Shown here: positions 1 through 64,000 of the stretch, piece after piece
Numbering within the stretch: position 1 is the first letter of the stretch
Layout: every line of letters starts with the position of its first letter
Source of the DNA: an uncultured Acidobacteriota bacterium
GTDB lineage: Bacteria; Acidobacteriota; Thermoanaerobaculia; Multivoradales; UBA5704
Assembly: GCA_963757335.1 (NCBI GenBank)
Contig: CAVWRJ010000001.1
Span: 6,917-70,916 of the forward strand
Direction of reading: 5' to 3'
Length of the DNA stretch: 64,000 bases
Made by a program: the position numbers and the translations under genes
Notes under the pieces: model-generated
The model's input: only the letters and a program-made list of their open reading frames with translations
The model's database searches: none
What the model was told of the DNA's origin: nothing

Positions 1-340
1 ACCAAATTGCTGTTTTTCGTGATCAGCGCCGCAATGGCCGGAATCGCGGGAAGCCTCTACGTCCATGTCAATCAATACGCTTCACCTGATACGTTCGGCA
101 TTTCCGGATCGATCCTGCTGATCGTGATGGTCGCGCTCGGCGGCGCCGGCACCTATTGGGGGCCGCTCTCGGGCGCGATCATCTACACCATCGTGCCGCA
201 ATTGCTGCTCGACTATGAGGATGCCGAATTGATGCTGTTCGGCGTCGGCATGCTCGATCGTGCTGATCGCGTTTCCGGGCGGCCTCGCCAACGTGCCCGG
301 TGCCGTCATGCGCCGCCTTCGGCCGGGGAGCCCGTCATGA
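1..340 (+). CDS. livM: Branched-chain amino acid ABC transporter permease (LivM-like), 3' fragment entering from the left edge; frameshifted near 253-256
   Basis: ORF 7..1098 starts FFVISAAMAGIAGSLYVHVNQYASPDTFGISGSILLIVMVALGGAGTYWGPLSGAIIYTIVPQLL, a LivM C-terminal region. After GVGML the frame degenerates. Reading from 257 in the next frame gives IVLIAFPGGLANVPGAVMRRLRPGSPS*, ending at TGA 338-340, which overlaps the livG ATG (ATGA). Confidence 0.7.
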
Positions 341-1114
341 CCGCGAAACTGCTGCAGGTCGACGGGCTGTCCCGCCACTTCGATGGCGTAACGGCCGTCG
401 CCGATTTGAGCTTCAGTGTCAGCGCCGGCGAGATCAAGGCGGTGATCGGGCCGAACGGCGCCGGCAAGAGCACGCTGTTCAACATGATCGCCGGCGTCAC
501 CGCGCCCAGCTCCGGCCAGATCTGGTTCGACGGCGAGCGCATCGACCGTGAGCCGACGTTCCAGAGGGCGCGGCGCGGCATCGCCCGTACTTTTCAGAAT
601 CTGCAGATCTTCCGCGAGATGAGCGTGCTGGAGAACGTCATGGTCGGCCCGTCATATGCGCAGCTTCGCGGGCGTGGCGCGCGCGATCCTGCAGGGCCCG
701 GGCTTCGCGGGCCGAGGAGCGACGCCATCGCCGCGTCGGCGATGGACCTGCTCGATCGTTTCGGTCTCGCCGACAAGGCCCAGCGCGCAGGCGGGCACGC
801 TGAGTTTCGGCCAGCTGAAGATACTGGAGCTGGCGCGCGCGCTCGCCTGCGAGCCGCGGCTATTGCTGCTCGACGAGCCGGCCGCCGGACTGCCGCATGC
901 CGAAGCCGATCGGATGGGCGAGATCATCACCGGTCTGAACCGCGACGGCATGACGGTGCTGCTGGTCGAGCACAACATGCGGATGGTGATGGCGCTGTCG
1001 CACGACATTCTGGTGCTCAACAACGGCCGGCGCATCGCCGAGGGAACCGCGGATCAGGTCAGCCGCCATCCCGAAGTGCTCGCGGCCTATCTCGGTGAGG
1101 CCGAAGATGCTTGA
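337..1114 (+). CDS. livG: Branched-chain amino acid ABC transporter ATP-binding protein (LivG-like), interrupted by frameshifts (pseudogene or sequence error)
   Basis: MTAKLLQVDGLSRHFDGVTAVADLSFSVSAGEIKAVIGPNGAGKSTLFNMIAG (Walker A) is in the 337 frame. The ABC signature and Walker B, LSFGQLKILELARALACEPRLLLLDEPAAGL, and the C-terminus are only in ORF 656..1114. There are at least two frame changes between about 650 and 790. Confidence 0.75.
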
Positions 1115-1822
1115 GCGTCAGCGAACTATCGGCCGGCTACGGCAACATCCAGGTGCTGCACCGCGTGTCGCTGCATGTGGCGCCCGGGCAATCGGTCTGT
1201 CTGATCGGCGCCAACGGCGCCGGCAAGACCACGCTGATGCGCTGCATCGCGGGCCTGCTGCGGCCCAGCGCCGGACGTATCACCATCGCCGACCGGGATA
1301 GTCGGCAAGGCCTCCGCTTCGGCCGGCTCGGCGCCGGCGTCGCGCTGGTGCCGGAGGGCCGGCGCGTCTTTGCGCCGATGAGCGTGCGCGAGAACCTGGA
1401 GATGGGAGCTTTTCGCCGGCTGTGGCCGCGTCGCGATCGCGCGGTCGCGGCCGACATGGAGATGGTCTTCGAGCTGTTTCCCCGGCTGCGCGGAGCGCCA
1501 GAAGCAGGCTGCGGGATTGCTCTCGGGCGGCGAGCAGCAGATGCTCGCGATCGCGCGCGCGCTGATGTCGCGGCCGCGGCTATTGCTGCTCGATGAGCCG
1601 TCGATGGGACTGGCGCCCCGCGTGGTTCAGGAAATCTTCGCCACCATCCGGCGCCTCAACGCCGAAGGAATGTCCATCCTGCTGGCCGAGCAGAACGCCA
1701 ATCTGGCGCTGCGCAGCGCCGCGCAGGGCTATGTGCTCGCCGAGGGAGAAATCGTTCGCGCCGCCGAGAGCAGCGCGCTGCGACGCGATCCCTCGGTTCG
1801 CACCGCCTATCTCGGTCTCTGA
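1107..1822 (+). CDS. livF: Branched-chain amino acid ABC transporter ATP-binding protein (LivF-like), frameshifted
   Basis: SVSELSAGYGNIQVLHRVSLHVAPGQSVCLIGANGAGKTTLMRCIAGLL is in ORF 1111..1596. LSGGEQQMLAIARALMSRPRLLLLDEPSMGLAP and the C-terminus are in ORF 1517..1822. ATG 1107 overlaps the livG stop but is out of frame with ORF 1111. A second shift lies near cgcGGagcgc at about 1490. Confidence 0.75.
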
Positions 1823-1842
1823 CAATCATCATCCAGGGCAAC

Positions 1843-2681
1843 ATGACGAACACCATTCTAGATGAGACGCTTGAAGCCGAGTTTGCGCTCCGCCGACGGC
1901 ACCCCGAACGCGAAGATATCTATGATGGTCATCGGCGCCGCAGCGCCGCCGTGCGCGCCAGCGGCGCCTGTCTGCTCGACCAGCGCTATGGCCGAGGGGC
2001 CGCGATGCCTGCTCGATGTGTTCCCCGCCAGGGGAAGCGCCCCGGTGCTGTTCTTCGTGCATGGCGGCTATTGGCGCGCGCTCGACAAGTCGGACGTGTC
2101 CTTTATCGCCACGCCGTTCCAGCGCGCCGGGATGACGGTGGTGATGCCGGGTTACGATCTTGTTCCGGCGGTTCGCGTCGGCGACATCGTCGATGAGCTG
2201 AGAGCCGCCCTTGCCTGGGTGATCGACCGCATCTCGCCGCAGCAGGATCGTCGTCGCGGGCCATTCGGCCGGCGGTCAGCTCGCGGCCATGCTGGCGCTG
2301 GACCAGGCCGATCGCGGCAGCGGACCGATCGCCGGCCTGGTCGGCATCAGCGGCGCCTACGATCTGCGGCCGCTGCTGCGGACATCGATCAACGGCGATC
2401 TCACTCTGTCGGTCGAGGAAGCCGAGGCCGTCAGTCCGTTGCTTCGCCTGCGCGCGCTGCCGCCAACCGCCCCCCTGATGCCGTTGCTGGCGATGGTGGG
2501 CGGCGACGAAACCAACGGCTTCAAGACCTGGAGTTCCGATCTGGTCGATGCATGGCAAGCGCATGGCGCGGCCGGCCACGCTGGTGGAAACTCCCGGCCG
2601 CAATCATTTCACCATCCTCGATGCCCTGGCGGAGGACAACGGGATGTCGCGCGCACCATCCGGCAGCTGATCGGGCCATGA
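1843..2681 (+). CDS. Alpha/beta hydrolase (esterase/arylformamidase-like), spread over three reading frames
   Basis: The N-terminus MTNTILDETLEAEF is in the ORF 1843 frame. The oxyanion motif VLFFVHGGYWRALD is in the ORF 1862 frame. The nucleophile elbow IVVAGHSAGGQLAAMLALDQ and the C-terminal half (GISGAYDLRPL...MVGGDETNGF) are in the ORF 2289 frame. The 3' end near 2600-2680 shows a further alternative frame (LVETPGRNHFTILDAL). Confidence 0.6.
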
Positions 2682-2746
2682 ATTCCACAGCAGCCTTGCT
2701 TGCAAGCAACCAGCACGCCCTCGCCGCGGACCGGCGGCGTGACGAT

Positions 2747-3169
2747 CTACTCCGGGATCGCCTGCCCGGAACCGCCAAGCTCGGCCGGAAAATCCTTCAG
2801 CTTCGGCAGACCGTCCCGCATCGGCAGCACGGTTTCGGCATAATTGACGTGAACGCCGGGCGTGAACTCAAGCGTCGGAATGGTCGACACGAAGACGTCG
2901 ACGAGGCCGATCGGCGGATGATTGGTCATCAGGTGGCCGCCGCATTTCGCGCAATATTTGCGCTGGCTCAATTCCGTCTTCTGAAATGTCGCGACATGTT
3001 CGGCTCCGGCCGTGATCCGCACCGCCTCCGGCTTCCAAAGGCTGAAGGCGTTCACGGGTCCTCCGGACCAGGAACGGCAGGAGCTGCAATGACAGTAGCC
3101 CATCGCCTCCGGTGATCCAGTGACCTCCAGTTCAACGGCGCCGCAGAAGCAATTTCCAGGATGAGGCAT
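2747..3169 (-). CDS. GFA family protein (glutathione-dependent formaldehyde-activating / CENP-V-like zinc-binding fold)
   Basis: This is an intact 140-aa ORF. It carries the cysteine pattern CFCGAV...CHCSSCRSWSG...CAKCGGHL, characteristic of GFA-domain proteins. Confidence 0.8.
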   Translation of the reverse strand: MPHPGNCFCGAVELEVTGSPEAMGYCHCSSCRSWSGGPVNAFSLWKPEAVRITAGAEHVATFQKTELSQRKYCAKCGGHLMTNHPPIGLVDVFVSTIPTLEFTPGVHVNYAETVLPMRDGLPKLKDFPAELGGSGQAIPE

Positions 3170-3253
3170 GTTTTCTCCTTTCAGGATTATCGGTATCGGT
3201 TAACGAGGCCAGGTCCGGCGATTGGTTCGATCAATGGCCGTGATCGGGACGGT

Positions 3254-4038
3254 TCATCGCCTGGTCAGATCGCGCCAGGGCAGCAACATCGACACGCGCT
3301 CCCTGTAGCGGCGGTATTCGTCTCCGAACATGTCGACCAGGTCGCGCTCTTCCAGGAAAATGCCGACGAAGATGTAGGCCGTGGTCACCGCGGCGAACAG
3401 CAGATGCCCTACGCTCATCGTGGGCGCCGCCCAAAACGCGATGGCAAAGCCCAGATAGATCGGGTGCCGCACGAATTTGTAATACAGCGGCGTCCGGAAG
3501 CGCGGCGTCGGCGTCTCAAGACCGGAGAGATTGTTGGCGACCTGGTGCAATCCAAACAGCTCGAAATGATTGATCAGGAAAGTGCTGCTCAACACGATCA
3601 GCCAGCCCACGAACGACAAGGCCGTGATCGTCACCGCCATTTCCGGCTCCTCGATATGCCAGAGGATTTCCGGCATCGGACGCCACTGCCAGAACAGCAG
3701 GATCAGCGTCAGGCTCGCGAACAGCACATAGGTGCTGCGCTCCACGGGCTTGGGCACATATTGCGTCCACCATTGCTTGAACTGCTTGCGCGCCATCACG
3801 ACTGTGCTGCACGGCGAACAGGGTCATCAGCAGGAGATTGATGATGAGCGCTTCGGCGATCGACGAGGCCGGGCCGTCGTCGATCGTCTTTGGGCACCAC
3901 CAGGCCCGTCACGAAGCCGACGGCATAGAGAAATGTGACGAAAAACACCAGATAGGCGACAAACCCGTAAAGAAATGCGGTAAATCTGAATATTCGATTT
4001 CCCGATAAGTCGGGGCTAATGGCTTGAGACTCGGTCAT
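3254..4038 (-). CDS. Polytopic membrane methyltransferase family protein (ICMT/PEMT-like; MddA-like is possible), two frameshifts
   Basis: The C-terminal 181 aa (ORF 3254..3799) contain FVRHPIYLGFAIAFWAAP...FLEERDLVDMFGDEYRRYRERV, typical of the ICMT-like family. The N-terminus MTESQAISPDLSGNRIFRFTAFLYGFVAYLVFFVTFLYAVGF starts at ATG 4038 with a GGAGA RBS. The middle segment (TIDDGPASSIAEALIINLLLMTLFAVQHS) is only readable in a third frame. Confidence 0.65.
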
Positions 4039-4131
4039 AATCGTCTCCGGTTTGGGCAATAAAGGGGATCGCGACAACCGTCGCGACACCTGAAGGATGC
4101 CCGGAACGCGGCGGCGAGACTTTGCCCGGCG

Positions 4132-4171
4132 CTTGATTTATCCCTGAGACGAACTTGATTATTTCTTGAGA
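4132..4171 (+). promoter_or_regulatory. Four direct CTTGAnn repeats at exact 11-bp phasing in the divergent promoter region upstream of the wHTH-TPR regulator
   Basis: The repeats are CTTGATT at 4132, CCTGAGA at 4143, CTTGATT at 4154 and CTTGAGA at 4165. The block 4121-4173 is about 75% identical by eye to 8111-8161, upstream of the paralogous regulator. Confidence 0.5.
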
Positions 4172-4190
4172 CCCGCCGGTCGGAGCATTC

Positions 4191-5755
4191 ATGCAGTTCA
4201 CATTTGACGATCACACGCTTGATACCGAGCGCCGCGAGTTGCTCCGCGGCGGAGCCGTGATTGCCGTGCAGCCGCAAGTGTTCGACCTACTGGTCTATTT
4301 GGTGCAGAACCGGGAGCACGTCGTCAGCAAGGATGATCTCATCGCCCTGGTCTGGCAGGGCCGGATCGTGTCGGACTCGACCCTCACCAGCCGGATCAAT
4401 GCCGCGCGTACAGCCATCGGCGACAGCGGCAAGGACCAGAAATTGATCCGGACAATTCCGCGAAAGGGCGTTCGCTTCGTTGGCAGTGTGATCGAGCAAC
4501 TTCGCGACCCTCAACCGGCCGCCGCGCCGGTGCAGGAAAGCGTGGCCGCGCTCGGCTCTGCCATTGCCCGAACGGCCGGCGATCGCCGTGCTCCCCTTCA
4601 CCAACATGAGCGGCGAGCGCGGAACAGGAATATTTTTCCGACGGCATCAGCGAGGACATCATCACCGCTCTGTCCAAGCTGCGCTGGTTCTTCGTGATCG
4701 CGCGCAACTCTTCCTTCATCTACAAGGGCAACGCCGTCCATTTGAAGCAGATCGCCGAGGAACTTGGCGTGCGTTACGTCGTCGAGGGCAGCGTGCGGAA
4801 GGACGGCGACCTCGTGCGCATCACGGCGCAGCTCAACGACGCGACGACGGGAAGCCACATCTGGGCGGAGCACTATGACCGGGATCTCACCGACGTTTTT
4901 GCGGTTCAGGACGAGATCACCGATGCCATCGTCGCCACCATCGAGCCAAAGATCTATGTCGCGGAAAATTTCCGTGCCCGGCGCAAGCCGCCAAATAGCC
5001 TGGATGCGTGGGATCTGGTGATGCGGGCCATGTCGCATTTCTGGCGGGTGACCCGGCAGGACAATATGGTGGCGCAGGCACTGCTCGAGAAGGCGATCGC
5101 CATCGACCGGCACTACGGCCAGGCCAACGGCTTGCTCGCCACCAGTCATATGTTTGGCGTTCACATGGGTTGGGCGGATATCACCATCGCGGCGCCTGTC
5201 GCCGAACGCGCCGCGCTGGCGGCGGTCCTGTCCGACAGCCAGGATCCCTGGGCGCACAACGCGCTGGCCAGCGTCTATTTTTCCACGCGGCGGCTGGACG
5301 CTTCAATGGCCGAGTTTGAACTGGCGCTGCAGCTCAACCCGAATTTCTCGCTGGCGCACGGCTATTACGGATTGGCATTGACCTATTGCGGGCGCTGGCA
5401 GGAAGCCCATCAGGCGGCGCAGCATGCGTTACGGCTGAGCCCGCGCGATCCCTTCTCGGCGATCTATTACGGTGTCGCGGCCTATGCGCAGTTTGTCGGC
5501 AAGAACTATCCGGAAGCTATCGGGCTTTCGCGCGAAGCCATCCGGCAACGCAGCGATTTCTCCGGCGGTTATCGGGTGCTGACGGTTGCCGCCGGCATGG
5601 CGGGACAAGTCGACGTCGCCGCGGCCGCTCTGAAAGAGCTGCGCCGCGCGCAACCGAATATCTCGCTCGGCTGGATCGCCAGCCAATTGCCATGGAAGCT
5701 GGACTCCGACCGCGAGCATTATCTGGAGGCCTTCCGCCGGGCGGGCTTGGACTAG
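4191..5755 (+). CDS. Winged-helix (OmpR/CadC-type) DNA-binding domain plus TPR regulator, two frameshifts
   Basis: MQFTFDDHTLDTERRELLRGGAVIAVQPQVFDLLVYLVQNREHVVSKDDLIALVWQGRIVSDSTLTSRINAARTAIGD is a trans_reg_C-like wHTH in frame 0. PAIAVLPFTNMSGE is in ORF 4564. FVIARNSSFIYKG...VVEGSVRK and the TPR-like C-terminal half are in ORF 4694..5755. Confidence 0.7.
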
Positions 5756-5825
5756 CGGCAGGTCAGCGCGGACGCCCGCCGGGCCGCAGCCCGGCGCGCC
5801 GTCGCGGTCATCGATCGAGACGCTG

Positions 5826-6078
5826 CTACCGCGCCCGTGTTTCCGCAGCTTCGTCCAGACCGTAGTCGATCTCACCGCGGCAGATGCCGATGTCCTTTAG
5901 TTCCCGGTCACTGAACAGGCGCAGCGCGGCGAGCTGCGCCTGACGTTCGTGCCGCGCGATCGCCGCGGCAACCAGGCGATCAACGAGGCGGCCTAGCCAC
6001 ACCAGAAAACTGCCAACACTGCTCCGGTTTCGTGAGGAGGCCAGCGGATAGCTGGGGGATATTGCTGAGCATCGTCAT
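5826..6078 (-). CDS. DUF1127-type small protein (probable frameshift between ATG 6078 and the conserved C-terminal part)
   Basis: My manual translation of 6002..5826 gives VWLGRLVDRLVAAAIARHERQAQLAALRLFSDRELKDIGICRGEIDYGLDEAAETRAR*, with the DUF1127 hallmark LSDRELKDIG. At 58 aa it falls below the ORF-track cutoff. A good AAGGA RBS precedes ATG 6078, but that ATG is in another frame. Confidence 0.5.
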
Positions 6079-6177
6079 GTCGAGGTCCTTCGAGAAATTG
6101 GGCTTGATTGCTTGCCTATCCCTAGCCGTTGCGGCGGACCAAGACTTTCAGGGATTTGCGATTTTTGTCCAAATGCC

Positions 6178-6195
6178 CTTGAGATGCTCTTGAGA
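6178..6195 (+). promoter_or_regulatory. Two further CTTGAGA repeats 11 bp apart (third copy of the operator-like motif)
   Basis: CTTGAGA occurs at 6178 and 6189. They are preceded by TTTGTCC (6164-6170), as at the other two sites. The site lies upstream of the minus-strand DUF1127 gene. Confidence 0.35.
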
Positions 6196-6223
6196 CGAAT
6201 GCGCCTTTGTGGATGCGCGACCG

Positions 6224-7081
6224 TCATCCGCGCAGCATCCGCGAAGCTGGCGTCGCCGTGCCGATGGCCGTGGATGTGGTCTTGTCAGCTGCGGAGACGT
6301 GCTGCGCCAGCGTTCGCGCGACTTCTTCGGCGTGAGTCGAAATCATGAAATGGGCCGCTCCGCCGATGGTAACGGCCGAGGCTCTGGTGCATTGGGCCAG
6401 CAGCTGGTTGGTTCGCTGAACCGCCGGATGGCTGTTCTCGCCCCACAGCACGAGCGTGGGGATGTCGATTTTGGCGAGCGAAGGCCGCGTCAGCCGGAAG
6501 CCATAGCCGCTTGCCCAATCCAGAATGTTGGTCGCCGTGGTCTCAATGGCGTAGTCGCGAACGCGCTGCGGCCAACCGGCAAACGTGCCCGCGCCGCCGT
6601 AGAAATCGATCATCTGCTCGATCGCGTTGCGGTCGCCGGCCTGGAACAGGCTGAAATAGATGTCGGTCATTTCGCGAAAAGACCGATACTGCGAGTACTC
6701 TCCCATCTGCCGCAGTATTTCCGGCGCGGGCGCCTCCAGGATCGCGAGACTCAGCAATGGCACCTTGTTCCGGAGCGCGACCGCAAGCGCGCTGAGGCCG
6801 CCGAACGAGTGGCCGACGAGGTGCACCGGACAAGCCGCGCGCCGAATCACCGACTCAAGAATTTCGGCTTCATGACCGATGTCGCTATCGACGAGCGTGC
6901 GGCGCTCGGCGGTCCCTCCGTAGCCGAGCAGGCTCGTCGTCACGCATCGGAAGCGGTTCTGCCACTGGGAGATGATCGGCCGCCACGCGGCGCCGGTGCT
7001 GCAGGAGCCCGGCACAAGCACGATGGTCGGCCCCTGCCCGCTCTCGTCGTAGTCGATATTGCCGCGCCTGTCTTCGATCAT
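6224..7081 (-). CDS. Alpha/beta hydrolase
   Basis: This is an intact 285-aa ORF. It shows TIVLVPGSCSTGAAW, the nucleophile elbow VHLVGHSFGG, and a C-terminal GGAAHFMISTH carrying the catalytic His region. Confidence 0.8.
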   Translation of the reverse strand: MIEDRRGNIDYDESGQGPTIVLVPGSCSTGAAWRPIISQWQNRFRCVTTSLLGYGGTAERRTLVDSDIGHEAEILESVIRRAACPVHLVGHSFGGLSALAVALRNKVPLLSLAILEAPAPEILRQMGEYSQYRSFREMTDIYFSLFQAGDRNAIEQMIDFYGGAGTFAGWPQRVRDYAIETTATNILDWASGYGFRLTRPSLAKIDIPTLVLWGENSHPAVQRTNQLLAQCTRASAVTIGGAAHFMISTHAEEVARTLAQHVSAADKTTSTAIGTATPASRMLRG

Positions 7082-7188
7082 GATTTCGTCTTTCGCTCGT
7101 TACGGCTGCGCGTCGGTGAGCGACCGATGGCTGAACAGCCATCGGCGATCAGCCGTCCGCATCGTTCTCCGGCGCGAGTACGATGCGT

Positions 7189-8032
7189 TCAGCGCTTGAC
7201 GATGACGACTTCCAGATATTCGCTTGGAACGATCATGGTGCCGTCGGTGGCGGATTCATGCGGCCGATCAGCGCCAGCAGATCGCGGCTGAGCCCCTGGC
7301 CGATTTGTTTCGTCGAGCGCCGCAAAGGCTTTCAGCATCGGGCCGTAATAGTTCCTGAATATCTCCAGGAAATGCTCGGGCGAGCGATAGCGGAACGTGA
7401 AATGGCGGCGCTCGGCCTTGATCGAGGCGGCCGCCGCCCCGAACATCTCGGTGATGCGCGACGGCGTGCCCCAGAGCGCGGGTGATTTCGCGCCCGCCGG
7501 CGGCGGCAGGTACTTGCCCAGCGTCTTGAAAAGCTGGCCGATGAAGCCTTCCGGCGTCCAGTTGGCCAGGCCGATCTTGCCGCCGCTCCTGCAAACCCGC
7601 AGCAGCTCGGCTGGCCGCCTTATCCTGGTCGGGCGTGAACATGACGCCGAAGGTCGAGACCACGACGTCGAAGGCGGCATCGGCAAACGGCAATGCCTCG
7701 GCATCCGCCACCTTGAACTCGACCGGCAGACCTTCGGCCTTGGCACGAAGTTGTCCGCGTTCAAGAAGGCTCGGCACGTAGTCCGTGGACACGACATCGC
7801 ACCAGCGGCGCGCGGCGGCCAGGGTCGCATTTCCGTTTCCGGCCGCGACATCCAGAACCTTCTGTCCCGGCCTGATATCGAGTGCTTCGCAGAGCTCCTC
7901 GCCGACGATCTGCAATGTCGTACCGACGATGGCATAGTCGCCTGACGACCAGGCGGCATGTTGCCTGGTCTTGAGTGCCGCCAGGTCGCGAATGGTGTCT
8001 GGTGTCCGGCGCTGCGGGTTTGGCTGCGGCAT
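7189..8032 (-). CDS. Class I SAM-dependent methyltransferase, frameshifted
   Basis: ORF 7268..8032 has the SAM-binding motif KVLDVAAGNGNATL and DVVVSTFGVMF. The C-terminal half (ELLRVCRSGGKIGLANWTPEGFIGQLFKTLGKY...TMIVPSEYLEVVIVKR) is in the frame of ORF 7189..8073. Confidence 0.7.
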
Positions 8033-8121
8033 GTGTTGTGGTGGTCATGTTCGCTCCTGTTTTGACGCTGCATTGAGCGGCGGATGATGCCGGGGCCGCG
8101 ACCAAATGACTTTGTCCTGCG

Positions 8122-8161
8122 CTTGACTTGGGCTTGAGACAGCCTTGATTATTCCTTCGGG
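8122..8161 (+). promoter_or_regulatory. Four direct CTTGAnn-type repeats at 11-bp phasing upstream of the second wHTH-TPR regulator
   Basis: The repeats are CTTGACT at 8122, CTTGAGA at 8133, CTTGATT at 8144 and CTTCGGG at 8155. The arrangement and flanks (TTTGTCCTGCG) match those at 4121-4173. Confidence 0.5.
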
Positions 8162-8187
8162 CGGGCGGCACGGATTTGAGGCACGAC

Positions 8188-9761
8188 GTGCAATTTGTCT
8201 TTGCTGATCATACGCTCGATACCGACCGGCGCGAGCTGCGTCGCGGATCGCGAGCCCGTCGCCGTCGAACCGCAGGTATTCGACCTGCTGGTCTATCTGG
8301 TGCAGAATCGCGATCGCGTCGTCAGCAAGGATGATCTCATTGCTTCGGTGTGGGAGGGCCGCATCGTATCGGAATCAACGCTGACCAGCCGGATCAACGC
8401 CACGCGAACGGCGATCGGTGACAACGGCAAGGAACAGAAGCTGATCCGCACCGTCGCGCGCAAGGGCCTTCGCTTCGTCGGCTCGTGCACGAGGAGTCCA
8501 ACCGGCGTTGAACCGGCGCCGGCTCCCCGATCCAGCTGACGAATCGCCCCCTGCAGCCAATCCTTTGCCGCTGTCCGACCGGCCGGCCATCGCCGTGCTG
8601 CCCTTCACCAACATGAGCGGCGATCCGGAGCAGGAGTATTTTTCCGACGGCATCAGCGAGGACATCATCACCGCGCTTTCCAAGTTGCGCTGGTTCCTGG
8701 TGATCGCGCGCAACTCTTCCTTTGTCTACAAGGGCAAGGCTGTCCACATGAAGCAGGTCGCCGAGGAGCTCGGCGTCGGCTATGTGGTCGAGGGCAGCGT
8801 GCGCAGGAGCGGCGAGCAGGTGCGCATCACGGCGCAGCTCAACGACGTCACCACCGGCAGCCACATCTGGGCCGAGCACTATGATCGCAACCTCACGGAT
8901 GTGTTCGCCGTGCAGGACGACATCACCGAGTCCATCGTTGCCGCGATCGAGCCGCAGCTCTATGCCGCGGAAAGCTTTCGCGCCCGCCGCAAACCGCCCG
9001 ACAGCATGGATGCCTGGGATCTGGTGATGCGGGCACTGTCGTATTACTGGCGCGTGACACGGCAGGACAATGTCGTTGCGCAGGCGCTGCTTGAGAAAGC
9101 GATCGCGATCGACCCGAATTACGGCCAGGCGCTCGGCGTTCTCGCCACCAGCCAGACCTTTGGCGCCCATATGGGTTGGGCCGACATGGCGACGACGATA
9201 CCGATTGCCGAGCGGGCGGCGCTGGCCGCGATATTGGCTGACAGCGAGGACCCCTGGGCGCATAACGCATTGGGCTGCGTTTATCTGTTCACACGGCGCT
9301 TTGACGATTCGCTGGCCGAATTTGAATTGGCGCTGCAGCTCAATCCAAGTTTTTCCCTGGCGCAGGGTTACTACGGGTTGGCGTTGTCGTATTGCGGGCA
9401 CTGGGAGGAAGCCGACCTCGCCGCGCAGCGCGCGCTGCGGTTGAGCCCGCGCGATCCGTTTTCCGCGATCTATTGCGGCATCGCCGCCTATGCCCAGTTC
9501 GTCGGGCGCAATTACGACGAGGCCATGCGTTTTTCCCGCGAAGCCATCCGGCAACGCAGCGATTTCGTCGGCGCCCACCGGGTGCTGACGGCCGCCGCGG
9601 GCATGGCCGGGCATACGGAAGCAAGCTCGGTTGCCCTGCAGGAGCTTCGCCGGGCCCAGCCAAATATTTCGCTGGCCTGGATCGCGACCGAAATGCCGAT
9701 GGGGCGCGAGGTCGACAAGGAGCACTATCTGGAAGGGCTTCGCCGCGCGGGATTGCGATAA
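8188..9761 (+). CDS. Winged-helix (OmpR/CadC-type) plus TPR regulator, paralogue of 4191..5755, two frameshifts
   Basis: A GTG at 8188 gives VQFVFADHTLDTDRRELRRG. PVAVEPQVFDLLVYLVQNRDRVVSKDDLIASVWEGRIVSESTLTSRINATRTAIGD follows in ORF 8195. PAIAVLPFTNMSGDPEQEYFSDGISEDIITALSKLRWFLVIARNSSFVYKG and the TPR half are in ORF 8508..9761. It is near-colinear with the first paralogue. Confidence 0.7.
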
Positions 9762-9828
9762 CGGCAGCCTTCACTGCACCGGAAGAGTTGGCTCGCCCAA
9801 ATCACGCTGCGTTCGTGGCGGACCGCGG

Positions 9829-10743
9829 CTACCAACCTTTTGCCGCGTGTTCACGGATGGCCTGCGCGCCGAGCAGGATACCACGGTGCAGTGCGCGTCC
9901 GGCCGGCGACAGGTCGCGTCCGAGACGTTTGATCAGATAAAGTTCTCGTTCAATGACGGGGGCGACCAGTTTGCGGAACGTCAGCACCGGATGATCGGCC
10001 GCTGGCCAGGCGAGGCTGGGCAGTGGCGCCACGCCGACGCCGGCCTCGACCATCGCGAGCAGGGTCGCCGGATGCTCGGCCTCGTGCAGCGGACCGCTTC
10101 TGCCGATTTCCGCAAGTCCGCGTTCCATCTCCAGCCGAATGCCGGTGCCGGGCGCCATCGCGATCAAGCCCGCAGCGACGCCATCTTTCCAGCTCACCAC
10201 GTCTCGGGACGCGAGCGGATGGTCGCGCCGCATCACCAGCGCAAAGCTGTCGGTCAACAATTTCGTCGCATCGAGATCTGGATCTTCGCCCGGAACGTTG
10301 GCGATACCAAGTTCGGCGTCGCCACTGCGCAGGCCAGCAATGATCTGATGCCGCGAAACTTCCTTGAGCGTCACGCTCACCATCGGATTTTCGCGCTGGA
10401 AGTTTGCCAGCACCACCGGCATCAGACGCAGCGCGACCGAAGGAACGCAGGCGACCGTGACGTGGCCACGGCGGTGTTCGCGTAAATCGCGCAGGTCCTG
10501 CAGCTGGTGGTCGAGATCGGCCAGCAGGCGCTGGATCCCGGGCAGGAAATCCGCGCCGACCTTGCTGAGCTGGACGCTGCGCGTGGTGCGGTCGAGCAGC
10601 CTCACCTGCAGTTCGTCCTCCAGCTGTCGAACGGACTGGCTGAGTGCGGACTGCGACATGCCAAGCGATCGGGCAGCGCGGCTGAAGCTGCCGGTCTGCA
10701 CAACCTCCACGAAGGCCTGGAGCTGTCGTAAGTCTATATTCAT
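9829..10743 (-). CDS. LysR-type transcriptional regulator
   Basis: MNIDLRQLQAFVEVVQTGSFSRAARSLGMSQSALSQSVRQLEDELQVRLLDRTTRSV is the canonical LTTR HTH, followed by a substrate-binding domain. I chose the start at ATG 10743; ATG 10749 is also possible. The ORF-track start at 10827 is an upstream extension. Confidence 0.85.
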   Translation of the reverse strand: MNIDLRQLQAFVEVVQTGSFSRAARSLGMSQSALSQSVRQLEDELQVRLLDRTTRSVQLSKVGADFLPGIQRLLADLDHQLQDLRDLREHRRGHVTVACVPSVALRLMPVVLANFQRENPMVSVTLKEVSRHQIIAGLRSGDAELGIANVPGEDPDLDATKLLTDSFALVMRRDHPLASRDVVSWKDGVAAGLIAMAPGTGIRLEMERGLAEIGRSGPLHEAEHPATLLAMVEAGVGVAPLPSLAWPAADHPVLTFRKLVAPVIERELYLIKRLGRDLSPAGRALHRGILLGAQAIREHAAKGW

Positions 10744-10760
10744 TAGCATTGCTAATGAAT
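10738..10760. promoter_or_regulatory. Perfect 10-bp inverted repeat (LTTR-box-like, T-N11-A compatible) overlapping the LysR start codon
   Basis: The sequence ATTCATTAGC-ATT-GCTAATGAAT lies in the AT-rich divergent region between the LysR gene and the binding-protein gene. Confidence 0.5.
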
Positions 10761-10891
10761 ATATCTGTTTTTTCTGTCTTGTTAATAAAAATACCGGATG
10801 CAAGAATTTTATGCGTTGACTGATCATGACTAAGATTTGTGCAGCCTACCCGGCAAGTAACATCGGCAACCTTCGGCACAGGGGCAAAGAC

Positions 10892-11345
10892 GTGATCGAC
10901 AGACGGAATCTCTTGAAATATTCGCTCCTCGGTACCGCTGTGGCGCCTTTCGCCGGCCTGGCCAGTTCGGCCTTCGCGGCCGACAGCAAGGTCCTGGTGT
11001 CGGAAGCCGTCCGGCTCGGAATGTACGCCTCGCTCTACGTCGCTGCCGATAAGGGGCTGTTCGCCAAGCACGGCCTCGACGCCGATGTTTCGACCGCCGG
11101 CGGCATCGCGCTGCCCGTGCCGATCCTGTTGTCAGGACGCGGCCAGATCGGCGTGACCAGTCCCGGCATGTCGGTCAACGCAACGCGCGAGGGCGGCAAG
11201 ATCAAGAACATCGCCAAGATCGTCGGCGGGGTTTCGATGTGGGGCATGACGCGGTCCGACAGCACGATCAAGACGATCGAGGATCTGCGCGGCAAGACCA
11301 TCGCGACACTCAAATTCCCATCTTCCACCATCCAGGTCCCGGTCG
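10892..11345 (+). pseudogene. ABC transporter periplasmic substrate-binding protein (NMT1/SsuA-like), N-terminal ~150 aa only
   Basis: A GTG at 10892 gives a Tat-like signal VIDRRNLLKYSLLGTAVAPFAGLASSAFAADSK. This is followed by LVSEAVRLGMYASLYVAADKGLFAKHGLDADV...DLRGKTIATLKFPSSTIQ. Protein-like sequence stops near 11345, where the frame runs antisense into the 3' end of the sulfatase gene. Confidence 0.55.
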
Positions 11346-12734
11346 CCTTGACCGCAGGGGCGGGAGTGGCGGCACGAAAGGCGATCAGGCGCTCTCCGAG
11401 CGCGGCCAGCGTGCCGGCATACCGACCGTCGTCGGCGAGATTGACCTGCTCTAAGGGATCGCCGGCGCGATCGAAGAGGAGCGCCGGACGGTCGTCTGGA
11501 CCGAATTCGATTTTGAAGCGCTCGTCGACGATCGCCGTGTCGCCGAGAAATTCGCTGACCGCAAACTCCCGGTGGGCGGTCGCCCTGCCCTCGATCAATG
11601 GTCGCAGCGATTTGGCGTGCGACAGTCCGGCGAGGCTGCCGCCGGCATAGTCGGCAAGGGTGGCGCCGACATCCATCCATTCGGCGATCACCGAGAGCTC
11701 GCGGCTCCCGTTCGCGGCGTCAAGGTTCGGCGGCCGAACGATGAGCGGAACCTGGACGACGGGATCGAGAAAGTTGGCCTTGTAGACCAGGCCCTGATCG
11801 CCGTTCATCTCGCCGTGATCCGAGGTGAAGACGATCAACGTCCGCTCGAGCTCGCCCCGCCGGCGAACGACTTCCAGGATGTTCCCGATCTGCTCGTCGA
11901 TCAGGGTCACGTTGCCGGCATAGTTGGCGCGCATGGCGCGCACCTCGTCGGGCAGGAGCGGCGGGCTGTAGAATCCGGAGTCGAACGCCCGCCGCAGCAG
12001 GCCGCGCACCTGCTCGTGCCCAGCGAGCCGCGGCGTGGGTGCGGGATGTCCGCCTCTGCGTAGAGGCTCGCGTAGGGTTCAGGAGCATCCCAGGGCTCGT
12101 GCGGGCCGCCGAAGCTCACCCAGCAGAACCAGGGCTGCTGACCGTCGAGGCCAGCTAGATAGCTCGCGGCCTGGCGCCCCACGTAGGTATCATAATGATG
12201 CTCGGCACCGAGCACCGAGGGCCGGGCGACATAGCGCTTCGAGCGAATGCGGTCGGCTAAATCTTCGCGGAAGCGCTCCCACAGCCCCTGCTCCTGCCAG
12301 GACTGCGTCATGTTGCTCAGGACATGCATGCTCGCATGAGGGCCGGCGGTCTCGTCCACGACCTGCAACCCATAGGCGTGCATGAGATCGACGCGGTCGC
12401 GCAGATCGCCTTCGTGGGGATGCAGGTGGGTCTTGCCGAACAGGCTGGTGCGGTATCCGGCCCGCTCGACCGCCTGCATCCAGTTGGGGTACCGGGGGTT
12501 GAGGGTACGGGTTTCGTTCTGCCACACGCCGGTCTGATGGGGATAGAGACCGAGCGCGAGGCTGAAGCGGGCCGGAATGCACTCTGCCGAGTTGGTGACG
12601 ACCCCGTGCAAGAGGAAACCTGCGCGCGCCAGCCGGTCGAGGTTCGGCGTTCGGGTCCACCCATTGACAATCCCCAGCGCGTCCGCGCGCATCTGGTCGG
12701 CCATCAAGAAGAGGATGTTGGGTGAGGTCGGCAT
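11346..12734 (-). CDS. Sulfatase-family hydrolase (arylsulfatase-like), frameshifted near 12010-12050; natural stop not identifiable
   Basis: MPTSPNILFLMADQMRADALG...CIPARFSLALGLYPHQTG is in ORF 11907..12734 and resembles the sulfatase N-terminal motif region. LIVFTSDHGEMNGDQGLVYK is in ORF 11035..12009. That ORF reads on without a stop into the antisense of the binding-protein gene. Confidence 0.7.
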
Positions 12735-12794
12735 CTCTATTCTTGAGGCTGGTCTTCTTGCGACCGAGCGAAGCGGGCAGAATGCTACTACAGC

Positions 12795-14717
12795 TCAGAG
12801 CCGCAGCCGGTGCCGCAGGCCGAGGACCCACTCCCGCAGCCGCCAGGCGCGAGTCCCCTCCATCCGCTCCACCCGGTTCCTGTAGGCGGCGAGCTCGGCG
12901 TAGAGCCGGTAGCGCTCGTCTGCCAGCCTCCCCCGTTCCTCCTCTGCCACCTGGGCCACGGCGAGACGCCGCTCGGTCTCCTCCAGGCGGCGGGCGAGAT
13001 CGTCCCGCTCGGCCACGACCCCGTCCCGCTCGGCCCGCAGGCGGTCGCGTTCGCCAGCGACGTCGGCCAGCTCCGTCTGGACGAGGCTTGCCTCGTGTTG
13101 GGCGGTGAGCAGCCGGGGCAGGCGCCGGCGGTAGAGATCCCGGTGCTTGTCGAGCATGTGGAGCCGCAGCGGCTCGCCGACCTCGGCACTCAGGAGACCG
13201 GACGCCATGGAGCCCGGCCGCACCCGGTAGTCGAAGGTGACCTCGGGGAGGCGGTGGAAGCGCCAGCCGCGCTCGGCGGCCCCGATCCAGAGATCCCAGT
13301 CCTCCCAGCCCATAGCTGGCATGGTGCCGTCGTAGCCGCCGCACTGCTCCCAGACCTCCCGGCGGAGGACCGAGCAGGCGTCGATGAAGTTGGCGCGCAG
13401 CAGGCGGTCGAGGTCGAACTCCGGAACGACAATCCTCCCCGAGCGGCAGCCGAACTCCTGGCGGTCGCCGTAGACCACCCCCACCTCGGGCGCCGCGTCG
13501 AGGACCGCCACCGCCGCCGCAGGGAAACCCGGCCGCAGGCGGTTGTCGGCGTCGAGCGGCAGGAGGTAGCGGCCGCGGGCCTCCCGGATACCCCGGTTGC
13601 GTGCCGCGGCAAGGCCGGCGTTCGCCTGAACGATCACCGTGTAGCCGAGCTGGCGGAGGACGGCGAGGATCTCCAGGGTCCGCGGCGCGGTCGAGCCGTC
13701 GTCGACGATCAGGAGCTCGGCGCGCTCCGGGGCGCTCCGCTCGGCGCTCGCCACCGCCTCGATGAGAAACTCGCCGTCGTCGTGGCAGGGGATGACGATC
13801 GAAAGGTCGACCGGAGTGCTGTCGCCGGCCGTCAGCCGCCGGGCGCCGGCAAACGGTGCCGGCGGGGCCGACCCGAGCTCCGCGCCGGACGCGCCGGAAA
13901 GGTCCGCCGCGCGGTCGAGCTCCGCCAGGAGCCGGGCGCATTCGGGGTGCACGGCGGCGGCGAGCCCGATCAGCGGGTCGGTACCGCCGACCTGGGAGAA
14001 CAGACCGCCTGTCGTCGCCAGGGGGGTCTCCGGCAGAGCTATCCCGAGCTTCTCCCGGAGCAGCTCCCGGAGGCGCTCCGGCCGGGCGAGGAGAGCGTTC
14101 GTCGAGAGCAGCAGGCAACGCTCGCTGTGCCGGCCGTAGAAGTCGAGGAGCTGGCGGTTGTAGAAGGCCCAGATCCGGTAGGCGTAGCCGGGGTGATCGA
14201 GGAAGACCGCCGCCCCCAGGCGCTGCATGGAATCGGCGACCTCCCAGGGGAAACGGTAGAGGAGGACGTAGCGGGCGCCGGGGAGGAGACCGTCCCAGAA
14301 GTCGAGGAGGAGGGTGGTCCGCGGGTCCTTCCAGCCCCAGATGCCGGCCGGAGATGGGGCGGCCTGGGCCGCCGCCTGGGCGAGCAGGGCGCGGGCGGCG
14401 TCCGCGAAAGCGGCGAAGCGGCCGCGGTCGAGCCGCTCGCTCTCGGTCCAGCCCCAGTCGGGATGGCCGGGCTCCCCCTCGGGGGTGGCGGCGAGCAGCA
14501 TCCGGCGGTCGAGGTCGAGAAAACCCAGGTCCTCGAAGTAGCCGGTGGGGTTGCCGGAGTCGGCAGCGAGCAGGCGGCTCCCCAGGTCGACCCCGGCCGC
14601 GGCGAGCCAGGAGGCGACCAGCGAGGTCCCCGACCGGTGCATCCCGGCGACGATCAGGACCGGGGCGATCGGGACGATTGGGGCGGGGCCCCGCGGATTC
14701 GGACCGCCTGTGCTCAT
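12795..14717 (-). CDS. Sulfotransferase domain plus family-2 glycosyltransferase fusion protein with C-terminal coiled coil
   Basis: VLIVAGMHRSGTSLVASWL is a PAPS-binding-loop-like sulfotransferase N-terminus. LSIVIPCHDDGEFLIEAVASA...LLIVDDGS...LPLDADN are GT2 motifs. The tail is Arg/Glu-rich with a heptad-like pattern (ERDRLRAERDGVVAERDDLARRLEETERRL). I chose the start at ATG 14717. Confidence 0.8.
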   Translation of the reverse strand: MSTGGPNPRGPAPIVPIAPVLIVAGMHRSGTSLVASWLAAAGVDLGSRLLAADSGNPTGYFEDLGFLDLDRRMLLAATPEGEPGHPDWGWTESERLDRGRFAAFADAARALLAQAAAQAAPSPAGIWGWKDPRTTLLLDFWDGLLPGARYVLLYRFPWEVADSMQRLGAAVFLDHPGYAYRIWAFYNRQLLDFYGRHSERCLLLSTNALLARPERLRELLREKLGIALPETPLATTGGLFSQVGGTDPLIGLAAAVHPECARLLAELDRAADLSGASGAELGSAPPAPFAGARRLTAGDSTPVDLSIVIPCHDDGEFLIEAVASAERSAPERAELLIVDDGSTAPRTLEILAVLRQLGYTVIVQANAGLAAARNRGIREARGRYLLPLDADNRLRPGFPAAAVAVLDAAPEVGVVYGDRQEFGCRSGRIVVPEFDLDRLLRANFIDACSVLRREVWEQCGGYDGTMPAMGWEDWDLWIGAAERGWRFHRLPEVTFDYRVRPGSMASGLLSAEVGEPLRLHMLDKHRDLYRRRLPRLLTAQHEASLVQTELADVAGERDRLRAERDGVVAERDDLARRLEETERRLAVAQVAEEERGRLADERYRLYAELAAYRNRVERMEGTRAWRLREWVLGLRHRLRL

Positions 14718-14766
14718 GAGCCGAGGGAGGATAGCACCCTGCCGGCCGTGGGATAATCCGCCTCCC

Positions 14767-15444
14767 ATGTCCGTTCACCCCACCCCGTCCGGCCCCGGCG
14801 CGAAAGCCGCCGTCCCCGGCCCCTCCGTCCTCCGCCTCCAGCTCACCGGAGTCCTCCTCTTCCTCTTCATCCCCCTCGTGCTCTTCCTCTTCGTCCGCCA
14901 CCCGCGGCCGGTCGGCCTCTCGCTCGCCGCCGGGGTGATCCTCATGGTGGGGCACCGCTTCCTCGCCCGTCCCTACATGGCGCGGGCGCTCGCCGCCAAG
15001 TGCCTGTGGTGCAACCGCGCCCTCCCCGCGGAGAGCGAGACCCTGGAATTGGCCACGGGCGCCCGGCCCCTCTCCGCCCGCTGCTGCCCCGGCCACCGGG
15101 AGCCCGCGGCGCGCTTCTTCGCCTTCGCCGACGCCTTAAAGCTCGCTCTCCGCGCCGGCATCTTCCTCCCCCTCCTCCTCCTCCTCCTCGGGAGCCTCGC
15201 CGCCACCGCCCTCGGCAGGGCCGTTCCCCTGGCCTCGATCACCGCCCTCTTCCAGTTGGTGGTCGGGGTGACCGTGAACCTGGCCGCCCTCGGCCCCTGG
15301 CTCGGCCGGCCGGTCGAACGGGCGGCGGTGCCCTTCCCGGTCCACAACTTCTTTCTCCTCGGGGTGCGGAACCTGCTCTGGATCTTCCGGCTGGTGGGGC
15401 TCTGGTGGATCGTCCGAAGCCTTCTCTACTTCCTCCGCCCCTAG
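14767..15444 (+). CDS. Hypothetical polytopic membrane protein with a central Cys-rich loop
   Basis: The ORF from ATG 14767 has several hydrophobic segments (LTGVLLFLFIPLVLFLFV, IFLPLLLLLLGSLAATALG, LLWIFRLVGLWWIV). It also has CLWCNRAL...CCPGH. I recognise no family. Confidence 0.5.
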   Translation: MSVHPTPSGPGAKAAVPGPSVLRLQLTGVLLFLFIPLVLFLFVRHPRPVGLSLAAGVILMVGHRFLARPYMARALAAKCLWCNRALPAESETLELATGARPLSARCCPGHREPAARFFAFADALKLALRAGIFLPLLLLLLGSLAATALGRAVPLASITALFQLVVGVTVNLAALGPWLGRPVERAAVPFPVHNFFLLGVRNLLWIFRLVGLWWIVRSLLYFLRP

Positions 15445-15700
15445 AGGTCAGTCACGGCTGAATCGCCGGGAGGCGATGGCTCATCCCAGAGTGCGGATTC
15501 GAGCCTTGGCCTGAGCAGTTTGCTGAGATCGCCAGCAGCGCGAGTGCACAACTGAGCCCACTGCGGTAGTCTGCTGACAGGGCGGCAAGCCGCCGCTCAT
15601 TGGCAGTCCCGTTAGCGGCACAGAGATCCTAGCGAGCATTTGCGGCACCAACTATGGCACGACACAGCATACAAACCGACCGGATGAGTGTGTTGGTTCC

Positions 15701-16645
15701 GTGAACTCCTTAGCGAAGAACCCACAGACTGACCTTTGGAAGTTGCGCTGTGGACCAGCGGGTCTCCACGCATTCAACCGTACCACCGGCCTGAACGTCC
15801 TGCTCGACGAGATCCCTGTTCCAGCCTCACTATACTCGCGGGCGCCTCGTCACGTCTCGATTGCACTCACGAACCGGTGCGACTTGGCCTGCGCTCATTG
15901 CTACGCGCCGAAGGCCCGAGCCGAGCTTCGGTACGACATGGTTACGGCCTGGCTCGCCGAGCTGGATGCGAACGGCACTCTTGGAGTCGGCTTTGGCGGA
16001 GGTGAGCCCACGCTCTACCCAGAATTCGCCAGCCTGTGTCAGCATGCGGCGCGCGAGTCGCAGCTCTCTGTGACGTTCACCACGCATGGGCACCACATTG
16101 ACGAAGCCATGGCCGATGAGCTTCGTGGGAGCGTCCACTTCATCCGCTTGAGCATGGATGGAGTCGGCCATACCTACGAATCCATCCGGCGACGCTCCTT
16201 CCACGACCTGCTCGCGCGCATGAAACTCGTGCGAACTATCGCCAGCTTCGGCGTAAACTTCGTCGTGAACGAACACACGTTACCCGATCTCGATGAAGCG
16301 GTCGCTATCGCCGCCGACCTCGGGAGCTGCGAGCTGCTGCTACTTCCACAGATGGCGACCCGCAGCTGCTCTCGGCTCGACGACGACACGTTGCAGGGCC
16401 TGCGAGGGTGGGTCGAGGCGTATCGAGGGAGTCTGAGGCTCTGCATCAGCGAGGGAAGCGCGGAGGGATTCCGCACCTGTGACCCAGTCGAGGCAGAGCG
16501 AGGTCTTCGCGCCTATGCGCACATCGACGCAGCGGGCGTGCTGAAGTCGAGCTCGTACCACGCGACCGGAGTGCAGATCGGTGGTGAAGGCGTGCTGAGC
16601 GCGCTTGATCAACTTGCTCACAACCTCGGGGAGAACCACACATGA
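15701..16645 (+). CDS. Radical SAM domain protein (no SPASM-type C-terminal cluster evident)
   Basis: The CxxxCxxC motif CDLACAHC is at 15878-15901, within SIALTNRCDLACAHCYAP. GVGFGGGEPTLYPEF is the glycine-rich SAM motif. The start is GTG. The stop overlaps the next ATG. Confidence 0.85.
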   Translation: MNSLAKNPQTDLWKLRCGPAGLHAFNRTTGLNVLLDEIPVPASLYSRAPRHVSIALTNRCDLACAHCYAPKARAELRYDMVTAWLAELDANGTLGVGFGGGEPTLYPEFASLCQHAARESQLSVTFTTHGHHIDEAMADELRGSVHFIRLSMDGVGHTYESIRRRSFHDLLARMKLVRTIASFGVNFVVNEHTLPDLDEAVAIAADLGSCELLLLPQMATRSCSRLDDDTLQGLRGWVEAYRGSLRLCISEGSAEGFRTCDPVEAERGLRAYAHIDAAGVLKSSSYHATGVQIGGEGVLSALDQLAHNLGENHT

Positions 16646-17037
16646 AGATCTGGTACCAGCATGGCTCCGAGCACTCCGCGAACCTGGTGATGATCGGCCA
16701 CTTCGAGGACGCGACCGAAGCAACGAAGGCGAAGGAGATCATCGACGCGCTCACGAAGCAGGTCGAGGAAGACCAGGACAAGGGCAGCCCCTTGGAACGA
16801 TACGGCAAGGAGATGCTCGACCTGCTGGACCGTCTGAACGTCTCGTCGATCGGGCCGCGGGAGCTTGAGCAGTTCGCCTACGAAGTCAGCGTGAAAGTAG
16901 AGGGAAACAAGATCGTCCTCAAAACGGAGGAAATCGACATCTCCGCCTTCCTCAAGGTCATGTTCAATCGCGGCGCGCGCATCGAGGTCTACTCCGCTCA
17001 CAACCATCCCGACGCCAGTTACGGGAGAGGTCGTTGA
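16642..17037 (+). CDS. Hypothetical 131-aa acidic protein, translationally coupled to the radical SAM gene
   Basis: ATGA start/stop overlap at 16642-16645. The sequence is MKIWYQHGSEHSANLVMIGHFEDATEATKAKEIIDALTKQVEEDQDK.... There is no recognisable motif. The next gene starts 14 nt after its stop. Confidence 0.6.
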   Translation: MKIWYQHGSEHSANLVMIGHFEDATEATKAKEIIDALTKQVEEDQDKGSPLERYGKEMLDLLDRLNVSSIGPRELEQFAYEVSVKVEGNKIVLKTEEIDISAFLKVMFNRGARIEVYSAHNHPDASYGRGR

Positions 17038-17050
17038 GCATGGAGCCGCC

Positions 17051-19531
17051 ATGCCAGCACTGAATTGGGACGCCTTCGCCAGGTTGCCAGGGAGCGCCGA
17101 GAAGAACTTCGAGCTGCTCTGTCGGGGCGTCGTGCGCCACAACTTCGGTAGCTTTGGCGTGCTTCGCGCCCTCGCGAACCAGCCAGGCGTCGAGTTCCAC
17201 CTGAAGCTGGATCGACGTTGTGACGTTCTTGGGGACCCGGGCCGTTGGTGGGGCTGGCAGTGCAAGTGGTACGACCTTCCGGCAAGCGGCGACCTGGGAA
17301 CAACCCGGCGAGCCAAGATCGAGGACGGAATTCGCAAGACGGAAACCCATGTTCCTGGCGTAACGGACTGGGTCTTGTGGACGCGCCGCCCGCTGACCAG
17401 CGCCGACCAAGAATGGTTCAGGGGCATCGCCTCGAAGATGACGTTGCACCTCTGGACGGCGGACGAGATCGACAACTTCCTCGTGGGTCAAGCCGCCGTT
17501 CTGCGTGGCACCTACTTCGGCGAGCTTGTACTGACGCCAGAGCTCCTTCGGGAACGGCATGAGCAGGCGGTCGCCCCAATTCGAGCGAGATGGCAACCTG
17601 AAGTCCACCACGTCGTAGATGCTGAGCGCGAGTTGCGCCGCATGCTCGGTGAGTCAGGCTCCTGGGACGAGCTCCGCGCGCTCGCCGTAGACCTGCGCTC
17701 GATGGTGCAACTCATGGAGGGCGCGCCAACGGTGCCCACAGCCCTTGCGCCCCTAGTGGCGACTGTTGTCGATACGTCGAGGCAGTCTGCTGATGCGCTC
17801 GATCGAATCGCTACTGGGATCCGCGATGGCGATCTCGACCTGCTTCGCGACGACCTCACCTCACAGCCACGCGTCCTTGCGCCCGCCGTCGCCACGGCCC
17901 CTCGACGACTGCGTTCTGGGAACCACCGGGCCGGTCTGTATGCGACGAACGCCGTGACGGGATGTCGTGAGACGTTGCGATTGCTCACCGACATCGAGGC
18001 TGCGTTCTCGTCCCGGGTCGTCGCGGTTCTTGCTCCAGCAGGCTGCGGCAAGACGCAACTTGCAGCGCAGCTCACGGCAGGCACGGATGCGCGCCCTCAC
18101 GGTGTGCTGCTGCATGGTCGTGACCTGCACGCGAACCACACGCTCGACGACTTGGCGCGACGGGTGTCGATCGCGGCTCAGCCAGTTCAGAGCATGGAGT
18201 CTCTTCTCGCGGCCGTGGACGCCGCCGGACAGCGCACTCACCACCGGTTGCCGGTGGTCATCGATGGGCTCAACGAGTCAGAAGATCCACGTGCATGGAA
18301 GCCCCTGCTCGCTGCGCTGGAGACGACACTCGCGAAGTACCCCTACGTGATGTTGGTCTGTACGTTGCGACCTGAGTTTGCGGGCGAGACGCTTGCCGAT
18401 GGAACACGACGCGTCGAGATCAAGGGCTATGGGGCGGAAACGCTCGAGGCCATCCGCGAGCACTTTCGTTATTGGAAGATCGACGCGACTGATGTGTCGC
18501 TGCCCGGATTCCTTCAGCACCCGTTGACCCTGCGGCTCTTCTGCGAGGTGACGAACCCCACGCGGCAAAAAGTGGTCGGTATCGACGCGATGCCGGGCTC
18601 TCTGACTGCTGTGTTTGACCGCTACCTTGATCAAGTGAGCGATCGTGTCGCTGAGCTGGCGCCTCGAACGCACCGGTACTTCGCGCAAGACGTTCGCGCG
18701 GCTTTAGCGGTCATCGCCAACACTCTCTGGGACACGCGCAGTCGTTCCCTAGACATCGACGAGTTGCGCCGGGCCCTTAACGACGCACAGCGGCCGTGGG
18801 ACCAGAGTCTCGTGCGCGCGCTCGAGCACGAAGGAGTCCTGCTGCGCATGCCCTCCACAGGGAACGGCATGTACGTCCCCGTATACGATCGACTCGGAGG
18901 GCACATCATCGCCAACGCGCTGCTCGCGAAGCACGGACAGGTCGGCTTCGAGACATGGATCCGAGAGCCTTCAACGACGACGTTGTTGGCGGGCGACTAC
19001 AACGACCGGCATCCGCTCGCCAACGATGTCGTGTACTCGTTGGTTGGGCAGATCCCTCGGCGATTCCACTCAAAGCAGCTCTGGCAGTTGGTTGATGAGC
19101 CGCTCCGCTCTCGTGCATTGCGCACCGCTGCGAGGCTCGAAGCGGCCTATTTGGACGCGACAACGGTCGAGGCCCTACTTGACGTCGTGCGGCAAGGAGA
19201 CGCCGGGCTTCTCGAGCAGCTCTGGGAGGTGCGAGGAACGCGAGATCACCCGCTCAACGCGGAGGCACTAGACCGAGTGCTGCGGCCGATGAGCGTCGCG
19301 GACCGCGATCTGCGCTGGACGGAGTGGCTTCGGAGGAAGCAAGACGAAGTGCTCCGCAACCTGGAATACCTGGAGCGTCGGTGCCGACAGGGGGAACGCG
19401 GACGGGCGATCGGCTTCGTGCGCGTTGGGTCATGTGGACGCTTACGAGCACGGTTCGACAGCTGCGGGACCAAGCGACTCGCGTGCTCTACTGGTTCGGT
19501 CGAGTCGACCCCGAGGGGCTCTTTGAGCTGA
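17051..19531 (+). CDS. NLR-like protein: N-terminal Mrr/PD-(D/E)xK-like nuclease domain plus NACHT-type P-loop NTPase (probably continuous with the next ORF)
   Basis: The nuclease-like signature is FELLCRGVVRHNFG...QPGVEFHL...WWGWQCKWY, with QxK at 17258-17266. Walker A is VLAPAGCGKTQL (18032-18055). Walker B is LPVVIDGLNES (18254-18277). MLVCTLRPEF resembles the NACHT TSRP motif. The last ~40 codons look non-protein-like. Confidence 0.8.
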   Translation: MPALNWDAFARLPGSAEKNFELLCRGVVRHNFGSFGVLRALANQPGVEFHLKLDRRCDVLGDPGRWWGWQCKWYDLPASGDLGTTRRAKIEDGIRKTETHVPGVTDWVLWTRRPLTSADQEWFRGIASKMTLHLWTADEIDNFLVGQAAVLRGTYFGELVLTPELLRERHEQAVAPIRARWQPEVHHVVDAERELRRMLGESGSWDELRALAVDLRSMVQLMEGAPTVPTALAPLVATVVDTSRQSADALDRIATGIRDGDLDLLRDDLTSQPRVLAPAVATAPRRLRSGNHRAGLYATNAVTGCRETLRLLTDIEAAFSSRVVAVLAPAGCGKTQLAAQLTAGTDARPHGVLLHGRDLHANHTLDDLARRVSIAAQPVQSMESLLAAVDAAGQRTHHRLPVVIDGLNESEDPRAWKPLLAALETTLAKYPYVMLVCTLRPEFAGETLADGTRRVEIKGYGAETLEAIREHFRYWKIDATDVSLPGFLQHPLTLRLFCEVTNPTRQKVVGIDAMPGSLTAVFDRYLDQVSDRVAELAPRTHRYFAQDVRAALAVIANTLWDTRSRSLDIDELRRALNDAQRPWDQSLVRALEHEGVLLRMPSTGNGMYVPVYDRLGGHIIANALLAKHGQVGFETWIREPSTTTLLAGDYNDRHPLANDVVYSLVGQIPRRFHSKQLWQLVDEPLRSRALRTAARLEAAYLDATTVEALLDVVRQGDAGLLEQLWEVRGTRDHPLNAEALDRVLRPMSVADRDLRWTEWLRRKQDEVLRNLEYLERRCRQGERGRAIGFVRVGSCGRLRARFDSCGTKRLACSTGSVESTPRGSLS

Positions 19532-21165
19532 CCATAGACTCGTTGGCCGTGAACGACGCCTACGTCGGTGAGCGCATGCTCGCGGCCACCTACGGCGTCG
19601 TGATGAGCCACCAGCAGGCAGACGCCGACTTCGAGGTCCATCTGGCGCCACTTCTCGATCGGCTTGCGAATGCGCTCGTGGACTCGTCGGCGACCGCGCC
19701 AACCAATCACTACCTAGCGCGCCTCTATGTACGGGGCATCCTCGCGTGCGCTGAGAAATTCTACGCGTCTGCACTTCCCGAGCGTTTGCGCAGTACATGG
19801 TCGTTCAGTATGCCCGCGCCAGTGTCGCCGATCGCGAAAGACGACCCACGAGCCGACGAAGTGGGGCGGACGCTCAACATGGACTTCGAGAACTACACGC
19901 TGGGGCGCCTAGTCGAGGATCGCTCCAACTACGACATGAGTCATCAGGGGCACCAGGCGGCCGTTGCCCACGTGCTCGGCGCCGTGTGGGCGCTCGGCTG
20001 GAGAGCTGCGACATTCGATACGCTGGATCGTGCCATCGCGGGTGATGCTTTTCGGTCTGAAGGCCGTGGGCATCGGCCTCGCGCAGAACGCTACGGGAAG
20101 AAGTACGGCTGGATCGGCTTCTTCACGTACGCCGGGCTGCTCGAAGCACAAGGGCTCTTACCGTGCGGCGATCGGCCGTTCTCTGACGTTGACATCGATC
20201 CCTCGTTCCCCGAACAACCGCCCGTCGACGGGGAGGTGGCCGTCCCGTTGGCATGGCTGGCTCCGTCCATCAAGAGCCACGAGCGCTGGGTCCGAGAGAG
20301 CCAGACATCCGTGCCTCGCACACTCCTCGTTCGGCAGAGGATCGGCGAGCACGATGGGCCTTGGGTTGCCGTTCACGGCTTTGTTAAGGCAGAGGACAGG
20401 GTCCTCGGGCGTGAGGCATGGGCCTTCATCTCTGCGTTGGTGACATCCGAGCAGAGCGCACCGCGACTGGTGGCCGCCCTCAACGCTGGCACACGACCAT
20501 GGGCGGCTCGTGACGTCCCGAGTGACCACTACACATTCGCCAGCGAGATCCCCTGGCACCCGAGCTTTGCCGCCGAAGTGCTTGCCGAATCCGGTCCGGA
20601 GCATGCCTATCGAGAATACGTTCGCGTCGGCACAGGCAACCTGGAGGTCGAGGTCCTCGCGCACGACTACGCTTGGGAGAGCTACCACAGCGAGATGAAC
20701 CGTGCGGGCAGCGCGCGAGTGCCATCGCGCTGCTTCTCTAGCCGGTTCGATCTCCGCAGCGCACCACAGAGCTTTGACCAATTCCTTGCCGACGGAACTC
20801 GGGCTACGGTCACGCTCAGAGGCGTCGACGGACTCGATGGAGACGTCCTGTACGTTCGCGAAGATCTGCTCCGGCAGTATGTGGGCGAGCGCGCCGTCGT
20901 CTGGTTCGCGTTCGGCGGGCGAGAGCTGCGGCCCTATCCGCCATCACCTCCGCAATGGCTCGTGGATGCTCAGCGGCAACGGGCAAACGAGTGGTGCGAG
21001 GTGCTGACCGAGGCAGACCTCAAGCAGAGTGCAAAACCGCCTGAAAAAAAGAAGGCAGGCAAGCGGCAGCCGGCATCGAGAGGCACCGCGAAGAAGCTAT
21101 CCGCCAAGAAGGTCCCGAAGCAGGCTGCATCCAAGAGTACGAAACCGGCCGGGAGGAAGCCGTGA
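19324..21165 (+). CDS. C-terminal (putative sensor) portion of the NLR-like protein, or a separate overlapping gene; Lys-rich basic tail
   Basis: It overlaps the previous ORF by 208 nt in another frame. Protein-like sequence starts about LRARWVMWTLTSTVRQLRDQATRVLYWFG. If it is a separate gene, the only ATG candidate is 19432. It ends KQSAKPPEKKKAGKRQPASRGTAKKLSAKKVPKQAASKSTKPAGRKP*. Confidence 0.6.
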   Translation: MASEEARRSAPQPGIPGASVPTGGTRTGDRLRARWVMWTLTSTVRQLRDQATRVLYWFGRVDPEGLFELTIDSLAVNDAYVGERMLAATYGVVMSHQQADADFEVHLAPLLDRLANALVDSSATAPTNHYLARLYVRGILACAEKFYASALPERLRSTWSFSMPAPVSPIAKDDPRADEVGRTLNMDFENYTLGRLVEDRSNYDMSHQGHQAAVAHVLGAVWALGWRAATFDTLDRAIAGDAFRSEGRGHRPRAERYGKKYGWIGFFTYAGLLEAQGLLPCGDRPFSDVDIDPSFPEQPPVDGEVAVPLAWLAPSIKSHERWVRESQTSVPRTLLVRQRIGEHDGPWVAVHGFVKAEDRVLGREAWAFISALVTSEQSAPRLVAALNAGTRPWAARDVPSDHYTFASEIPWHPSFAAEVLAESGPEHAYREYVRVGTGNLEVEVLAHDYAWESYHSEMNRAGSARVPSRCFSSRFDLRSAPQSFDQFLADGTRATVTLRGVDGLDGDVLYVREDLLRQYVGERAVVWFAFGGRELRPYPPSPPQWLVDAQRQRANEWCEVLTEADLKQSAKPPEKKKAGKRQPASRGTAKKLSAKKVPKQAASKSTKPAGRKP

Positions 21166-21511
21166 CCACGCCGCCGGGCAGTTGCCTATGGAGCCGACCG
21201 CTGAAGGGCCGGCGCTGGATTCGCCGTAGACTAGACCGCCTCCACGTTGACCACCAACTGCGCCGCCGACCTCGGGGCGGGGCGCCAGGGGGATACCGAA
21301 GTCCGCCAAGGTGGGAAGCCCGGGCGCCACCGTCGTCCAGAGCGCAGCCCTGCTCAACTCTTGCAGGGCCGAGGGATAGGCGGGTGGCCCCACAGCCGAC
21401 CGCGCAAAGCGATAGGCTCAGGCGTAAGATAGGGTGCGATGCGCTGAAACAGCCTGAGACAAAAGTCGGGGGATGTTTTCTCTCCTTGTTCCCTGGTTGT
21501 TCCTCTCACTC

Positions 21512-21539
21512 ACGACATCTACCCATAAACTATTATAAT
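21512..21539 (+). promoter_or_regulatory. Sigma70-like promoter candidate facing the repeat array
   Basis: ACGACA (21512-21517), a 16-bp spacer, then a perfect TATAAT (21534-21539). It sits in the most AT-rich stretch of the islet. Confidence 0.3.
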
Positions 21540-21543
21540 CAGA

Positions 21544-21578
21544 CCTTACTGGAGTAAGGCCTCCCGCCCAGGGGGAGG
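21544..21578 (+). other. Two adjacent short hairpins immediately downstream of the promoter candidate
   Basis: Hairpin 1 is CCTTAC-TGGA-GTAAGG (21544-21559). Hairpin 2 is CCTCCC-gcccagg-GGGAGG (about 21560-21578). Confidence 0.4.
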
Positions 21579-21583
21579 GACCC

Positions 21584-21728
21584 ACCCGCCGCGAGACACG
21601 AGCACCCGCCGCGAGACACTAACTCCCCTCACGAGACACTAAGCATCGACAGCGAGACACTAAGCGTCGACGGCGAGACACCAGCTGCCTGCCGCGAGAC
21701 ACAGACGGCTCGCCACGAGACACAGCCG
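21584..21728 (+). repeat. Seven tandem 20-21-bp units, each with the core CGAGACAC plus 12-13 variable nt
   Basis: CGAGACAC starts at 21592, 21612, 21632, 21653, 21674, 21695 and 21716. The spacings are 20, 20, 21, 21, 21 and 21. Confidence 0.9.
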
Positions 21729-22022
21729 GCCGGCGCGCGGTGACTCGTGGCAGGCGCACGGTGTTCCGTGGCAGGCGCATGGTGTTCCGTGGCAGGCGCA
21801 TGGTGTTCCGCGACAGGCGCGCGGTGACTCACGGCAGGCGCATGGTGTTCCGCGGCAGGCGCGCGGTGACTCGCGGCAGGCGCATGGTGTTCCGCGGCAG
21901 GCGCGCGGTGACTCACGGCAGGCGCATGGTGTTCCGCGGCAGGCGCGCGGTGACTCGCGGCAGGCGCATGGTGTTCCGCGGCAGGCGCGCGGTGACTCGC
22001 AGCAGGCGCATGGTGTTCCGTA
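21729..22022 (+). repeat. Fourteen tandem 21-bp units of two alternating types (42-bp higher-order repeat)
   Basis: Type A is GCAGGCGCATGGTGTTCCGCG (8 copies). Type B is GCAGGCGCGCGGTGACTCGCG (6 copies). The units are nearly identical. The bottom-strand cores CGAGTCAC and CGGAACAC resemble the top-strand core of the preceding block. Confidence 0.9.
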
Positions 22023-22125
22023 GGAATGGCGAAAGAGGAGGGTGTGAGGGAACTTCTTGCGTCCGAGCCGGCGGATGTCGCACCGGCCCGGGACCGCAGC
22101 GCGATCCCGGGCCGGCCGGAGAGAC

Positions 22126-23169
22126 TCAGGCGACCTTGGCGCCGCAGCCCGGGCAGAAGCGGGAGCCCGGGGGGAGCTTGGTGCCGCATTGGCTGCAGAA
22201 GGCGGGGGTCGCCCCCGCTCCTCCCTCCGTCGCGGCACCGGCGGCTCCGGCGGGCACTGGCGCGGCGGGAGCCGGAGCAGAACCGGCAGCGGGTGCGGCG
22301 GGCGAAGCGGGGGCGGGAGCGCCACCGCTCTGCATGGCGTCGCGCATCATCTGGGGGAGCATCATGCCGACGCCCACTCCGGCGCCGAGGCCGATCCCGG
22401 CTCCGGCCGCGCCGCCCGGCTGCTGGGCGGCGTCGCCGATGGCGCGGGCGGTCTTGAACTTCAGGTAGGCGTTCATGTCGCCCACGACGCCCATGCCGCT
22501 CCTCTCGTCGATCATCTTCTGCACTTCCTCGGGCGGGGTGATGGCGCCGAGGAAGAGGTCGACGAGGTCGATCCCGTACTTATTGAAGTCGTCGGCCACC
22601 CGGGCTTTGAGGCCCATGGCGAGCTCGTCGTAGACCTTCGGCAGGTCGAAGATCGTCTGCAGGTTCTCGCCCAGGAGGTCGGTCAGGCGGGCGACGATGA
22701 CGTCCCTGAAGTAGGACTCGACCCGGTCGGCCGAGTAGGCGCCCACCGTGCCGACGACGGAGTTGACGAACTGCTGGGCGTTGACGACCCGCACCGCGAA
22801 CTTGCCGAAGGCCCGGAGGCGGACCATGGCGATCTCTTTGTCGCGGTAGACGACCGGCTCTTTCGTCCCCCACTTCAAGTCGAGGAAGGTCTGGGTGGAG
22901 ACGAAGACCACCGCCGCCTGGAACGGCGAGGTGCCGCCGAAGGGGATCGAAAAGAGGCTCGCCAGGATCGGCACGTTCTGGGTCGCCAGGGTGTGGCGGC
23001 CGGGGCCGAAGGTGTCTAAGGCCTTGCCGTCGCGGAAGAAGACCGCCTGCTGGCTCTCCTCGACGATCAGCTGGCTGCCGAGGCGGACGGCGGCGGTGCC
23101 GTCGGCCGGCCAGCGCGCCACGATCGTCTGGCCCGTGGGGTCGTGATATTGGATCACATCCATCGTCAT
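22126..23169 (-). CDS. SPFH/Band-7 domain protein with Gly/Ala/Pro-rich linker and C-terminal zinc ribbon
   Basis: MTMDVIQYHDPTGQTIVARWPADG...LIVEESQQAVFFRDGKALDTFGPGRHTL...FGKFAVRVVN matches the YdjI-like SPFH (Band_7_1) pattern. The C-terminal CSQCGTKLPPGSRFCPGCG is a zinc ribbon. Confidence 0.85.
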   Translation of the reverse strand: MTMDVIQYHDPTGQTIVARWPADGTAAVRLGSQLIVEESQQAVFFRDGKALDTFGPGRHTLATQNVPILASLFSIPFGGTSPFQAAVVFVSTQTFLDLKWGTKEPVVYRDKEIAMVRLRAFGKFAVRVVNAQQFVNSVVGTVGAYSADRVESYFRDVIVARLTDLLGENLQTIFDLPKVYDELAMGLKARVADDFNKYGIDLVDLFLGAITPPEEVQKMIDERSGMGVVGDMNAYLKFKTARAIGDAAQQPGGAAGAGIGLGAGVGVGMMLPQMMRDAMQSGGAPAPASPAAPAAGSAPAPAAPVPAGAAGAATEGGAGATPAFCSQCGTKLPPGSRFCPGCGAKVA

Positions 23170-23176
23170 CTCTCCT

Positions 23177-23731
23177 TTAGGTCGTGCTCTGGGAGGCCTG
23201 CCCGGTCTGGACCACGTTGCCGATCACCTGCGCCCGGCCCTTCCACTTGTCGGCGAGCGCGCGCACCCGGCCGCGGAGCGCGTCGAGCGCCGGGCCGGGA
23301 TCGTCCCCGCCACTCCCACTCGGAGCCGGCAGGGCGCCGATGCCGCTCTCGATCTCGCCCAGGTCGGCGAGCACCGAGAGGTCGAACTGATAGAGCTGGG
23401 CGAGCTCCGGCTCGCCGATCTTCACTACGTCGAAGAGGCCGGTCGCGCCGTAGTCGCTGAAGCGGATCGCCTGCGACAGGCCGTCGAGCTCGCGATCCAG
23501 CCGGTCGAAACCGCCGAGGGCGGCCAGATGCCCCCCCTCCGTATAGGCCCGGGCGCGCTCGCGGAGCGCCCCCTTCTGCCGCGCCAGCTCCCCCGAGAGG
23601 TGCTCGCGCTGCAGCTTGTCGACATCGCGCCGCAGCTCCCGATCCTGAAAACCCCGGTAGCCGGGGATCTTGGCACCCAGCCGTTCGAGGGCGTTGCGCT
23701 GGGCCTTCGCTGCATCCAAACCATCGGTCAT
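23177..23731 (-). CDS. Hypothetical helical protein, upstream partner of the SPFH gene
   Basis: ATG 23731 has a GGAGG RBS. The sequence is MTDGLDAAKAQRNALERLGAKIPGYRGFQDRELRRDVDKLQREHLSGEL.... The stop is 8 nt before the SPFH start. The upstream extension in the ORF track is not needed. Confidence 0.6.
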   Translation of the reverse strand: MTDGLDAAKAQRNALERLGAKIPGYRGFQDRELRRDVDKLQREHLSGELARQKGALRERARAYTEGGHLAALGGFDRLDRELDGLSQAIRFSDYGATGLFDVVKIGEPELAQLYQFDLSVLADLGEIESGIGALPAPSGSGGDDPGPALDALRGRVRALADKWKGRAQVIGNVVQTGQASQSTT

Positions 23732-24115
23732 TCCAGTCCCTCCTTCCAAAGGGCGGGTCTTGCCCCTCCATCGTAGCAGAGGGCCGCCCAGGCTCCAGGC
23801 TTCCCGAGACCGGAGCTTTTCGCTATTCTCCACGGTACCAGAGGCCGCTTGACCCACCCGAGGACCCGCAACCCGCGGCTCCCGATGTACGTATGACCCG
23901 CGGGAGGCGGTGGCGGACACTCTAGGTAGTGGAAGAGCCATGAACGGACGACGGCGCCTCCGGCAGGGCCCGCAAAGGAATCATCATCCCCGTGCCAGGT
24001 CCAACGACCCCAGATCGCGGCATGTCCGCCGAGACCCCAGGCAGGACCGGTCGCGCCCCTAGGCCGCGCGGCAGGCGGCTCCGCGCCCTGGTGCTCGGCG
24101 CGAGCTTCGCTGGGC

Positions 24116-26348
24116 ATGGCCGGCATCGCGGGCATGGCCGGCTGCCGGGGAGAGGCGCCGGGGGGAGGGACGGCGAGCGGGCCGCAGAACCTCCTCCTGG
24201 TCACCCTCGACACGGTGCGCGCCGACCACCTGGGCTCCTACGGATATGCCGGCGCTGAGACCCCGTCGCTCGACCGGCTGGCCGGCGAGGGGGTGCGCTT
24301 CGCCGCCGCCTCCTCGCCCGTGCCGCTCACCCTCCCCGCCCATTCGAGCCTGCTCTCCGGCTTCCTGCCGCCCCACCACGGCTTGCGCAACAACGGGGCC
24401 GGCAGCTTCCCGGCCGACCTCCCCACCCTGTCGACCCGGCTCGCCGCCGCCGGCTATCGGACCGGCGCCTTCGTCGGCTCCTTCGTGCTCGACCACCGCT
24501 TCGGGCTCGCCCGCGGCTTTGAGGTCTACGACGACGAGATGGAGCGCGACGCCGCTGGCGGCCGCGGCCTCGACGCCGAGCGGCGGGGGGACCAGGTGGT
24601 CGACCGCGCCCTCGCCTGGCTCCAGACGGCGAGCGCGAGGGAAAAGCCGGAGACCCCCGGGCGACCGTTCTTCCTCTGGGTCCACCTCTACGACGCCCAC
24701 GCCCCCTACACCCCGCCGGAGCCCTACGCCGGCCGGCACCCCGGGAAGCCCTACGACGGGGAGATCGCCTTCGCCGACGCCCAGGTCGGCCGGCTGCTCG
24801 CCGAGCTCGACCGTCTGCACCTCGCGGCGGGCACGGTGGTGGCGGTGGCGGCCGACCACGGCGAGGCGCTCGGCGAGCACGGCGAGCTGACCCATGGCCT
24901 TCTGCTCTACGAACCGACCCTCCACGTGCCGCTCCTCCTCCGCGCCCCCGGGCTGCCGGCGGGGAAAGTCATCGCCACCCCGGTCTCGCTCGTCGACCTC
25001 GCCCCGACCCTCGCCGGCCTCCTCGGCAAGCCGCTCGGCGAGCCAGCCCACCCCGGCCAACACCCCGGCCAGCATCCCGGCCAGCCCCTCGACGGGCGCG
25101 ATCTCTCGGCGGCTCTCAGGCGCGGCGAGGAGCCGCCGGCGGGCGATCTCTATGCCGAGACCCACTACCCGGCGATCTTCGGCTGGAGCCCGCTCGCCGC
25201 TCTCCGCCACCGCGACCTGAAAGTACATCTCGGCGCCACGGCCGGAGCTCTACGACCTCGGGCGCGATCCGCGGGAGGGGGACAATCTGGCGGCGCGGCA
25301 GGGCCGGGCGGCCCAGCCCCAGGCGCAGATCCCGGCCTTCGCCGAGCGCCTGGCGAGCGTCACCCGCTCCGCTCGCCCCACCGCAGAAGCCCCGGCGCTC
25401 GACGCCGAATCCCGCGCCCGGCTGGAGAGTCTGGGGTATGCCGGCGGTACGGCCGGCAGTGCGGCCGGCGGGAAGGCCGCCGCCGCCAATACCACCAATG
25501 CCGTCAACGCCGCCGACCCCAAGGACCGGGTGGCCCTCTTCCGCCGCTATGAGGAGGCCAATAGCGATCTCCGCGACGCCCGCCGCGGTGGGGCCGCGGC
25601 CCTGCCGATCCTCGCCGAGATCGTCGCGGCGGATCCCGGGAACCCGGTCTTCCGCGGCAAGCTCGCCCAGGTCTACCGCGAGCGCGGCGAGCTCGCCCGG
25701 GCGATCCCCCTCTACCGGCAGGCGGTGGCGAGCGCCCCGGGGGACTCCGAGGCCTGGTACAACCTGGGGGTGACCCTGGAGGAGGCCGGCCAGGCAGCGG
25801 AGGCGGCGCGGGTCCTCACCCGCGCCTTGACCCTCGACCCGGCGCGCCCCGAGGAGCACAACTCGCTGGGCATCGCCCTCCTCGCCCAGGGCCAGACGGC
25901 GGGAGCGGAGCGGGAGTTCCAGCAGGCGATCGCCCTCGATCCAGGGGACGCCCGCGCCTACAACAACCTGGGGAACGTCCGCCGCGCCACCGGCCGGCCG
26001 GATGCCGCCCTGGAAGCCTACCGCCAGGCGACGACGCTCGCCCCCCGCTACGCCGAGGCCTGGAACGGCCTGGGGACGGTGGAGGTCGACCGCAACCGGC
26101 CGACGGACGCCCTGGCCGACTTCGACCGCGCCTTGACCCTCGCTCCCGGCTATCACGAGGTGCGCCTCAACCGGGCCATCGCCTACGAGATGGCCGGGGA
26201 CACCCGGGCCGCCCGCGCGGCCTACCGAGAATTCCTGGCAGCGGCTGGGAAAGACCCGCAGTACGAGACCCAGCGCCGCGCCGCAGAACAGCTTCTCGCC
26301 CGCCTTTCCGATCGCGAAGCGGGCTCGACCCCGGCAGAGAGGAGGTGA
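24116..26348 (+). CDS. Sulfatase-like hydrolase/transferase fused to a C-terminal TPR domain; frameshift near 25221; start uncertain
   Basis: LLLVTLDTVRADHLGSYGY...PLTLPAHSSLLSG...AADHGEALGEHGELTHG are sulfatase motifs in ORF 24116. After RDLK the frame must shift (aaag at 25220-25223) to give YISAPRPELYDLGRDPREGDNL.... This is open and continuous with ORF 25530..26348, which carries TPR repeats such as AWYNLGVTLEEAGQ, EEHNSLGIALLAQGQ and ARAYNNLGNVRRATG. A signal-like RRLRALVLGASFAG is in a different frame upstream. Confidence 0.75.
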
Positions 26349-26446
26349 GCATCACCCGATACGTTTCGCCCGGCTTCGCGAGCTGATTTCATCTTCTTTT
26401 TTCATTGCCATTTTGTAGAGGATCTAACGACAAGGAGATCGACCTT

Positions 26447-29380
26447 ATGAAGCTGATCAGAAAACCCGCGAAGAGGCCCGCCGTTTGGATGGCGGCGATG
26501 GCCCTTCTGGTAGCGCTCGGCCTGACCGCTCTGCCTTCCGCGGTCTACGCCCAGTCGGCGACCGGCTCGGCCCTGGTGGGCCGAGTGTTGGACAACAAGG
26601 GGGAGGCGCTCCCCGGCGTCACCGTCAGCGTCACCGAGACGGCAACCGGTTTCAACCGGACGACGGTGACGGCGTCCGACGGTGCCTTCCGGCTGCCTGC
26701 CCTGCAGGTCGGCAGCTACAACGTGAGCGCCGAGCTCGCCGGCTTCGCCACCGTCAACGTCGAGGCGGTGCAGCTGACGGTCGCCACCGAGCGCAAGCTC
26801 GAGATCACCATGAACCCGAGCAAGTTGGAGGAGTCGATCACGGTCGTCGACGAGGCGCCGCTGGTCGCGACCTCGCCTTCGATCGGGGCCACGGTCTCCC
26901 AGAACGAGCTCGAGAACCTGCCCTTGAACGGCCGCCAGTTCGCCAACCTGGCGACCCTCGCCCCGGGCACCACCCTGGGCGTCAACAGCGACCCCACCAA
27001 GCCTGGCCAGCAGGTCGTGCAGTTGAACGGCGGCACCGGCCGGAACGTCAACTACCTGATCGACGGCGGCGACAACACCGACGACACGATCGGCGGCGCC
27101 CTCCAGAACTTCAACCTGGAGAGCGTCAAGGAGTTCAAGATCCAGACCATGCAGTACAAGGCGGAGTACGGCCGTTCCTCGGGCGGCGTGCTCTCGGTCG
27201 TCACCAAGACCGGCACCAACGCCTTCGAGGGGAGCGTCTACGGCTTCCGCCGCGACAAGAGCCTCAACACGGAGACCGAGACCGAGCGGCTGGCCGGCAG
27301 CGGCAAGCAGCCGTTCAAGCGCGACCAGTACGGCGCCGCCTTCGGTGGCCCGATCGTCAAGGACACGGCGCACTTCTTCGCCACCTGGGAGAAGACCAAG
27401 CGCGACACCTCCTACACCGTCAACTCCCCCGTCCTGCCGAGCAACGGCAGCTCGGTCCCGGTCCCCTTCACCGACGAGCTGGGCACCGCCAAGGTGAGCT
27501 GGGACATCTCCTCCAAGCAGTACCTCCAGGTCCGTTACGGCTATCAGAAGAACGCCGACAAGTATGGCGCCTCGCCGCTCACCGACCCGACCGCGCTCGG
27601 CACGATCGCCAACGACTACAAGTCGATCCTCGCCGGGCACACCGTGCAGCTCGGCGCCGAGGCCCTGAACGAGGCCCTCTTCCAGTACACCCATTTCGTC
27701 AACACGATCAGCGCCGACTCCAACCTGCCGGCCCTCGTCTTCCCCAACGGCTCGCTCTTCGGGCAGAGCGGCAACACGCCGCAGTCGACCGAGCAGAAGA
27801 AGTACCAGTACCGGGACGACTTCAGCTGGTCGACGACGATCGGCGACAAGCGCCACGACTTCAAAGTGGGCGCCAACTACATCAACGAGCCGCTCCTCCG
27901 GGGTGACTTCTCGATCGGCAAGGCGGGCACCTACACCCTCCTCAACAACTCGCTCACCTCGCCGGTCACCGACATCACGATCTTCGGCGGCTTCTCGGGC
28001 TCGTCGACGCCGATCAAGCAGTACAGCGTCTACGGCCAGGACGACTGGTTCGTCTCCAACAACCTGACGATCAACGTCGGCCTGCGCTACGACTACTGGG
28101 CCGGCTTCGACCTCGATCAGCGCAACAACCCGATCTGGCGGGAGCTCTCCACCCAGACCCAGTACAACGAGGCCTACCTGCGCGAGTTCCAGGGTGGCAA
28201 GGGCGGGGTGCTCCCGAACGACAAGAACAACATCGCCCCCCGGCTCGGCTTCACCTGGGACGCCAAGGGCGACGGCAAGCACCTCCTCCATGGCGGCTGG
28301 GGACGGTACTACGACTTCCCCTACACCAACGCCACGATCCTCTTCCCGGCCTCGGCCGTGCAGTCCAACTACGGAGTCGTCTTCAACGCCGCCGACCCCA
28401 AGGGCATCAAGAACCCGGACGGCTCCTTCTTCCACCCCGGCCAGCCGCTGCCGCCCAACGGCCTTAAGAACCCCGGGGTCACGCCGCCCAACGAGGTCGC
28501 CTCGCCGAACCTGGCGACGCCGCGCTCGGACCAGGCCTCCCTGGGCTACTCCTTCGAGGTCAACAACTGGCTCGGCTTCAACCTCGAGGGCGTCGACATC
28601 CGCTATAACGACATCCCGTACCGCTTTAGGGCCAACCCCCTGATCCCCGGTACCACCACCCGCCGCTTCTCGGATTTCGGCAACTTCCGGATCTGGGCCG
28701 GCAACGGCTTTGCGAAGTACGACGGCTTCAACGTCGGCGTCCATGCCCGCCTCACCAACTTCGAGCTGCAGGGCTTCTACACCCTGTCGAAGACCACCGG
28801 TAACGTCCTCGCCGGGGTCGACGAGTTCCGGCTCACCAACGCCGGCTACCAGGCCGACCTCGTCGGCGCCAGCCGCCGCGATGCCTCGGTCAACCCCCTC
28901 AACCCCCAGTGCGGCGCCTGCACGGGTCCGCTCGAGACCGACGCCCGCCACCGGGTGACCCTCGCCGGCTCCTACCGGGCGCCCTACGGGTTCAGCGTCT
29001 CGGGCATCTTCCGCTATCACTCGGCGACCCCCTACACCGTCCTCGCCGGCAAGGATCTGAACGGCGACGGCTTCGCCAACGACCTGGCGCCCGGCGTCTC
29101 GCACGTCGACTCCGCCTACTTCGGCTCCTTCGAGCAGTTCGACCTGCGCCTCAGCAAGGAGTTCAAGTTCGGCGGCAACTACGCGGTAGAGATCATCGGC
29201 GAGGTGTTCAACCTCTTCAACGCCAAGAACGCCGTCAAGTACCGCGGCACCGAGTTCCTCTACGACGCCAACGGCAACGCCACTCCCAACCCTGCCTTCG
29301 GCAAGCCGACGGCCTTCGCCGGCGACCCGCTCCAGGGCGAGCAGCGCCTGGCCCAGCTCGGCCTGCGCTTCCGCTTCTAG
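26447..29380 (+). CDS. TonB-dependent receptor with N-terminal carboxypeptidase-regulatory-like domain
   Basis: ATG 26447 follows an AAGGAG RBS. There is a signal peptide ending AVYAQS. GRVLDNKGEALPGVTVSVTETATGFNRTTVTASDGAFRLPALQVGSYNV is the CarboxypepD_reg-like part. This is followed by a plug (NELENLPLNGRQFANL) and a long beta-barrel ending LRFRF. Confidence 0.85.
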   Translation: MKLIRKPAKRPAVWMAAMALLVALGLTALPSAVYAQSATGSALVGRVLDNKGEALPGVTVSVTETATGFNRTTVTASDGAFRLPALQVGSYNVSAELAGFATVNVEAVQLTVATERKLEITMNPSKLEESITVVDEAPLVATSPSIGATVSQNELENLPLNGRQFANLATLAPGTTLGVNSDPTKPGQQVVQLNGGTGRNVNYLIDGGDNTDDTIGGALQNFNLESVKEFKIQTMQYKAEYGRSSGGVLSVVTKTGTNAFEGSVYGFRRDKSLNTETETERLAGSGKQPFKRDQYGAAFGGPIVKDTAHFFATWEKTKRDTSYTVNSPVLPSNGSSVPVPFTDELGTAKVSWDISSKQYLQVRYGYQKNADKYGASPLTDPTALGTIANDYKSILAGHTVQLGAEALNEALFQYTHFVNTISADSNLPALVFPNGSLFGQSGNTPQSTEQKKYQYRDDFSWSTTIGDKRHDFKVGANYINEPLLRGDFSIGKAGTYTLLNNSLTSPVTDITIFGGFSGSSTPIKQYSVYGQDDWFVSNNLTINVGLRYDYWAGFDLDQRNNPIWRELSTQTQYNEAYLREFQGGKGGVLPNDKNNIAPRLGFTWDAKGDGKHLLHGGWGRYYDFPYTNATILFPASAVQSNYGVVFNAADPKGIKNPDGSFFHPGQPLPPNGLKNPGVTPPNEVASPNLATPRSDQASLGYSFEVNNWLGFNLEGVDIRYNDIPYRFRANPLIPGTTTRRFSDFGNFRIWAGNGFAKYDGFNVGVHARLTNFELQGFYTLSKTTGNVLAGVDEFRLTNAGYQADLVGASRRDASVNPLNPQCGACTGPLETDARHRVTLAGSYRAPYGFSVSGIFRYHSATPYTVLAGKDLNGDGFANDLAPGVSHVDSAYFGSFEQFDLRLSKEFKFGGNYAVEIIGEVFNLFNAKNAVKYRGTEFLYDANGNATPNPAFGKPTAFAGDPLQGEQRLAQLGLRFRF

Positions 29381-29401
29381 CGTCAAGCAAGGCTGCACGT
29401 C

Positions 29402-29439
29402 AAAAGGCGGGGGCGCGTAAGGCGCCCCCGCTTTTTTTT
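29402..29439. terminator. Bidirectional rho-independent terminator between convergent genes
   Basis: A 10-bp GC stem, GCGGGGGCGC / GCGCCCCCGC, has a 5-nt loop. It is flanked by AAAA (29402-29405) and T8 (29432-29439). Confidence 0.75.
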
Positions 29440-29441
29440 CT

Positions 29442-30599
29442 CTACTGCTTCTCTGGTGCCGGGTCGGGCGCCAGGAGCACCCGCTTGCCCGCCCGGCGGA
29501 GGAGGAGGGCGAGGAAGAGGAGGACCGCCGTGTTGCGGAGGATCGGCGGCGAAGTCTTTTCCGTCGGTTCCTCTCGCCGGCTCGCGCTCCGCTGGCCGCG
29601 ACCGGCCGCCTGGCGTCTCGCCGGAACCGGGGTGCCAGAGTCGACCCTGCGGTCCTCTTCCTTCGCCTCCGCGACCTTCGCGACCTGGTCGAAATGGTCC
29701 CCCTCCTCCTCGCTCACCTTGACCTGCTTGACCCGCACCGCGTGCCGGTCCGGCTGGATCTCCTGTCCGTAGCGCTTGGCATAGACCTGGGTGAACTCGG
29801 CGCCCAGGAAGAGGATCTGCGACGAGTAGTAGACCCAGAGGAGGATGACGACGAGCGAGCCTGCCGCGCCATAGGCCGAGGCCACGCTGCTCTTCCCGAG
29901 ATAGAGCCCGATCAGCGACTTGCCAAGGGTGAAGAGGAGAGCGGTCGCGGCCGAGCCGACCCAGACGTCCTCCCAGGACACCTTGGCGTCGGGCAGATAG
30001 CGGAAGATCATGGCGAAGAGGAGGGTAATGACGGCCAGGGAGACGACGAAGGAGAGCACGGTGAAGAGGACCTTGAGGCCGGGCACGAGGCCGATCGCGT
30101 AGGTGGAGACGGCCGAGAGGGCGGCCGAGACGATGAGCGAGACCAGGAGCAGGAAGCCGATCCCGAGGACCATCCCGAAAGAGAGGAAGCGCGACTTCAA
30201 GAAGCCCTTGATCCCGCGGTCGGACTTCGGGGCGACCTCCCAGATCTTGTTGAGCGAGGTCTGCAGCTGGCCGAAGACGCCGGAGACGCCGAAGAGGATG
30301 GTGAGGATGCCGATGACGGTGGCGAGAACGCCCGAGCCCGACCGCCAGTTGTGGGCGAGCATGGTCTGCACCGCCTCCGCCCCCTGCTTGCCGACCATTC
30401 CCTGGATCTCGCCCACCAGCCGGCCCTCTACGGCGTCGCGGCCGTAGACCAGCCCGGCGACCGAGATGGCGATCAAGAGGAGGGGGGCCAGCGAGAAGAC
30501 GGTGTAGTACGCGAGCGCCGCCCCGAGGGAGAAGACGTCGTCGTCCAACCCCTTCGTGGCAGTCTCCTTGAGCAGCGGCCAGCCGGCCTTGAGATCCAT
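29442..30599 (-). CDS. YihY/BrkB family membrane protein with extended basic C-terminal tail
   Basis: LGAALAYYTVFSLAPLLLIAISVAG...FRYLPDAKVSWEDVWVGSAATALLFTLGKSLIGLYL...AGSLVVILLWVYYSSQILFLGAEFTQVY is the canonical YihY pattern. Confidence 0.85.
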   Translation of the reverse strand: MDLKAGWPLLKETATKGLDDDVFSLGAALAYYTVFSLAPLLLIAISVAGLVYGRDAVEGRLVGEIQGMVGKQGAEAVQTMLAHNWRSGSGVLATVIGILTILFGVSGVFGQLQTSLNKIWEVAPKSDRGIKGFLKSRFLSFGMVLGIGFLLLVSLIVSAALSAVSTYAIGLVPGLKVLFTVLSFVVSLAVITLLFAMIFRYLPDAKVSWEDVWVGSAATALLFTLGKSLIGLYLGKSSVASAYGAAGSLVVILLWVYYSSQILFLGAEFTQVYAKRYGQEIQPDRHAVRVKQVKVSEEEGDHFDQVAKVAEAKEEDRRVDSGTPVPARRQAAGRGQRSASRREEPTEKTSPPILRNTAVLLFLALLLRRAGKRVLLAPDPAPEKQ

Positions 30600-30611
30600 G
30601 GCGAGTCCTCC

Positions 30612-32453
30612 TTACGTCGGTGGTCTTTTGAGCTCTACCCGGTCGTCGCCGAAGGCGAACGACCAGCTTTCCGATCCCTGGCTCGCGAGATAGGGCCCGG
30701 CGAGGAGGGGATAGTGCGCGGCATCCACGGGAACGCCGTCGATCGTCGCCCGCTCCCCCGGCACGAAGACGAGCCGCCGGCCGTCGCTCGCCGTGAAGCG
30801 GAGCTCCCCGGCTTCCCCGGCCTTGCCAGGCTCGACGGTCAGCCGGAGCCCCGCCGCGTGCCGGGCGAAGCTCCGGAAGTCGCCGTAGTCCGCCCGCCGC
30901 CCCACCTCCATCGCGATGTCCGACGGCTGCCGTACCGGCACCGCGACCCAGGCGTTGCGGAAGGCGGGATCGCCGGCGTAGTAGGCGGGGAAGCGGTGGG
31001 GGGCCGTCGCCACGTCCCAGCCGCCCGCGGTCACCAGGGCCACGTAGGTGTCGCCGTAGCGGGAGACCAGGGTGTCCCCCGTCCCCACCGGTACCGGCGG
31101 CGACCAGGGGGAGGCGAGAAAGGCGTGGCCGGTCGCCTCGCCGTTCGCTCCCAGGCGGGCAAGGACGACGTTTTTGTCCGCCACCGCGAAGTCCTGCCCG
31201 GCCCAGGTCCGCCAGCGGTAGGAGGTCGGGTTGCGGGTGCGGCTCCAGAGATAGAGAGGGGCGAAATCCGGCCCCTCGGGATAGAGGGTCGCCAGGATCT
31301 CCTGGCCGCCGGAGACCGAGAGCCGCAGGCCGGCGAGCGACTGAGCAGCGCCCAGGATGTAGTCCGGAGTGGCGTAGCTGTAGCGGGCGGCGTCCAAGTC
31401 GCGGCGGGAGGAGAGCTCGATCGAGCGCCGGGCGCGGATCTCATAGGGCGCCTCCTGCCGCCTTGCCGCGAGGAGCTGGCGGACGGGGAGGGGGATACGG
31501 TAAGCCGAGACCGCGAGCATCGTGGCGTCGAGGAAGAAGATCCGCTCCTCCCGGCCGCGCCCGCCCGCCAGCCAGGCCCAGGCCTGCCAGGGGGTGTTCC
31601 TCTCCCCCAGAGCCCAGTGGACGTAGGTGCGGCTCTTCGCCCCGGCCGGAAAGCCGCCCACCTGCTCCTGCGCCCAGGCGCCGAAGAGCACGTTGAGCTG
31701 CCGGCTGGCCGCCTCCCGCACCGCCGCCTGAGGGGCGTGGTCGGCGAGTTGGAGGAGGGCGGTGATCGAGAAGGCGATGTAGCCGGGACTCTCCTGCTCG
31801 TACCAGCCGTCCCGGTCGTGGGCGGCGAGGAAGGCCGCCGCATAGGCCCCCCAGGCGCGCGCCGCGGGCGACTCCGGAGTGCCGGCGACGACCTCCGCCA
31901 CCAGGCTCCGGGCGAGCTTGATCAAGCGCTGGTTCTCGGTCTCCTTGAAGTTCCAGGGGTGAAGGACGGCCTCCTCCCCCGGCGGCGATGCCGACTCGGA
32001 AGCCACGGTGCGCACCCGGGCGAACAGCTCGGCCGGCAGCACCCCGGGGTAGTCGAGGACCATCCGCTGTAAGCCAAGCCGGGCGCCCTCGCATTCGACT
32101 TTGTCCCAGCGCTCGGCGCACCCGGCGAGGGTGGCTTCGGCCCAGCGCGCGGCATCTCCCGCGGTAGCCTCTCCATGCACCGCGAGGGCCGCCGCCGCGA
32201 GAGCTCCGCTTCCATAGCGCGAGGCGGAGGGGCCGTAGCCCGGCTCGGGGTGGCGGAGCTCGCGGACGGCGATCTCCAGGAAGCGGACCCGGCGGGCCTC
32301 GGAGGCTTCCGAGCCCCGGGGGCCCGGCTCGAAACGGGGCGCCGCCTCTCCCCACCGTCCGGACCCTAAGCTCGCGCACCCCGCCGTCGCGGCGAGAGCC
32401 AGGAACAGGAGGGGCCCGGCGAGTTGGGAACGATGACGGTCTTCGGATGGCAT
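30612..32453 (-). CDS. Hypothetical lipoprotein (613 aa)
   Basis: The lipobox-like signal is LLFLALAATAGCAS. The ORF is long with protein-like composition. I recognise no motif. Confidence 0.55.
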   Translation of the reverse strand: MPSEDRHRSQLAGPLLFLALAATAGCASLGSGRWGEAAPRFEPGPRGSEASEARRVRFLEIAVRELRHPEPGYGPSASRYGSGALAAAALAVHGEATAGDAARWAEATLAGCAERWDKVECEGARLGLQRMVLDYPGVLPAELFARVRTVASESASPPGEEAVLHPWNFKETENQRLIKLARSLVAEVVAGTPESPAARAWGAYAAAFLAAHDRDGWYEQESPGYIAFSITALLQLADHAPQAAVREAASRQLNVLFGAWAQEQVGGFPAGAKSRTYVHWALGERNTPWQAWAWLAGGRGREERIFFLDATMLAVSAYRIPLPVRQLLAARRQEAPYEIRARRSIELSSRRDLDAARYSYATPDYILGAAQSLAGLRLSVSGGQEILATLYPEGPDFAPLYLWSRTRNPTSYRWRTWAGQDFAVADKNVVLARLGANGEATGHAFLASPWSPPVPVGTGDTLVSRYGDTYVALVTAGGWDVATAPHRFPAYYAGDPAFRNAWVAVPVRQPSDIAMEVGRRADYGDFRSFARHAAGLRLTVEPGKAGEAGELRFTASDGRRLVFVPGERATIDGVPVDAAHYPLLAGPYLASQGSESWSFAFGDDRVELKRPPT

Positions 32454-32603
32454 CGGCGCGGTGGAGCGATGGAAGCGGGGCGATCTCCGGTCTCCTGGAC
32501 GGCATCCAGACCGGGCTCTTCCAGCCTCGCCCTATGCAGGATCGAGGCCGCGACTCAACCTCTGTAGATGTACGGATGGCCCCAAGCTGTCATACTCCCG
32601 CCC

Positions 32604-33083
32604 ATGCCCGAAGGGTTCCATGTCGATTGGAAGCCGATCCTCGCTCTTTTGGGGATCGTCGCGGTGGTCTCGGTCACTCTGGCGGCCCTCCTCTTCGCGG
32701 CGGTCCACCGCCGGCTGCGGCAGATCCGGGTGCCGGCCGGAGCCGATTTCTTCTCGACCGTCCGCGCTGTCCCCCTGGGGCTGGTGGTGGGGATCGACCT
32801 TCTCGACCTCGGTCTCGAAACCTTCTCGGCGCCCCTCATCTGGTTCATCCTCAACCGTTACAAGCTGCAGGCGCTCCGCAACGTTGCGACCGTGGAGGCC
32901 CTGATCCCCCTCTCCGGCCCCATCCCGACGCTCACCATCGCCTGGTTCGCCGCCCGGCTCTTCAAGCTCGGCCGGCCCTACGATCCGAACATCCTGGAGG
33001 CCGAGCGGGTCGGCCCGAACGAATACGTGGCCCGGCCGCCCCTGCCGCAGAAGTCGCCGAAATCGGATACTGGGTCATTTTGA
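32604..33083 (+). CDS. Hypothetical membrane protein
   Basis: ATG 32604 gives MPEGFHVDWKPILALLGIVAVVSVTLAALLFAAV.... There are two to three hydrophobic segments and no recognisable family. Confidence 0.45.
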   Translation: MPEGFHVDWKPILALLGIVAVVSVTLAALLFAAVHRRLRQIRVPAGADFFSTVRAVPLGLVVGIDLLDLGLETFSAPLIWFILNRYKLQALRNVATVEALIPLSGPIPTLTIAWFAARLFKLGRPYDPNILEAERVGPNEYVARPPLPQKSPKSDTGSF

Positions 33084-33262
33084 ACCTGCGGGCGGTCTCC
33101 TTCGGGCGCTCCGCGCAGCCAGTCGCCCGTCCTCGGATTCAAACGGACCCAGTACCCGAAGTCGCCTTAGGGTCTCCCGGCGGGACCTGTTAGACTAGCC
33201 CTTTGTGCCACGATCTATGTGCACTGGCAACCGACGGAGAGTTGGTAAGGAGCGGTAAGTAG

Positions 33263-33457
33263 ATGGCAGGAAGATCCAACAGTACCTTCGAGAAACGTAA
33301 GAAAGAGTTGGCCCGTAAAGAGAAGCAGAAACAGAAGGCGGAGAAGCGGGAGCAGCGCGAGCGCGAGCGTCTCGAGCGGCCCCCGGGCGCCGAGGGCGAG
33401 GACCCGGACATCGCGGGGATCGTGCCGGGACCGCAACCGCTCCAGGAGGAGATCTAG
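33263..33457 (+). CDS. Small Lys/Arg/Glu-rich hypothetical protein (64 aa)
   Basis: An AAGGAG RBS lies upstream. The sequence is MAGRSNSTFEKRKKELARKEKQKQKAEKREQRERERLERPP.... Confidence 0.45.
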   Translation: MAGRSNSTFEKRKKELARKEKQKQKAEKREQRERERLERPPGAEGEDPDIAGIVPGPQPLQEEI

Positions 33458-33521
33458 AGCAGCAACCGGCGATGCCGGAGAATGCCGGCGGATGTTAGAG
33501 GGTGCCGAGCGGGACGGTGCT

Positions 33522-34445
33522 TCAGGGCTGGGCGGTCTTGACGGGCTCTGCAACCGAGGCGAGGGCGGCGGCCTTCGCCTCGACCAGCGCCTGTCGGGCC
33601 GGAGCCGGCTTGCTGTCCGGACGGGCCGCGCACCGCGACTGCGACGACGCGAACATCGCACCCCTCGAATTGGCATAGGCAAAGACGAAGCTCCCGCCCT
33701 TGACCGCATCGATCACCGGCCGCGCCTCTTCGAGCGGCAGCGCCGGGCAGCCCCAGCTCCGGCCCAGCCGGCCATGCTCGCGAGCGTGCTGGTTGCTGAC
33801 GTACCATGCCCCGTGCATGACGATGTTGCGCTCCTCCGCCTGATCGTTCACCCCGGGATCGAGCCCGCGGAGGCGGAGCGAGTAGCCGTTCCCCCCCTCG
33901 TAGGTGCCCGCGGTCAGGAAGAGGCCGAGGCTCGTCTGCCGGCTGTCCATGGTGTTCGAGAACTGAGTGGCGAAGTTGTCGCCGCTCCCCGCCCCGTGCG
34001 CCACGAGCTCATGGAAGAGCACCTTCCCCCGCTTCAAGTCGAGCACCCAGAGCCGCGGCTCGGTCGACGGCCGGGAATAGTCGATGACGGTCAGCAGGTC
34101 GCGCCGGCCGGAGATACCGCGGGCCCGGGCACAGGCGACGGCGTCGAGCGCCGCCCGGAGGACTTTCGGAGCCAGCCCGGCCGGGCTGCCGCTGAAGGTC
34201 GCCGGTTCCACCGCAGTCTCCTCCGCCGCGGGATCCGCGAAAGCCGGAACGGGCAGGGGGGAGAGCGTGGCGGCCGGAGGGAGAGTCGGGAGGGGAGCGA
34301 TGTCCGCGGCCTGAGAGGTTGGCACCGGAGCTGCAGTAAGCTTGGGCAGATCGGCGCGGTTAACACAGGAGGCCGCGGTGACCAGGGCCAGGAGGGTGGT
34401 GGGGAGCAGGAGTCTTCTGGCCAAGGTGGGCTTACTGTCCGTCAT
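33522..34445 (-). CDS. L,D-transpeptidase catalytic-domain family lipoprotein (YkuD_2-like)
   Basis: There is a lipoprotein signal ending LVTAASC. DYSRPSTEPRLWVLDLKRGKVLFHELVAHGAGSG...TSLGLFLTAGTY...IVMHGAWYV...GRSWGCPAL contains the catalytic Cys context typical of this family. Confidence 0.75.
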   Translation of the reverse strand: MTDSKPTLARRLLLPTTLLALVTAASCVNRADLPKLTAAPVPTSQAADIAPLPTLPPAATLSPLPVPAFADPAAEETAVEPATFSGSPAGLAPKVLRAALDAVACARARGISGRRDLLTVIDYSRPSTEPRLWVLDLKRGKVLFHELVAHGAGSGDNFATQFSNTMDSRQTSLGLFLTAGTYEGGNGYSLRLRGLDPGVNDQAEERNIVMHGAWYVSNQHAREHGRLGRSWGCPALPLEEARPVIDAVKGGSFVFAYANSRGAMFASSQSRCAARPDSKPAPARQALVEAKAAALASVAEPVKTAQP

Positions 34446-34684
34446 CCGCTACGACCTCCAGGATGTCGTTTGATGTCTGTCCTGCCCCCGTAGGGTCAGG
34501 CTCGCCGGGGTGTTTGTCTCTCCAACTCTACAACCCCTCCCCGGGGATCGGAATTCCGATTCAGACGTGTAAGTATGCCACAACTGCGGGCCGTAATGTC
34601 CCAGAGTTCTTCCCCATCTTACAAGCAGGATCCTCATGACGCCCTGAAGAGAGCATCCGCGTCACCCTTCAGAAGGAGATCCTC

Positions 34685-35074
34685 GTGACCATGCATGCAA
34701 GCGGACCGTTCGACGTCAAGTTGGAGCCTCAGACGGGCGACCCCACAGTGGCCCGGATGTCGATCGACAAGCAGTTCCATGGCGATCTCGAAGCGACGAG
34801 CCAGGGGCAGATGCTGGCGATCAGCTCGGAGGTCAAAGGCTCTGCCGGGTACGTCGCAATGGAGCGGGTCACCGGAACGCTGCAGGGCCGAACCGGCACC
34901 TTCGCGCTCCAGCACAGCGGCACCATGACCCGCGGGGTCCCAGAGCTCCTCATCACGGTCGTGCCCGATTCCGGCACCGGTCAGCTCGTGGGCCTCGCCG
35001 GCAAGATGACGATCAACATCGTCGACGGCAAGCACTCGTATGAGCTCGAGTACTCGTTCGTCGAGAGGCCGTAG
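34685..35074 (+). CDS. DUF3224 domain protein
   Basis: ASGPFDVKLEPQ...MSIDKQFHGDLEATSQGQML...YVAMERVTGTLQGRTGTFALQHSGTM...LITVVPDSGTGQLVGLAG matches my memory of the DUF3224 pattern. Confidence 0.7.
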   Translation: MTMHASGPFDVKLEPQTGDPTVARMSIDKQFHGDLEATSQGQMLAISSEVKGSAGYVAMERVTGTLQGRTGTFALQHSGTMTRGVPELLITVVPDSGTGQLVGLAGKMTINIVDGKHSYELEYSFVERP

Positions 35075-35077
35075 AGG

Positions 35078-35494
35078 TCAGAGCGTATGGATCCACACTT
35101 CCGGGTGGGACGCCGCGAGGCGCTCTAGATCGTCGCGGTCCCCGGTCAGGACATGGGCCCCTCCCGCCTCCACGGCGTGAGCCAGGACTAAAGCATCCAT
35201 GGTTTCGGCCGAACGGGCGGCTCCCAGCAGTTGCCCGGCGATGCGACCGTGGACCTCGCGCGCTTCCGCCACCGAGCCGACCGCCTTCAACACACGGTTG
35301 ACGGGAGCGTCGCGCGGTCCGCCGCGGACCGTCTCGGCCAGGACCACCACGGGGATCTCGACTTGTGCCTGGAGCTCCAGGGCTCTGGCCACAAAAGCAC
35401 GCGCTCTCGCATCTCCCCGGGCCAGAGCAATGACCGCTCCGGAATCGAGAATCAGGCGCTGCGGCGCTGGGTGGCCCTTCCGGGTGCCGGCCAT
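35078..35494 (-). CDS. vapC: PIN-domain toxin (VapC-like)
   Basis: LILDSGAVIALARGD contains the first acidic PIN residue context. Further features are EIPVVVLAET and DALVLAHAVEAGGAHVLTGDRDDLERL. It lies directly downstream of, and overlaps, a small RHH gene. Confidence 0.8.
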   Translation of the reverse strand: MAGTRKGHPAPQRLILDSGAVIALARGDARARAFVARALELQAQVEIPVVVLAETVRGGPRDAPVNRVLKAVGSVAEAREVHGRIAGQLLGAARSAETMDALVLAHAVEAGGAHVLTGDRDDLERLAASHPEVWIHTL

Positions 35495-35700
35495 TCTTGA
35501 CGAACTTCCTCGACTACCTGCGGCTCGATCGGCCCATTCTCCTGCTCGAGCTCCGCCAGCAGGGCGGCGAGGCGATCGTGCTGCAACTGTTGGCGTAAAG
35601 CGCGGTTTACGTAGCTCGAAAGCCCTCGGGAGCCGACGGCCGCGCGAGCTTCGGTGAGGAGCTCCTCTTCCAGGGTGAGGGAGACTTTCTCTGTATGCAT
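35452..35700 (-). CDS. vapB: Ribbon-helix-helix antitoxin (VapB/CopG-like)
   Basis: ATG 35700 gives MHTEKVSLTLEEELLTEARAAVGSRGLSSYVNRALRQQLQHDRLAALLAELEQENGPI.... The beta-strand plus two helices are typical of RHH antitoxins. Confidence 0.7.
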   Translation of the reverse strand: MHTEKVSLTLEEELLTEARAAVGSRGLSSYVNRALRQQLQHDRLAALLAELEQENGPIEPQVVEEVRQEWPAPGRATQRRSA

Positions 35701-35821
35701 GGCACCAATCCTACAACAAGTAGGATAGAGCCGCGAGCAGCCGAGATCGGGCCAGGCGGACCCCAGGCGGGACCCGCGGAATTCCGACGAATCGAGACCA
35801 CCTCCTGAGGCGGCCGCCGGC

Positions 35822-37102
35822 CTAGTCCATCTGCTTGCGCAACACGGTCGGGATGTCGTAGTCGTCGACGTTCGACCAGTTGGGCCCGAAGCCATTCGGA
35901 TCCTCGCCCCTGGCGTGCGCGATCACCTTCCGGTAGAACGGCACGTCCACCTGCTGGGGCTTCTCCGCCTCTTCCCGCTCGCGATCCCGGTCCCGGTCTC
36001 TCTCGCGCTCACGCTCGGCGGCGGGCGCGGCGGCCAGGGGTTGCGGGGTCATCACCGGACGGCTCAAGGACGCTATGGGCGACTGCGCCCGCGAGCGTTC
36101 GCCCGAGGCGTAGTCGAAGCCGGTGGCGATGACCGTCACCTTCATCGCGTCTTCCATCGTCGGGTCGATCACCATGCCGGAGATGATGTTGGCGTCCGGG
36201 TCGACCGCGTCGGCGATGATCCGGGCCGCCTCGGCGACCTCGTGGAGGGTCAGGTCGTGGCCGCCGGAGATGTTGATGAGGACGCCGCGGGCGCCCTGAA
36301 TCGAGGTCTCTTCCAGGAGCGGCGAGGAGATCGCCCGCTGGGCCGCTTCGAGCGCCCGGTGCTCGCCCTTGGCGACGCCGGTGCCCATCAAGGCCATGCC
36401 CATGCCGGTCATGATCGTCCGCACGTCGGCGAAGTCGACGTTGATCTCGCCGGGGACGGTGATCAGGTCGCTGATCCCCTGGACCGCCTGGCGAAGCACG
36501 TCGTCGGCGATGCGGAAGGCCTCGTGGAGGGGCGTGCCGCGCTCGACGAAGTTGAGGAGCCGCTCGTTGGGGATGGTGATCAGGGTGTCGACCGCCCCGC
36601 GGAGCTCCTCGACGCCGCGCTCGGCCAATTGCAGCCGGCGGCGCCCCTCGAAGCCGAACGGTTTGGTGACCACCGCCACCACGAGAGCGCCGATCTCGGC
36701 GGCGAGCGAGGCGATGATCGGTGCCGCGCCCGTCCCTGTGCCGCCGCCCAAGCCGGCGGTCAGGAAGACCATGTCGGCACCTTCCAGCATCTCCAGGATG
36801 TGCTCGGTGTCCTCGAGAGCCGACTTCCTCCCCACTTCCGGGTCCGCCCCGGCGCCCAGGCCCTTGGTCAACAGGTTGCCGAGCTGGAGCTTGAGCGGCG
36901 CCCGGCACTTGCGGAGCGCCTGGAGGTCGGTGTTCGCGGCGATGAACTCGATGCCGCGGAGCTGCGAGTCGATCATCCGGTTGACGGCGTTGCCGCCGCC
37001 CCCCCCGACCCCGATCACCTTGATCCGAGCGGGTATCCCATCCGTCTCTTCCAAGGGCATCAGAGCCTCCTTAAGAGCGTCGTGGTCGTCGAACAGAATC
37101 AT
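35822..37102 (-). CDS. ftsZ: Cell division protein FtsZ
   Basis: [18 protein letters not shown], the tubulin signature [15 protein letters not shown], and the conserved C-terminal peptide [11 protein letters not shown] are all present. I chose the start at ATG 37102 with a GGGGG RBS; ATG 37060 is an alternative. Confidence 0.95.
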
Positions 37103-37148
37103 CGTGAAACCCCCTTTGTATACTACCGTTTCTTCGAGCTCGTGACCC

Positions 37149-38387
37149 CTAGAGGAGGTCCGCAAACATGCCGCGCAGACTCCCCACCATCCCACGTACG
37201 CTCCAGCCCTGCTTCTTCTGCACCTTGCCCTGGCTCTCCTCGGCGGTCCGGGCGTAGAGCAGGAGGCCCGAGGCGGTCGACCAGGTCGGGCTGCTGATGA
37301 CGTCGACCAACCCGCCGAGGCCGCGCGGCAGCCCGTAGCGCACCCCGGCGTCGAAGGTCTGCTCCGAGAGCTCCAGGAGGCCGTCGAGCTGGGCACCGCC
37401 GCCGGTCAAGACGATTCCGGCCCGCAAGCTGTCCTCGCTGGCGTGCTTGAAAAGGTCCTCTCGAATCATACTGAAGAGTTCCTCCGCCCGGGGCTGGAGG
37501 ATCTCACAGAGCTCCTTTCTGGGCACCACCCGCGAGGAGCCGCCGGCCACGGTCGGCACCGAGATCCCCTCGTCGTCGGTGACCATGCTCGGCAGGCAGC
37601 AGCCCTGCTTGATCTTGATCTTCTCGGCCTCGCCGAACGGGGTGCGGAGCACCATCGCGAGATCGTTGGTGAAGTGGCCGGCGCCGATCGGCGCCACGGC
37701 GCTGTACTGGATCTCGCCGTCGGCGAAAAGGGCGTACTCGGTGGTGCCGGCACCGACGTCGATCAAGAGGCAGCCGAGCTCGCGCTCGTCCGGGGTGAGC
37801 ACGGCCTCGGCCGTCGCGAGCGGCTCGAAGACCATCTCGACGACCTCGATGCCGGCCCGGTTGACGCAGGTCAGGAGAGTCTTCGAGCGGGTGGTGTTGC
37901 CGGTCACCAGGTGGACCATGACCTCCAACCGGCTCCCCAGCATGCCGAGCGGATCGCCGATCCCCCCCTGCTCGTCGACGACGAACTCCTGGGGGATGGC
38001 ATGGAGGATCTCGCGGTCGGAGGGGAGGGCCGCGGATTTCGCCGCATCGAGCACCCGCTGGATGTCCTGGCGGGTGATCTCCCGGTCCTTCCTCGACACC
38101 GAGACCATGCCGCGCGAGTTGACGCTCCTGATGTCAGCCCCAGCGACGCCGACGTAGGCGCGGGAGATCTCGACCCCGGCCATTACCTCGGCCTCCTCGC
38201 TCGCCTGCTTCAAGGCGTCGACGGTGGCCTCGACGTTGACGATGTTGCCCTTGCGCGTGCCGCGGTTGGGGGCTAAGCCCTTGCCGACGACTTCGAGCCC
38301 ACCCTTGTCGTCGCGCTGGCCGATCAGCACCCCCACCTTGGAGGATCCGATGTCAATCCCTACGAAATACGGTTCTGGCTTCGGCAT
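37149..38387 (-). CDS. ftsA: Cell division protein FtsA
   Basis: [30 protein letters not shown] and [14 protein letters not shown] are the actin-fold ATPase motifs. The gene sits between ftsQ and ftsZ. Confidence 0.95.
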
Positions 38388-38388
38388 G

Positions 38389-39273
38389 TCAGCCTGCTCC
38401 CCCGTTGGTAAAAGGTTTTTGTGCGGTAGCCGCAGGTTGTACCGCTGGTTGGATCGCTGGTTGGATAATGATCCGGCGCGGGAAGCGCAGGTCGACCGAT
38501 TGAAGGGCGGTGTACCGGCGCCCCAGCTCGGGCAGGAGCGCCTCGAAGCGATGCACTTTCGAGACCAGGTCGAGGCTCCGCAAGAGGAGCGGGAAGGGCA
38601 GGTCCCGGAGGTGCAGGCGGAGGTCCTCGTCGCCCAGAACGTCCACCCGGACGAGGGACGAAGCCCAGTCCGGATTGGCCTTTCGAAGCTCGGCCGCCGC
38701 TCCCAGCGCCTTCGCCATCGCCTCGGGCGGGCGCGCCGCGGCGCCCGCTAAATCGATCACCAGAAAGCCCTCCCGGTTGTCGCCCGGAACGACCGGGGCG
38801 ATCGAATGACCGAAGGCGTCCGCCCAGGTGACGGTGCCGCCGGGACCGGCGAGGAGGGCGACCGGCCGGCGCTCGCGGATCGAGACCCGCACCCGGTCGG
38901 GCAGAATCTTCTCGATCTCGACGCTCTCGATCCACGGCTGGCTGGCGAGAAGCGCCTCGACCCGGGCGAGCGGCAGCCGTACCAGGTTCTCCCCCCGGAG
39001 CGGGGCGAGCGACCGCCGCACCTGCTCGGCCGGCACCCGGTGGGTGCCCTCGACCGCCAGCTCGTGGAGGCAGAAGCGGGACGAGGTGAGCACCCAGGCG
39101 ACGAGGCCGCTGGGGAGGGCGATGAGCGCGAGCGCCGTGGTGAGCGGCCGGGCGAGGGCGAGCCACAAGCTGCGCTTCCTCCGCCGCGGCGGCGCCTGGC
39201 GGCGCTTGAAGTCGAGCACCCGCCCGCCGGTGCCGGTGCCGGCGAGCGCCGCGGACTCGAAACCGCCGCTCAT
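38389..39273 (-). CDS. ftsQ: Cell division protein FtsQ (POTRA domain)
   Basis: ATG 39273 overlaps the murC stop (ATGA). There is a single TM segment (LWLALARPLTTALALIALPSGLVAWVL), then LHELAVEGTHRVPAEQVRRSL (POTRA). Its position in the dcw cluster fits. Confidence 0.8.
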   Translation of the reverse strand: MSGGFESAALAGTGTGGRVLDFKRRQAPPRRRKRSLWLALARPLTTALALIALPSGLVAWVLTSSRFCLHELAVEGTHRVPAEQVRRSLAPLRGENLVRLPLARVEALLASQPWIESVEIEKILPDRVRVSIRERRPVALLAGPGGTVTWADAFGHSIAPVVPGDNREGFLVIDLAGAAARPPEAMAKALGAAAELRKANPDWASSLVRVDVLGDEDLRLHLRDLPFPLLLRSLDLVSKVHRFEALLPELGRRYTALQSVDLRFPRRIIIQPAIQPAVQPAATAQKPFTNGGAG

Positions 39274-40664
39274 GCGTCCTCCCTGCCGACCAGCTGGCGG
39301 GCCAGCCGGTAGATGTCGCCAGCGCCCAAGGTCATGACGACGTCCCCCGGGGCCACCCCTTCGGCGAGGAGGGCCGAGGCCTCGCGCCAGTCGGGGCAGT
39401 AGTGGACGTTCTTGTGACCGCTCCGTAGCGCCGCCTCGACCACCAGCTCGCCCGTCACCCCGGGGACCGGCGCCTCGCGCGAGGCGTAGACGTCGGTGAC
39501 CACGGCGCGGTCGGCGAGGAGGAGCGAGCGGCCGAAGCCCTCGGCCTGGTCCTGGGTGCGCGAGTAGAGGTGGGGCTGGAAGACGACGTGGAGCCGCCCC
39601 TTGGGGAAGGCCTGGCGGGCGGCGTCGAGGGTTGCCGTCACCTCGGTCGGGTGGTGGGCGTAGTCGTCGACTACCGCCGCCCCCCGCCACTCGCCCACCT
39701 GCTCGAAGCGGCGGTGGACCCCCTCGAAGGCGGCGAGGCCGCTCGCGATGTCGTCGAAGCCGAGGCGGAGCGAGAGCCCCACCCCCACGGCGGCTAAGGC
39801 GTTCAAGATGTTGTGCCGGCCGGGAAGGGGGAGCTCCAGCCGGCCGAGGAGGGCGCCGCGCAGGCGGACCCCGAAGGCGCTCTTGCCGCCCAGCGCCTCG
39901 ATGTCGACCGCCGCCAGATCCGCCTGGGGCGAGAAGCCGTAAGTCACCAGCCGGCGCTCGGAGAGCCGGGGGAGGATCTGCTGGATGTTGGGGTCCTCCA
40001 GGCAGACGATCAGCCGGCCGAAGAAGGGCACCCGGTTGGCGAAGGTGACGAAGGCGTCGCGGATCTCGTCCAAGTCTCTGTAGGTATCCAGGTGATCGCG
40101 GTCGATGTTGGTGATCACCGCCACCACCGGCGACAGGCGGAGGAAGCTCCTGTCGAACTCGTCTGCCTCGGCGACCAGGTAGTTGCTCTCGCCCAGCCGA
40201 GCGCCGGTGCCGAGCAGGCGCAGGCGGCCGCCGACGATGACCGTGGGGTCGAGGCCCGCCTGGGTCAGCATGGTGCCGACGAGCGAGGTGGTGGTGGTCT
40301 TCCCGTGAGTGCCGGCGACGGCGATGCCGTACTTCAAACGCATCAGCTCGGCCAGCATCTCGGCCCGGCGGACGACGGGGATGCCCCGGAAGCGCGCCGC
40401 CTGGACCTCCGGGTTGCCGTCCGCCACCGCCGAGGAGATCACCACCAGGTCGACCCCTTTCAAATGATCCCCGGTGTGCCCCTGGTGAATGGTGGCGCCC
40501 ATCTTCTGGAGATGCTGGGTCGCCTCGCCGAGCGCCTGGTCGCAGCCGCTGACGAGAAGCTCGCGCTCGTCGGTCAGGAGGATCTCGGCGATGCCGCTCA
40601 TGCCGGCGCCGCCGATCCCCACGAAATGGATGTGCGAGAGGTCGGCGAAGGGGTTGAAGCTCAT
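39270..40664 (-). CDS. murC: UDP-N-acetylmuramate--L-alanine ligase
   Basis: IHFVGIGGAGMSGIAEIL, AVAGTHGKTTTTSL, EADEFDRSF and DDYAHHPTE are present. Confidence 0.95.
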   Translation of the reverse strand: MSFNPFADLSHIHFVGIGGAGMSGIAEILLTDERELLVSGCDQALGEATQHLQKMGATIHQGHTGDHLKGVDLVVISSAVADGNPEVQAARFRGIPVVRRAEMLAELMRLKYGIAVAGTHGKTTTTSLVGTMLTQAGLDPTVIVGGRLRLLGTGARLGESNYLVAEADEFDRSFLRLSPVVAVITNIDRDHLDTYRDLDEIRDAFVTFANRVPFFGRLIVCLEDPNIQQILPRLSERRLVTYGFSPQADLAAVDIEALGGKSAFGVRLRGALLGRLELPLPGRHNILNALAAVGVGLSLRLGFDDIASGLAAFEGVHRRFEQVGEWRGAAVVDDYAHHPTEVTATLDAARQAFPKGRLHVVFQPHLYSRTQDQAEGFGRSLLLADRAVVTDVYASREAPVPGVTGELVVEAALRSGHKNVHYCPDWREASALLAEGVAPGDVVMTLGAGDIYRLARQLVGREDA

Positions 40665-41824
40665 CGCCCGGCCCTCCGCTCCGCCAGCTCGGCCAATCGG
40701 TCGGCGATCGCCGCCACCGCGCCCGGCCTGGCGAGCGCGCGCGCCGCCCGGCCCATCCGGGCGAGGCGCGCGGCTCCGGCGGGGTTGGCGGGGTCCCCCA
40801 AGAGAGCACCCAGGCGCTCGGCGAGAGCGTCGGGGGTCGCCGCATCGCCCGTCAGCAGCTCGGCCGCCCCGGCATCGGCCAACAGCCGGGCGTTCTCGAC
40901 CTGGTGCCCCTGGGCGATCGAGAGCGGCAGGAAGAGCACCGGCCGGGAGGCGGCGCAGATCTCGGCCACCGTGATCGCCCCCGCCCGCGAGACCAGAAGA
41001 TGGCTTTCCGCCATGGCTCCGGCGACGTCTTCCAGGAAGGGGACCACCTCGACTGTGGCTCCGGTCCCCCCGGTGACTCCGGCGGCCGCGTACGCAGCCC
41101 GAGTCTCCTCGACGTTCTTCGCCCCCGCCTGGTGGAGGACCCGGAGGGAGGCTCCACCCCCGAGGACAGCGAGAAGCCGGGCCACCGCCGCCGGCACCAG
41201 CTCGTTGACCTGCCGTGCCCCCATGCTGCCGCCGAGAACGAGGAGCCGGGGCGGCGCGAGGGGAGGGAGAGCGGAGGGGACCGCGAAGAAGGCGGCGCGG
41301 ACCGGCACCCCGGTGACGACGCAGGGACACTTCAGGTCGCGGACCGTCTCCCGGAAGGCGACCGCCGCCCCGGAGGCGTAGCCAGAGAGCCAGCGGTTGG
41401 CGACCCCGGCCCGGGCGTTCGGTTCGAGGAGGAGGATCGGCCGGCGGGCGAGCCGCGCCCCGACGACCGCCGGAGCCGAGACATAGCCGCCGGTGCCGAG
41501 GATCACGTCCGCCCCCAGCCGCCGGACGAGCCGCATCGCCGACACCGCCGACCCCGAGAGGGTGGTGAGCGAGCGCGCCCGGGCCCCCAGCCCCTTGCCG
41601 AGGAACGGCCGCGCCGGGAGTGGGTAGAACGGCACCCCGCGCTCCCCGGTCAAGCGCTCTTCGAGGCCGCCGGCGAGACCGGTGAAGCTCACCCGCCACC
41701 CCCTGCGCCCAAGCTCCTCGGCCACGGCGAGGGCCGGGAAGACGTGACCGCCCGTACCACCGCCCGCGAGGAGGGCGTGGAGCGAGGGCTTGGGAGGCGC
41801 GGGCATGGCATCGGTCGTCTTCAT
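40661..41824 (-). CDS. murG: Undecaprenyldiphospho-muramoylpentapeptide beta-N-acetylglucosaminyltransferase
   Basis: LLAGGGTGGHVFPALAVAEEL and LVSRAGAITVAEI are present. ATGA overlaps occur at both ends. Confidence 0.95.
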   Translation of the reverse strand: MKTTDAMPAPPKPSLHALLAGGGTGGHVFPALAVAEELGRRGWRVSFTGLAGGLEERLTGERGVPFYPLPARPFLGKGLGARARSLTTLSGSAVSAMRLVRRLGADVILGTGGYVSAPAVVGARLARRPILLLEPNARAGVANRWLSGYASGAAVAFRETVRDLKCPCVVTGVPVRAAFFAVPSALPPLAPPRLLVLGGSMGARQVNELVPAAVARLLAVLGGGASLRVLHQAGAKNVEETRAAYAAAGVTGGTGATVEVVPFLEDVAGAMAESHLLVSRAGAITVAEICAASRPVLFLPLSIAQGHQVENARLLADAGAAELLTGDAATPDALAERLGALLGDPANPAGAARLARMGRAARALARPGAVAAIADRLAELAERRAGR

Positions 41825-42915
41825 CCGTGCTGGGAGAGGTTGAGGAGAACGCCGCAGATGCAGAGGGTGACCACCAGCGACGATCCACCGTAGGAGATGA
41901 AGGGGAGCGGGATGCCCTTGGTCGGCAGGAGGGCGATGGCGACGCTGACGTTCAAGAGCGCCTGGATGACGAGGATGCCGGTGAAGCCCCAGGCCAGGTA
42001 GCGGCCGAAGGAGTCGGGGGCGCGCAGGCCGGCGAGGATGCCGCGCCAGGCGAGCACCCCGAAGAGGGCGACGATGGCGAGCGCCCCGACCATCCCCATC
42101 TCCTCGGCGATGATGGCGTAGATGAAGTCCGACTCCGGATGGGGCAGGAAATAGAGCTTCTGGATGCTCCGTCCCGGCCCCAGGCCGAGCACGCCGCCCG
42201 AGCCCACGGCGATCAGCGACTGGAGAGCCTGGAAGCCGGTCCCCAGGGGGTCGTGCTCGGGGTCCAGAAAGGCGAAAAGCCGCGCTCGCCGGTAGGAGAC
42301 CGAGATGACGAGGAACCAGAGCATGGGGAGAGCCGCGGCGCCGATCCCCAGCACGTAGCGCCAGGAGAGCCCGGCGAGGAACACCATGAGGAACGCCGTG
42401 GTGACGAGGAGCACCGCGGTCCCCATGTCCGGTTCGAGCAGGATGAGCCCGGCGGTCAAGCCCGTGAAGAGCGCCAGCGGCAAGAGGAGGTCTGGATGGT
42501 TGACCCGGTCGAGCTTGCGGTCGATCTGGTAGGCGAGGAATGGAATGAGGGCAATCTTTGCAAGCTCCGAGGGCTGGAGCGACAGTCCGGCGAAGAAGAA
42601 CCACCGCCGAGTGCCGTTGAGCTCGGGTGAGAAGAGCACCCCCACGAGGAGGACGAGGATTCCGCAGAGCAAGCCGTACACCACCACGGGACGCTGGAGT
42701 CGCCGGTAATCGACATGCATGACCAGCGCCATGGCGCCGAGGCCGAGGGCGGCCCAGATCGCCTGCTTGACGAGGAACGGGTTGACGAAGCTGCCGCCGT
42801 GGCCGCCGCCCCGGGCGATCGCCGAGCTCGCCGAGTAGACCATCACCAGGCCGGCGCCGACCAGGAGCATGATGGTCGTGAAGAGCACCTTGTCAAAGGC
42901 CAGCTTCTTGGCCAT
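41821..42915 (-). CDS. ftsW: Peptidoglycan glycosyltransferase FtsW (SEDS family)
   Basis: The ORF from ATG 42915 is a 364-aa polytopic protein. It carries SEFAKI-like LQPSELAKIALIPFLA and PLPFISYGGSS. Confidence 0.9.
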   Translation of the reverse strand: MAKKLAFDKVLFTTIMLLVGAGLVMVYSASSAIARGGGHGGSFVNPFLVKQAIWAALGLGAMALVMHVDYRRLQRPVVVYGLLCGILVLLVGVLFSPELNGTRRWFFFAGLSLQPSELAKIALIPFLAYQIDRKLDRVNHPDLLLPLALFTGLTAGLILLEPDMGTAVLLVTTAFLMVFLAGLSWRYVLGIGAAALPMLWFLVISVSYRRARLFAFLDPEHDPLGTGFQALQSLIAVGSGGVLGLGPGRSIQKLYFLPHPESDFIYAIIAEEMGMVGALAIVALFGVLAWRGILAGLRAPDSFGRYLAWGFTGILVIQALLNVSVAIALLPTKGIPLPFISYGGSSLVVTLCICGVLLNLSQHG

Positions 42916-44330
42916 GGCCCCCTCCGATCTCTGGCGTCGCGGGCGTCGCAAGTACGTCGTGGACGAGCTGGGTGAAGACCTCGCCCCGGTGATTGAAGTT
43001 CCTGAACTGGTCGAAGCTGGCGCAGGCCGGCGAGAGGACGACGACCTCCCCCGAACGGGCCTGGGCGGCGGCCGAGCGGACGGCACGGTCGAGGGTCTCC
43101 GCGACCTCATAGGGGGCGGCGCCCCCGAGCGCCTGCGCGAATTCGGGGGCGGCCTCGCCGATCAGGTAGAGCCGGCGCGCCTTGCCATGCACGAGGGGCG
43201 AGAGCGAGGCGAGATCCGCCCCCTTGTTGCGGCCGCCGAGGATGAGGTGGACCGTGCCGTCGGCGAAGCCCTCGATCGACTTGGCGGTGGCCGCCGGGTT
43301 GGTCCCCTTGGAGTCGTCGTACCAGAGGACGCCGTTCGCCTCCCCCACCTTCTCCATCCGGTGCGGCAGGCCGGCGAAGCCCCGGAGACCGGCGCGGATC
43401 GCCGCCGGCGCGGCCCCGGCGGCACGGGCGAGGAGAGCGGCGGCCATGGCGTTCTCCAGGTTGTGCACGCCCGCGAGCGGCACGTCCCCGGCGGCGAAGA
43501 GCTCGACGGCCGAACCCCCGGGCTGCACTTCGAGGACCCGGTCGCCGGCATCCCCACCGATATGGCAGCCGTCCTCGACCTGAGAGAGACGCGAGAAGAG
43601 CCGGCGGCGGGCGCGGGTTTCGACCTTCAGGGTCTCGGGGTCGTCGGCGTTGAGCACCGCCACCCCCTCAGGCCCCATCTCCCGGAAGAGCGCCCGCTTG
43701 GCCGCCGCGTAGTGGCCGAAGCTCGGGTAGCGGTCGAGATGGTCCTCGGCGATGTTCAAGAGCGCCGCCACCTGCGGGGCGAAGGTGACGATCCCCTCGA
43801 TCTGGAAGCTCGACATCTCGACGACGAAGACCCGTCCCGGCGGGCCGTCGACCAACCCTGAGAGCGGCTCGCCGATGTTGCCGCAGACCTCGACCGTCAG
43901 ACCGGCGGCGCGCAGCATGGCGCCGGTCAAGGCGGTCGTCGTGCTCTTGCCGTTGCTCCCGGTGATCGCCACCACCGTGCCGCTCAAGAAGGGGAAAGCG
44001 AGCTCGACCTCGGCGATCACCGGCACCCCCCGGCGCCGGGCATCGGCGAGGAGCGGCCGGGGCATCGGTACGCCGGGGGAGACGACGACGAGATCGATCG
44101 GAGCGCCCGAAGCCGGAGGTTGGCAGCTCGTCCGGCTCCCCGCCAGCAACCATAGAGAGCCGCGGATCGGCCGCCAGGTCCCCCAGATCCAGATCTTCCC
44201 GGGACCGCCCGTCGACCCCGATCACCGAGACCCCGCGGGCGAGCAGGAAACGCGCCGCGGCGCGGCCGGAGAGGCCCAGCCCGTAGACCAGCGCCTGGCG
44301 GATCTCGCCGCTGCTCCAGAATGATTTCAT
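42893..44330 (-). CDS. murD: UDP-N-acetylmuramoylalanine--D-glutamate ligase, with one apparent frameshift near 44100-44112
   Basis: The N-terminus MKSFWSSGEIRQALVYGLGLSGRAAARFLLARGVSVIGVD is in ORF 43668..44414. APIDLVVVSPGVP...VAITGSNGKSTTTAL...HNLENAMAA and the C-terminus are in ORF 42893..44149. The span length of 1438 nt is not a multiple of three. Confidence 0.9.
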
Positions 44331-45412
44331 CGGAGTTTCAGAGTCGAGAGGGAGAGGAGCGCGAAGAGGATCGAGAGGATCCAGAAGCGCACGATAACCT
44401 TGGGCTCGGCCCACCCGGAAAGCTCGAAGTGGTGATGGAGGGGGGCCATGCGGAACACCCGCTTGCCCGTAAGCTTGAAGGAGGTCACCTGGATGATTAC
44501 CGAGAGCGCTTCGAGGACGAAGACCCCGCCGACGACGACCAAGAGGATCTCCTGCTTGCCGAGGACGGCGACGCTCCCGATGGCGGCGCCGATCGAGAGC
44601 GAGCCCACGTCCCCCATGAACACCTCGGCTGGATGAGAGTTGAACCAGAGAAAGCCGAGGCTGGCGCCGACCAGGGCACCGCAGAAGACCGCCACCTCGC
44701 CCACCCCGGGAACGTAGGAGACCTGGAGGTAGCCCGCGATCACCCGGTTGCCGGCGATGTAGGTGAAAACCGCATAAGTGGAAGCCGCGACGATCGTGCA
44801 GCCGATCGCTAGGCCGTCCAGCCCATCGGTCAGGTTGACCGCGTTCGACACCCCGACTAAGACGATGACTACGAAGGGGATATAGAGGGCCCCCAGGTGG
44901 AGCACCAGCCGCTTGACGAAGGGGAAGGTGAGGGTCGAGTCGAAGCCGTAGCCGTGCGGCAGGAGGAGGAGGGCGACCCCCATGACCGCGGCGGCGAGGA
45001 TCTGGAGGAGCAGCTTGGTGCGCGCCGTGAGCCCCAGGTTCCGCCGGTTCTTGACCTTCAGATAGTCGTCGAGGAAGCCGATCAGGCCGAAGGCGATCGT
45101 CACCAGGATGACCATCCAGATGTAGGGGTTGTCGAGGGTCGCCCAGAGGAGGGTCGGGACGATCACCGCGAAGAGGATGAGGAGGCCGCCCATGGTCGGC
45201 GTCCCCGCCTTCACCAGGTGGGCCTTGGGCCCGACGTCGCGGATGTTCTGCCCCACCGACAGCCGGCGGAGCCGACGGATGAAGGCCGGCCCCAGAAACC
45301 AGGAGAGGAGGAGCGCGGTGACGATCGCCATCGCCGCCCGGAAGGTGATGTAGCGGAAGACGTTGAACGCCTGGATGTGGTTGCGGAGCGGGAAGAGGAA
45401 GTGGTAGAGCAT
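44327..45412 (-). CDS. mraY: Phospho-N-acetylmuramoyl-pentapeptide transferase
   Basis: MLYHFLFPLRNHIQAFNVFRYITFRAAMA, TPTMGGLLIL, NLTDGLDGLA and RMAPLHHHFELSGW are present. Confidence 0.95.
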   Translation of the reverse strand: MLYHFLFPLRNHIQAFNVFRYITFRAAMAIVTALLLSWFLGPAFIRRLRRLSVGQNIRDVGPKAHLVKAGTPTMGGLLILFAVIVPTLLWATLDNPYIWMVILVTIAFGLIGFLDDYLKVKNRRNLGLTARTKLLLQILAAAVMGVALLLLPHGYGFDSTLTFPFVKRLVLHLGALYIPFVVIVLVGVSNAVNLTDGLDGLAIGCTIVAASTYAVFTYIAGNRVIAGYLQVSYVPGVGEVAVFCGALVGASLGFLWFNSHPAEVFMGDVGSLSIGAAIGSVAVLGKQEILLVVVGGVFVLEALSVIIQVTSFKLTGKRVFRMAPLHHHFELSGWAEPKVIVRFWILSILFALLSLSTLKLR

Positions 45413-46851
45413 CAGTGTCCCCCTCCCGTCAGGCCGGCCCCGGCAACCGTGCCCCGCGCCGCGAGCAGGCGGTCGACGACCGCTTCGAGCTTCACCCCGC
45501 GCGAGCCCTTGACCAGCACCAGGTCGCCGTCCCGCACCTCGCCTGCCGCCCACTCGGCAGCGGCGGCGGCGTCGGGAAACCAGGGCGCCGCCGCCCCCCG
45601 GGCGGCGGCGGCCGCCGCCAGCTCGCGGGCCAGCTCCCCCACTCCGGCGACCGGCGAGAAGCCGAGGCCGGCCGCCCGCTCCCCCGCGGCGCGGTGGAAG
45701 CGGGGTCCCTCGGGGCCCAGCTCCAGCATGTCGCCGAGGACGGCGATTCGCCGTTCGCCGGGAAGCTGGGCGGCCCCCGCGAGCGCCTGGTCGACGGCAT
45801 CGGGGTTCGAGTTGTAGGAGTCGTCGATCAGGGTGACCCCGCCGGGCAGCCGGTGGACGACCCCGCGCTTCGCCGCCGGCCGGACCCCGGCGACCGCGCC
45901 GGCGATCTCCGGCAGGGTGATCCCGAGGGCCTGCGCGCAGGCCGCGGCGGCCAGGCAGTTGCCGACGTTGTAGAGCCCGTGGAGCGGCAGGGCGACCTCG
46001 ACGCTCCGGCCCCCAGCGCCGGCGACATGAAGGTGAAAGCGGCTCCCCACCTCGCCGTTCGGGGCTGGGGAGACGCCGGTCGCCCTGACGTCGACGCCTT
46101 CCCCGAATCCATACCAGACGATCTTTCCACCCCGCCGGCGGGCGATGCGCGACACCTCGGGGTCGTCGGCGTTGGCTACGACGAGGCCCTCGGGAGGCAG
46201 CCCGGCGAGCAGCTCGGACTTGGCCTCGGCGATCGCCTGGAGAGTGCCGAAGAACTTCAGATGGACGGGGCGGACGACGGTGAAGAGCGCCACGTCGGGC
46301 CGGCCGAGGAGCGACAGCTGGCGCAGCTCGCCCGGGGTCGACATCCCCATCTCGGCCACCATCCACTCGGTGCCGTCGGGGACGTTCAGGAGCGACAGCG
46401 GGAAACCGTAGAGGTTGTTCAAATTTCCCGGGGTGCGGGCCACCCGGTAGCGGACGGCGAGCATCGCCGCGAGCAGCTCCTTGGTGGTCGTCTTGCCGGC
46501 CGAGCCGGTGATCCCCACGAGCTTCTGCGGCACCCGCTCCCGGAGATGCCGGGTGAGATCATGGAGGGCGCGGAAGGTGTCGGGGACGGTGATCAGGGCA
46601 CCCCGCTCGGGAGAGGCGACTTCCTGCTGCACCATGGCCGCCGCCGCGCCGCGGGCGAAGGCGTCGGCCACGAAGCGGTGGCCGTCGGTCTGCTCGCCGG
46701 GGAAGGCGAAGAACAGGTCTCCGACATCGCCAATATTGCCGCCATGGACCGCCCGCGAATCGATGGCGGCGCCCTCCCAGAGGGTCTCCGGATCGCCGGT
46801 CACCCGGCCCCCCACGGCCGCCGCCGCCTCGGCGACGCTACACCGAGCCAT
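45412..46851 (-). CDS. murF: UDP-N-acetylmuramoyl-tripeptide--D-alanyl-D-alanine ligase
   Basis: VGITGSAGKTTTKE and LIDDSYNSNPDA are present. The gene sits between murE and mraY. Confidence 0.9.
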   Translation of the reverse strand: MARCSVAEAAAAVGGRVTGDPETLWEGAAIDSRAVHGGNIGDVGDLFFAFPGEQTDGHRFVADAFARGAAAAMVQQEVASPERGALITVPDTFRALHDLTRHLRERVPQKLVGITGSAGKTTTKELLAAMLAVRYRVARTPGNLNNLYGFPLSLLNVPDGTEWMVAEMGMSTPGELRQLSLLGRPDVALFTVVRPVHLKFFGTLQAIAEAKSELLAGLPPEGLVVANADDPEVSRIARRRGGKIVWYGFGEGVDVRATGVSPAPNGEVGSRFHLHVAGAGGRSVEVALPLHGLYNVGNCLAAAACAQALGITLPEIAGAVAGVRPAAKRGVVHRLPGGVTLIDDSYNSNPDAVDQALAGAAQLPGERRIAVLGDMLELGPEGPRFHRAAGERAAGLGFSPVAGVGELARELAAAAAARGAAAPWFPDAAAAAEWAAGEVRDGDLVLVKGSRGVKLEAVVDRLLAARGTVAGAGLTGGGH

Positions 46852-48340
46852 AGCGCTCCAGGAGGGCCCGCGCGATCTCCTCCCGGTCGGAGAAGGGGAT
46901 CTTGCTGCCGCCCAGGTCCTGCGTCCCTTCGTGCCCCTTGCCCGCCACCAGCACCGCCCACCCCGGGGAGGCGGCGGCGATAGCGGCGCGGATCGCCTCC
47001 CGGCGGTCCGGCACCACCCGGTAGTCCCGGTTGCCGCTCGCCTTCAGGCCCTCCTCGACGGCGCGGAGGATGGCGAGCGGGTCCTCCCGCCGCGGGTTGT
47101 CGGAGGTGGCGATCGGCAGGTCGGCGAGCTCGCCCGCCACCCGGCCCATCACCGGCCGCTTGCCGGGATCGCGCTCGCCGCCGCAGCCGAAGACCACCGC
47201 CACTTTGGTCTGGGCGAGCTCGCGCACCGAGCGGAGAGCCGCGGCCAGGGCGGCGTCGGTGTGGGCGTAGTCGACGAAGACCGGGAAGGGCTGGCCGCGG
47301 TCGACCGGCTCCATCCGCCCGGCGATCGGCCGCTGGGCGGCGAAGGCGGCGACGATCGCCGGGTGCGGCAGGCCCAGCGCCTCCGCCCCAGCGGCAGCGG
47401 CGAGGAGGTTTTCGAGGTTGAAGCGGCCGAGGAGCGGCGAGCGGAAGGTCAGCTCGCCGCGCGGGGTGGCGAGGGTGGCGCGGATGCCCTTCACCCCCAG
47501 CTCGACCGCGAGCGGTGCCACGTCGCCTCCTTCACCAAAGGTAAGCGCGCCGGGGATCTCCGCCGCCAGGCGCCGGCCGTAGGGGTCGTCCAGGTTGACC
47601 ACCGCGCGGCCCTCGGGCTTCAGGTGGTCGAAGAGCTGCTTCTTGGCCGCGAAGTAGCCCTCCATGTCGCCATGGAACTCCAGGTGATCGCGGGTGAGGT
47701 TGGTGAAGATGGCGACGTCGAACTCGGCCCCGTCCACCCGGTGGAGGTCGAGGGCGTGCGAGGAGACCTCCATCGCCACCCCCATCACCCCAGTGCCGCC
47801 CTGGGCGCGCATCTCGCGGAGAGTGCGGAAGAGGTCCGCGGCCTCCGGAGTCGTCCGCTCGCCGGGGAAGGGCTGGCCGCCCAGCCGGTAGCCGAGGGTG
47901 CCGATGAAGCCGGCGGGCTTCCCCGTCGCCTCGGCGAGGATCGCGGCGAGGAGGGTGGCGACCGTCGACTTACCGTTCGTCCCCGTCACCCCGGCCAGGA
48001 GCAGCTCGCGGTCCGGGTGCCCGTAGACCCGGGCGGCGAGGGGGCCGAGGAGCGCCCGCGGATCGGCGGCGGTGAGCCAGGGGACGGGAAAGCCCTCCGG
48101 GACGCCGCCCATGCCGCCCATGCCGCCAATACCGCTCGGGCCGAGCACCGCCACGGCGCCGCGGCCCACCGCCGCGTCGGCGTAAGCGCGGCCGTCGTGG
48201 CGCTCGCCCACCATGGCGACGAAGAGGTCGCCCGGGGCGACCGCCCGCGAGTCGTGCGCCACGCCGCGAACCTCGACCGTTTCCAGATCCCGGAGGCACC
48301 GCTCGACGGGGAGGCCCGCGACCAGCTCAGAGAGTCGCAT
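46838..48340 (-). CDS. murE: UDP-N-acetylmuramoyl-L-alanyl-D-glutamate--2,6-diaminopimelate ligase
   Basis: LAGVTGTNGKSTVATL, MEVSSHAL, TNLTRDHLEFHG and DYAHTDAAL are present, together with a DNPR motif (SDNPRRED). Confidence 0.95.
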   Translation of the reverse strand: MRLSELVAGLPVERCLRDLETVEVRGVAHDSRAVAPGDLFVAMVGERHDGRAYADAAVGRGAVAVLGPSGIGGMGGMGGVPEGFPVPWLTAADPRALLGPLAARVYGHPDRELLLAGVTGTNGKSTVATLLAAILAEATGKPAGFIGTLGYRLGGQPFPGERTTPEAADLFRTLREMRAQGGTGVMGVAMEVSSHALDLHRVDGAEFDVAIFTNLTRDHLEFHGDMEGYFAAKKQLFDHLKPEGRAVVNLDDPYGRRLAAEIPGALTFGEGGDVAPLAVELGVKGIRATLATPRGELTFRSPLLGRFNLENLLAAAAGAEALGLPHPAIVAAFAAQRPIAGRMEPVDRGQPFPVFVDYAHTDAALAAALRSVRELAQTKVAVVFGCGGERDPGKRPVMGRVAGELADLPIATSDNPRREDPLAILRAVEEGLKASGNRDYRVVPDRREAIRAAIAAASPGWAVLVAGKGHEGTQDLGGSKIPFSDREEIARALLERYGSV

Positions 48341-50318
48341 GGGGGCGGCCTCCCGGCTTGGCGATCGAGCGGGGAGCGAGCGGAGCGGGCCGCGCCGCCG
48401 TCGGGACGGTCGCGGGGAGCGGAGCGGCGGTAGCGGTAGCCGGGGTCGGGGCGGTGGGAGCGGTTGGAGCCACCGCGTCCGCGGGGGCCAGCTCCTCGAT
48501 GTCCAGCTCGGGGTCGGGGGCGGTGGCGGTGGCGGGCGCCTTGGCCGATGCCGGCGATGCCGGCGACTGCGGCGACGGCGGCCGGCGCAGGCTCGCCAGC
48601 ATCGGATTGCCGGGGTTGCCGGGCAGCTCGCCGGGCCAGTGGGCGAGCGGCGTCCGCTCGGGGCGGACCCCCAGGTAGAGGAGCACCTGGCGGGTGATGG
48701 CGCCGAAGGCCGGGGCCGCCACCTGGGCGCCGTAGTACTCGAAGCCCTGGGGCGAGTCGATGGCCACGACCCCGACGAGCGCCGCCCGGCCGGCGGGGGC
48801 GTAGCCGATGAAGCTCGGGATGTAGCTGCCGTGGGCGTAGCCGCCGACCCCCGGCTTCTGGGCCGTGCCGGTCTTCCCCGCCACCCGGTAGCCCGCCACC
48901 GCGGCGCTCTTGCCGGTGCCGCCGGTCACCACCCCTTCGAGCATCCCCTCGAGCACCCGGGCGGTCTCCGGGGTGATCGGGCGGCCGGCGAACGGCGGCA
49001 CGGGGTGGCGGTTCTCGATCGTCTCCCCCTTGCCCACCGCCGCGACGACGTGCGGGGTCAAGAGGACGCCATGGTTGGCGACCGCGGCGAGCGCCGCGGT
49101 GAGCTGGAGGGGGGTCACCGAGACCCCCTGGCCGAAGGCGATGTAGGCTTTGCTGAGCGGCCGCCAGGCTTTCAAGGGGGCGAGGATGCCCGGGCTCTCC
49201 CCGGGGAGGTCGATCCCCGTCGGCCGGCCGAAGCCGAACTCCCGGATGGTCTTGTAGAGCCGCTCGTCCCCCAGCCGCAGGGCGACCTTGATGACCCCCA
49301 CGTTGCTCGACTTGGCGATGACGTCGGCGAAGGTCAGCCGGCCGTAGGGCTTGTGGTCGCGGATGCGGATGCCGTAGAGAGTGATCCCCCCCATCTCGCA
49401 GTCGAAGACCTCTTCCGGCCGCACGATGCCGGCCCCGAGCGCCGCCGCCGCGGTCACCACCTTGAAGGTGGAGCCCGGCTCGTAGGCATCCATGATCGCC
49501 CGGTTGCGCCACTGCCCCGGCGAGGACTCGCCGTAGCGGTTGGGGTCGAACGAGGGGTAGGTCGCCATGGCGAGGACGGCCCCGGTGGCGGGGTCGAGGA
49601 GCACGATGCTGCCGGTCTTGGCGCGGTTCTTCTCCACCGCGAGAGCCAGCTCGCGCTCGACGATGTGCTGGATGGTGGCGTCGAGGGTCAGGTAGAGATC
49701 GCGCCCCGGCTCGGGGTCGGCGGCGGCGAGGCCCGGGGCGATCACCGTGCCGCGGCGGGCGTCGCGCAGCAGGGTGCGGCGGCCGGGCCGGCCGGCGATC
49801 TCCCGGTTGTGGACCAGCTCCAGACCGGCGAGGCCCTGGTTGTCGGTGCCGACATAGCCGAGCACCTGGGCCGCCAGCTCGCGCATCGGGTAGTAGCGCT
49901 TGCTCTCGGGGAGGAAGTGGATGCCGGGGAGCTCCAGCCGGCGGATGGCCTCGGCGTCCGGCGGGTCGAGCTTGCGCGCCACCCAGACGAAGTCACCGCT
50001 CCGCGACAGCCGGCGCGCCAGGACCTCCTCGTCGAGATGGACGATGGGGGCGAGAGCTTTCGCCGTCGCCTGCGGATCGGGGATGTCCGCCGGGTCGGCC
50101 CAGGCGGAGTCGACCTGCACCGAGACCGCCAGCTCGCGGCCGTGGGCGTCGTAGATCGTGCCGCGCGGCGCGTCGAGCTCGACCACCGTCGTCTGCTGCC
50201 GCCGGGCCTTGCCGGCGTAGTGGTCGTAGCGGTAGACCTGGAGATACCAGAGGCGTCCCGCCACCAGCAGCACCCAGAGCAGACCGAAGACCGCGACCAG
50301 GTTCACCCGGTTCTTCAC
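48327..50318 (-). CDS. ftsI: Penicillin-binding protein (FtsI-type transpeptidase) with long Ala/Pro-rich C-terminal tail
   Basis: There is an N-terminal TM segment, a PBP dimerisation region, and GSTFKVVTAAAAL (SxxK), SSN and KTGTAQ motifs. The tail is PPSPQSPASPASAKAPATATAPDPE.... Confidence 0.9.
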   Translation of the reverse strand: MKNRVNLVAVFGLLWVLLVAGRLWYLQVYRYDHYAGKARRQQTTVVELDAPRGTIYDAHGRELAVSVQVDSAWADPADIPDPQATAKALAPIVHLDEEVLARRLSRSGDFVWVARKLDPPDAEAIRRLELPGIHFLPESKRYYPMRELAAQVLGYVGTDNQGLAGLELVHNREIAGRPGRRTLLRDARRGTVIAPGLAAADPEPGRDLYLTLDATIQHIVERELALAVEKNRAKTGSIVLLDPATGAVLAMATYPSFDPNRYGESSPGQWRNRAIMDAYEPGSTFKVVTAAAALGAGIVRPEEVFDCEMGGITLYGIRIRDHKPYGRLTFADVIAKSSNVGVIKVALRLGDERLYKTIREFGFGRPTGIDLPGESPGILAPLKAWRPLSKAYIAFGQGVSVTPLQLTAALAAVANHGVLLTPHVVAAVGKGETIENRHPVPPFAGRPITPETARVLEGMLEGVVTGGTGKSAAVAGYRVAGKTGTAQKPGVGGYAHGSYIPSFIGYAPAGRAALVGVVAIDSPQGFEYYGAQVAAPAFGAITRQVLLYLGVRPERTPLAHWPGELPGNPGNPMLASLRRPPSPQSPASPASAKAPATATAPDPELDIEELAPADAVAPTAPTAPTPATATAAPLPATVPTAARPAPLAPRSIAKPGGRPHATL

Positions 50319-50725
50319 TGCGGCCCCCCGGCCACGAGGGTGCTCGCCAGCGCCGTCGCCGCCGGCTCCTCGGCCCGCAGCTCCTCGGAAAAGATCACCT
50401 GCTCCATCTCCGGACCCTTCATGCCGAGCTCTTTGGCCGCCCGCTCCTCGATCCGCGGCGGGCTCGCCAGATAGGCGGACTCCAGCTGCAGCCGGCGCTC
50501 CTCCTGGGCGAGGTCGCGCTGGCGGCGTTCGAGATCGACGATCCGGTAGCCGGTGTCTAAGACCTCCAGGTGCATCCAGGTGTAGGCGAGGAGGCCGCCG
50601 CCCAGGCAGACCACCACGAAGACGACGAGGGCCAGCTCGCGCAACAGCCGCCGGTCGCGCTCGCGCACCAGGTAGGTGTTGACCACCGGGCGCGTGAAGG
50701 CGTACTCGCTCCTCGACTCCCTCAT
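50315..50725 (-). CDS. ftsL: Cell division protein FtsL-like
   Basis: The 136-aa protein has a single TM segment (LALVVFVVVCLGGGLLAYTW) followed by a coiled-coil-like region. It sits between rsmH and ftsI. Confidence 0.7.
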   Translation of the reverse strand: MRESRSEYAFTRPVVNTYLVRERDRRLLRELALVVFVVVCLGGGLLAYTWMHLEVLDTGYRIVDLERRQRDLAQEERRLQLESAYLASPPRIEERAAKELGMKGPEMEQVIFSEELRAEEPAATALASTLVAGGPQ

Positions 50726-50735
50726 CGCAGTCCTC

Positions 50736-51713
50736 TCACAGCCGGCGGGCGGCCCGCAGGCGCGCCGAGCGGGAGCGCGGGTTCCACCCCACCTCCTCGT
50801 CGCTCGGCCGGATGGGCTTTTTGGTCAGCACCTCGATCAGCTGGCTCTCCGAGCGCGGCCGGCCGGTCACCAGGTCGACCTGCCCGCGCGCCAGGTCGCG
50901 GAGCGAGTTCTTGACGATCCGGTCCTCCAGGCTGTGGTAGGAGATGATGACCAGCCGCCCGCCCTGGTCGAGCAGGCGCACCGTCTGCTCGATGAAGCCT
51001 TCGAGCCCCGAGAGCTCCTCGTTGACCTCGATCCGGAGCGCCTGGAAGACCCGGGTCGCGGGATCGACCCGCCCCTCGCGGTCCCGGTCGCCACCGCGGC
51101 CCCGGCTGCCGGCCTTGGCGCGGGCGATGACGTCCTTGAGACGGCCGGTCGTCACGATCGGCTCCGCGCTCCGCGCCCGCCCGATGGCACGGGCGATCCG
51201 CCGCGCCTGCCATTCCTCGCCGTAGTCCCTGAAGATCCGTTCCAAATCCCCCTCCGAGCTCCCGTTCACGATGTCCGCGGCGGTCCGCCCGCCCGGACCC
51301 ATGCGCATGTCGAGCGGCCCGTCCCGCCGGAAGCTGAAGCCGCGCTCGGCGACGTCCAGCTGCAGCGAGGACACGCCGAGGTCGGCGAGCACCCCGGAGA
51401 GGCTCCCCGGCCCGAGGTCCAGCCCCTCAAGGAGCGTCTCCAGTTGGTGGAAATTGCCTTCGGCGAGGTGGACCCGCTGGCCAAACTCTTCAAGGCGACC
51501 CGCCGCCCGTTCGAGGGCTTGCGGGTCGCGATCGACGCCGAGGAGCCGGGCCGCCTTGGACCGGGAGAGGAGCGCCGCGGCGTGCCCGCCGAGGCCCACG
51601 GTCGCGTCGACGAAGAGACCGCCGCGCTCGGGAGCGAGGAACTCCAGGGTCTCTTCGACCAGAACGGGCAGGTGCTCCCCATGCAAGGGCGCTCTTTCCC
51701 CAGTGCGGGACAA
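50736..51713 (-). CDS. rsmH: 16S rRNA (cytosine1402-N4)-methyltransferase
   Basis: HLPVLVEETLEFL, FVDATVGLGGHA, GVLADLGVSSLQLD and IISYHSLEDRIVK are present. Confidence 0.95.
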   Translation of the reverse strand: MSRTGERAPLHGEHLPVLVEETLEFLAPERGGLFVDATVGLGGHAAALLSRSKAARLLGVDRDPQALERAAGRLEEFGQRVHLAEGNFHQLETLLEGLDLGPGSLSGVLADLGVSSLQLDVAERGFSFRRDGPLDMRMGPGGRTAADIVNGSSEGDLERIFRDYGEEWQARRIARAIGRARSAEPIVTTGRLKDVIARAKAGSRGRGGDRDREGRVDPATRVFQALRIEVNEELSGLEGFIEQTVRLLDQGGRLVIISYHSLEDRIVKNSLRDLARGQVDLVTGRPRSESQLIEVLTKKPIRPSDEEVGWNPRSRSARLRAARRL

Positions 51714-51722
51714 CGAAGCCCG

Positions 51723-52164
51723 CTAGATCCCGCGCTCGGCAAGAGCGCGGAAATCGTCCTCGGTGAACGGCTGCTCAGAAAGGCGGGCGACGAAGCGGTC
51801 ATGGTTCCAGACCACCAGGTGGTCGAGCTGCGCCGAGACCACCACGTCGCCATTCATCCCCGCGCTCTCCCGCAAAATCTGCGGGATCGAGAATGCGGCC
51901 CTGCCCATCCAGACTGACCTGCTGACCGTAGTAGCTCACCCGCTCCAGGAAGCGCGACTTCGTCCGGTCGGTCGACGGCATCGCCTGTAGCCGCGCCTCG
52001 ATCTCCTCCCAGACCGGGAGGGGGTAGAGGAGCGCCGAGTCGCCGAGGACGGAGGTGACGAAGAGGTCCCCTCCAAACCGCTCCTCGATGAACCGACGGA
52101 AATCCGTCGGCACCTTGAGCCGCCCTTTGTCGTCGATCTTGGTAGGAGCGCTTCCGCGGAACAT
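51723..52164 (-). CDS. mraZ: Transcriptional regulator MraZ, one apparent frameshift at 51883-51891
   Basis: MFRGSAPTKIDDKGRLKVPTDFRRFI is the first DxxxR repeat. LDGQGRI then changes frame at ctcGATCcc to (I)PQILRESAGMNGDVVVSAQLDHLVVWNHDRF, the second repeat, which is in ORF 51723..51908. Confidence 0.85.
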
Positions 52165-52206
52165 GGGACCCGCCAATGCCAGCAGTCTGAGGCGAAATCC
52201 TAGCAG

Positions 52207-52237
52207 CCACGACCACTTTTGTCCATTTATTTCCACC
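52207..52237 (-). promoter_or_regulatory. MraZ-box-like direct repeats upstream of mraZ
   Basis: The minus strand reads GGTGGaaataAATGGacaaaAGTGGtcGTGG. TGG cores (top-strand CCA at 52233, 52223 and 52213) are spaced 10 bp apart, with an extra copy at 52207. The block lies 43-73 nt upstream of the ATG. Confidence 0.4.
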
Positions 52238-52488
52238 AAAGACCCCGGATTTCACGGCGAAGGTCCCCAAAGAGGAAGAAAAGGCGGTAACTGAGCGCGA
52301 TGGGTCACCGCCGGCTACACCGCATAGCGGGGAGCCGAACGCCGGCTCAAGAACGCTCGCGGAGCGGCACGGCATCGCCGTCCGCTATGACCTGGCTTGA
52401 AGGGGATCGTGCCGTACCGGCCGGGGAAGGCCGGATCCCCCCGCCCTGCGGACGATCGACGGGCGGGGGGATCGCGAGAGAGCCGAGT

Positions 52489-52668
52489 CTATTCCGGGAT
52501 GCAGTGCGCGCCCACGCAGGCCGTGACCTCGTTGGTCTGGCACGGGACGTCACAGGTCCGGTAGGCGCTCAAGAAATATTGGCCTTGGACGTTGGCGAGC
52601 ACGGGCTCGTTTAAGTGGAGCAGGGTTTCGCGGTGGAGAACCAGGCGGGTTGGGTTCTTCTTCTTCAT
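52489..52668 (-). CDS. 59-aa peptide with bacteriocin/RiPP-type leader and four-Cys C-terminal core
   Basis: My manual translation is MKKKNPTRLVLHRETLLHLNEPVLANVQGQYFLSAYRTCDVPCQTNEVTACVGAHCIPE*. A GGAGG RBS lies 5 nt upstream of the ATG. The ORF is below the 60-aa cutoff of the ORF track. Confidence 0.55.
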   Translation of the reverse strand: MKKKNPTRLVLHRETLLHLNEPVLANVQGQYFLSAYRTCDVPCQTNEVTACVGAHCIPE

Positions 52669-52809
52669 CGCAGCCTCCGACTTCCGATCCGGCCTGTACC
52701 ATTCCAGACCGGGCGAAGGGGACAGGACCTCTCCCCCAGACGGGCGAGAGTAGCAGACTTAGAGACGCTTAGCATTAAGCTGAAGAACCCTCGGCTCCCC
52801 TTCAAGGCC

Positions 52810-54192
52810 CTACTCTAAGCCCCCGTGAGCGTGCCCGGGCACGCTCACGGGGGCCCCGCCTGGCCCTAGCGCGGCGGCGGGGGCGTCTCGATCGGCGGGC
52901 CGGGGTCGGTCGGCTTGGGGGTGGGCAATCCTCCCGGCGTGTTGGGCGCCGGTCCGGTGGGGAGCTTCATGGTCCCGCTCGCCGGGGTGTCCGGCGTCAC
53001 AGTTCCCGGCGCTCCCGACGTTCCCGACGCTCCCGGGGTTCCCGGACGCTCCTGGGGCCGCCGGAGCGGTCGCCGCCGTTCCGGGAGCTGCGGCGACGCC
53101 CGGGGCTTTCGCCGAGGCGGCGGGGTTCGTCGGCTTGAAGACGTCCAGGGGATCGGACGACGCCGGAACGGGCCCCAGCAGGCTGCGGAAGCCGGCCGCC
53201 TCGGCCGGCGGGTCGGCGACGATCAGCGACTCCTTCTGGAGCTCGGCCATGTACTCGGCCAGCTTGTCGCGGTAGACCCGCTCCTCTTCCTTCTGCTGGA
53301 TGGTGGCGGCGACCTCGTTGAAGGGGCGGATGTGGCTCTCGTGCCGGTCGATCGCCTGCAGCAGGTGGAGACCGCCGCGGCCGATGACCGGCGCGCTCAC
53401 GGCGCCCTTCTGCAGGCTCCAGGCCGCTTTTTCGAGGGTCGGATCGAGGTCGCCGGGGGAGACCAGGCCGAGGTCGGAGACAGCGCTCACCTGCCCCTTG
53501 GCGAGGTAGGGCTCGACCGCCTTGTCGAGCGGCTTGCCGGCCGCCACGGCGGACTTGATCTCGCCGGCGATCCGCGCCCGCTCCTCGGGCGAGGGCACCG
53601 CCGTCTCGAGGACGACGACCTCTTTCATCTGCACCTGCTCGGGGACCCGGAAGTCGTCGACGTGCTTCCGGTAGTAGCGCCGCTGGTCCTCCTCGTCGAC
53701 CTTGATCTTGCTGTTGACCTCCTTGCCCAGCACCTCGCGGAGCCGCAGGTCGCCGCGCAGGCGTTCGCGGAGCTTGGGGAGCGTCGTCCCCGACTGGGCG
53801 AGGGCGGCCTGGAACTCCTGGTCGCTCTTGATCGCGTTGCTCTCCCGCAGCTGCTGGATCGCGCGGTCGACCTGGTCGTCGGTGATCTCGACGTCGATCT
53901 GGCCGGCGCGCGAGCGCAGGAGGAGCTCCTCATAGAGGTCCTTGAAGACGATCTCCCCGGCCTGGCCGAGCAGGCGCTGGCGCTCGGCGGGATCGCGCTC
54001 TCTGTGATTGATGTCGTCGATCATCTCCGCTTTGCGCTTCTGGTAGTCGACCAGGGTCGCGATCTCGTCGTTGATCCGCAGGACGACCTTGTCGAGGACC
54101 TCGGCGGAGGCCGGCCGCGGCGCCGTCAGCACCGTCAGGGGTACGGCGAGGAGCAGGAGGCTAGCGACGCTGAGCTTTTTTTGTGGAGCCAC
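52810..54192 (-). CDS. SurA-like periplasmic chaperone / parvulin-type peptidyl-prolyl isomerase; low-complexity tail, true stop may be 52866
   Basis: GTG 54192 gives the signal KKLSVASLLLLAVPLTVLTAPRPASA. DKVVLRINDEIATLVDYQKR is a SurA_N-like region. VQMKEVVVLE...GDLGLVSPGDLDPTLEKAAWSLQKGAVSAPVIGRGGLHLLQAI is a PpiC rotamase. An alternative frame in the tail gives PGTVTPDTPASGTMKLPTGPAPNTPGGLPTPKPTDPGPPIETPPPPR*, ending just before the palindrome. Confidence 0.75.
   Translation of the reverse strand: MAPQKKLSVASLLLLAVPLTVLTAPRPASAEVLDKVVLRINDEIATLVDYQKRKAEMIDDINHRERDPAERQRLLGQAGEIVFKDLYEELLLRSRAGQIDVEITDDQVDRAIQQLRESNAIKSDQEFQAALAQSGTTLPKLRERLRGDLRLREVLGKEVNSKIKVDEEDQRRYYRKHVDDFRVPEQVQMKEVVVLETAVPSPEERARIAGEIKSAVAAGKPLDKAVEPYLAKGQVSAVSDLGLVSPGDLDPTLEKAAWSLQKGAVSAPVIGRGGLHLLQAIDRHESHIRPFNEVAATIQQKEEERVYRDKLAEYMAELQKESLIVADPPAEAAGFRSLLGPVPASSDPLDVFKPTNPAASAKAPGVAAAPGTAATAPAAPGASGNPGSVGNVGSAGNCDAGHPGERDHEAPHRTGAQHAGRIAHPQADRPRPADRDAPAAALGPGGAPVSVPGHAHGGLE
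52819..52854. repeat. Perfect 36-bp palindrome (18-bp arms) at the 3' end of the SurA-like gene
   Basis: The sequence is GCCCCCGTGAGCGTGCCC|GGGCACGCTCACGGGGGC. No U-run follows on either strand. Confidence 0.6.
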
Positions 54193-55027
54193 TGTAGACG
54201 CCCTCGTAGTTGAACGGGAGATTCCTCCCGAAGACCACAACAGTGTACCGGTTGCGGCATTCCCCCACCAGCGAGGCCAGCCGGCGGTCGGAGCGCGCCT
54301 GGCGGAGCCGGGCGCGGATGCCGTCCTCGACCTCGGAGAGCGGGGCGACCTCGGCGGGCAGCCGCTCGACGACCTGGAAGAGGTGGAAGCCGTACTCGGC
54401 CGGTATCACCCGGGAGACCTGGCCGGCTTTCAGGTTGAAGATGGCATCGGCAAAGGTGGGGGGGAGGTCGGCGCGCGCCAGCACCCCCTGGAAGCCACCG
54501 GCGCTCTCCCCCCGGGTCAGCCGGCGGGCCACCTCCTCGAACGGGGTCCCGGCGGCGATCTGGCGCGCCGCTTTCTCCGCCGCCACCCGGTCCTCGACCA
54601 GGATCTGGCGCAGCCGCACCCGCTCGGGACGGGCGAACTCCTGGTGGTGGGCGGCGTAGAACTCGGCGATCTCGGCGGCGCTCGGCTCGGCGCTCGCATC
54701 GGTCTTCAGGAGCGCATCCGCCGCCTGCCGGGGGTGGTCGATCGAGGGGACGAGCCCGCGTTCGAGGGCGAGCCGGGCGAGGAGCTGCTCGTCTAAGAAC
54801 TGGTCGAAGAGCTCGGAGAGGACGTCGCTCGCGAGCACCGTGTCGGGGTCGCCCATGGAGTGCTTCAGGTAGCCCTCGAAGCGGGAGTAGTGGACGTCCC
54901 TGCCGCCGATCCGCGCTACCACGTCGGGGGCGGGGGGCTGCTCGCGGTGGCAGGCGAGGCCGGCAGAGAGGGCGAAGAGGGCGAGGAGGAGGAGAGAGAG
55001 GCGGCGGAATCGGAGCGGGACGGCCAT
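54161..55027 (-). CDS. PpiC/parvulin-type peptidyl-prolyl isomerase lipoprotein (PrsA/PpiD-like)
   Basis: ATG 55027 gives MAVPLRFRRLSLLLLALFALSAGLAC, which has a lipobox. ERVRLRQILVED...GGFQGVLARADLPPTFADAIFNLKAGQVSRVIPAEYGFHLFQVV is the rotamase domain. Confidence 0.8.
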   Translation of the reverse strand: MAVPLRFRRLSLLLLALFALSAGLACHREQPPAPDVVARIGGRDVHYSRFEGYLKHSMGDPDTVLASDVLSELFDQFLDEQLLARLALERGLVPSIDHPRQAADALLKTDASAEPSAAEIAEFYAAHHQEFARPERVRLRQILVEDRVAAEKAARQIAAGTPFEEVARRLTRGESAGGFQGVLARADLPPTFADAIFNLKAGQVSRVIPAEYGFHLFQVVERLPAEVAPLSEVEDGIRARLRQARSDRRLASLVGECRNRYTVVVFGRNLPFNYEGVYSGSTKKAQRR

Positions 55028-55038
55028 GCTCGCTATCC

Positions 55039-58000
55039 CTACCCCGCGAGCGCCGAGAGCGTCTCGCGCGCGATCGCCACCATCTGCCCGCCGCGGCCGG
55101 CGGCGAGGGTCAGGACGCCGCTCGGGCTGAAGGCGGCGCCGGGCCGGGTCGAGACCATCTCGATCAGGCGGTCGATGTCGATCCGGGCGTCCCGGCGGAG
55201 GCGAATCACCAGCTCGCCGCCCTTGGCGGAGATCGACTGGACGCGGAGCGACTCGGCGAGGCGTTTGAGCGCCGCGACCTCGATGAGCGAGCGGACGGAA
55301 GGCGGCGGCGGCCCGAAGCGGTCGGTGAGCTCGGCCAGGACGTCCTCCTCCGACTCCTCGGCGGAGGCGATCTTCCGGTAGAGCTCCATCCGCAGGTTGG
55401 CGTTCTCGACGTAGCTCTCGGGGATCGCCATGGGAACCGGCAGGTCGATGGCGGCGGACGGCGCCTCGGCGACCTCCTCGCCGCGCATCTCGCGGACGGT
55501 CTCCTCCAAGAGCTTCAGATAGGTCTCGATCCCCACCGCCCCGATGTGGCCGCTCTGCTCGGCGCCCAGGAGGTTGCCGGCGCCGCGGATCTCCAAGTCC
55601 CGCGCCGCGATGCGGAAGCCGGCCCCGAGGTCGGTGAACTCGCGGATCGCCGCCAGCCGCTTCCTCGCCACCTCGGTCAGCACCCGGTCCTCGGAGACCA
55701 GGAGGTAGCAGTAGGCGAGCTGGTTGCTCCGCCCCACCCGGCCGCGCAGCTGGTAGAGCTGGGCGAGGCCGAAGCGGTCGGCGCGGTGGACGATCATGGT
55801 GTTGACGTTGGGGATGTCGATGCCGTTCTCGATGATCGTCGTGGCGAGGAGGACGTCGTACTCGCCGCGAGTGAAGGCGTGCATCCGCCGCGACAGCTCG
55901 GCCTCGTCGAGCTGCCCGTGGCCGACCGTCACCCGCACCCCGGGCACCAGCTCTTTCAGATCGATCAGCATCTTCTCGATCGATTCCACCCGGTTGTAGA
56001 CGTAGAAGACCTGGCCGCCGCGCTCGATCTCGAACTCGATCGCCTCGCGGAGCACCTCCTTGTTGAACGGGAGAATCGCGGTCTCGACCGCCATCCGGTC
56101 CTTGGGCGGGGTCTCGATCACCGACAGGTCGCGCACCCCGGCGAGCGAGAGCTGGAGGGTGCGCGGCACCGGGGTCGCCGACATGGCGAGCACGTGCACC
56201 CCCTTCTTCATCTGCTTCAGGCGCTCCTTCTGGGCGACCCCGAAGCGCTGCTCCTCGTCGACGATCATGAGGCCCAGCTTGGGCAGCTCCATGTCCTTCG
56301 ACAGCAGCCGGTGGGTGCCGATCAGGATGTCGACCTTCCCCTCCTTGAGCTTCTTCTTGATCTCCCGCACCTCGGCCGGCGAGCGGAAGCGGGAGATCAT
56401 CTCGATCGAGACGGGCAAGTCGGCGAAGCGGCGGCGGAAGGTCTCCAGATGCTGGTCGGCGAGGATCGTCGTCGGCGCCAGGACCGCCACCTGGTAGCCG
56501 CCGTCGACCGCCTTGAAGGCGGCCCGCATGGCCACCTCGGTCTTGCCGTAACCGACGTCGCCGCAGAGCAGGCGGTCCATGGGTCGCTCGCGTTGCAGGT
56601 CCTCCTTGATGACGGCGATCGTCTCCAGCTGGTCGGGGCTCTCCTCGTAGGGGAAGGCGGCCTCGAACTGGCGCTGGAGGTCGCTGTCGCCGGGCATCGC
56701 CGGGGCCTGGGCGATCTGGCGCTCGGCGTAGAGCTTGAGGAGCTCGGCCGCCATGTCGCGCATGCTGCTCTTGACCCGCGCCTTGGTCTTGTTCCAGGAG
56801 GTGCCCCCGAGCTGATCGAGGCGCGGCGCCACCCCCTCGATGCCGCTGTACTTCTGGATCAGGTCGAGCCGCGAGAGGGGGAGGAGGAGGCGCTTGCCCG
56901 TGGCGTAGGAGATCTCCATCACCTCGGTCGCCGAGGGCGGCGGAGCGAGATCCTTGAGCGTCGACGGCAGGGAGGCGTTGTCCGGCTCGGCCCCCACCGA
57001 GCGGAGGGCCACGAACTGGCCGATGCCGTGGTCGGAGTGGACCACGTAGTCGCCGATCTTCAAATCGCGCAGGCTGGAGACGAACGGGCCGTAGCGGGCG
57101 CGCTGCACCCGGCGCTGGAGCTTGGCCTGGGAGAGGAGCTGCTGCTCGCCGTAGACGACGACCCCGGCGGCGGGGAAGCGGAAGCCGCGCGCCAGCTCGC
57201 CGGCGGTGATCTCGACCCCGCCCTGGCCGATCGCCACCTCGCGCCCTTCGAGCAGCTCCTCGATGCGGTCTCGATGGAGCGGCGAGACGACCAGGATGCA
57301 GCGCTCGCCCCGCGCCCGGGCGGTCGCCACCTCCTGGGGGAAGCGCGGCAGCTGGCCATGGAAGAGATCGGTCGTCACGGCATGAAAGTCGAGGACCTTC
57401 TCCCCCGGGCTCGCGCTGAGCACGAGGTCGCGCAGGCGGATCTGGGCCCGGTCGAGGACCTCCCGCACGTCGTCGAGCGGCTTCTCCAGCGCCTCCGGCG
57501 GGACGGCCAGCCGGCCGTGCTCCCGGCGGGCCTCGAAGTCGGCCGCCATCCGTTCGGCGTGATGGACCGCCTCGGCTTCTAAAGCCTGCGGGTCGACGGC
57601 GAAGATGAGCGCCTCGGGAAGGATGTCGGCGAGCGAGCCGATCTTCCCGGCGTCGACCAGGAGCGGCAGGAGGTTCTCCCAGCCGGGAAAGCCGCCGCGC
57701 TCGCGGAGATCGGTCAGCCGCTCGGCGATCTCGGGCAGCAGGTCGAGATCGTCGCCAGCCTGGGCGGCCACCTGGTCGGCGAGCTCCATCGCCTCCTCCG
57801 GGCCGCCCGGGAAGAGGAAGAGCGGCAGCACCCGGACCCCGTCCAGGGTGTCCTCGGAGCGCTGCGACTGGGCGTCGAACCAGCGGATGGATTCGATCGT
57901 GTCGCCGAAGAAGTCGAGCCGGACCGGCGACCCCTCCCCCGGCGGATAGAGGTCGAAGATGCCGCCCCGCACGGCGAAGTCGCCGACCTCGTAGACCAGG

Positions 58001-58494
58001 TCGGTGCGGCAGAAGCCATGGCGGAGGAGATGCGCGGCGAGCTCGTCGATCGGCCACTCCTCGCCCGGCCGCAATTCGAGGACGGTCGAGAGGAACGCGG
58101 CGGCGGTGGGGAGCAGGCGGAAGAGGGAGCGCGGGGTGGTGACGATCGTCGTCGCAGCACCCGAGATCACCCGGTCCAAGGCGACCGCCTCCTGGGCCCG
58201 CACCAGGAGCGAGGTCTCGGTCTCCTGGTAGGGGGTGAGCGAGGGGGAGGGGAAGTAGACCGTCCCGTCCCGCCGGCCGAAGAGCTGGGCCGCCTCGGTC
58301 CAGGTGAGAGCGTCCCCCTCGCGAGGCACGATGGCGAGGAGCGGCCGCCCGAGGTCCGTCGCCAGAAGCTCCCCCATCCAGGCCGCCGCCGGCACCGGCA
58401 GGCGCACGACGTCCCCGCCCCCCGCGAGGAGGGATCTGTAGGGCGCACTGCTGCGCAGCGTGCGGGAGAGCTCCTCCCAAACGCGTTCGGCCAT
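55039..58494 (-). CDS. mfd: Transcription-repair coupling factor
   Basis: The 1151-aa protein carries VVHSDHGIGQF (RNAP-interacting domain), LLCGDVGYGKTEVAMRA (helicase motif I), DEEQRFGV, TATPIPRT-like SATPVPRT, and a TRG motif region (RGRVGRS). Confidence 0.95.
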   Translation of the reverse strand: MAERVWEELSRTLRSSAPYRSLLAGGGDVVRLPVPAAAWMGELLATDLGRPLLAIVPREGDALTWTEAAQLFGRRDGTVYFPSPSLTPYQETETSLLVRAQEAVALDRVISGAATTIVTTPRSLFRLLPTAAAFLSTVLELRPGEEWPIDELAAHLLRHGFCRTDLVYEVGDFAVRGGIFDLYPPGEGSPVRLDFFGDTIESIRWFDAQSQRSEDTLDGVRVLPLFLFPGGPEEAMELADQVAAQAGDDLDLLPEIAERLTDLRERGGFPGWENLLPLLVDAGKIGSLADILPEALIFAVDPQALEAEAVHHAERMAADFEARREHGRLAVPPEALEKPLDDVREVLDRAQIRLRDLVLSASPGEKVLDFHAVTTDLFHGQLPRFPQEVATARARGERCILVVSPLHRDRIEELLEGREVAIGQGGVEITAGELARGFRFPAAGVVVYGEQQLLSQAKLQRRVQRARYGPFVSSLRDLKIGDYVVHSDHGIGQFVALRSVGAEPDNASLPSTLKDLAPPPSATEVMEISYATGKRLLLPLSRLDLIQKYSGIEGVAPRLDQLGGTSWNKTKARVKSSMRDMAAELLKLYAERQIAQAPAMPGDSDLQRQFEAAFPYEESPDQLETIAVIKEDLQRERPMDRLLCGDVGYGKTEVAMRAAFKAVDGGYQVAVLAPTTILADQHLETFRRRFADLPVSIEMISRFRSPAEVREIKKKLKEGKVDILIGTHRLLSKDMELPKLGLMIVDEEQRFGVAQKERLKQMKKGVHVLAMSATPVPRTLQLSLAGVRDLSVIETPPKDRMAVETAILPFNKEVLREAIEFEIERGGQVFYVYNRVESIEKMLIDLKELVPGVRVTVGHGQLDEAELSRRMHAFTRGEYDVLLATTIIENGIDIPNVNTMIVHRADRFGLAQLYQLRGRVGRSNQLAYCYLLVSEDRVLTEVARKRLAAIREFTDLGAGFRIAARDLEIRGAGNLLGAEQSGHIGAVGIETYLKLLEETVREMRGEEVAEAPSAAIDLPVPMAIPESYVENANLRMELYRKIASAEESEEDVLAELTDRFGPPPPSVRSLIEVAALKRLAESLRVQSISAKGGELVIRLRRDARIDIDRLIEMVSTRPGAAFSPSGVLTLAAGRGGQMVAIARETLSALAG

Positions 58495-58549
58495 GGGGAC
58501 AGTGTACCCCGCGGGGGGAGTGGGGGCGATTCCCGACTAAAATGAGCCG

Positions 58550-58813
58550 ATGAGCCCGGTCCCGTCCGACACCCCGCCCGATGTCGAAGAGATCCTCCTC
58601 GAAGGCTACCGCCGGATGACGCCGGGAGAGCGGCTGGTCCGCGCCTTCGACATGAGCCGGGCCGTCCAGCAGCTCGCCCTCGTCCGCATCCGGGCGGAGT
58701 ACGGACCCGATCTAACCGAACGCGAGGAGCGCCTGCGCCTGGCCTCGCTCTGGCTTCCGCGGGAGACCATGGTGGAAGTCTTCGGGTGGGACCCGGAAGT
58801 CGAGGGGTATTGA
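58550..58813 (+). CDS. Hypothetical 87-aa protein
   Basis: The sequence is MSPVPSDTPPDVEEILLEGYRRMTPGERLVRAFDMSRAVQQLALVRIRAEYGPDLTEREERLRLASLWL.... Its stop overlaps an ATG that opens only a 21-codon ORF. Confidence 0.5.
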   Translation: MSPVPSDTPPDVEEILLEGYRRMTPGERLVRAFDMSRAVQQLALVRIRAEYGPDLTEREERLRLASLWLPRETMVEVFGWDPEVEGY

Positions 58814-58862
58814 TGGAGTTGGCGGAAGGTAGTGGGGAGCGAGTGCTTTCACAATCCAGCCA

Positions 58863-59183
58863 CTACCGCGTCCGATGAGCGGGGATCTCTTCCAACTCGT
58901 GGCACAAGCGTTTCTCTGCATGCCATAGATCAAAGCGCTGCTGCATTCGAAGCCAGAGCCCCGGACCGTTACCGCAAAATTTGCCCAACCGGACAGCCAT
59001 CTCAGGACTGATGGCCGACTTTCCCGCCAAGACCCGGTGGAGGGTCTGGCGCGTTACCCGGAGCTGGCGTGCTGCTTCGCTGACGGAAAGATTCAAGGCC
59101 GGCAGAACGTCCTCGCGTAGAAGCTCTCCTGGGTGAGTCGGTTGGCGGCGAGATTTCCCCTGCTGTGTCGTGTCTAGGGCCAT
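58863..59183 (-). CDS. higA: HigA-family antitoxin (XRE-type HTH)
   Basis: HPGELLREDVLPALNLSVSEAARQLRVTRQTLHRVLAGKSAISPEMAVRLGKFCGNGPGLWLRMQQRFDLW is the canonical HigA pattern. Confidence 0.85.
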   Translation of the reverse strand: MALDTTQQGKSRRQPTHPGELLREDVLPALNLSVSEAARQLRVTRQTLHRVLAGKSAISPEMAVRLGKFCGNGPGLWLRMQQRFDLWHAEKRLCHELEEIPAHRTR

Positions 59184-59195
59184 GACTCTTCCTCG

Positions 59196-59471
59196 CTAAT
59201 GGTACTGCACCAAGTCTACCTGCAGGACACGGCCCTGATCCCATTCAAAGGTGATGCACCATGGACCGTTGACGTGCAAGCTGTAACGCTGCGGCTTGCC
59301 CCGCAAAGGGTGAAAGTCGAAGCCCGGCAGGCTTAAATCCAGCAGATCCTCGGCCTCGTCCATAGCGTCAAGCCTACGGAGTGCTCGAGCCTGTAGATCC
59401 TGCCGCACCTTCCGACTAGAGCCCGTCTCGAACAGCTCCTTGAGCCCTTTGTGCCGGAAGCTCTGGATCAC
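59196..59471 (-). CDS. higB: HigB-type toxin (RelE/ParE superfamily, plasmid maintenance system killer)
   Basis: MIQSFRHKGLKELFETGSSRKV...LDAMDEAEDLLDLSLPGFDFHPLRGKPQRYSLHVNGPWCITFEW. The toxin-first gene order is typical of higBA. Confidence 0.85.
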   Translation of the reverse strand: MIQSFRHKGLKELFETGSSRKVRQDLQARALRRLDAMDEAEDLLDLSLPGFDFHPLRGKPQRYSLHVNGPWCITFEWDQGRVLQVDLVQYH

Positions 59472-59564
59472 GGAGAGGAGTGTAACTAGCGACGTTACAG
59501 GTTGTCAAGGTTGGCGCACCATCGCTGCCCCGGGCCTCTTTCCCAATCTCCTCCATTTGGGGGC

Positions 59565-59591
59565 TTGACATCCCCCCTCATTATATATAAC
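59565..59591 (+). promoter_or_regulatory. Promoter candidate for the arsR-SRPBCC operon
   Basis: A perfect TTGACA (59565-59570) is followed by an AT-rich TATATATAAC stretch. The best -10 is TATAAC at 59586-59591, giving a 15-bp spacer, which is suboptimal. It sits very close to ATG 59601, so the mRNA may be leaderless. Confidence 0.35.
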
Positions 59592-59600
59592 CTATGAGTT

Positions 59601-60017
59601 ATGGAACCGACGAGTTATGGAACCGCAGCCCCCAACCACCTGGACGCCACCTTCGCGGCGCTCGCCGACCCCACCCGGCGGGCGATCCTCGCCCGGCTGG
59701 CTTCGGGGGAGGCGTCGGTCGCTGAGCTGGCCCAGCCTTTCGCCATGAGCCAGCCGGCGATCTCCAAACATCTCAAGGTGTTGGAGCGCGCCGGGCTGAT
59801 CTCGCGCGGCCGCGAGGCGCAGCGCCGGCCGTGCCGGCTGGTGGCGACGCCGCTCGCCGATGCCACCGAGTGGCTGGAAGGCTACCGCCAGTTCTGGGAG
59901 GCCTCCTTCGAGCGCCTCGACGCCCTGCTCGACGAGCTCCAGGCCGAGCCCACCGAGCCCACCGAGCCCACCGAGCCCAACAACATCCACGCAAAAAACG
60001 AAAGAGGAGATGAGTAA
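59601..60017 (+). CDS. ArsR/SmtB-family transcriptional regulator
   Basis: FAALADPTRRAILARLASGEASVAELAQPFAMSQPAISKHLKVLERAGLISRGREAQ is the ArsR wHTH. The C-terminal tail has TEPTEPTEP. Confidence 0.85.
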   Translation: MEPTSYGTAAPNHLDATFAALADPTRRAILARLASGEASVAELAQPFAMSQPAISKHLKVLERAGLISRGREAQRRPCRLVATPLADATEWLEGYRQFWEASFERLDALLDELQAEPTEPTEPTEPNNIHAKNERGDE

Positions 60018-60508
60018 TGCCGAACACTGGAAACTTACAGGTGACGACCCCCACGGAGCGGGAGATCGTGATGACCCGCGTCTTCAACGCCCCACGGACC
60101 CTGGTCTACGACGCTTTTACCAAGCCCGAGCTGCTCAAGCGGTGGTTTAGGTGCCGGGGCTATTCGCTCTCGGTCTGCGAGGTCGATTTGACGGTGGGCG
60201 GCAAATGGCTCTTCGTGTTTGGGCTGCCCGACGGCAGCAAGTCGATGCGGATGTCGGGCGTCTACCGAGAGATCGTGCCGCCCGAGCGGGACGTCCATAC
60301 CGAGTGCATGGAAGGCTACCCGGGAGAATCGCTGATCACCGGAGTCTTCGTCGAACGCGCCGGGAAGACGACGCTGACGATCCACTGCCTCTACGAGTCC
60401 CAGGAGATCCGCGACGCCGTGATCCAGTCGGGCATGGAGCACGGGGCGGCCGAAACCTACGACAACCTCGACCTGTACCTGGCGACGGTCGCGGCGACGG
60501 TCGCCTGA
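60017..60508 (+). CDS. SRPBCC-superfamily protein (AHSA1/Aha1-like)
   Basis: EREIVMTRVFNAPRTLVYDAFTKPELLKRWF...GGKWLFVF is typical of the Aha1-like SRPBCC proteins commonly paired with ArsR. Its start overlaps the arsR stop by 1 nt. Confidence 0.85.
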   Translation: MPNTGNLQVTTPTEREIVMTRVFNAPRTLVYDAFTKPELLKRWFRCRGYSLSVCEVDLTVGGKWLFVFGLPDGSKSMRMSGVYREIVPPERDVHTECMEGYPGESLITGVFVERAGKTTLTIHCLYESQEIRDAVIQSGMEHGAAETYDNLDLYLATVAATVA

Positions 60509-60677
60509 CCCGCCGCTTCGGACCCACGGTACGAAAAAGCCGGCAGGAGCTCCGACAAGGACTCGGGCTCCTCCGCTTTGCCCACCCGCGCCCCCGTGGG
60601 ACGACATCCAGAGGGCGTCCACGGGGCTTCGGGCGACGAGAGGCCACCGCGCGAGCCCGAGAAAGTCGGCTCACGGG

Positions 60678-60910
60678 TCGAAAAACTCTCCTTCAGCGCC
60701 GAAAAACTCGCGTTTCGCTCGGCAAAACAGTTTCACGATGCCAGTCTGGCGTTTTACGGACCTCGACGCGAGTTTCGCGTGTCGATTTTGGCGTTTTTCG
60801 GGCTCGTGTTTCAGTTTATCCAGGCAAATAGCGAGTTTTTCGGCCTTGTATTTCAGTTTATCCAGGCGAAAATCGAGTTTATCGGGCCGTTGGGCGAGTT
60901 TTTCGGCGGA
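60678..60910. repeat. AT-richer cluster of direct and inverted GAAAAACTC / GAGTTTTTC-type repeats, including a ~41-bp tandem duplication
   Basis: CGAAAAACTC occurs at 60679 and 60700. GCGAGTTTTTCGGC occurs at 60831 and 60894. The tandem pair is TTTCAGTTTATCCAGGC(A/G)AA(A)TA(G)CGAGTTT at about 60806-60845 and 60846-60888. Confidence 0.6.
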
Positions 60911-60916
60911 GCGGCC

Positions 60917-62527
60917 TCACCCCAACGGCACCAGCTCCAACCCCGCCGCCGCTCGCGCCGCGCGGCGACGGGCCCAGACGGCCGCGGGTAGATGCAGCAA
61001 GAGGAGCGACGAGAGGACCCAAAGGGCGCCGGACGGGAAGAAGCGCTGGCTCAGAAAGAAGAGGACTGTCCCGAGGCCGCTCACCAGGCTGCCCGAGAGG
61101 ATGACCAGGATCCGCCCGCCGGCCGCCCCCCCTTCCCGCCGCGAGGGCTGGGAGAAGGGGAACTCCGGGAAGACGATCTTGCCGGCGACGAGGAGGAGGT
61201 CGCCGTAGACGACTAAAGCGGCGAGCCAGAGGAGCTTCTGCGGCCAGGCACCAGCCGCCTGGAAGCCGAAATTCCGATCGCAGAAGGCGACAGCGACCGA
61301 CAGGGGGAGGAGCAGGAGAACGCGGAGGAGGGGGATCGTCGACAGGGAGAAGCGGGTCCGGTCGATCGGGGACGAGAGCAGCCACCAGAGGCTCTCCGGC
61401 CGTGGGCTGCGGGTCAGGGTGTCGGCGCTTACGAGGAGCAGCCAGCCGTAGAAGAAGGGGATCAACCATCCCCCCATCAGGCCGCTCGAACCGGAATAGA
61501 CGAGGATGAGGAAGAGCCCGGTCAACGGCAGAGACAGGACCTCGGAGCGGGTCCGCCAGTCGGAGCGCAGATGGATGCGGAGGAGGGCGAAGAGCCGCAG
61601 CCCCTCGAAGCGCAGGAGGTGGGAGAGGAGGCCGCTCGACGAACGAGCCGGAGATTTCGGGAGCGGCCGCCGCGCGGCGGCCCGGGTCTCCGGCTCGAGC
61701 AGCCGGCGGCCGAGCCCCACCGCCAGGCGCCCGCCGCCCCAGAGGAGGAGGACGAGGCTGCCGAGGGCGAGGGCCAGACGGCCCCACGCCGCCCGAGACC
61801 CACCGGTCGCCAGCTCGAACGGAGCGGCGAACCAGAACGGCGGCAGCAGCCAGGAGAGGAAGGCGAAGGTGCGTCCCGGCAGCCGATTCGCGGGGAGGAA
61901 ACGATTGCCGGTGATGGCAAGAAGGTAGCCGATCTGAAAGACCCCCTGGGCCCAGGGCAGCAGGCGGTCCATCGCCCGCCGGCCCCCCGCGCGCACGAGG
62001 AGGACGGCGACCAGCATGCCGGCGGTCGACACCGCGAGGCCGTCCGCGGCCGCCCCTGCCAGAAAGGCGAGCCCCGCCCAGGGACTGTGGGCGAGGAAGC
62101 TCAGGGCGATCGTCGCGGGGACGAAGAGGAAGGCCGACAGCACGGCGAGGCTCCGCGCCACCGAGGCGAGCTTGGCGAGGAGGATCGAGCGGTCGTCGTG
62201 AGGGTGGGCGGCGAGGACCAGATGCTCGCCGGGATGGACCAGGACCTCGGCATTGTCGGTCAAGGCGATCATCAGGAGGAACGCGGAAGTCAGGGTCAGG
62301 GCGAAACCGGCGCCGAGGTGCGGGGACGCCAGGAGCGTCATGGAGGCAGCGGACATGCCGTAGACGAAGGCGAAGAGGCAGAGCGTCGCGAAGGGCGAGA
62401 ACGAGACGGCCTTCCGGCGCACCTGAAGGAGCCGCGCGCGGCGCCCGAGCATCAGCTTCTGGACCCGGTAGACGGAGCGGAACACCCATGGATCGGCGCC
62501 CAGCGCCCGGAGCAGCGGGTCGGTCAC
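60917..62527 (-). CDS. Polytopic membrane protein, putative ABC exporter permease partner
   Basis: GTG 62527 overlaps the stop of the ABC ATPase gene (GTGA). There are at least 10 hydrophobic segments. I recognise no specific family motif. Confidence 0.6.
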   Translation of the reverse strand: MTDPLLRALGADPWVFRSVYRVQKLMLGRRARLLQVRRKAVSFSPFATLCLFAFVYGMSAASMTLLASPHLGAGFALTLTSAFLLMIALTDNAEVLVHPGEHLVLAAHPHDDRSILLAKLASVARSLAVLSAFLFVPATIALSFLAHSPWAGLAFLAGAAADGLAVSTAGMLVAVLLVRAGGRRAMDRLLPWAQGVFQIGYLLAITGNRFLPANRLPGRTFAFLSWLLPPFWFAAPFELATGGSRAAWGRLALALGSLVLLLWGGGRLAVGLGRRLLEPETRAAARRPLPKSPARSSSGLLSHLLRFEGLRLFALLRIHLRSDWRTRSEVLSLPLTGLFLILVYSGSSGLMGGWLIPFFYGWLLLVSADTLTRSPRPESLWWLLSSPIDRTRFSLSTIPLLRVLLLLPLSVAVAFCDRNFGFQAAGAWPQKLLWLAALVVYGDLLLVAGKIVFPEFPFSQPSRREGGAAGGRILVILSGSLVSGLGTVLFFLSQRFFPSGALWVLSSLLLLHLPAAVWARRRAARAAAGLELVPLG

Positions 62528-63330
62528 CGCGCGAGGTCCTCCGGGCGCTCCGAACCTGCCGAGCCCGCCGACCCTTCGCGCGCCCCGTCTCCTTCGCCTC
62601 TCCCCGCCTCGCCGGCAATCCGCAGGAAGAGCTGCGACAGCGATCCGTCCTCGCTCTGCTCGACGAGCTCCCGCGGGCTTCCCAGGGCCGCAACGGTCCC
62701 CTGAACGAGGATCGCCACCCGGGTGCAGACCTTCTCGACCACTTCCAGGATGTGCGAGGAGTAGACGACGGCGCCGCCGGCCGCCGCCCGTTCGCGGAGG
62801 ATCTGCTTTAAAGCCTCCTGGGCATTGACGTCGAGGCCGTCCAGGGGCTCGTCTAAGAGGAGGACCTCGGGGGCGTGCTGGAGAGCGGCGATCAGCAGCA
62901 GCTTCTGCTTCATCCCCTTCGAGTACTCGCCGATGTAGCGGCCGAGGTCGGCGCCCAGGTCGAACGCCTGGAGGAGGGGAGCGCGGCGGTCCCGGGCCAC
63001 CGCCTCGGGCAGGCGGTGAAGGTCGCGCACGAGGTCGAGGAACTCCCCGCCGGTCAAGACGTCGTAGAGCTCGGCCCCCTCGGGAACGTAGCCGATGTGC
63101 CGGCGCACCGAGTCGGCCTCGCTCACCAGGTCGTAGCCCGCGACCCGCCCCCGGCCGGCGCTCGGCAGGAGGAGGGTGGCGAGCATCTTCAAGGTGGTCG
63201 ACTTGCCCGCTCCGTTGGGACCGAGGAGGCCGAAGATCTCCCCGCCGGCGATCGAGAGCGAAACCCCGCGCACGGCGGGGCGGTCGCCATAGCTCCGGGC
63301 GAGGTCGTGGAGCTCGATCAGGGGTTCCAT
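62524..63330 (-). CDS. ABC transporter ATP-binding protein (ABC-2/CcmA-like)
   Basis: Walker A is GLLGPNGAGKSTTLKML. A signature-like YSKGMKQKLLL and Walker B LLLDEPLDGLD are present. Confidence 0.9.
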   Translation of the reverse strand: MEPLIELHDLARSYGDRPAVRGVSLSIAGGEIFGLLGPNGAGKSTTLKMLATLLLPSAGRGRVAGYDLVSEADSVRRHIGYVPEGAELYDVLTGGEFLDLVRDLHRLPEAVARDRRAPLLQAFDLGADLGRYIGEYSKGMKQKLLLIAALQHAPEVLLLDEPLDGLDVNAQEALKQILRERAAAGGAVVYSSHILEVVEKVCTRVAILVQGTVAALGSPRELVEQSEDGSLSQLFLRIAGEAGRGEGDGAREGSAGSAGSERPEDLAR

Positions 63331-63379
63331 CCCGAGTCTCTCCTTTCTCCGTTGCCGCCAGTGCCAAACTGGGGTCTGG

Positions 63380-63446
63380 CTCCGCTTGATTCCGAGGACG
63401 GGCGACTGGCTGCGCGAAAGGAGCCCGCCCGCAGGATCAAGCGGAG
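63380..63446. other. Long inverted repeat (11-bp arms, 45-bp GC-rich interior) spanning the exonuclease stop codon
   Basis: The arms are CTCCGCTTGAT (63380-63390) and ATCAAGCGGAG (63436-63446). The interior contains complementary GGGCG / CGCCC segments. There is no U-run. Confidence 0.35.
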
Positions 63447-64000
63447 TCAGGACCCCAGCGCTCGATCCGCTTGGGGAGCGTCTTGAACCCCAGGCGCAGA
63501 CAGAGTGCCTCGACCGCCGCCCGGTCGGCGCCCCGGTAGAGGAGGTCGGCGAGCCCCACCCCGGCAGGGATCGGCGCCTCCCGGGAGACCGTCGCCAGGC
63601 GCTTCGAGAGGATCGCCATCTCGCGCGACGCCTTGAGCTTGACGTAGAGCGACTTGCCGCCCCGGATGGCGGGAGTCTGCCGCACCTCTTCCAACCTCTC
63701 GTAGAGATCCTCCAGGTGCTCGAAGCGGGAGAGGAGATCGGCGGCGGTCTTCCGGCCGATCCCGGGGACGCCGGGGATGTTGTCGACAGAGTCGCCGGCG
63801 AGGCCGAGGAGATCGGCCACCTGGTCCGGCCGGACGCCGAACTTCTCTTCGACCTCCGCCGCGGTCATCCGGGTCCCCTTGCCGAAATCGTAGAGCGAGG
63901 TCCGCGGATCGACCAGCTGGGCGAGATCTTTGTCCGAGGTGACGATCGTGATGGCTCCCGAGGCCGCGTCCGCCCCGCCCTCCGCCAGGCGGTCGCAGAG
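63437..64000 (-). CDS. 5'-3' exonuclease (FEN / Pol I N-terminal-domain-like), 3' part; continues beyond the right edge
   Basis: DNIPGVPGIGRKTAADLL is the H3TH motif. The upstream in-frame sequence is ...ITIVTSDKDLAQLVDPRTSLYDFGKG. The protein stops at 63437 right after the exonuclease domain, so it looks stand-alone rather than a full Pol I. Confidence 0.8.
   Translation of the reverse strand, partial: LCDRLAEGGADAASGAITIVTSDKDLAQLVDPRTSLYDFGKGTRMTAAEVEEKFGVRPDQVADLLGLAGDSVDNIPGVPGIGRKTAADLLSRFEHLEDLYERLEEVRQTPAIRGGKSLYVKLKASREMAILSKRLATVSREAPIPAGVGLADLLYRGADRAAVEALCLRLGFKTLPKRIERWGPDSA

What the first reader, a model, noticed from the sequence alone, without database searches (positions are those of the whole stretch)
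15461..21560. Low-G+C islet: radical-SAM enzyme + 131-aa unknown + Mrr-nuclease/NACHT NTPase, a candidate undescribed defence module
Seen in the sequence: about 6 kb of visibly lower G+C lies between a very high-G+C membrane-protein gene (ends 15444) and the SPFH operon. Single 60-nt lines that I counted gave 60% at 16621 versus 78% at 13501. The block carries same-strand, tightly packed ORFs.
- A 314-aa radical-SAM protein has CDLACAHC at 15878-15901 and a GGGEPTL motif. It has no SPASM-like Cys cluster.
- A 131-aa acidic protein with no motif I recognise follows. Its ATG overlaps the rSAM stop (ATGA, 16642-16645).
- 14 nt later comes a large protein. It has a Mrr/PD-(D/E)xK-like N-terminus (FELLCRGVV..GVEFHL..WWGWQCKWY) and a NACHT-type NTPase (APAGCGKT, VVIDGLNES, CTLRPEF).

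Established knowledge: nuclease-fused STAND/NACHT proteins (the Avs and bNACHT families) are antiphage sensor-effectors. Radical-SAM enzymes are known in defence essentially only as viperins.

Inference: the coupled rSAM plus small protein plus NLR-like nuclease does not match any named system I know. The rSAM could make a modified nucleotide or small molecule, or it could modify the small protein or the NLR. No integrase, transposase or tRNA flanks the islet.
Basis: partly seen in the sequence, partly recalled or inferred. Interest (0 to 1): 0.85.

Follow-up and report, generated by a model that had tools for sequence, protein, structure and literature searches.

The report
Known Avs2 anti-phage operon, frameshifted
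The three genes are a horizontally acquired copy of an anti-phage operon described in 2024 (radical-SAM Avap1, DUF6375 Avap2, nuclease-NTPase sensor Avs2), so it is not a new system, and its sensor gene is broken here by a one-base deletion.

Summary
The 314-aa radical-SAM gene is at 15701-16645. The 131-aa gene at 16642-17037 overlaps it by ATGA. A large nuclease/NTPase gene starts at 17051.

The module is not undescribed. The 131-aa protein is Pfam DUF6375 (E 3e-42). The large protein matches PADLOC Avs2 models (E 3e-93 after repair). Béchon et al. 2024 (Nat Commun 15:9860) described and tested this operon as Avap1 (radical SAM) + Avap2 (DUF6375) + Avs2.

In 80 genome loci anchored on DUF6375, the radical-SAM gene lies directly upstream in 79. 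Avs2 lies directly downstream wherever the contig continues, except in one orphan locus. Two of these genomes are drawn in that paper's figure.

One G is missing from the run at 19390-19394; adding it restores a 1371-aa protein. Whether this is a real inactivation or an assembly error cannot be decided here.

The 5.6-kb module (about 15591-21202) is foreign. Its GC3 is 73% against 91-92% in neighbouring genes, and it is 84-89% DNA-identical to copies in other phyla.

Avap1 most resembles peptide-modifying maturases (SkfB, SuiB), not viperin. The roles of Avap1 and Avap2 remain unknown.

The parts
15591..15700 (+). Upstream non-coding leader or promoter region that travels with the module
   Evidence: DNA homology to the copies in L005 and L010 begins at 15591-15615. 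Conserved blocks upstream of the start codon are visible in the alignment. No consensus sigma-70 promoter was found here.
15701..16645 (+). avap1: radical-SAM protein, 314 aa, GTG start. CxxxCxxC is at 15878-15901 and GGGEPTL at 15995-16015.
   Evidence: It matches Pfam PF04055 at 59.4 bits against a cut-off of 29.5. Homologues of 314 aa align over 100% of its length. The AF2 model has pLDDT 87. The best PDB matches are SkfB and SuiB, followed by viperins. It lies directly upstream of DUF6375 in 79 of 80 genome loci.
16642..17037 (+). avap2: DUF6375 protein, 131 aa. Its ATG overlaps the avap1 stop codon (ATGA).
   Evidence: It matches Pfam PF19902 at 145 bits, E 2.7e-42. The search found 1075 homologues, the closest 74-88% identical across phyla. 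The 4-nt overlap with avap1 is conserved in 68 of 79 loci. The AF2 model is a ferredoxin-like alpha/beta fold with pLDDT 75 and no significant PDB neighbour.
17051..21165 (+). avs2: the Avs2 gene, interrupted. Adding one G restores a 1371-aa ORF.
   Evidence: The two ORFs 17051-19531 and 19324-21165 hit successive parts of PADLOC Avs2 model PDLC02164. The repaired protein gives one continuous match across the junction, at E 2.6e-93. It also matches PDB 9o4e, named Avs2, at E 2e-18. Homologues in 60 of 68 assessable loci are intact at 1316-1586 aa.
17051..17440 (+). N-terminal Mrr-like PD-(D/E)xK nuclease effector domain (aa 1-130), with E48 and Q70-x-K72
   Evidence: A profile of 33 homologues matches the N-terminal nuclease domain of EcAvs4 (8dgf residues 1-103) at E 7.8e-5, including the GWQxKxYD motif. 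K72 corresponds in position to KpAvs2 K71, whose K71A mutation was used as the nuclease-dead control. Pfam Mrr_cat itself gave no hit.
18011..19390 (+). STAND P-loop NTPase module (about aa 321-780). Walker A GCGKT is at 18032-18055 and Walker B VVIDGLNES at 18254-18280.
   Evidence: The motifs are located. NCBIfam Avs2 aligns to residues 323-765 and PDB 9o4e to 326-852. The Pfam NACHT hit is below threshold.
19390..19394 (+). G5 run where one base is missing relative to intact homologues. This is the site of the frameshift that uncouples the C-terminal sensor.
   Evidence: The alignment with L005, L009, L010 and L007 shows a single 1-nt gap in the window at CAG-GGGGAAC. Inserting one G restores a 1371-aa ORF.
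19393..21165 (+). C-terminal domain of Avs2 (aa about 781-1371), the presumed phage-protein sensor. It is out of frame with the upstream part in this assembly.
   Evidence: It matches positions 1102-1460 of PADLOC PDLC02164. It is the fastest-diverging part across loci, at 27-40% identity where the other parts are 40-55%. Its dN/dS is the highest of all segments, 0.20-0.38. The sensor role is taken from KpAvs2.

Best explanation
The locus is a horizontally acquired copy of the three-gene Avap1-Avap2-Avs2 anti-phage operon (KpAvs2 type).

The mechanism below is taken from the characterised Klebsiella system and inferred here by homology:
- The C-terminal domain of Avs2 binds a phage protein, either the large terminase or small phage-specific proteins.
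- The STAND NTPase then drives assembly.
- The N-terminal Mrr-like nuclease degrades DNA indiscriminately, which aborts the infection.
- Avap2 (DUF6375) is constitutively bound to the helical bundle between the nuclease and the NTPase, and is needed for full defence.
- Avap1 (radical SAM) is needed only against some phages. Its chemistry is unknown.

My inference is that Avap1 more likely acts on a protein or peptide (Avap2 or Avs2) than on a nucleotide.

In this window the avs2 reading frame is broken by a 1-nt deletion in a G run. This separates the nuclease-NTPase part from the sensor. As assembled, the system should be non-functional, unless the deletion is a homopolymer assembly error.
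For: Family assignment:
- The 131-aa protein is PF19902, and the radical-SAM protein is PF04055 only.
- Both halves of the large gene hit PADLOC Avs2. The repaired protein scores E 2.6e-93 with an alignment running across the junction.
- It matches PDB 9o4e 'Avs2', and its nuclease domain matches that of EcAvs4.

Literature:
- PMC11564622 defines Avap1 as a radical-SAM protein and Avap2 as a PF19902 protein next to Avs2. It shows defence, abortive infection, Avap2-Avs2 binding and the phage-dependent need for Avap1.

Recurrence:
- 80 genome loci were anchored on DUF6375. The radical-SAM gene lies upstream in 79. Avs2 lies downstream in every locus whose contig continues, except the orphan L033.
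- The ATGA overlap is conserved in 68 of 79 loci.
- L045 (Nitrospirae JdFR-85) and L032 (Syntrophobacterales Delta_02) are genomes shown in that paper's Fig. 1B. Their proteins are 53-67% identical to the window's (L045 C-terminal part 34%).
- The defence context of homologues includes type I RM, Bil plus RM and BREX.

Horizontal transfer:
- DNA homology is limited to 15591-21202, at 84-89% identity to copies in a Thermoanaerobaculaceae MAG and in Acidithiobacillus ferriphilus. GC3 is 73% against 91-92% in the flanks.

Frameshift.

Avap1:
- By sequence profile (E 4e-14) and by fold (E 1e-15, TM 0.73), the nearest solved structure is the RiPP maturase SkfB, followed by SuiB. Viperins rank below.
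Against: - No direct alignment with the KpAvs2 proteins themselves was possible, because the paper's supplement is not held. The link runs through Pfam and PADLOC models and through two genomes named in the paper's figure.
- The NCBIfam Avs2 equivalog is far below its cut-off (127 and 67 bits against 1000), so this clade is distant from the Avs2 proteins on which that model was built.
- As assembled, avs2 is broken, so function in this organism is doubtful.
- The window's neighbours are housekeeping genes, not a defence island.
- The protein-modification idea for Avap1 rests only on structural neighbours. Viperins also match well (TM about 0.65, rmsd 3.3 Å), and Avap1 lacks the auxiliary-cluster cysteines of SkfB and SuiB.
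Confidence: 0.93

Rival explanations
1. This is a previously undescribed defence system in which a radical-SAM enzyme, an unknown small protein and an NLR-like nuclease form a new type of module.
For: PADLOC 2023 has no model for the small protein, and NCBIfam has none either. RefSeq annotates homologous large proteins only as 'ATP-binding protein' or 'hypothetical protein'.
Against: The same three-gene architecture, defined by the same Pfam families, is named and experimentally characterised in PMC11564622. The window's proteins are homologous to loci from genomes shown in that paper.
Confidence: 0.02
2. Avap1 is a viperin-like enzyme that makes a chain-terminating or signalling nucleotide analogue. 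This would add a second, small-molecule arm to the Avs2 response.
For: PADLOC pVip models hit at E 9e-18. Viperin structures are good fold matches (TM 0.62-0.66, rmsd about 3.3 Å).
Against: - The hits cover only the radical-SAM core (profile positions 2-149 of 257).
- The NCBIfam viperin model scores 50.8 bits against a cut-off of 180, and covers only positions 4-165 of 281.
- SkfB and SuiB rank above viperins by both sequence and fold.
- The authors of PMC11564622 report no pVip-type nucleotides in cells expressing the operon, and no NTP pocket in their model.
Confidence: 0.12
3. The avs2 frameshift is an assembly or sequencing error in a G homopolymer, and the organism carries an intact, working operon.
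For: - It is a single 1-nt gap in a G run, and the rest of the gene is open to the same stop position as in homologues.
- The part downstream of the shift is still 86% identical in protein to the closest intact homologue. Its dN/dS of 0.38 is only slightly above the 0.20-0.31 seen between intact pairs.
- avap1 and avap2 are intact.
Against: - There is no read-level evidence either way.
- About 8 of 68 assessable homologous loci also look interrupted, and a Vibrio plasmid copy is split by an IS3 element. Real inactivation of this toxic gene is therefore common.
- The one independent contig with the identical Avap2 ends about 180 nt before the site.
Confidence: 0.5
4. The frameshift is a genuine mutation. 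The operon is a recently inactivated remnant, for example selected because Avs2 is toxic. Alternatively it is a phase-variable or programmed -1 frameshift site.
For: Disrupted copies exist elsewhere. dN/dS downstream of the shift is slightly raised in the window lineage, 0.38 against 0.26-0.31. A GGG-decoding tRNA could in principle re-pair one base back on A-GGG-GG.
Against: There are no further stops or indels in 1.77 kb downstream, so any inactivation is recent. Five G is short for phase variation. Homologues have different, in-frame sequences at this site, which argues against a conserved programmed shift.
Confidence: 0.45

Closest known systems
KpAvs2 operon (Avap1 + Avap2 + Avs2) of Klebsiella pneumoniae S_15PV, Béchon et al. 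2024, Nat Commun 15:9860
   Same: [quoted passage not shown] The genes lie on the same strand and are tightly packed. The catalytic Lys positions almost coincide (K72 and K334 here, K71 and K337 in KpAvs2). The total length is similar (1371 aa repaired, about 1352 aa in KpAvs2).
   Different: The window copy comes from a high-G+C environmental bacterium. It was not aligned directly with the Klebsiella proteins. Its Avap2 lacks a 5-residue loop that is present in its closest relatives. Its avs2 is frameshifted. It sits among housekeeping genes rather than in a defence island.
Canonical single-gene Avs2 (AVAST type 2; Gao et al. 2020 and 2022; PDB 9o4e; NCBIfam NF041813)
   Same: [quoted passage not shown] It also has a nuclease effector at the N-terminus.
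   Different: Canonical Avs2 works alone, whereas this clade carries two accessory genes. The NCBIfam equivalog score is far below its cut-off.
Prokaryotic viperins (pVips)
   Same: Both have a radical-SAM core with CxxxCxxC, a similar partial TIM barrel and a defence context.
   Different: There is no match to the viperin C-terminal half, which holds the nucleotide. Scores are below the family cut-off. No ddh-nucleotides were reported for the KpAvs2 operon.
RiPP radical-SAM maturases SkfB (6efn) and SuiB (5v1q)
   Same: These are the best PDB matches by profile and by fold, with alignments extending over the N-terminal beta-strand region and the C-terminal hairpin-helix.
   Different: Avap1 has no auxiliary Fe-S cluster cysteines (no SPASM or twitch cluster). 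Its N-terminal domain is much shorter than a full RiPP recognition element. No precursor peptide gene is present; the only candidate substrates are Avap2 and Avs2.

Membership tests
Avap1-Avap2-Avs2 operon (KpAvs2 type) | An Avs2 homologue with an N-terminal Mrr-like nuclease, a STAND NTPase and an Avs2-type C-terminal domain | tested here: met
   PADLOC Avs2 PDLC02164 scores E 2.6e-93 on the repaired protein and both halves hit it separately. PDB 9o4e Avs2 matches at E 2e-18. The nuclease profile matches the EcAvs4 nuclease at E 7.8e-5. Walker A and B motifs are present.
Avap1-Avap2-Avs2 operon (KpAvs2 type) | An adjacent gene with a PF19902 (DUF6375) domain, i.e. Avap2 | tested here: met
   145 bits against a gathering score of 27.5, E 2.7e-42, full length.
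Avap1-Avap2-Avs2 operon (KpAvs2 type) | An adjacent gene with a PF04055 (radical SAM) domain, i.e. Avap1 | tested here: met
   59.4 bits against a cut-off of 29.5. The CxxxCxxC and GGGEPT motifs are present.
Avap1-Avap2-Avs2 operon (KpAvs2 type) | The three genes form one same-strand operon that recurs as a unit, including in genomes the authors list | tested here: met
   The genes have a 4-nt overlap and a 13-nt gap. The order rSAM-DUF6375-Avs2 holds in 79 of 80 loci. L045 and L032 come from genomes named in Fig. 1B of PMC11564622.
Avap1-Avap2-Avs2 operon (KpAvs2 type) | An intact Avs2 reading frame | tested here: not met
   A 1-nt deletion at 19390-19394 splits the gene into 826-aa and 613-aa ORFs. 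Whether this is real or an assembly error cannot be tested here.
Avap1-Avap2-Avs2 operon (KpAvs2 type) | Anti-phage protection by abortive infection, and physical binding of Avap2 to Avs2 | not testable with these tools
   This needs experiments or multimer structure prediction. It is known only for KpAvs2.
Avs2 as defined by NCBIfam NF041813 (equivalog) | A whole-protein score at or above the curated cut-off of 1000 bits | tested here: not met
   126.9 bits for the N part and 67 bits for the C part. The protein is homologous but lies outside that narrow equivalog.
NACHT (Pfam PF05729) | A score at or above the gathering threshold | tested here: not met
   20.6 bits against 26.7, E 4e-4. It is a STAND NTPase, but NACHT membership in the strict sense is not shown.
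Mrr_cat (Pfam PF04471) | A Pfam match to the Mrr catalytic domain | tested here: not met
   There is no Pfam hit even at E 10 for residues 1-147. The (E)...QxK motif and the match to the EcAvs4 nuclease domain support a PD-(D/E)xK fold. The HHpred assignment to Mrr is reported for KpAvs2.
Prokaryotic viperin (pVip) | A full-length match including the C-terminal nucleotide-binding half, at the family cut-off | tested here: not met
   NF038283 scores 50.8 bits against 180 and covers profile positions 4-165 of 281 only. PADLOC pVip covers positions 2-149 of 257 only.
Radical-SAM/SPASM or twitch peptide maturases | Cysteines for an auxiliary Fe-S cluster in a C-terminal SPASM or twitch domain | tested here: not met
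   Only C113 and C260 are conserved outside CxxxCxxC among 38 homologues. All NCBIfam maturase models are far below their cut-offs. The nearest PDB relatives are nevertheless SkfB and SuiB.

The most novel reading that the evidence does not exclude
Avap1 is a protein-directed radical-SAM enzyme that installs a post-translational modification on Avap2 or on Avs2 itself. On Avap2, the target would be its invariant N-terminal W..GSEHS.NLVMIG segment, which was modelled with low confidence, or the conserved SAH motif near its C-terminus. The modification would tune the activation threshold or the phage range of a bacterial NLR-like receptor. This would be the first case of radical chemistry licensing an NLR-type immune sensor. 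The present evidence is only suggestive: translational coupling of avap1 and avap2 in 68 of 79 loci, SkfB and SuiB as nearest structures, and no nucleotide product reported.
Probability: 0.25. Interest if true: 0.65.

Novelty: new member of a known kind. Interest (0 to 1): 0.2.

Why it matters
As a discovery it matters little, because the system type was published and tested in 2024. The locus has three uses.
- It is one more, apparently inactivated, member of a module that moves between phyla. The 5.6-kb module shares 84-89% DNA identity with copies in an Acidobacteriota lineage and in Acidithiobacillus.
- The survey made here shows that DUF6375 is almost never found without the radical-SAM gene and Avs2, and that avap1 and avap2 are translationally coupled. 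Together with the SkfB/SuiB-like fold of Avap1, this sharpens the open question of what the two accessory proteins do.
- Annotation pipelines still call these genes 'radical SAM protein', 'DUF6375 family protein' and 'ATP-binding' or 'hypothetical protein'. Similar loci will therefore keep being mistaken for novel systems.

Tried and rejected
- Mobility signals. There are no tRNA genes and no Rfam families. No convincing flanking direct or inverted repeats were found. The only exact repeat is a 16-mer at 16309 and 21261, with one copy inside avap1, which is the wrong geometry for att sites.
- Promoter and terminator scans gave counts at chance level.
- Pfam on the nuclease domain and on the C-terminal sensor found nothing, even at E 10.
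- Foldseek of the Avap2 model against the PDB returned only generic ferredoxin-like and de novo designed folds at E above 0.05, which is uninformative.
- The paper's supplement, wanted for the KpAvs2, Avap1 and Avap2 sequences, is not held, so no direct alignment with the type system was made.
It could not settle whether the frameshift is an error or a mutation.
- dN/dS was computed to look for decay downstream of the frameshift. The value is only slightly raised, which is inconclusive.
- PADLOC and Pfam scans of neighbouring ORFs, run to test for a defence island, found none.
- A programmed -1 frameshift was considered and judged unlikely, because homologues are in frame with different sequences at the site.
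Full report
**Observation**

The + strand between 15.7 and 21.2 kb carries tightly packed ORFs:
- a 314-aa ORF at 15701-16645, with a GTG start;
- a 131-aa ORF at 16642-17037, whose ATG overlaps the preceding stop codon (ATGA);
- 13 nt later, an ORF starting at 17051.

CDLACAHC is at 15878-15901 and GGGEPTL at 15995-16015. FELLCRGVV, GVEFHL, WWGWQCKWY, APAGCGKT, VVIDGLNES and CTLRPEF all lie in the third gene.

The G+C drop is real but modest. The module is 0.630 against a window mean of 0.680, and about 5% of equally long windows are as low. Codon position 3 is more telling: 73% G+C in the module against 91-92% in the flanking glycosyltransferase, membrane-protein and SPFH genes. There is no tRNA and no Rfam family.

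The third gene is not one ORF. It is split into 17051-19531 (826 aa) and 19324-21165 (613 aa) in different frames. Both pieces match successive parts of the same PADLOC Avs2 profile.

Alignment with four intact close homologues shows a single missing base in the G run at 19390-19394. Inserting one G gives an uninterrupted 1371-aa protein ending at 21165. That protein aligns continuously across the junction with PADLOC Avs2 PDLC02164 at E 2.6e-93.

**Identity of the genes**

- Gene 1 has only the generic Radical_SAM domain (PF04055, 59 bits). NCBIfam models for mycofactocin, NirJ, PqqE, MoaA, viperin and others all hit only the core, far below their cut-offs.
- Gene 2 is a full-length DUF6375 (PF19902, 145 bits, E 2.7e-42).
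- Gene 3 is an Avs2. It matches the PADLOC Avs2 models and the solved structure 9o4e, named 'AVAST type 2 anti-phage system protein Avs2' (E 2e-18 over residues 326-852).
  - Its N-terminal 114 residues align with the N-terminal nuclease of EcAvs4 (8dgf, E 7.8e-5), including the GWQxKxYD motif.
  - Pfam NACHT is below threshold (20.6 against 26.7 bits).
  - Pfam Mrr_cat gives no hit.
  - The NCBIfam Avs2 equivalog is far below its cut-off of 1000 bits.
  - The protein is therefore an Avs2-family STAND protein from a clade distant from the first-described Avs2 proteins.

**Literature**

A full-text search for DUF6375 returns one work: Béchon et al. 2024, Nat Commun 15:9860 (PMC11564622). Its contents, are as follows.
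- The other two genes are a radical-SAM protein (Avap1) and a PF19902/DUF6375 protein (Avap2).
- About 5% of Avs2 homologues have Avap2, and most of those also have Avap1.
- The operon protects E. coli by abortive infection with DNA degradation. The nuclease K71A and NTPase K337A mutations abolish defence.
- KpAvs2 alone is weak.
- Avap2 binds the helical bundle between the nuclease and the NTPase, before and after infection.
- Avap1 is dispensable against SECphi18 but needed against T2.
- No viperin-type nucleotides were detected, and the roles of both accessory proteins are declared unknown.

No later paper in the library mentions Avap1 or Avap2. The window's K72 (QxK) and K334 (GCGKT) lie at almost the same positions as the mutated KpAvs2 residues.

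**Recurrence**

DUF6375 has 1075 homologues at E ≤ 1e-3. The closest are 74-88% identical across Acidobacteriota, Myxococcota, Chloroflexota, Actinomycetota and Acidithiobacillia.

A scan of one genome per species, using the DUF6375 alignment, returned 80 loci. tblastn with the window's proteins gave these results:
- The radical-SAM gene lies immediately upstream in 79 of 80 loci.
- Avs2 lies immediately downstream in every locus whose contig continues. The exception is the orphan L033.
- All three proteins co-diverge, from 86/86/88% identity down to about 45/45/40%.
- The C-terminal part of Avs2 diverges fastest.

The 4-nt avap1/avap2 overlap is conserved in 68 of 79 loci, and Avs2 is intact (1316-1586 aa) in 60 of 68 assessable loci. 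L045 (Nitrospirae bacterium JdFR-85) and L032 (Syntrophobacterales bacterium Delta_02) come from genomes named in Fig. 1B of the paper as carrying KpAvs2-operon homologues. This is the bridge to the published family.

Homologous copies sit in defence contexts: inside a type I RM system, next to Bil and RM systems, and next to BREX on Vibrio plasmids, where the Avs2 is split by an IS3 element.

**Origin**

blastn of the whole window against all loci finds homology only between 15591/15615 and 21170/21202. Identities are 88.7% to a Thermoanaerobaculaceae MAG, 83% to another Acidobacteriota MAG and 84% to Acidithiobacillus ferriphilus. Together with the GC3 contrast, this defines a 5.6-kb module recently exchanged between distant lineages. 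About 100 nt of conserved upstream leader travels with it.

The neighbours in the window are housekeeping-type genes: an ABC transporter, TPR, LysR, GT2/sulfotransferase and SPFH. None has a PADLOC hit. The module is therefore a solitary insertion, not part of a defence island.

**Frameshift: real or error**

All three genes are under purifying selection, with dN/dS of 0.10-0.38. The segment downstream of the shift gives 0.38 against the closest homologue, compared with 0.20-0.31 between intact pairs. This is a slight and inconclusive rise.

There are no further defects in the remaining 1.77 kb. The lesion is therefore either very recent or a homopolymer assembly error. The only independent contig with the identical Avap2 ends about 180 nt before the site. 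I put roughly even odds on the two, and about 5% or less on a programmed or phase-variable shift.

**Mechanism**

The following is shown elsewhere (KpAvs2) and inferred here by homology. The C-terminal sensor binds a phage protein. The STAND NTPase assembles. The Mrr-like nuclease degrades DNA and the infection aborts. Avap2 is a constitutive partner on the inter-domain helical bundle.

New here:
- Avap1 models well (pLDDT 87). Its nearest solved relative, by sequence profile (E 4e-14) and by fold (E 1e-15, TM 0.73), is the RiPP maturase SkfB, followed by SuiB. Viperins rank lower (TM about 0.65).
- Avap1 has no auxiliary-cluster cysteines.
- Avap2 is a small ferredoxin-like alpha/beta protein with no informative structural neighbour.
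- Across 80 sequences, the universally conserved residues of Avap2 cluster in an N-terminal W..GSEHS.NLVMIG.F segment and a C-terminal SAH motif. The start of the N-terminal segment (residues 1-12) is modelled with low confidence.

I infer, with about 25% confidence, that Avap1 acts on a protein substrate (Avap2 or Avs2) rather than on a nucleotide. This remains untested.

**Verdict**

The claim of novelty is not: this is a new, frameshifted and horizontally acquired member of a published and experimentally characterised system. Interest is low. What remains of interest is the still-unknown chemistry of Avap1 and the role of Avap2.

Noticed in passing
window 21583-22020: An array of about 21 head-to-tail units of 20-21 nt lies between the end of avs2 and the 3' end of the minus-strand SPFH gene. 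The first seven units each carry CGAGACAC, and these are all seven occurrences of that octamer in the window. They are followed by 14 units alternating GGCAGGCGCGCGGTGACTC and GGCAGGCGCATGGTGTTCC (14 matches against 0.06 expected; TRF period 42 x 7, 91% match). The array lies outside the DNA shared with other Avs2 operons. ORFs are open in three frames but have no Pfam hit. It could be a phased binding-site array or a heptad-repeat coding region. It is unexplained.
   Followed up: partly
window 16780-16785 (after Avap2 residue 47): The window's Avap2 lacks a 5-residue loop (G-x-L-V-x) that is present in all 21 close homologues aligned. More distant homologues (about 50% identity) also lack it, so it is probably a tolerated loop variant rather than decay.
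   Followed up: partly
L085 (Vibrio parahaemolyticus plasmid pLH80-1) 8045-14731: The same operon occurs on a family of Vibrio plasmids next to BREX genes (brxL, pglZ). In this copy the Avs2 gene is split by an IS3 transposase into two 'hypothetical proteins'. This is another naturally inactivated copy.
   Followed up: no
L033 10001-10561 (Phycisphaerae MAG): This is the only one of the 80 genome loci where DUF6375 has neither the radical-SAM gene nor an Avs2 neighbour. The DUF6375 reading frame runs on to 186 aa, and a 554-aa ORF ends at its start codon. It may be a different partner or a fusion.
   Followed up: no
window 16309-16324 and 21261-21276: An exact 16-nt direct repeat, CGCCGCCGACCTCGGG, has one copy inside avap1 and the other about 60-90 nt beyond the end of the shared module. 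About 0.02-0.05 such repeats are expected by chance in this region (my estimate). The geometry does not fit attachment sites.
   Followed up: no
window 15701-16645: The collection's own gene call for the radical-SAM gene of this contig is only 235 aa (P0141, 75% coverage). Homologues of 314 aa align from residue 1, so the GTG at 15701 is the likely true start.
   Followed up: partly
window about 2800-8500: A second, equally low-G+C stretch (minimum 0.619 for a 5.7-kb window) carries several ORFs of 226-443 aa with no Pfam or PADLOC hit: 1862-3115, 3161-3841, 6209-7291, 7189-8073 (minus strand) and 8394-9725 (minus strand). It may be another acquired region.
   Followed up: partly
window 17441-18010 and 19393-21165 compared with the rest of the module: Synonymous divergence from the closest homologue is uneven along the module. 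dS is about 0.2 in the helical-bundle and C-terminal segments, against 0.32-0.49 in avap1, avap2, the nuclease and the NTPase. This suggests recombination between module variants.
   Followed up: no

Follow-up and report, generated by a model that had tools for sequence, protein, structure and literature searches.

A fold-back array of 21-bp-phased repeats downstream of an SPFH gene in an uncultured Acidobacteriota bacterium, and a winged-helix protein family linked to such arrays

The window, that is, the whole 64,000-nt stretch of DNA analyzed here, comes from an uncultured Acidobacteriota bacterium. It carries an SPFH gene, a defense islet with rSAM, DUF6375 and Avs2 and, starting 29 bp from the islet boundary, a two-armed repeat block of about 440 bp whose existence was confirmed (Table 1). 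This array sits between convergent genes, as does its counterpart in L174, a close relative. In the forward arm (block 1), CGAGACAC starts at 21592, 21612, 21632, 21653, 21674, 21695 and 21716, with spacings of 20, 20, 21, 21, 21 and 21 bp. All seven units contain the exact heptamer GAGACAC, the core of the array family described below, preceded by C-G instead of the T-N found in the family. Neither CGAGACAC nor the heptamer, on either strand, occurs in the 64 kb outside the array, where about eight chance matches to the heptamer are expected. The orientation then switches, GAGACAC (21717) being followed by AGCCGGCCGGCGCGCG and GTGACTC (21740), with 23 bp from start to start.

Table 1. The array and its surroundings in the window.
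Feature	Position	Strand	Description
Islet	15471–21562		rSAM, DUF6375, Avs2; absent from L174
Promoter-like element	21512–21539		Sigma-70-like ACGACA-16-TATAAT (10/12), pointing into the array
Block 1 (forward arm)	21592–21723	+	7 units, each CGAGACAC plus a variable spacer of 12–13 nt
Center	21724–21739	.	16 bp, AGCCGGCCGGCGCGCG, separating the last forward core from the first reverse core
Block 2 (reverse arm)	21740–22020	-	14 units in 21-bp phase; most alternate, which gives a 42-bp higher-order repeat

In the reverse arm (block 2), all 13 core spacings are 21 bp, and Tandem Repeats Finder delimits a repeat at 21727–22020 with a period of either 21 bp (14.0 copies) or 42 bp (7.0 copies, 91% matches). 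The 21-mer GGCAGGCGCATGGTGTTCCGC has eight matches at three mismatches or fewer, against 0.02 expected. Two types of unit, A (ending in GGTGTTCCG) and B (ending in GGTGACTCG), follow each other in the order B A A A (B A)x5. Hence, the seven octamers at 20–21-bp spacing and the fourteen 21-bp units with cores on the opposite strand, described in the original prediction, were all recovered, together with the 42-bp repeat; the alternation, which had been extended to all 14 units, fails in the first four. The bottom-strand cores of block 2 are CGAGTCAC and CGGAACAC, confirmed as variants of the block 1 octamer. Relative to the family core, GAGTCAC differs at one position and GGAACAC at two, so that none of the 14 cores is canonical, and GGAACAC is absent among the core variants found in other arrays of the family. 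For these two reasons, block 2 may not bind the same protein as block 1.

The locus was compared with the 21-kb orthologous locus of L174, which lacks the rSAM-DUF6375-Avs2 islet. The flanks are 91–94% identical and the array follows the SPFH gene, as in the window. As assembled, the L174 array counts 8+16 units, against 7+14 in the window. Its forward arm of eight units has exact cores in five, its center is GAGTCAC-N16-GTGTCTC, and the 16 units of its reverse arm show the same alternation, the A unit being identical to that of the window at 21 of 21 positions. The divergence of array versus flank between the two genomes does not by itself demonstrate purifying selection. L174 retains the array after its SPFH gene at a locus that has no islet, which makes the array part of the chromosome backbone on the downstream side of the SPFH gene; the acquired defense islet, to which it had tentatively been assigned, does not include it. 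The promoter-like element, on the other side of the boundary, lies within the islet, belongs to it and is missing from the orthologous locus; the sole AT-rich stretch by the array is likewise part of the inserted islet. The islet, promoter-like end included, was inserted next to the array. The same alternating block in L174 also implies that the alternation of block 2 either predates the split of the two genomes or is maintained; a recent expansion, first raised as one of two options, is not supported.

Metagenomes were searched with a 28-base pattern specific to this architecture. The search returned 46 loci from soil metagenomes, about 30 of them distinct, to which two loci in Acidobacteriota MAGs (L002 and L061) are added. 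They share one design, with a core T-N-GAGACAC in strict 21-bp phase, a forward and then a reverse block, and a center GAGACAC-N16-GTGTCTC. Sequence information within the units is limited to T-N-GAGACAC. Cores are spaced by 21 bp (148 cases), 42 bp (49), 63 bp (19) or 84 bp (5), and 435 in-phase cores are exact while 140 are variants, mostly with one mismatch. Of the 50 junctions, 26 span 23 bp across the center and 44 fit 23+21k; the center is conserved in length and not in sequence. The window array agrees with this design in phase (20, 20, 21x4 and 21x13 bp) and in its forward-then-reverse layout with 23 bp from 21717 to 21740, and has the GAGACAC core in one arm only, block 1. Literature searches on the motif and on the architecture found nothing relevant, and this family of fold-back arrays is not described before. 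In a scan of genome contigs for three copies of CGAGACAC at 20–21-bp spacing, which gave at least 117 matches, nearly all were rejected as unrelated, being either heptamer satellites of the type (CGAGACA)n or perfect tandem copies of a 21-mer; only L002 and L061, and possibly L110, were relevant.

The arrays are found on chromosomal contigs, the largest being 3.6 Mb, and the pattern had no match in the viral contigs searched. They occupy convergent (5), tandem (8) and divergent (3) intergenic regions, with no preference for the convergent ones. The flanking genes are unrelated from locus to locus, and 89 flanking proteins compared with Pfam formed a heterogeneous set. Homologues of rSAM, DUF6375, Avs2 or SPFH are absent from all 59 array loci, so that the co-occurrence with these genes, proposed as a check, is not seen and an association with defense islands as a rule was rejected. 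Across the family, no conserved upstream element was found. A mobile-element reading was also rejected, there being no conserved outer termini and no target-site duplications; no transposase lies beside the arrays. In strains with 99–100% identical flanks, the arrays themselves are 84–90% identical and differ in unit counts. The contigs that carry the twin arrays of L126 and L149 are palindromic and possibly assembly chimeras.

An all-versus-all BLAST of the ORFs flanking the arrays retrieved a sole conserved neighbor, a family of proteins of 140–180 aa that we label ABP and that forms 606 clusters at 50% identity. ABP has no match in Pfam, NCBIfam or PADLOC. A coiled-coil helix forms its N-terminal part and a winged helix its C-terminal part, the two being joined by about 40 aa of disordered Pro/Ala linker; in the AF2 model, the helix spans residues 3–40 and the winged helix residues 82–147. 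A PDB profile search points to the DNA-binding domain of Zur/Fur (E=1e-3), and Foldseek ranks SlyA, RovA, Zur and PadR on top, with the winged helices of Sso10a and RTP lower. Longer members of the family, in which extra domains had been considered, are ORF calls running through the arrays with their 7-aa periodicity; the supposed domains are translated arrays.

The ABP gene lies 8–120 bp from the arrays of L061, L158, L149 and L147, and truncated remnants of it stand beside those of L125 and L146. Conversely, starting from the protein, an adjacent array was found for seven of seven independently fetched ABP homologues, and the remote members L173 and L171 have one as well. The array cores differ from one ABP clade to another (GAGACAC, GAGACGC, GRGACGC, CGAACRC, GAAACAY and GACCGCCCGTTTCCC). 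Judged from this adjacency and from the core differences between clades, ABP is genetically linked to the arrays. The co-variation of recognition helix and core is suggestive but imperfect: L173 has a YRVL helix like that of the GAGACAC clade and yet a very different repeat. Most of the arrays found with the pattern are orphans, and several adjoin decayed, truncated or frameshifted, ABP genes; adjacency of the gene therefore marks only an "autonomous" form of the family. The window array is itself an orphan, since an ABP gene was found neither by HMM in the six frames of the 64 kb nor in the 21 kb of the L174 locus.

On balance, we favor the reading that the window array is an orphan fold-back array and that such arrays are the DNA target of ABP; this most likely role is predicted from gene adjacency and clade-specific cores. 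As to binding, stoichiometry and function, we infer the following scheme. One ABP winged helix would read one heptamer, and the coiled coil would pair or oligomerize the protein. A dimer may span two adjacent units, in keeping with the 42-bp alternation. With a phase of two helical turns, all ABP copies would sit on one face of the DNA; that the two opposed blocks present the same oriented site on one helix face, as first suggested, is upheld as the best reading of the strict 21-bp phase. Together with the inversion at the center, this would produce a two-fold-symmetric nucleoprotein body of about 0.4–0.5 kb. Because no ABP is encoded within the 64 kb, the window array would depend on a protein supplied in trans. 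Alternatively, with only variant cores in block 2, the window array may be partly vestigial. Our best guess is that the complex serves as a landmark or barrier of an architectural or centromere-like kind and not as a device for replicon maintenance.

A bolder proposal, which we put forward tentatively and regard as doubtful, is that ABP and the fold-back arrays constitute an undescribed bacterial system. ABP would polymerize on 10–24 phased convergent sites into a symmetric chromosomal nucleoprotein body that could act as a centromere-like anchor, delimit a domain or form a barrier in both directions. A rapidly diversifying site specificity would insulate paralogous systems from each other, and orphan arrays would be extra platforms used in trans. 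The mixed cores of the window (GAGACAC versus GAGTCAC/GGAACAC) might in this case recruit two paralogues.

The array could also be neutral or selfish, either what is left of a decaying module of gene and array or a tandem repeat that expands by itself. It would persist while slippage or unequal exchange alters the number of its units, and would at present be functionless here. We hold this to be unlikely. Most arrays indeed lack the gene, some having only truncated or frameshifted ABP remnants beside them, and flanking genes are unrelated between loci. The instability of the arrays between strains with nearly identical flanks and the change from 7+14 to 8+16 units between the window and L174 speak in the same sense, as does block 2, which is homogenized and devoid of canonical cores. 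However, the exact heptamer, the strict 21-bp phase and the N16 center are preserved in about 30 contexts and several lineages. In the window, moreover, all seven block 1 cores are exact, and the variant A unit is fully identical in L174 in spite of flanks at 91–94% identity. Termini, target-site duplications or a transposase that would explain the spread are also missing.

A polar barrier to replication or transcription, at which forks or polymerases coming from either side would be stopped by a terminator-like winged-helix protein on two opposed sets of polar sites, appears improbable. RTP in Bacillus subtilis acts at the opposed IRI/IRII sites next to rtp. Here too, two blocks of opposed polarity converge on a center, convergent genes enclose the array in L174 as in the window, and the gene of a protein combining a winged helix with a coiled coil is found beside its own sites. 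Nevertheless, the similarity of ABP to RTP is weak and below significance (Pfam E=0.1; PDB E=0.65–0.85; Foldseek rank 37), and the tandem (8) and divergent (3) intergenic settings do not suit such a role. Two-sided barriers scattered over a chromosome would in addition be costly. GC skew stays flat over the array, without any switch within the 64-kb window, which on this scale speaks against a replication terminus at this place.

Even less probable is a structured or repeat RNA, forming a long hairpin or a protein sponge, that would be transcribed from the promoter-like element pointing into the array. Single strands of the arrays do fold better than shuffled sequences (z = -2.6 for the window, -7.8 for L002 and -9.4 for L061), which the repeated core explains without mirror-specific complementarity. 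The spacers of mirror units are no more alike than those of non-mirror units (identity of 0.395 versus 0.406), so that arm-to-arm pairing is not selected. The promoter-like element is in the islet and missing from the orthologous locus, the family has no conserved upstream element, and Rfam gave no match at gathering thresholds in the whole window, only chance miRNA-like ones (E ~0.4–0.6). Besides, a period of 21 fits B-DNA and not A-form RNA.

The leading idea of the original prediction, a plasmid-type iteron origin or partition centromere of the rSAM/DUF6375/Avs2 islet, has now become remote. Iterons and parC/sopC arrays are in-phase direct repeats, which the 21-bp repeats resemble, and the array abuts the islet. 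Against this, L174 has the array without the islet; rep and par genes are absent within about 10 kb of the array, as had been noted; the DnaA box TTATCCACA has no match with one mismatch or fewer in the whole window; viral contigs gave no match, the arrays being on chromosomal contigs; and no NTPase is conserved beside the ABP gene in nine gene-linked loci.

Equally remote is a protein-coding heptad repeat (21 bp being seven codons) or an assembly artefact: long ORFs do cross the window array in several frames, gene callers elsewhere include such arrays in ORFs, and near-identical 42-bp repeats can be miscounted in short-read assemblies, but the seven contiguous invariant bases are conserved without 3-nt periodicity, the two 20-bp spacings break the frame, the codons ACA, AGA and TCT would be of rare types at a GC3 of about 0.9, the only full-length plus-strand ORF runs antisense into the SPFH gene, and the independent assembly of L174, with its orthologous 8+16 units, argues against an artefact.

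If the pairing of ABP with the arrays is true, it exposes a sizeable unannotated protein family (at least 606 clusters at 50% identity) whose DNA target can be read beside the gene. The unusually regular geometry, with its two-turn phase, two-fold symmetry and fixed center, makes the system directly testable, and a new way for soil Acidobacteriota to mark or organize their chromosomes could be revealed. For annotation, the arrays explain spurious ORFs with 7-aa repeats and the N- or C-terminal "extensions" of ABP proteins. In the window, the array, as backbone, is separated from the defense islet, which acquires the definite limits given in Table 1.

Among known systems, partition centromeres (F sopC/SopB, R1 parC/ParR, pBtoxis tubC/TubR) resemble the arrays in their many phased copies of a short site, in a higher-order complex with a small dimeric DNA-binding protein (putative for ABP), in a binding-protein gene that adjoins the array (with the array downstream, as in sopB-sopC) and in a site specificity that diversifies along with the protein. 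TubR is a winged-helix protein, like ABP as modelled. However, partition systems rely on an NTPase of the ParA, ParM or TubZ type, whereas none is conserved next to ABP and no par operon with an NTPase motor was found near the window array. Their sites are all direct, whereas ABP arrays converge around a fixed center and are chromosomal, often orphan and present in many contexts, with no plasmid or phage association seen. The iterons of theta plasmids, bound by Rep (17–22 bp), share the period of about 21–22 bp, a conserved core with a variable remainder and sometimes both orientations. Here, on the contrary, there is no Rep gene, DnaA box or AT-rich unwinding element of the array's own, and Rep proteins (WH1-WH2) are far larger than ABP with its single winged helix.

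RTP/Ter is similar in combining a winged helix and a coiled-coil helix with a gene adjacent to two opposed polar site sets (IRI/IRII by rtp). Yet it has two bipartite sites, against 10–24 sites at 21-bp phase in fold-back arrays, which occur in many genomic contexts, the sequence and fold similarities being non-significant; the window array lacks a skew switch. H-NS, Rok, Sso10a and RacA have in common with ABP a domain logic of oligomerizing helix, flexible linker and small DNA-binding domain. They bind degenerate or dispersed sites, whereas ABP is tied to a highly ordered array of its own with a specific heptamer.

REP/BIME elements are likewise intergenic and interspersed, their units alternate in orientation, and they bear no relation to what the neighboring genes do. 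Their units are individually palindromic hairpins of 20–40 bp, have a high copy number per genome and go with a RAYT transposase, whereas fold-back units are asymmetric, in strict 21-bp phase with a single orientation switch, and are linked to a winged-helix protein in place of RAYT. The foldback (FB) elements of Drosophila are analogous in structure only, with two long inverted arms of short tandem repeats and little or no loop; the present arrays are bacterial and show no sign of transposition, termini or target-site duplications. CRISPR arrays, finally, have repeats of 23–55 nt, unique spacers of similar length and usually cas genes, as compared with a total unit of 21 bp in the window. A CRISPR identity was rejected, because an 8-nt core is followed by a 13-nt spacer, the orientation inverts midway and cas genes are absent nearby. 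Anecdotally, a true CRISPR array adjoins the fold-back array of L002, and TIR-STAND and CHAT-NACHT are neighbors of the arrays of L126 and L164, respectively.

The array at window positions 21584-22022 lies in a 960-bp gap flanked by two convergent genes, one for an Avs2-like NLR and the other for an SPFH/zinc-ribbon protein (see the table). Its anatomy agrees with the original prediction as regards octamer spacing, periods of 21 and 42 bp and bottom-strand cores. In block 1, the CGAGACAC copies are spaced by 20, 20, 21, 21, 21 and 21 bp and each is followed by 12-13 non-conserved bases. Block 2 contains two types of unit in the order B A A A (B A)x5; on the bottom strand, the core reads CGAGTCAC in B and CGGAACAC in A. 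As a 21-mer, the A unit has 8 matches at ≤3 mismatches, versus 0.02 expected. The blocks meet at GAGACAC-AGCCGGCCGGCGCGCG-GTGACTC, with core starts 23 bp apart. CGAGACAC is absent from the rest of the 64 kb. Moreover, the 7 occurrences of GAGACAC/GTGTCTC all lie within the array, with 0 elsewhere versus about 8 expected from dinucleotide-preserving shuffles, an avoidance that may come partly from codon bias (ACA, AGA and TCT codons are rare).

Coordinates of the array, of neighbouring features and of related loci
Feature	Position	Details
CGAGACAC x7, block 1	starts 21592, 21612, 21632, 21653, 21674, 21695, 21716	
Block 2 tandem repeat	21727-22020	period 21, 14.0 copies; period 42, 7.0 copies, 91% matches (Tandem Repeats Finder)
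Viperin-like radical-SAM gene	15701-16645	in islet
DUF6375 gene	16642-17037	in islet
Avs2-like NLR, two ORFs	17051-19531 and 19324-21165	PADLOC Avs2, E=1e-55 and 7e-35
Sigma-70-like site ACGACA-16-TATAAT	21512-21539	directed into array
Hairpin CCTTACTGGAGTAAGG		AT-rich end of islet, with TATAAT promoter-like site
SPFH/zinc-ribbon gene	22126-23169	minus strand
Alignment of window with L174	33000-24137; 24101-21563; 15470-12794	94%; 91%; 92%
(CGAGACA)n loci in other genomes		include L003-L005, L008, L017, L021, L024, L029, L032, L040, L083, L098, L104

Upstream of the array lies a lower-GC segment carrying the viperin-like radical-SAM and DUF6375 genes. The two Avs2-like ORFs are in different frames, overlap by ~200 nt and match positions 4-801 and 1102-1460 of the PADLOC Avs2 model, so that the gene is split either by a frameshift (pseudogene) or by a sequencing error. 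A sulfatase is also split, into overlapping ORFs at 11907-12734 (Pfam Sulfatase positions 1-192) and 11035-12009 (199-300), possibly a second frameshift in the window. At gathering thresholds Rfam gave no match (only chance-level miRNA-like matches, E about 0.4-0.6), and neither tRNAs nor DnaA boxes were found in the window. As predicted, no rep or par gene is found among the neighbours of the array. The window also holds a 42-bp tandem repeat at 60793-60887 (2.3 copies, 84% identity, GTTTTTCGGGCTCGTATTTCAGTTTATCCAGGCAAAAAGCGA), which has no relation to the array and whose AT content is unusually high for this genome.

The organism is placed in Thermoanaerobaculia by its SPFH homologues, one of which, 94% identical, is encoded on a 165-kb contig from another metagenome (L174) that is collinear with the window. 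In L174, about 63 bp stand in place of window positions 15471-21562, a 6.1-kb islet that comprises the AT-rich promoter-like element and hairpin as well as the radical-SAM, DUF6375 and Avs2 genes, and whose right boundary is 29 bp from the first array unit. The array is nevertheless present there, directly after the SPFH terminator hairpin. Thus, it belongs to the chromosome backbone and not to the acquired islet, a membership that the original prediction had considered possible, and the promoter-like element, its apparent driver, is islet sequence, replaced in L174. As to co-occurrence with radical-SAM/NLR or SPFH genes, which the original prediction had suggested testing, relatives of the islet genes or of SPFH were found at 0 of 59 array loci (427 kb). 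The L174 array has 16 units alternating GAGTCAC and GGAACAC in one arm and 8 units of the GTGTCTCG type (5/8 exact) in the other, and its centre is GAGTCAC-N16-GTGTCTC; the A unit is identical at 21/21 positions in the window and L174. The alternating variant-core block therefore predates the split of the two lineages, while the number of units drifts (7+14 in the window versus 8+16 in L174, as derived from short-read metagenome assemblies).

A first scan for three CGAGACAC at 20-21-bp spacing, using one genome per GTDB species, returned at least 117 loci. Nearly all of them had nothing to do with the design of the window array, being perfect 21-mer tandem repeats or satellites of the (CGAGACA)n type. 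This design was seen in two Acidobacteriota MAG loci, L002 (Thermoanaerobaculia) and L061, each with about ten (N)GAGACAC units with variable spacers, then GTGTCTC(N) units. The corresponding pattern, GAGACAC-N13/14-GAGACAC-N50..80-GTGTCTC-N14-GTGTCTC, is specific to this architecture and has a chance expectation of about zero because 28 bases are specified. It matched no viral contig and 46 loci in soil metagenomes, about 30 of them distinct once re-assemblies of the same locus are removed. In all arrays found in this way the forward block precedes the reverse block. Of 50 junctions, 26 have exactly 23 bp between the last forward and the first reverse core, as the window does, and 44 have a distance of 23+21k. 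Among 21 non-redundant arrays, successive cores are spaced by 21 (148 cases), 42 (49), 63 (19) or 84 bp (5), few being off-phase. Information is confined to T-N-GAGACAC, spacers carrying 0-0.7 bit per position in unit logos conditioned on exact cores. In-phase positions hold 435 exact heptamers and 140 variants, mostly single-mismatch (TAGACAC, GGGACAC, GAGACGC and, occasionally, GAGTCAC). Neither an outer terminal motif nor a target-site duplication was found around the arrays, and flanking genes are mixed, from housekeeping enzymes to kinases, with one Cas1 (5 convergent, 8 tandem and 3 divergent pairs). As between the window and L174, unit number drifts in other strain pairs, in which the flanks are 99-100% identical and the arrays just 84-90%.

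The sole recurrent neighbour of the arrays is a protein of 140-180 residues, which we call ABP. In L061, L158, L149 (twice) and L147, the ABP gene is 8-120 bp away from the array and is oriented with its 3' end toward it. A first protein search gave 34 clusters, all annotated as hypothetical, and the homologues fetched had an adjacent array in 7 of 7 cases, downstream of the gene in L164, L165, L166, L167, L168 and L170 and upstream in L169. An exhaustive profile search extended the family to 606 clusters (50% identity), of which 279 have E<=1e-10, with no relatives in viral contigs and no match in Pfam, NCBIfam or PADLOC. Members called as long are ORFs running through adjacent arrays, hence with 7-aa-periodic extensions. 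In two remote members, L173 and L171, the gene again adjoins an array with a period of 21 bp (and 42 bp); the L173 array clearly has the fold-back layout, and its core, GACCGCCCGTTTCCC, is markedly different. Depending on the ABP clade, the core is GAGACAC, GAGACGC, GRGACGC, CGAACRC or GAAACAY, and recognition-helix residues shift in parallel in some clades, not cleanly. In the AlphaFold2 model (mean pLDDT 74), residues 3-40 form a long N-terminal helix and residues 82-147 a C-terminal winged helix, connected by about 40 disordered residues rich in Pro/Ala. In a profile search ABP matches the Zur/Fur DNA-binding domain (E=1e-3), and Foldseek ranks SlyA, RovA, Zur and PadR at the top, followed further down by the winged helices of Sso10a and RTP (E 3e-3 to 6e-2). 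A conserved promoter-like CTTGCC-N17-CGCTA(A/G)(G/C)CT is found ~50 bp upstream of the ABP start in L061, L158, L164, L165, L167, L168 and L170. In L165, L167 and L168, a single reverse core of the locus's own type immediately precedes the -35, which hints at autoregulation.

From these sequence features, the best-supported reading is that the arrays serve as a protein-binding platform. It accounts for one oriented heptamer that recurs strictly every two helical turns, with spacers free to vary and the centre fixed, as well as for the recurrent linkage, consistent in orientation, to a winged-helix protein that goes with different cores in different clades. ABP would dimerise through its N-terminal helix, and a dimer would span neighbouring units, as the 42-bp alternation of window block 2, L173 and a subset of arrays may suggest; the convergent arms would then build a symmetric complex. 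By analogy, the closest logic is that of the centromere-like or architectural arrays SopB-sopC, ParR-parC and TubR-tubC, the fold-back family having no motor. Tandem binding-site arrays with a cognate protein are an already known class. What is new is the fold-back geometry, the existence of orphan copies on the chromosome and a predicted partner that stands alone and combines a coiled coil with a winged helix; fold-back arrays and ABP are undescribed in the searchable literature and curated family libraries.

A serious alternative is that the window array is vestigial. No ABP is encoded nearby, narrow and broad HMMs finding no match in six frames of the 64 kb (nor is it present in 21 kb of L174), and block 2 has no canonical cores. 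Moreover, orphan arrays elsewhere clearly arise by decay of a linked gene. Truncated ABP remnants are found in L125/L146 and probably L131; at L125 6381-6540 (also L146), 94% homology to the gene-linked L158 starts abruptly within the last ~120 nt of ABP, a concrete case of an orphan array formed by loss of the 5' part of the gene. The complex might also act as a titration sink or as a polar barrier similar to RTP-Ter. Single-strand folding gives one long hairpin in L002 (z = -7.8) and in L061 (z = -9.4) and a weaker signal in the window (z = -2.6). A hairpin reading was rejected since spacer identity is no higher between mirror-image units than between non-mirror ones (0.395 versus 0.406); pairing of the arms merely follows from their being made of a common unit and is not the conserved property. 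A coding reading fails on seven contiguous invariant bases, conservation without three-base periodicity in the 21 non-redundant arrays, two 20-bp spacings that break the frame in the window, and implied codons of kinds that are rare at the genome's GC3 of about 0.9.

Several other repeats were observed. Mirror-image arrays surround inverted, diverged copies of TIR-STAND genes in L126 (451-829 and 6423-6799) and of frameshifted ABP genes in L149 (1360-1733 and 3574-4020); these layouts reflect either genuine inverted duplications of large size or palindromic contigs assembled as chimeras. In L002 (3540-6020), a CRISPR array that is partly degenerate, with ~27 copies of a 37-nt repeat, GTCGCAATCCCACCGTACAGATCAGGGCTCTTCCGAC, spaced by roughly 75 bp, lies ~400 bp from the fold-back array of that locus, and GATTCTTCGCTGCGCTCAGAATGAC-type interspersed repeat copies occur as well. 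The (CGAGACA)n heptanucleotide microsatellites (4 to >60 copies), unrelated to the fold-back family, occur in very different phyla (Vibrio, Caldilineaceae, Verrucomicrobia, Paenibacillus, a Metamycoplasmataceae MAG), at several loci in several genomes. Finally, a one-directional 21-bp array with a GAGACA core in a Bacteroidota MAG (L099, 665-1165), not of the fold-back family, stands beside two TTATCCAC DnaA-box-like motifs and may be an origin-region feature.
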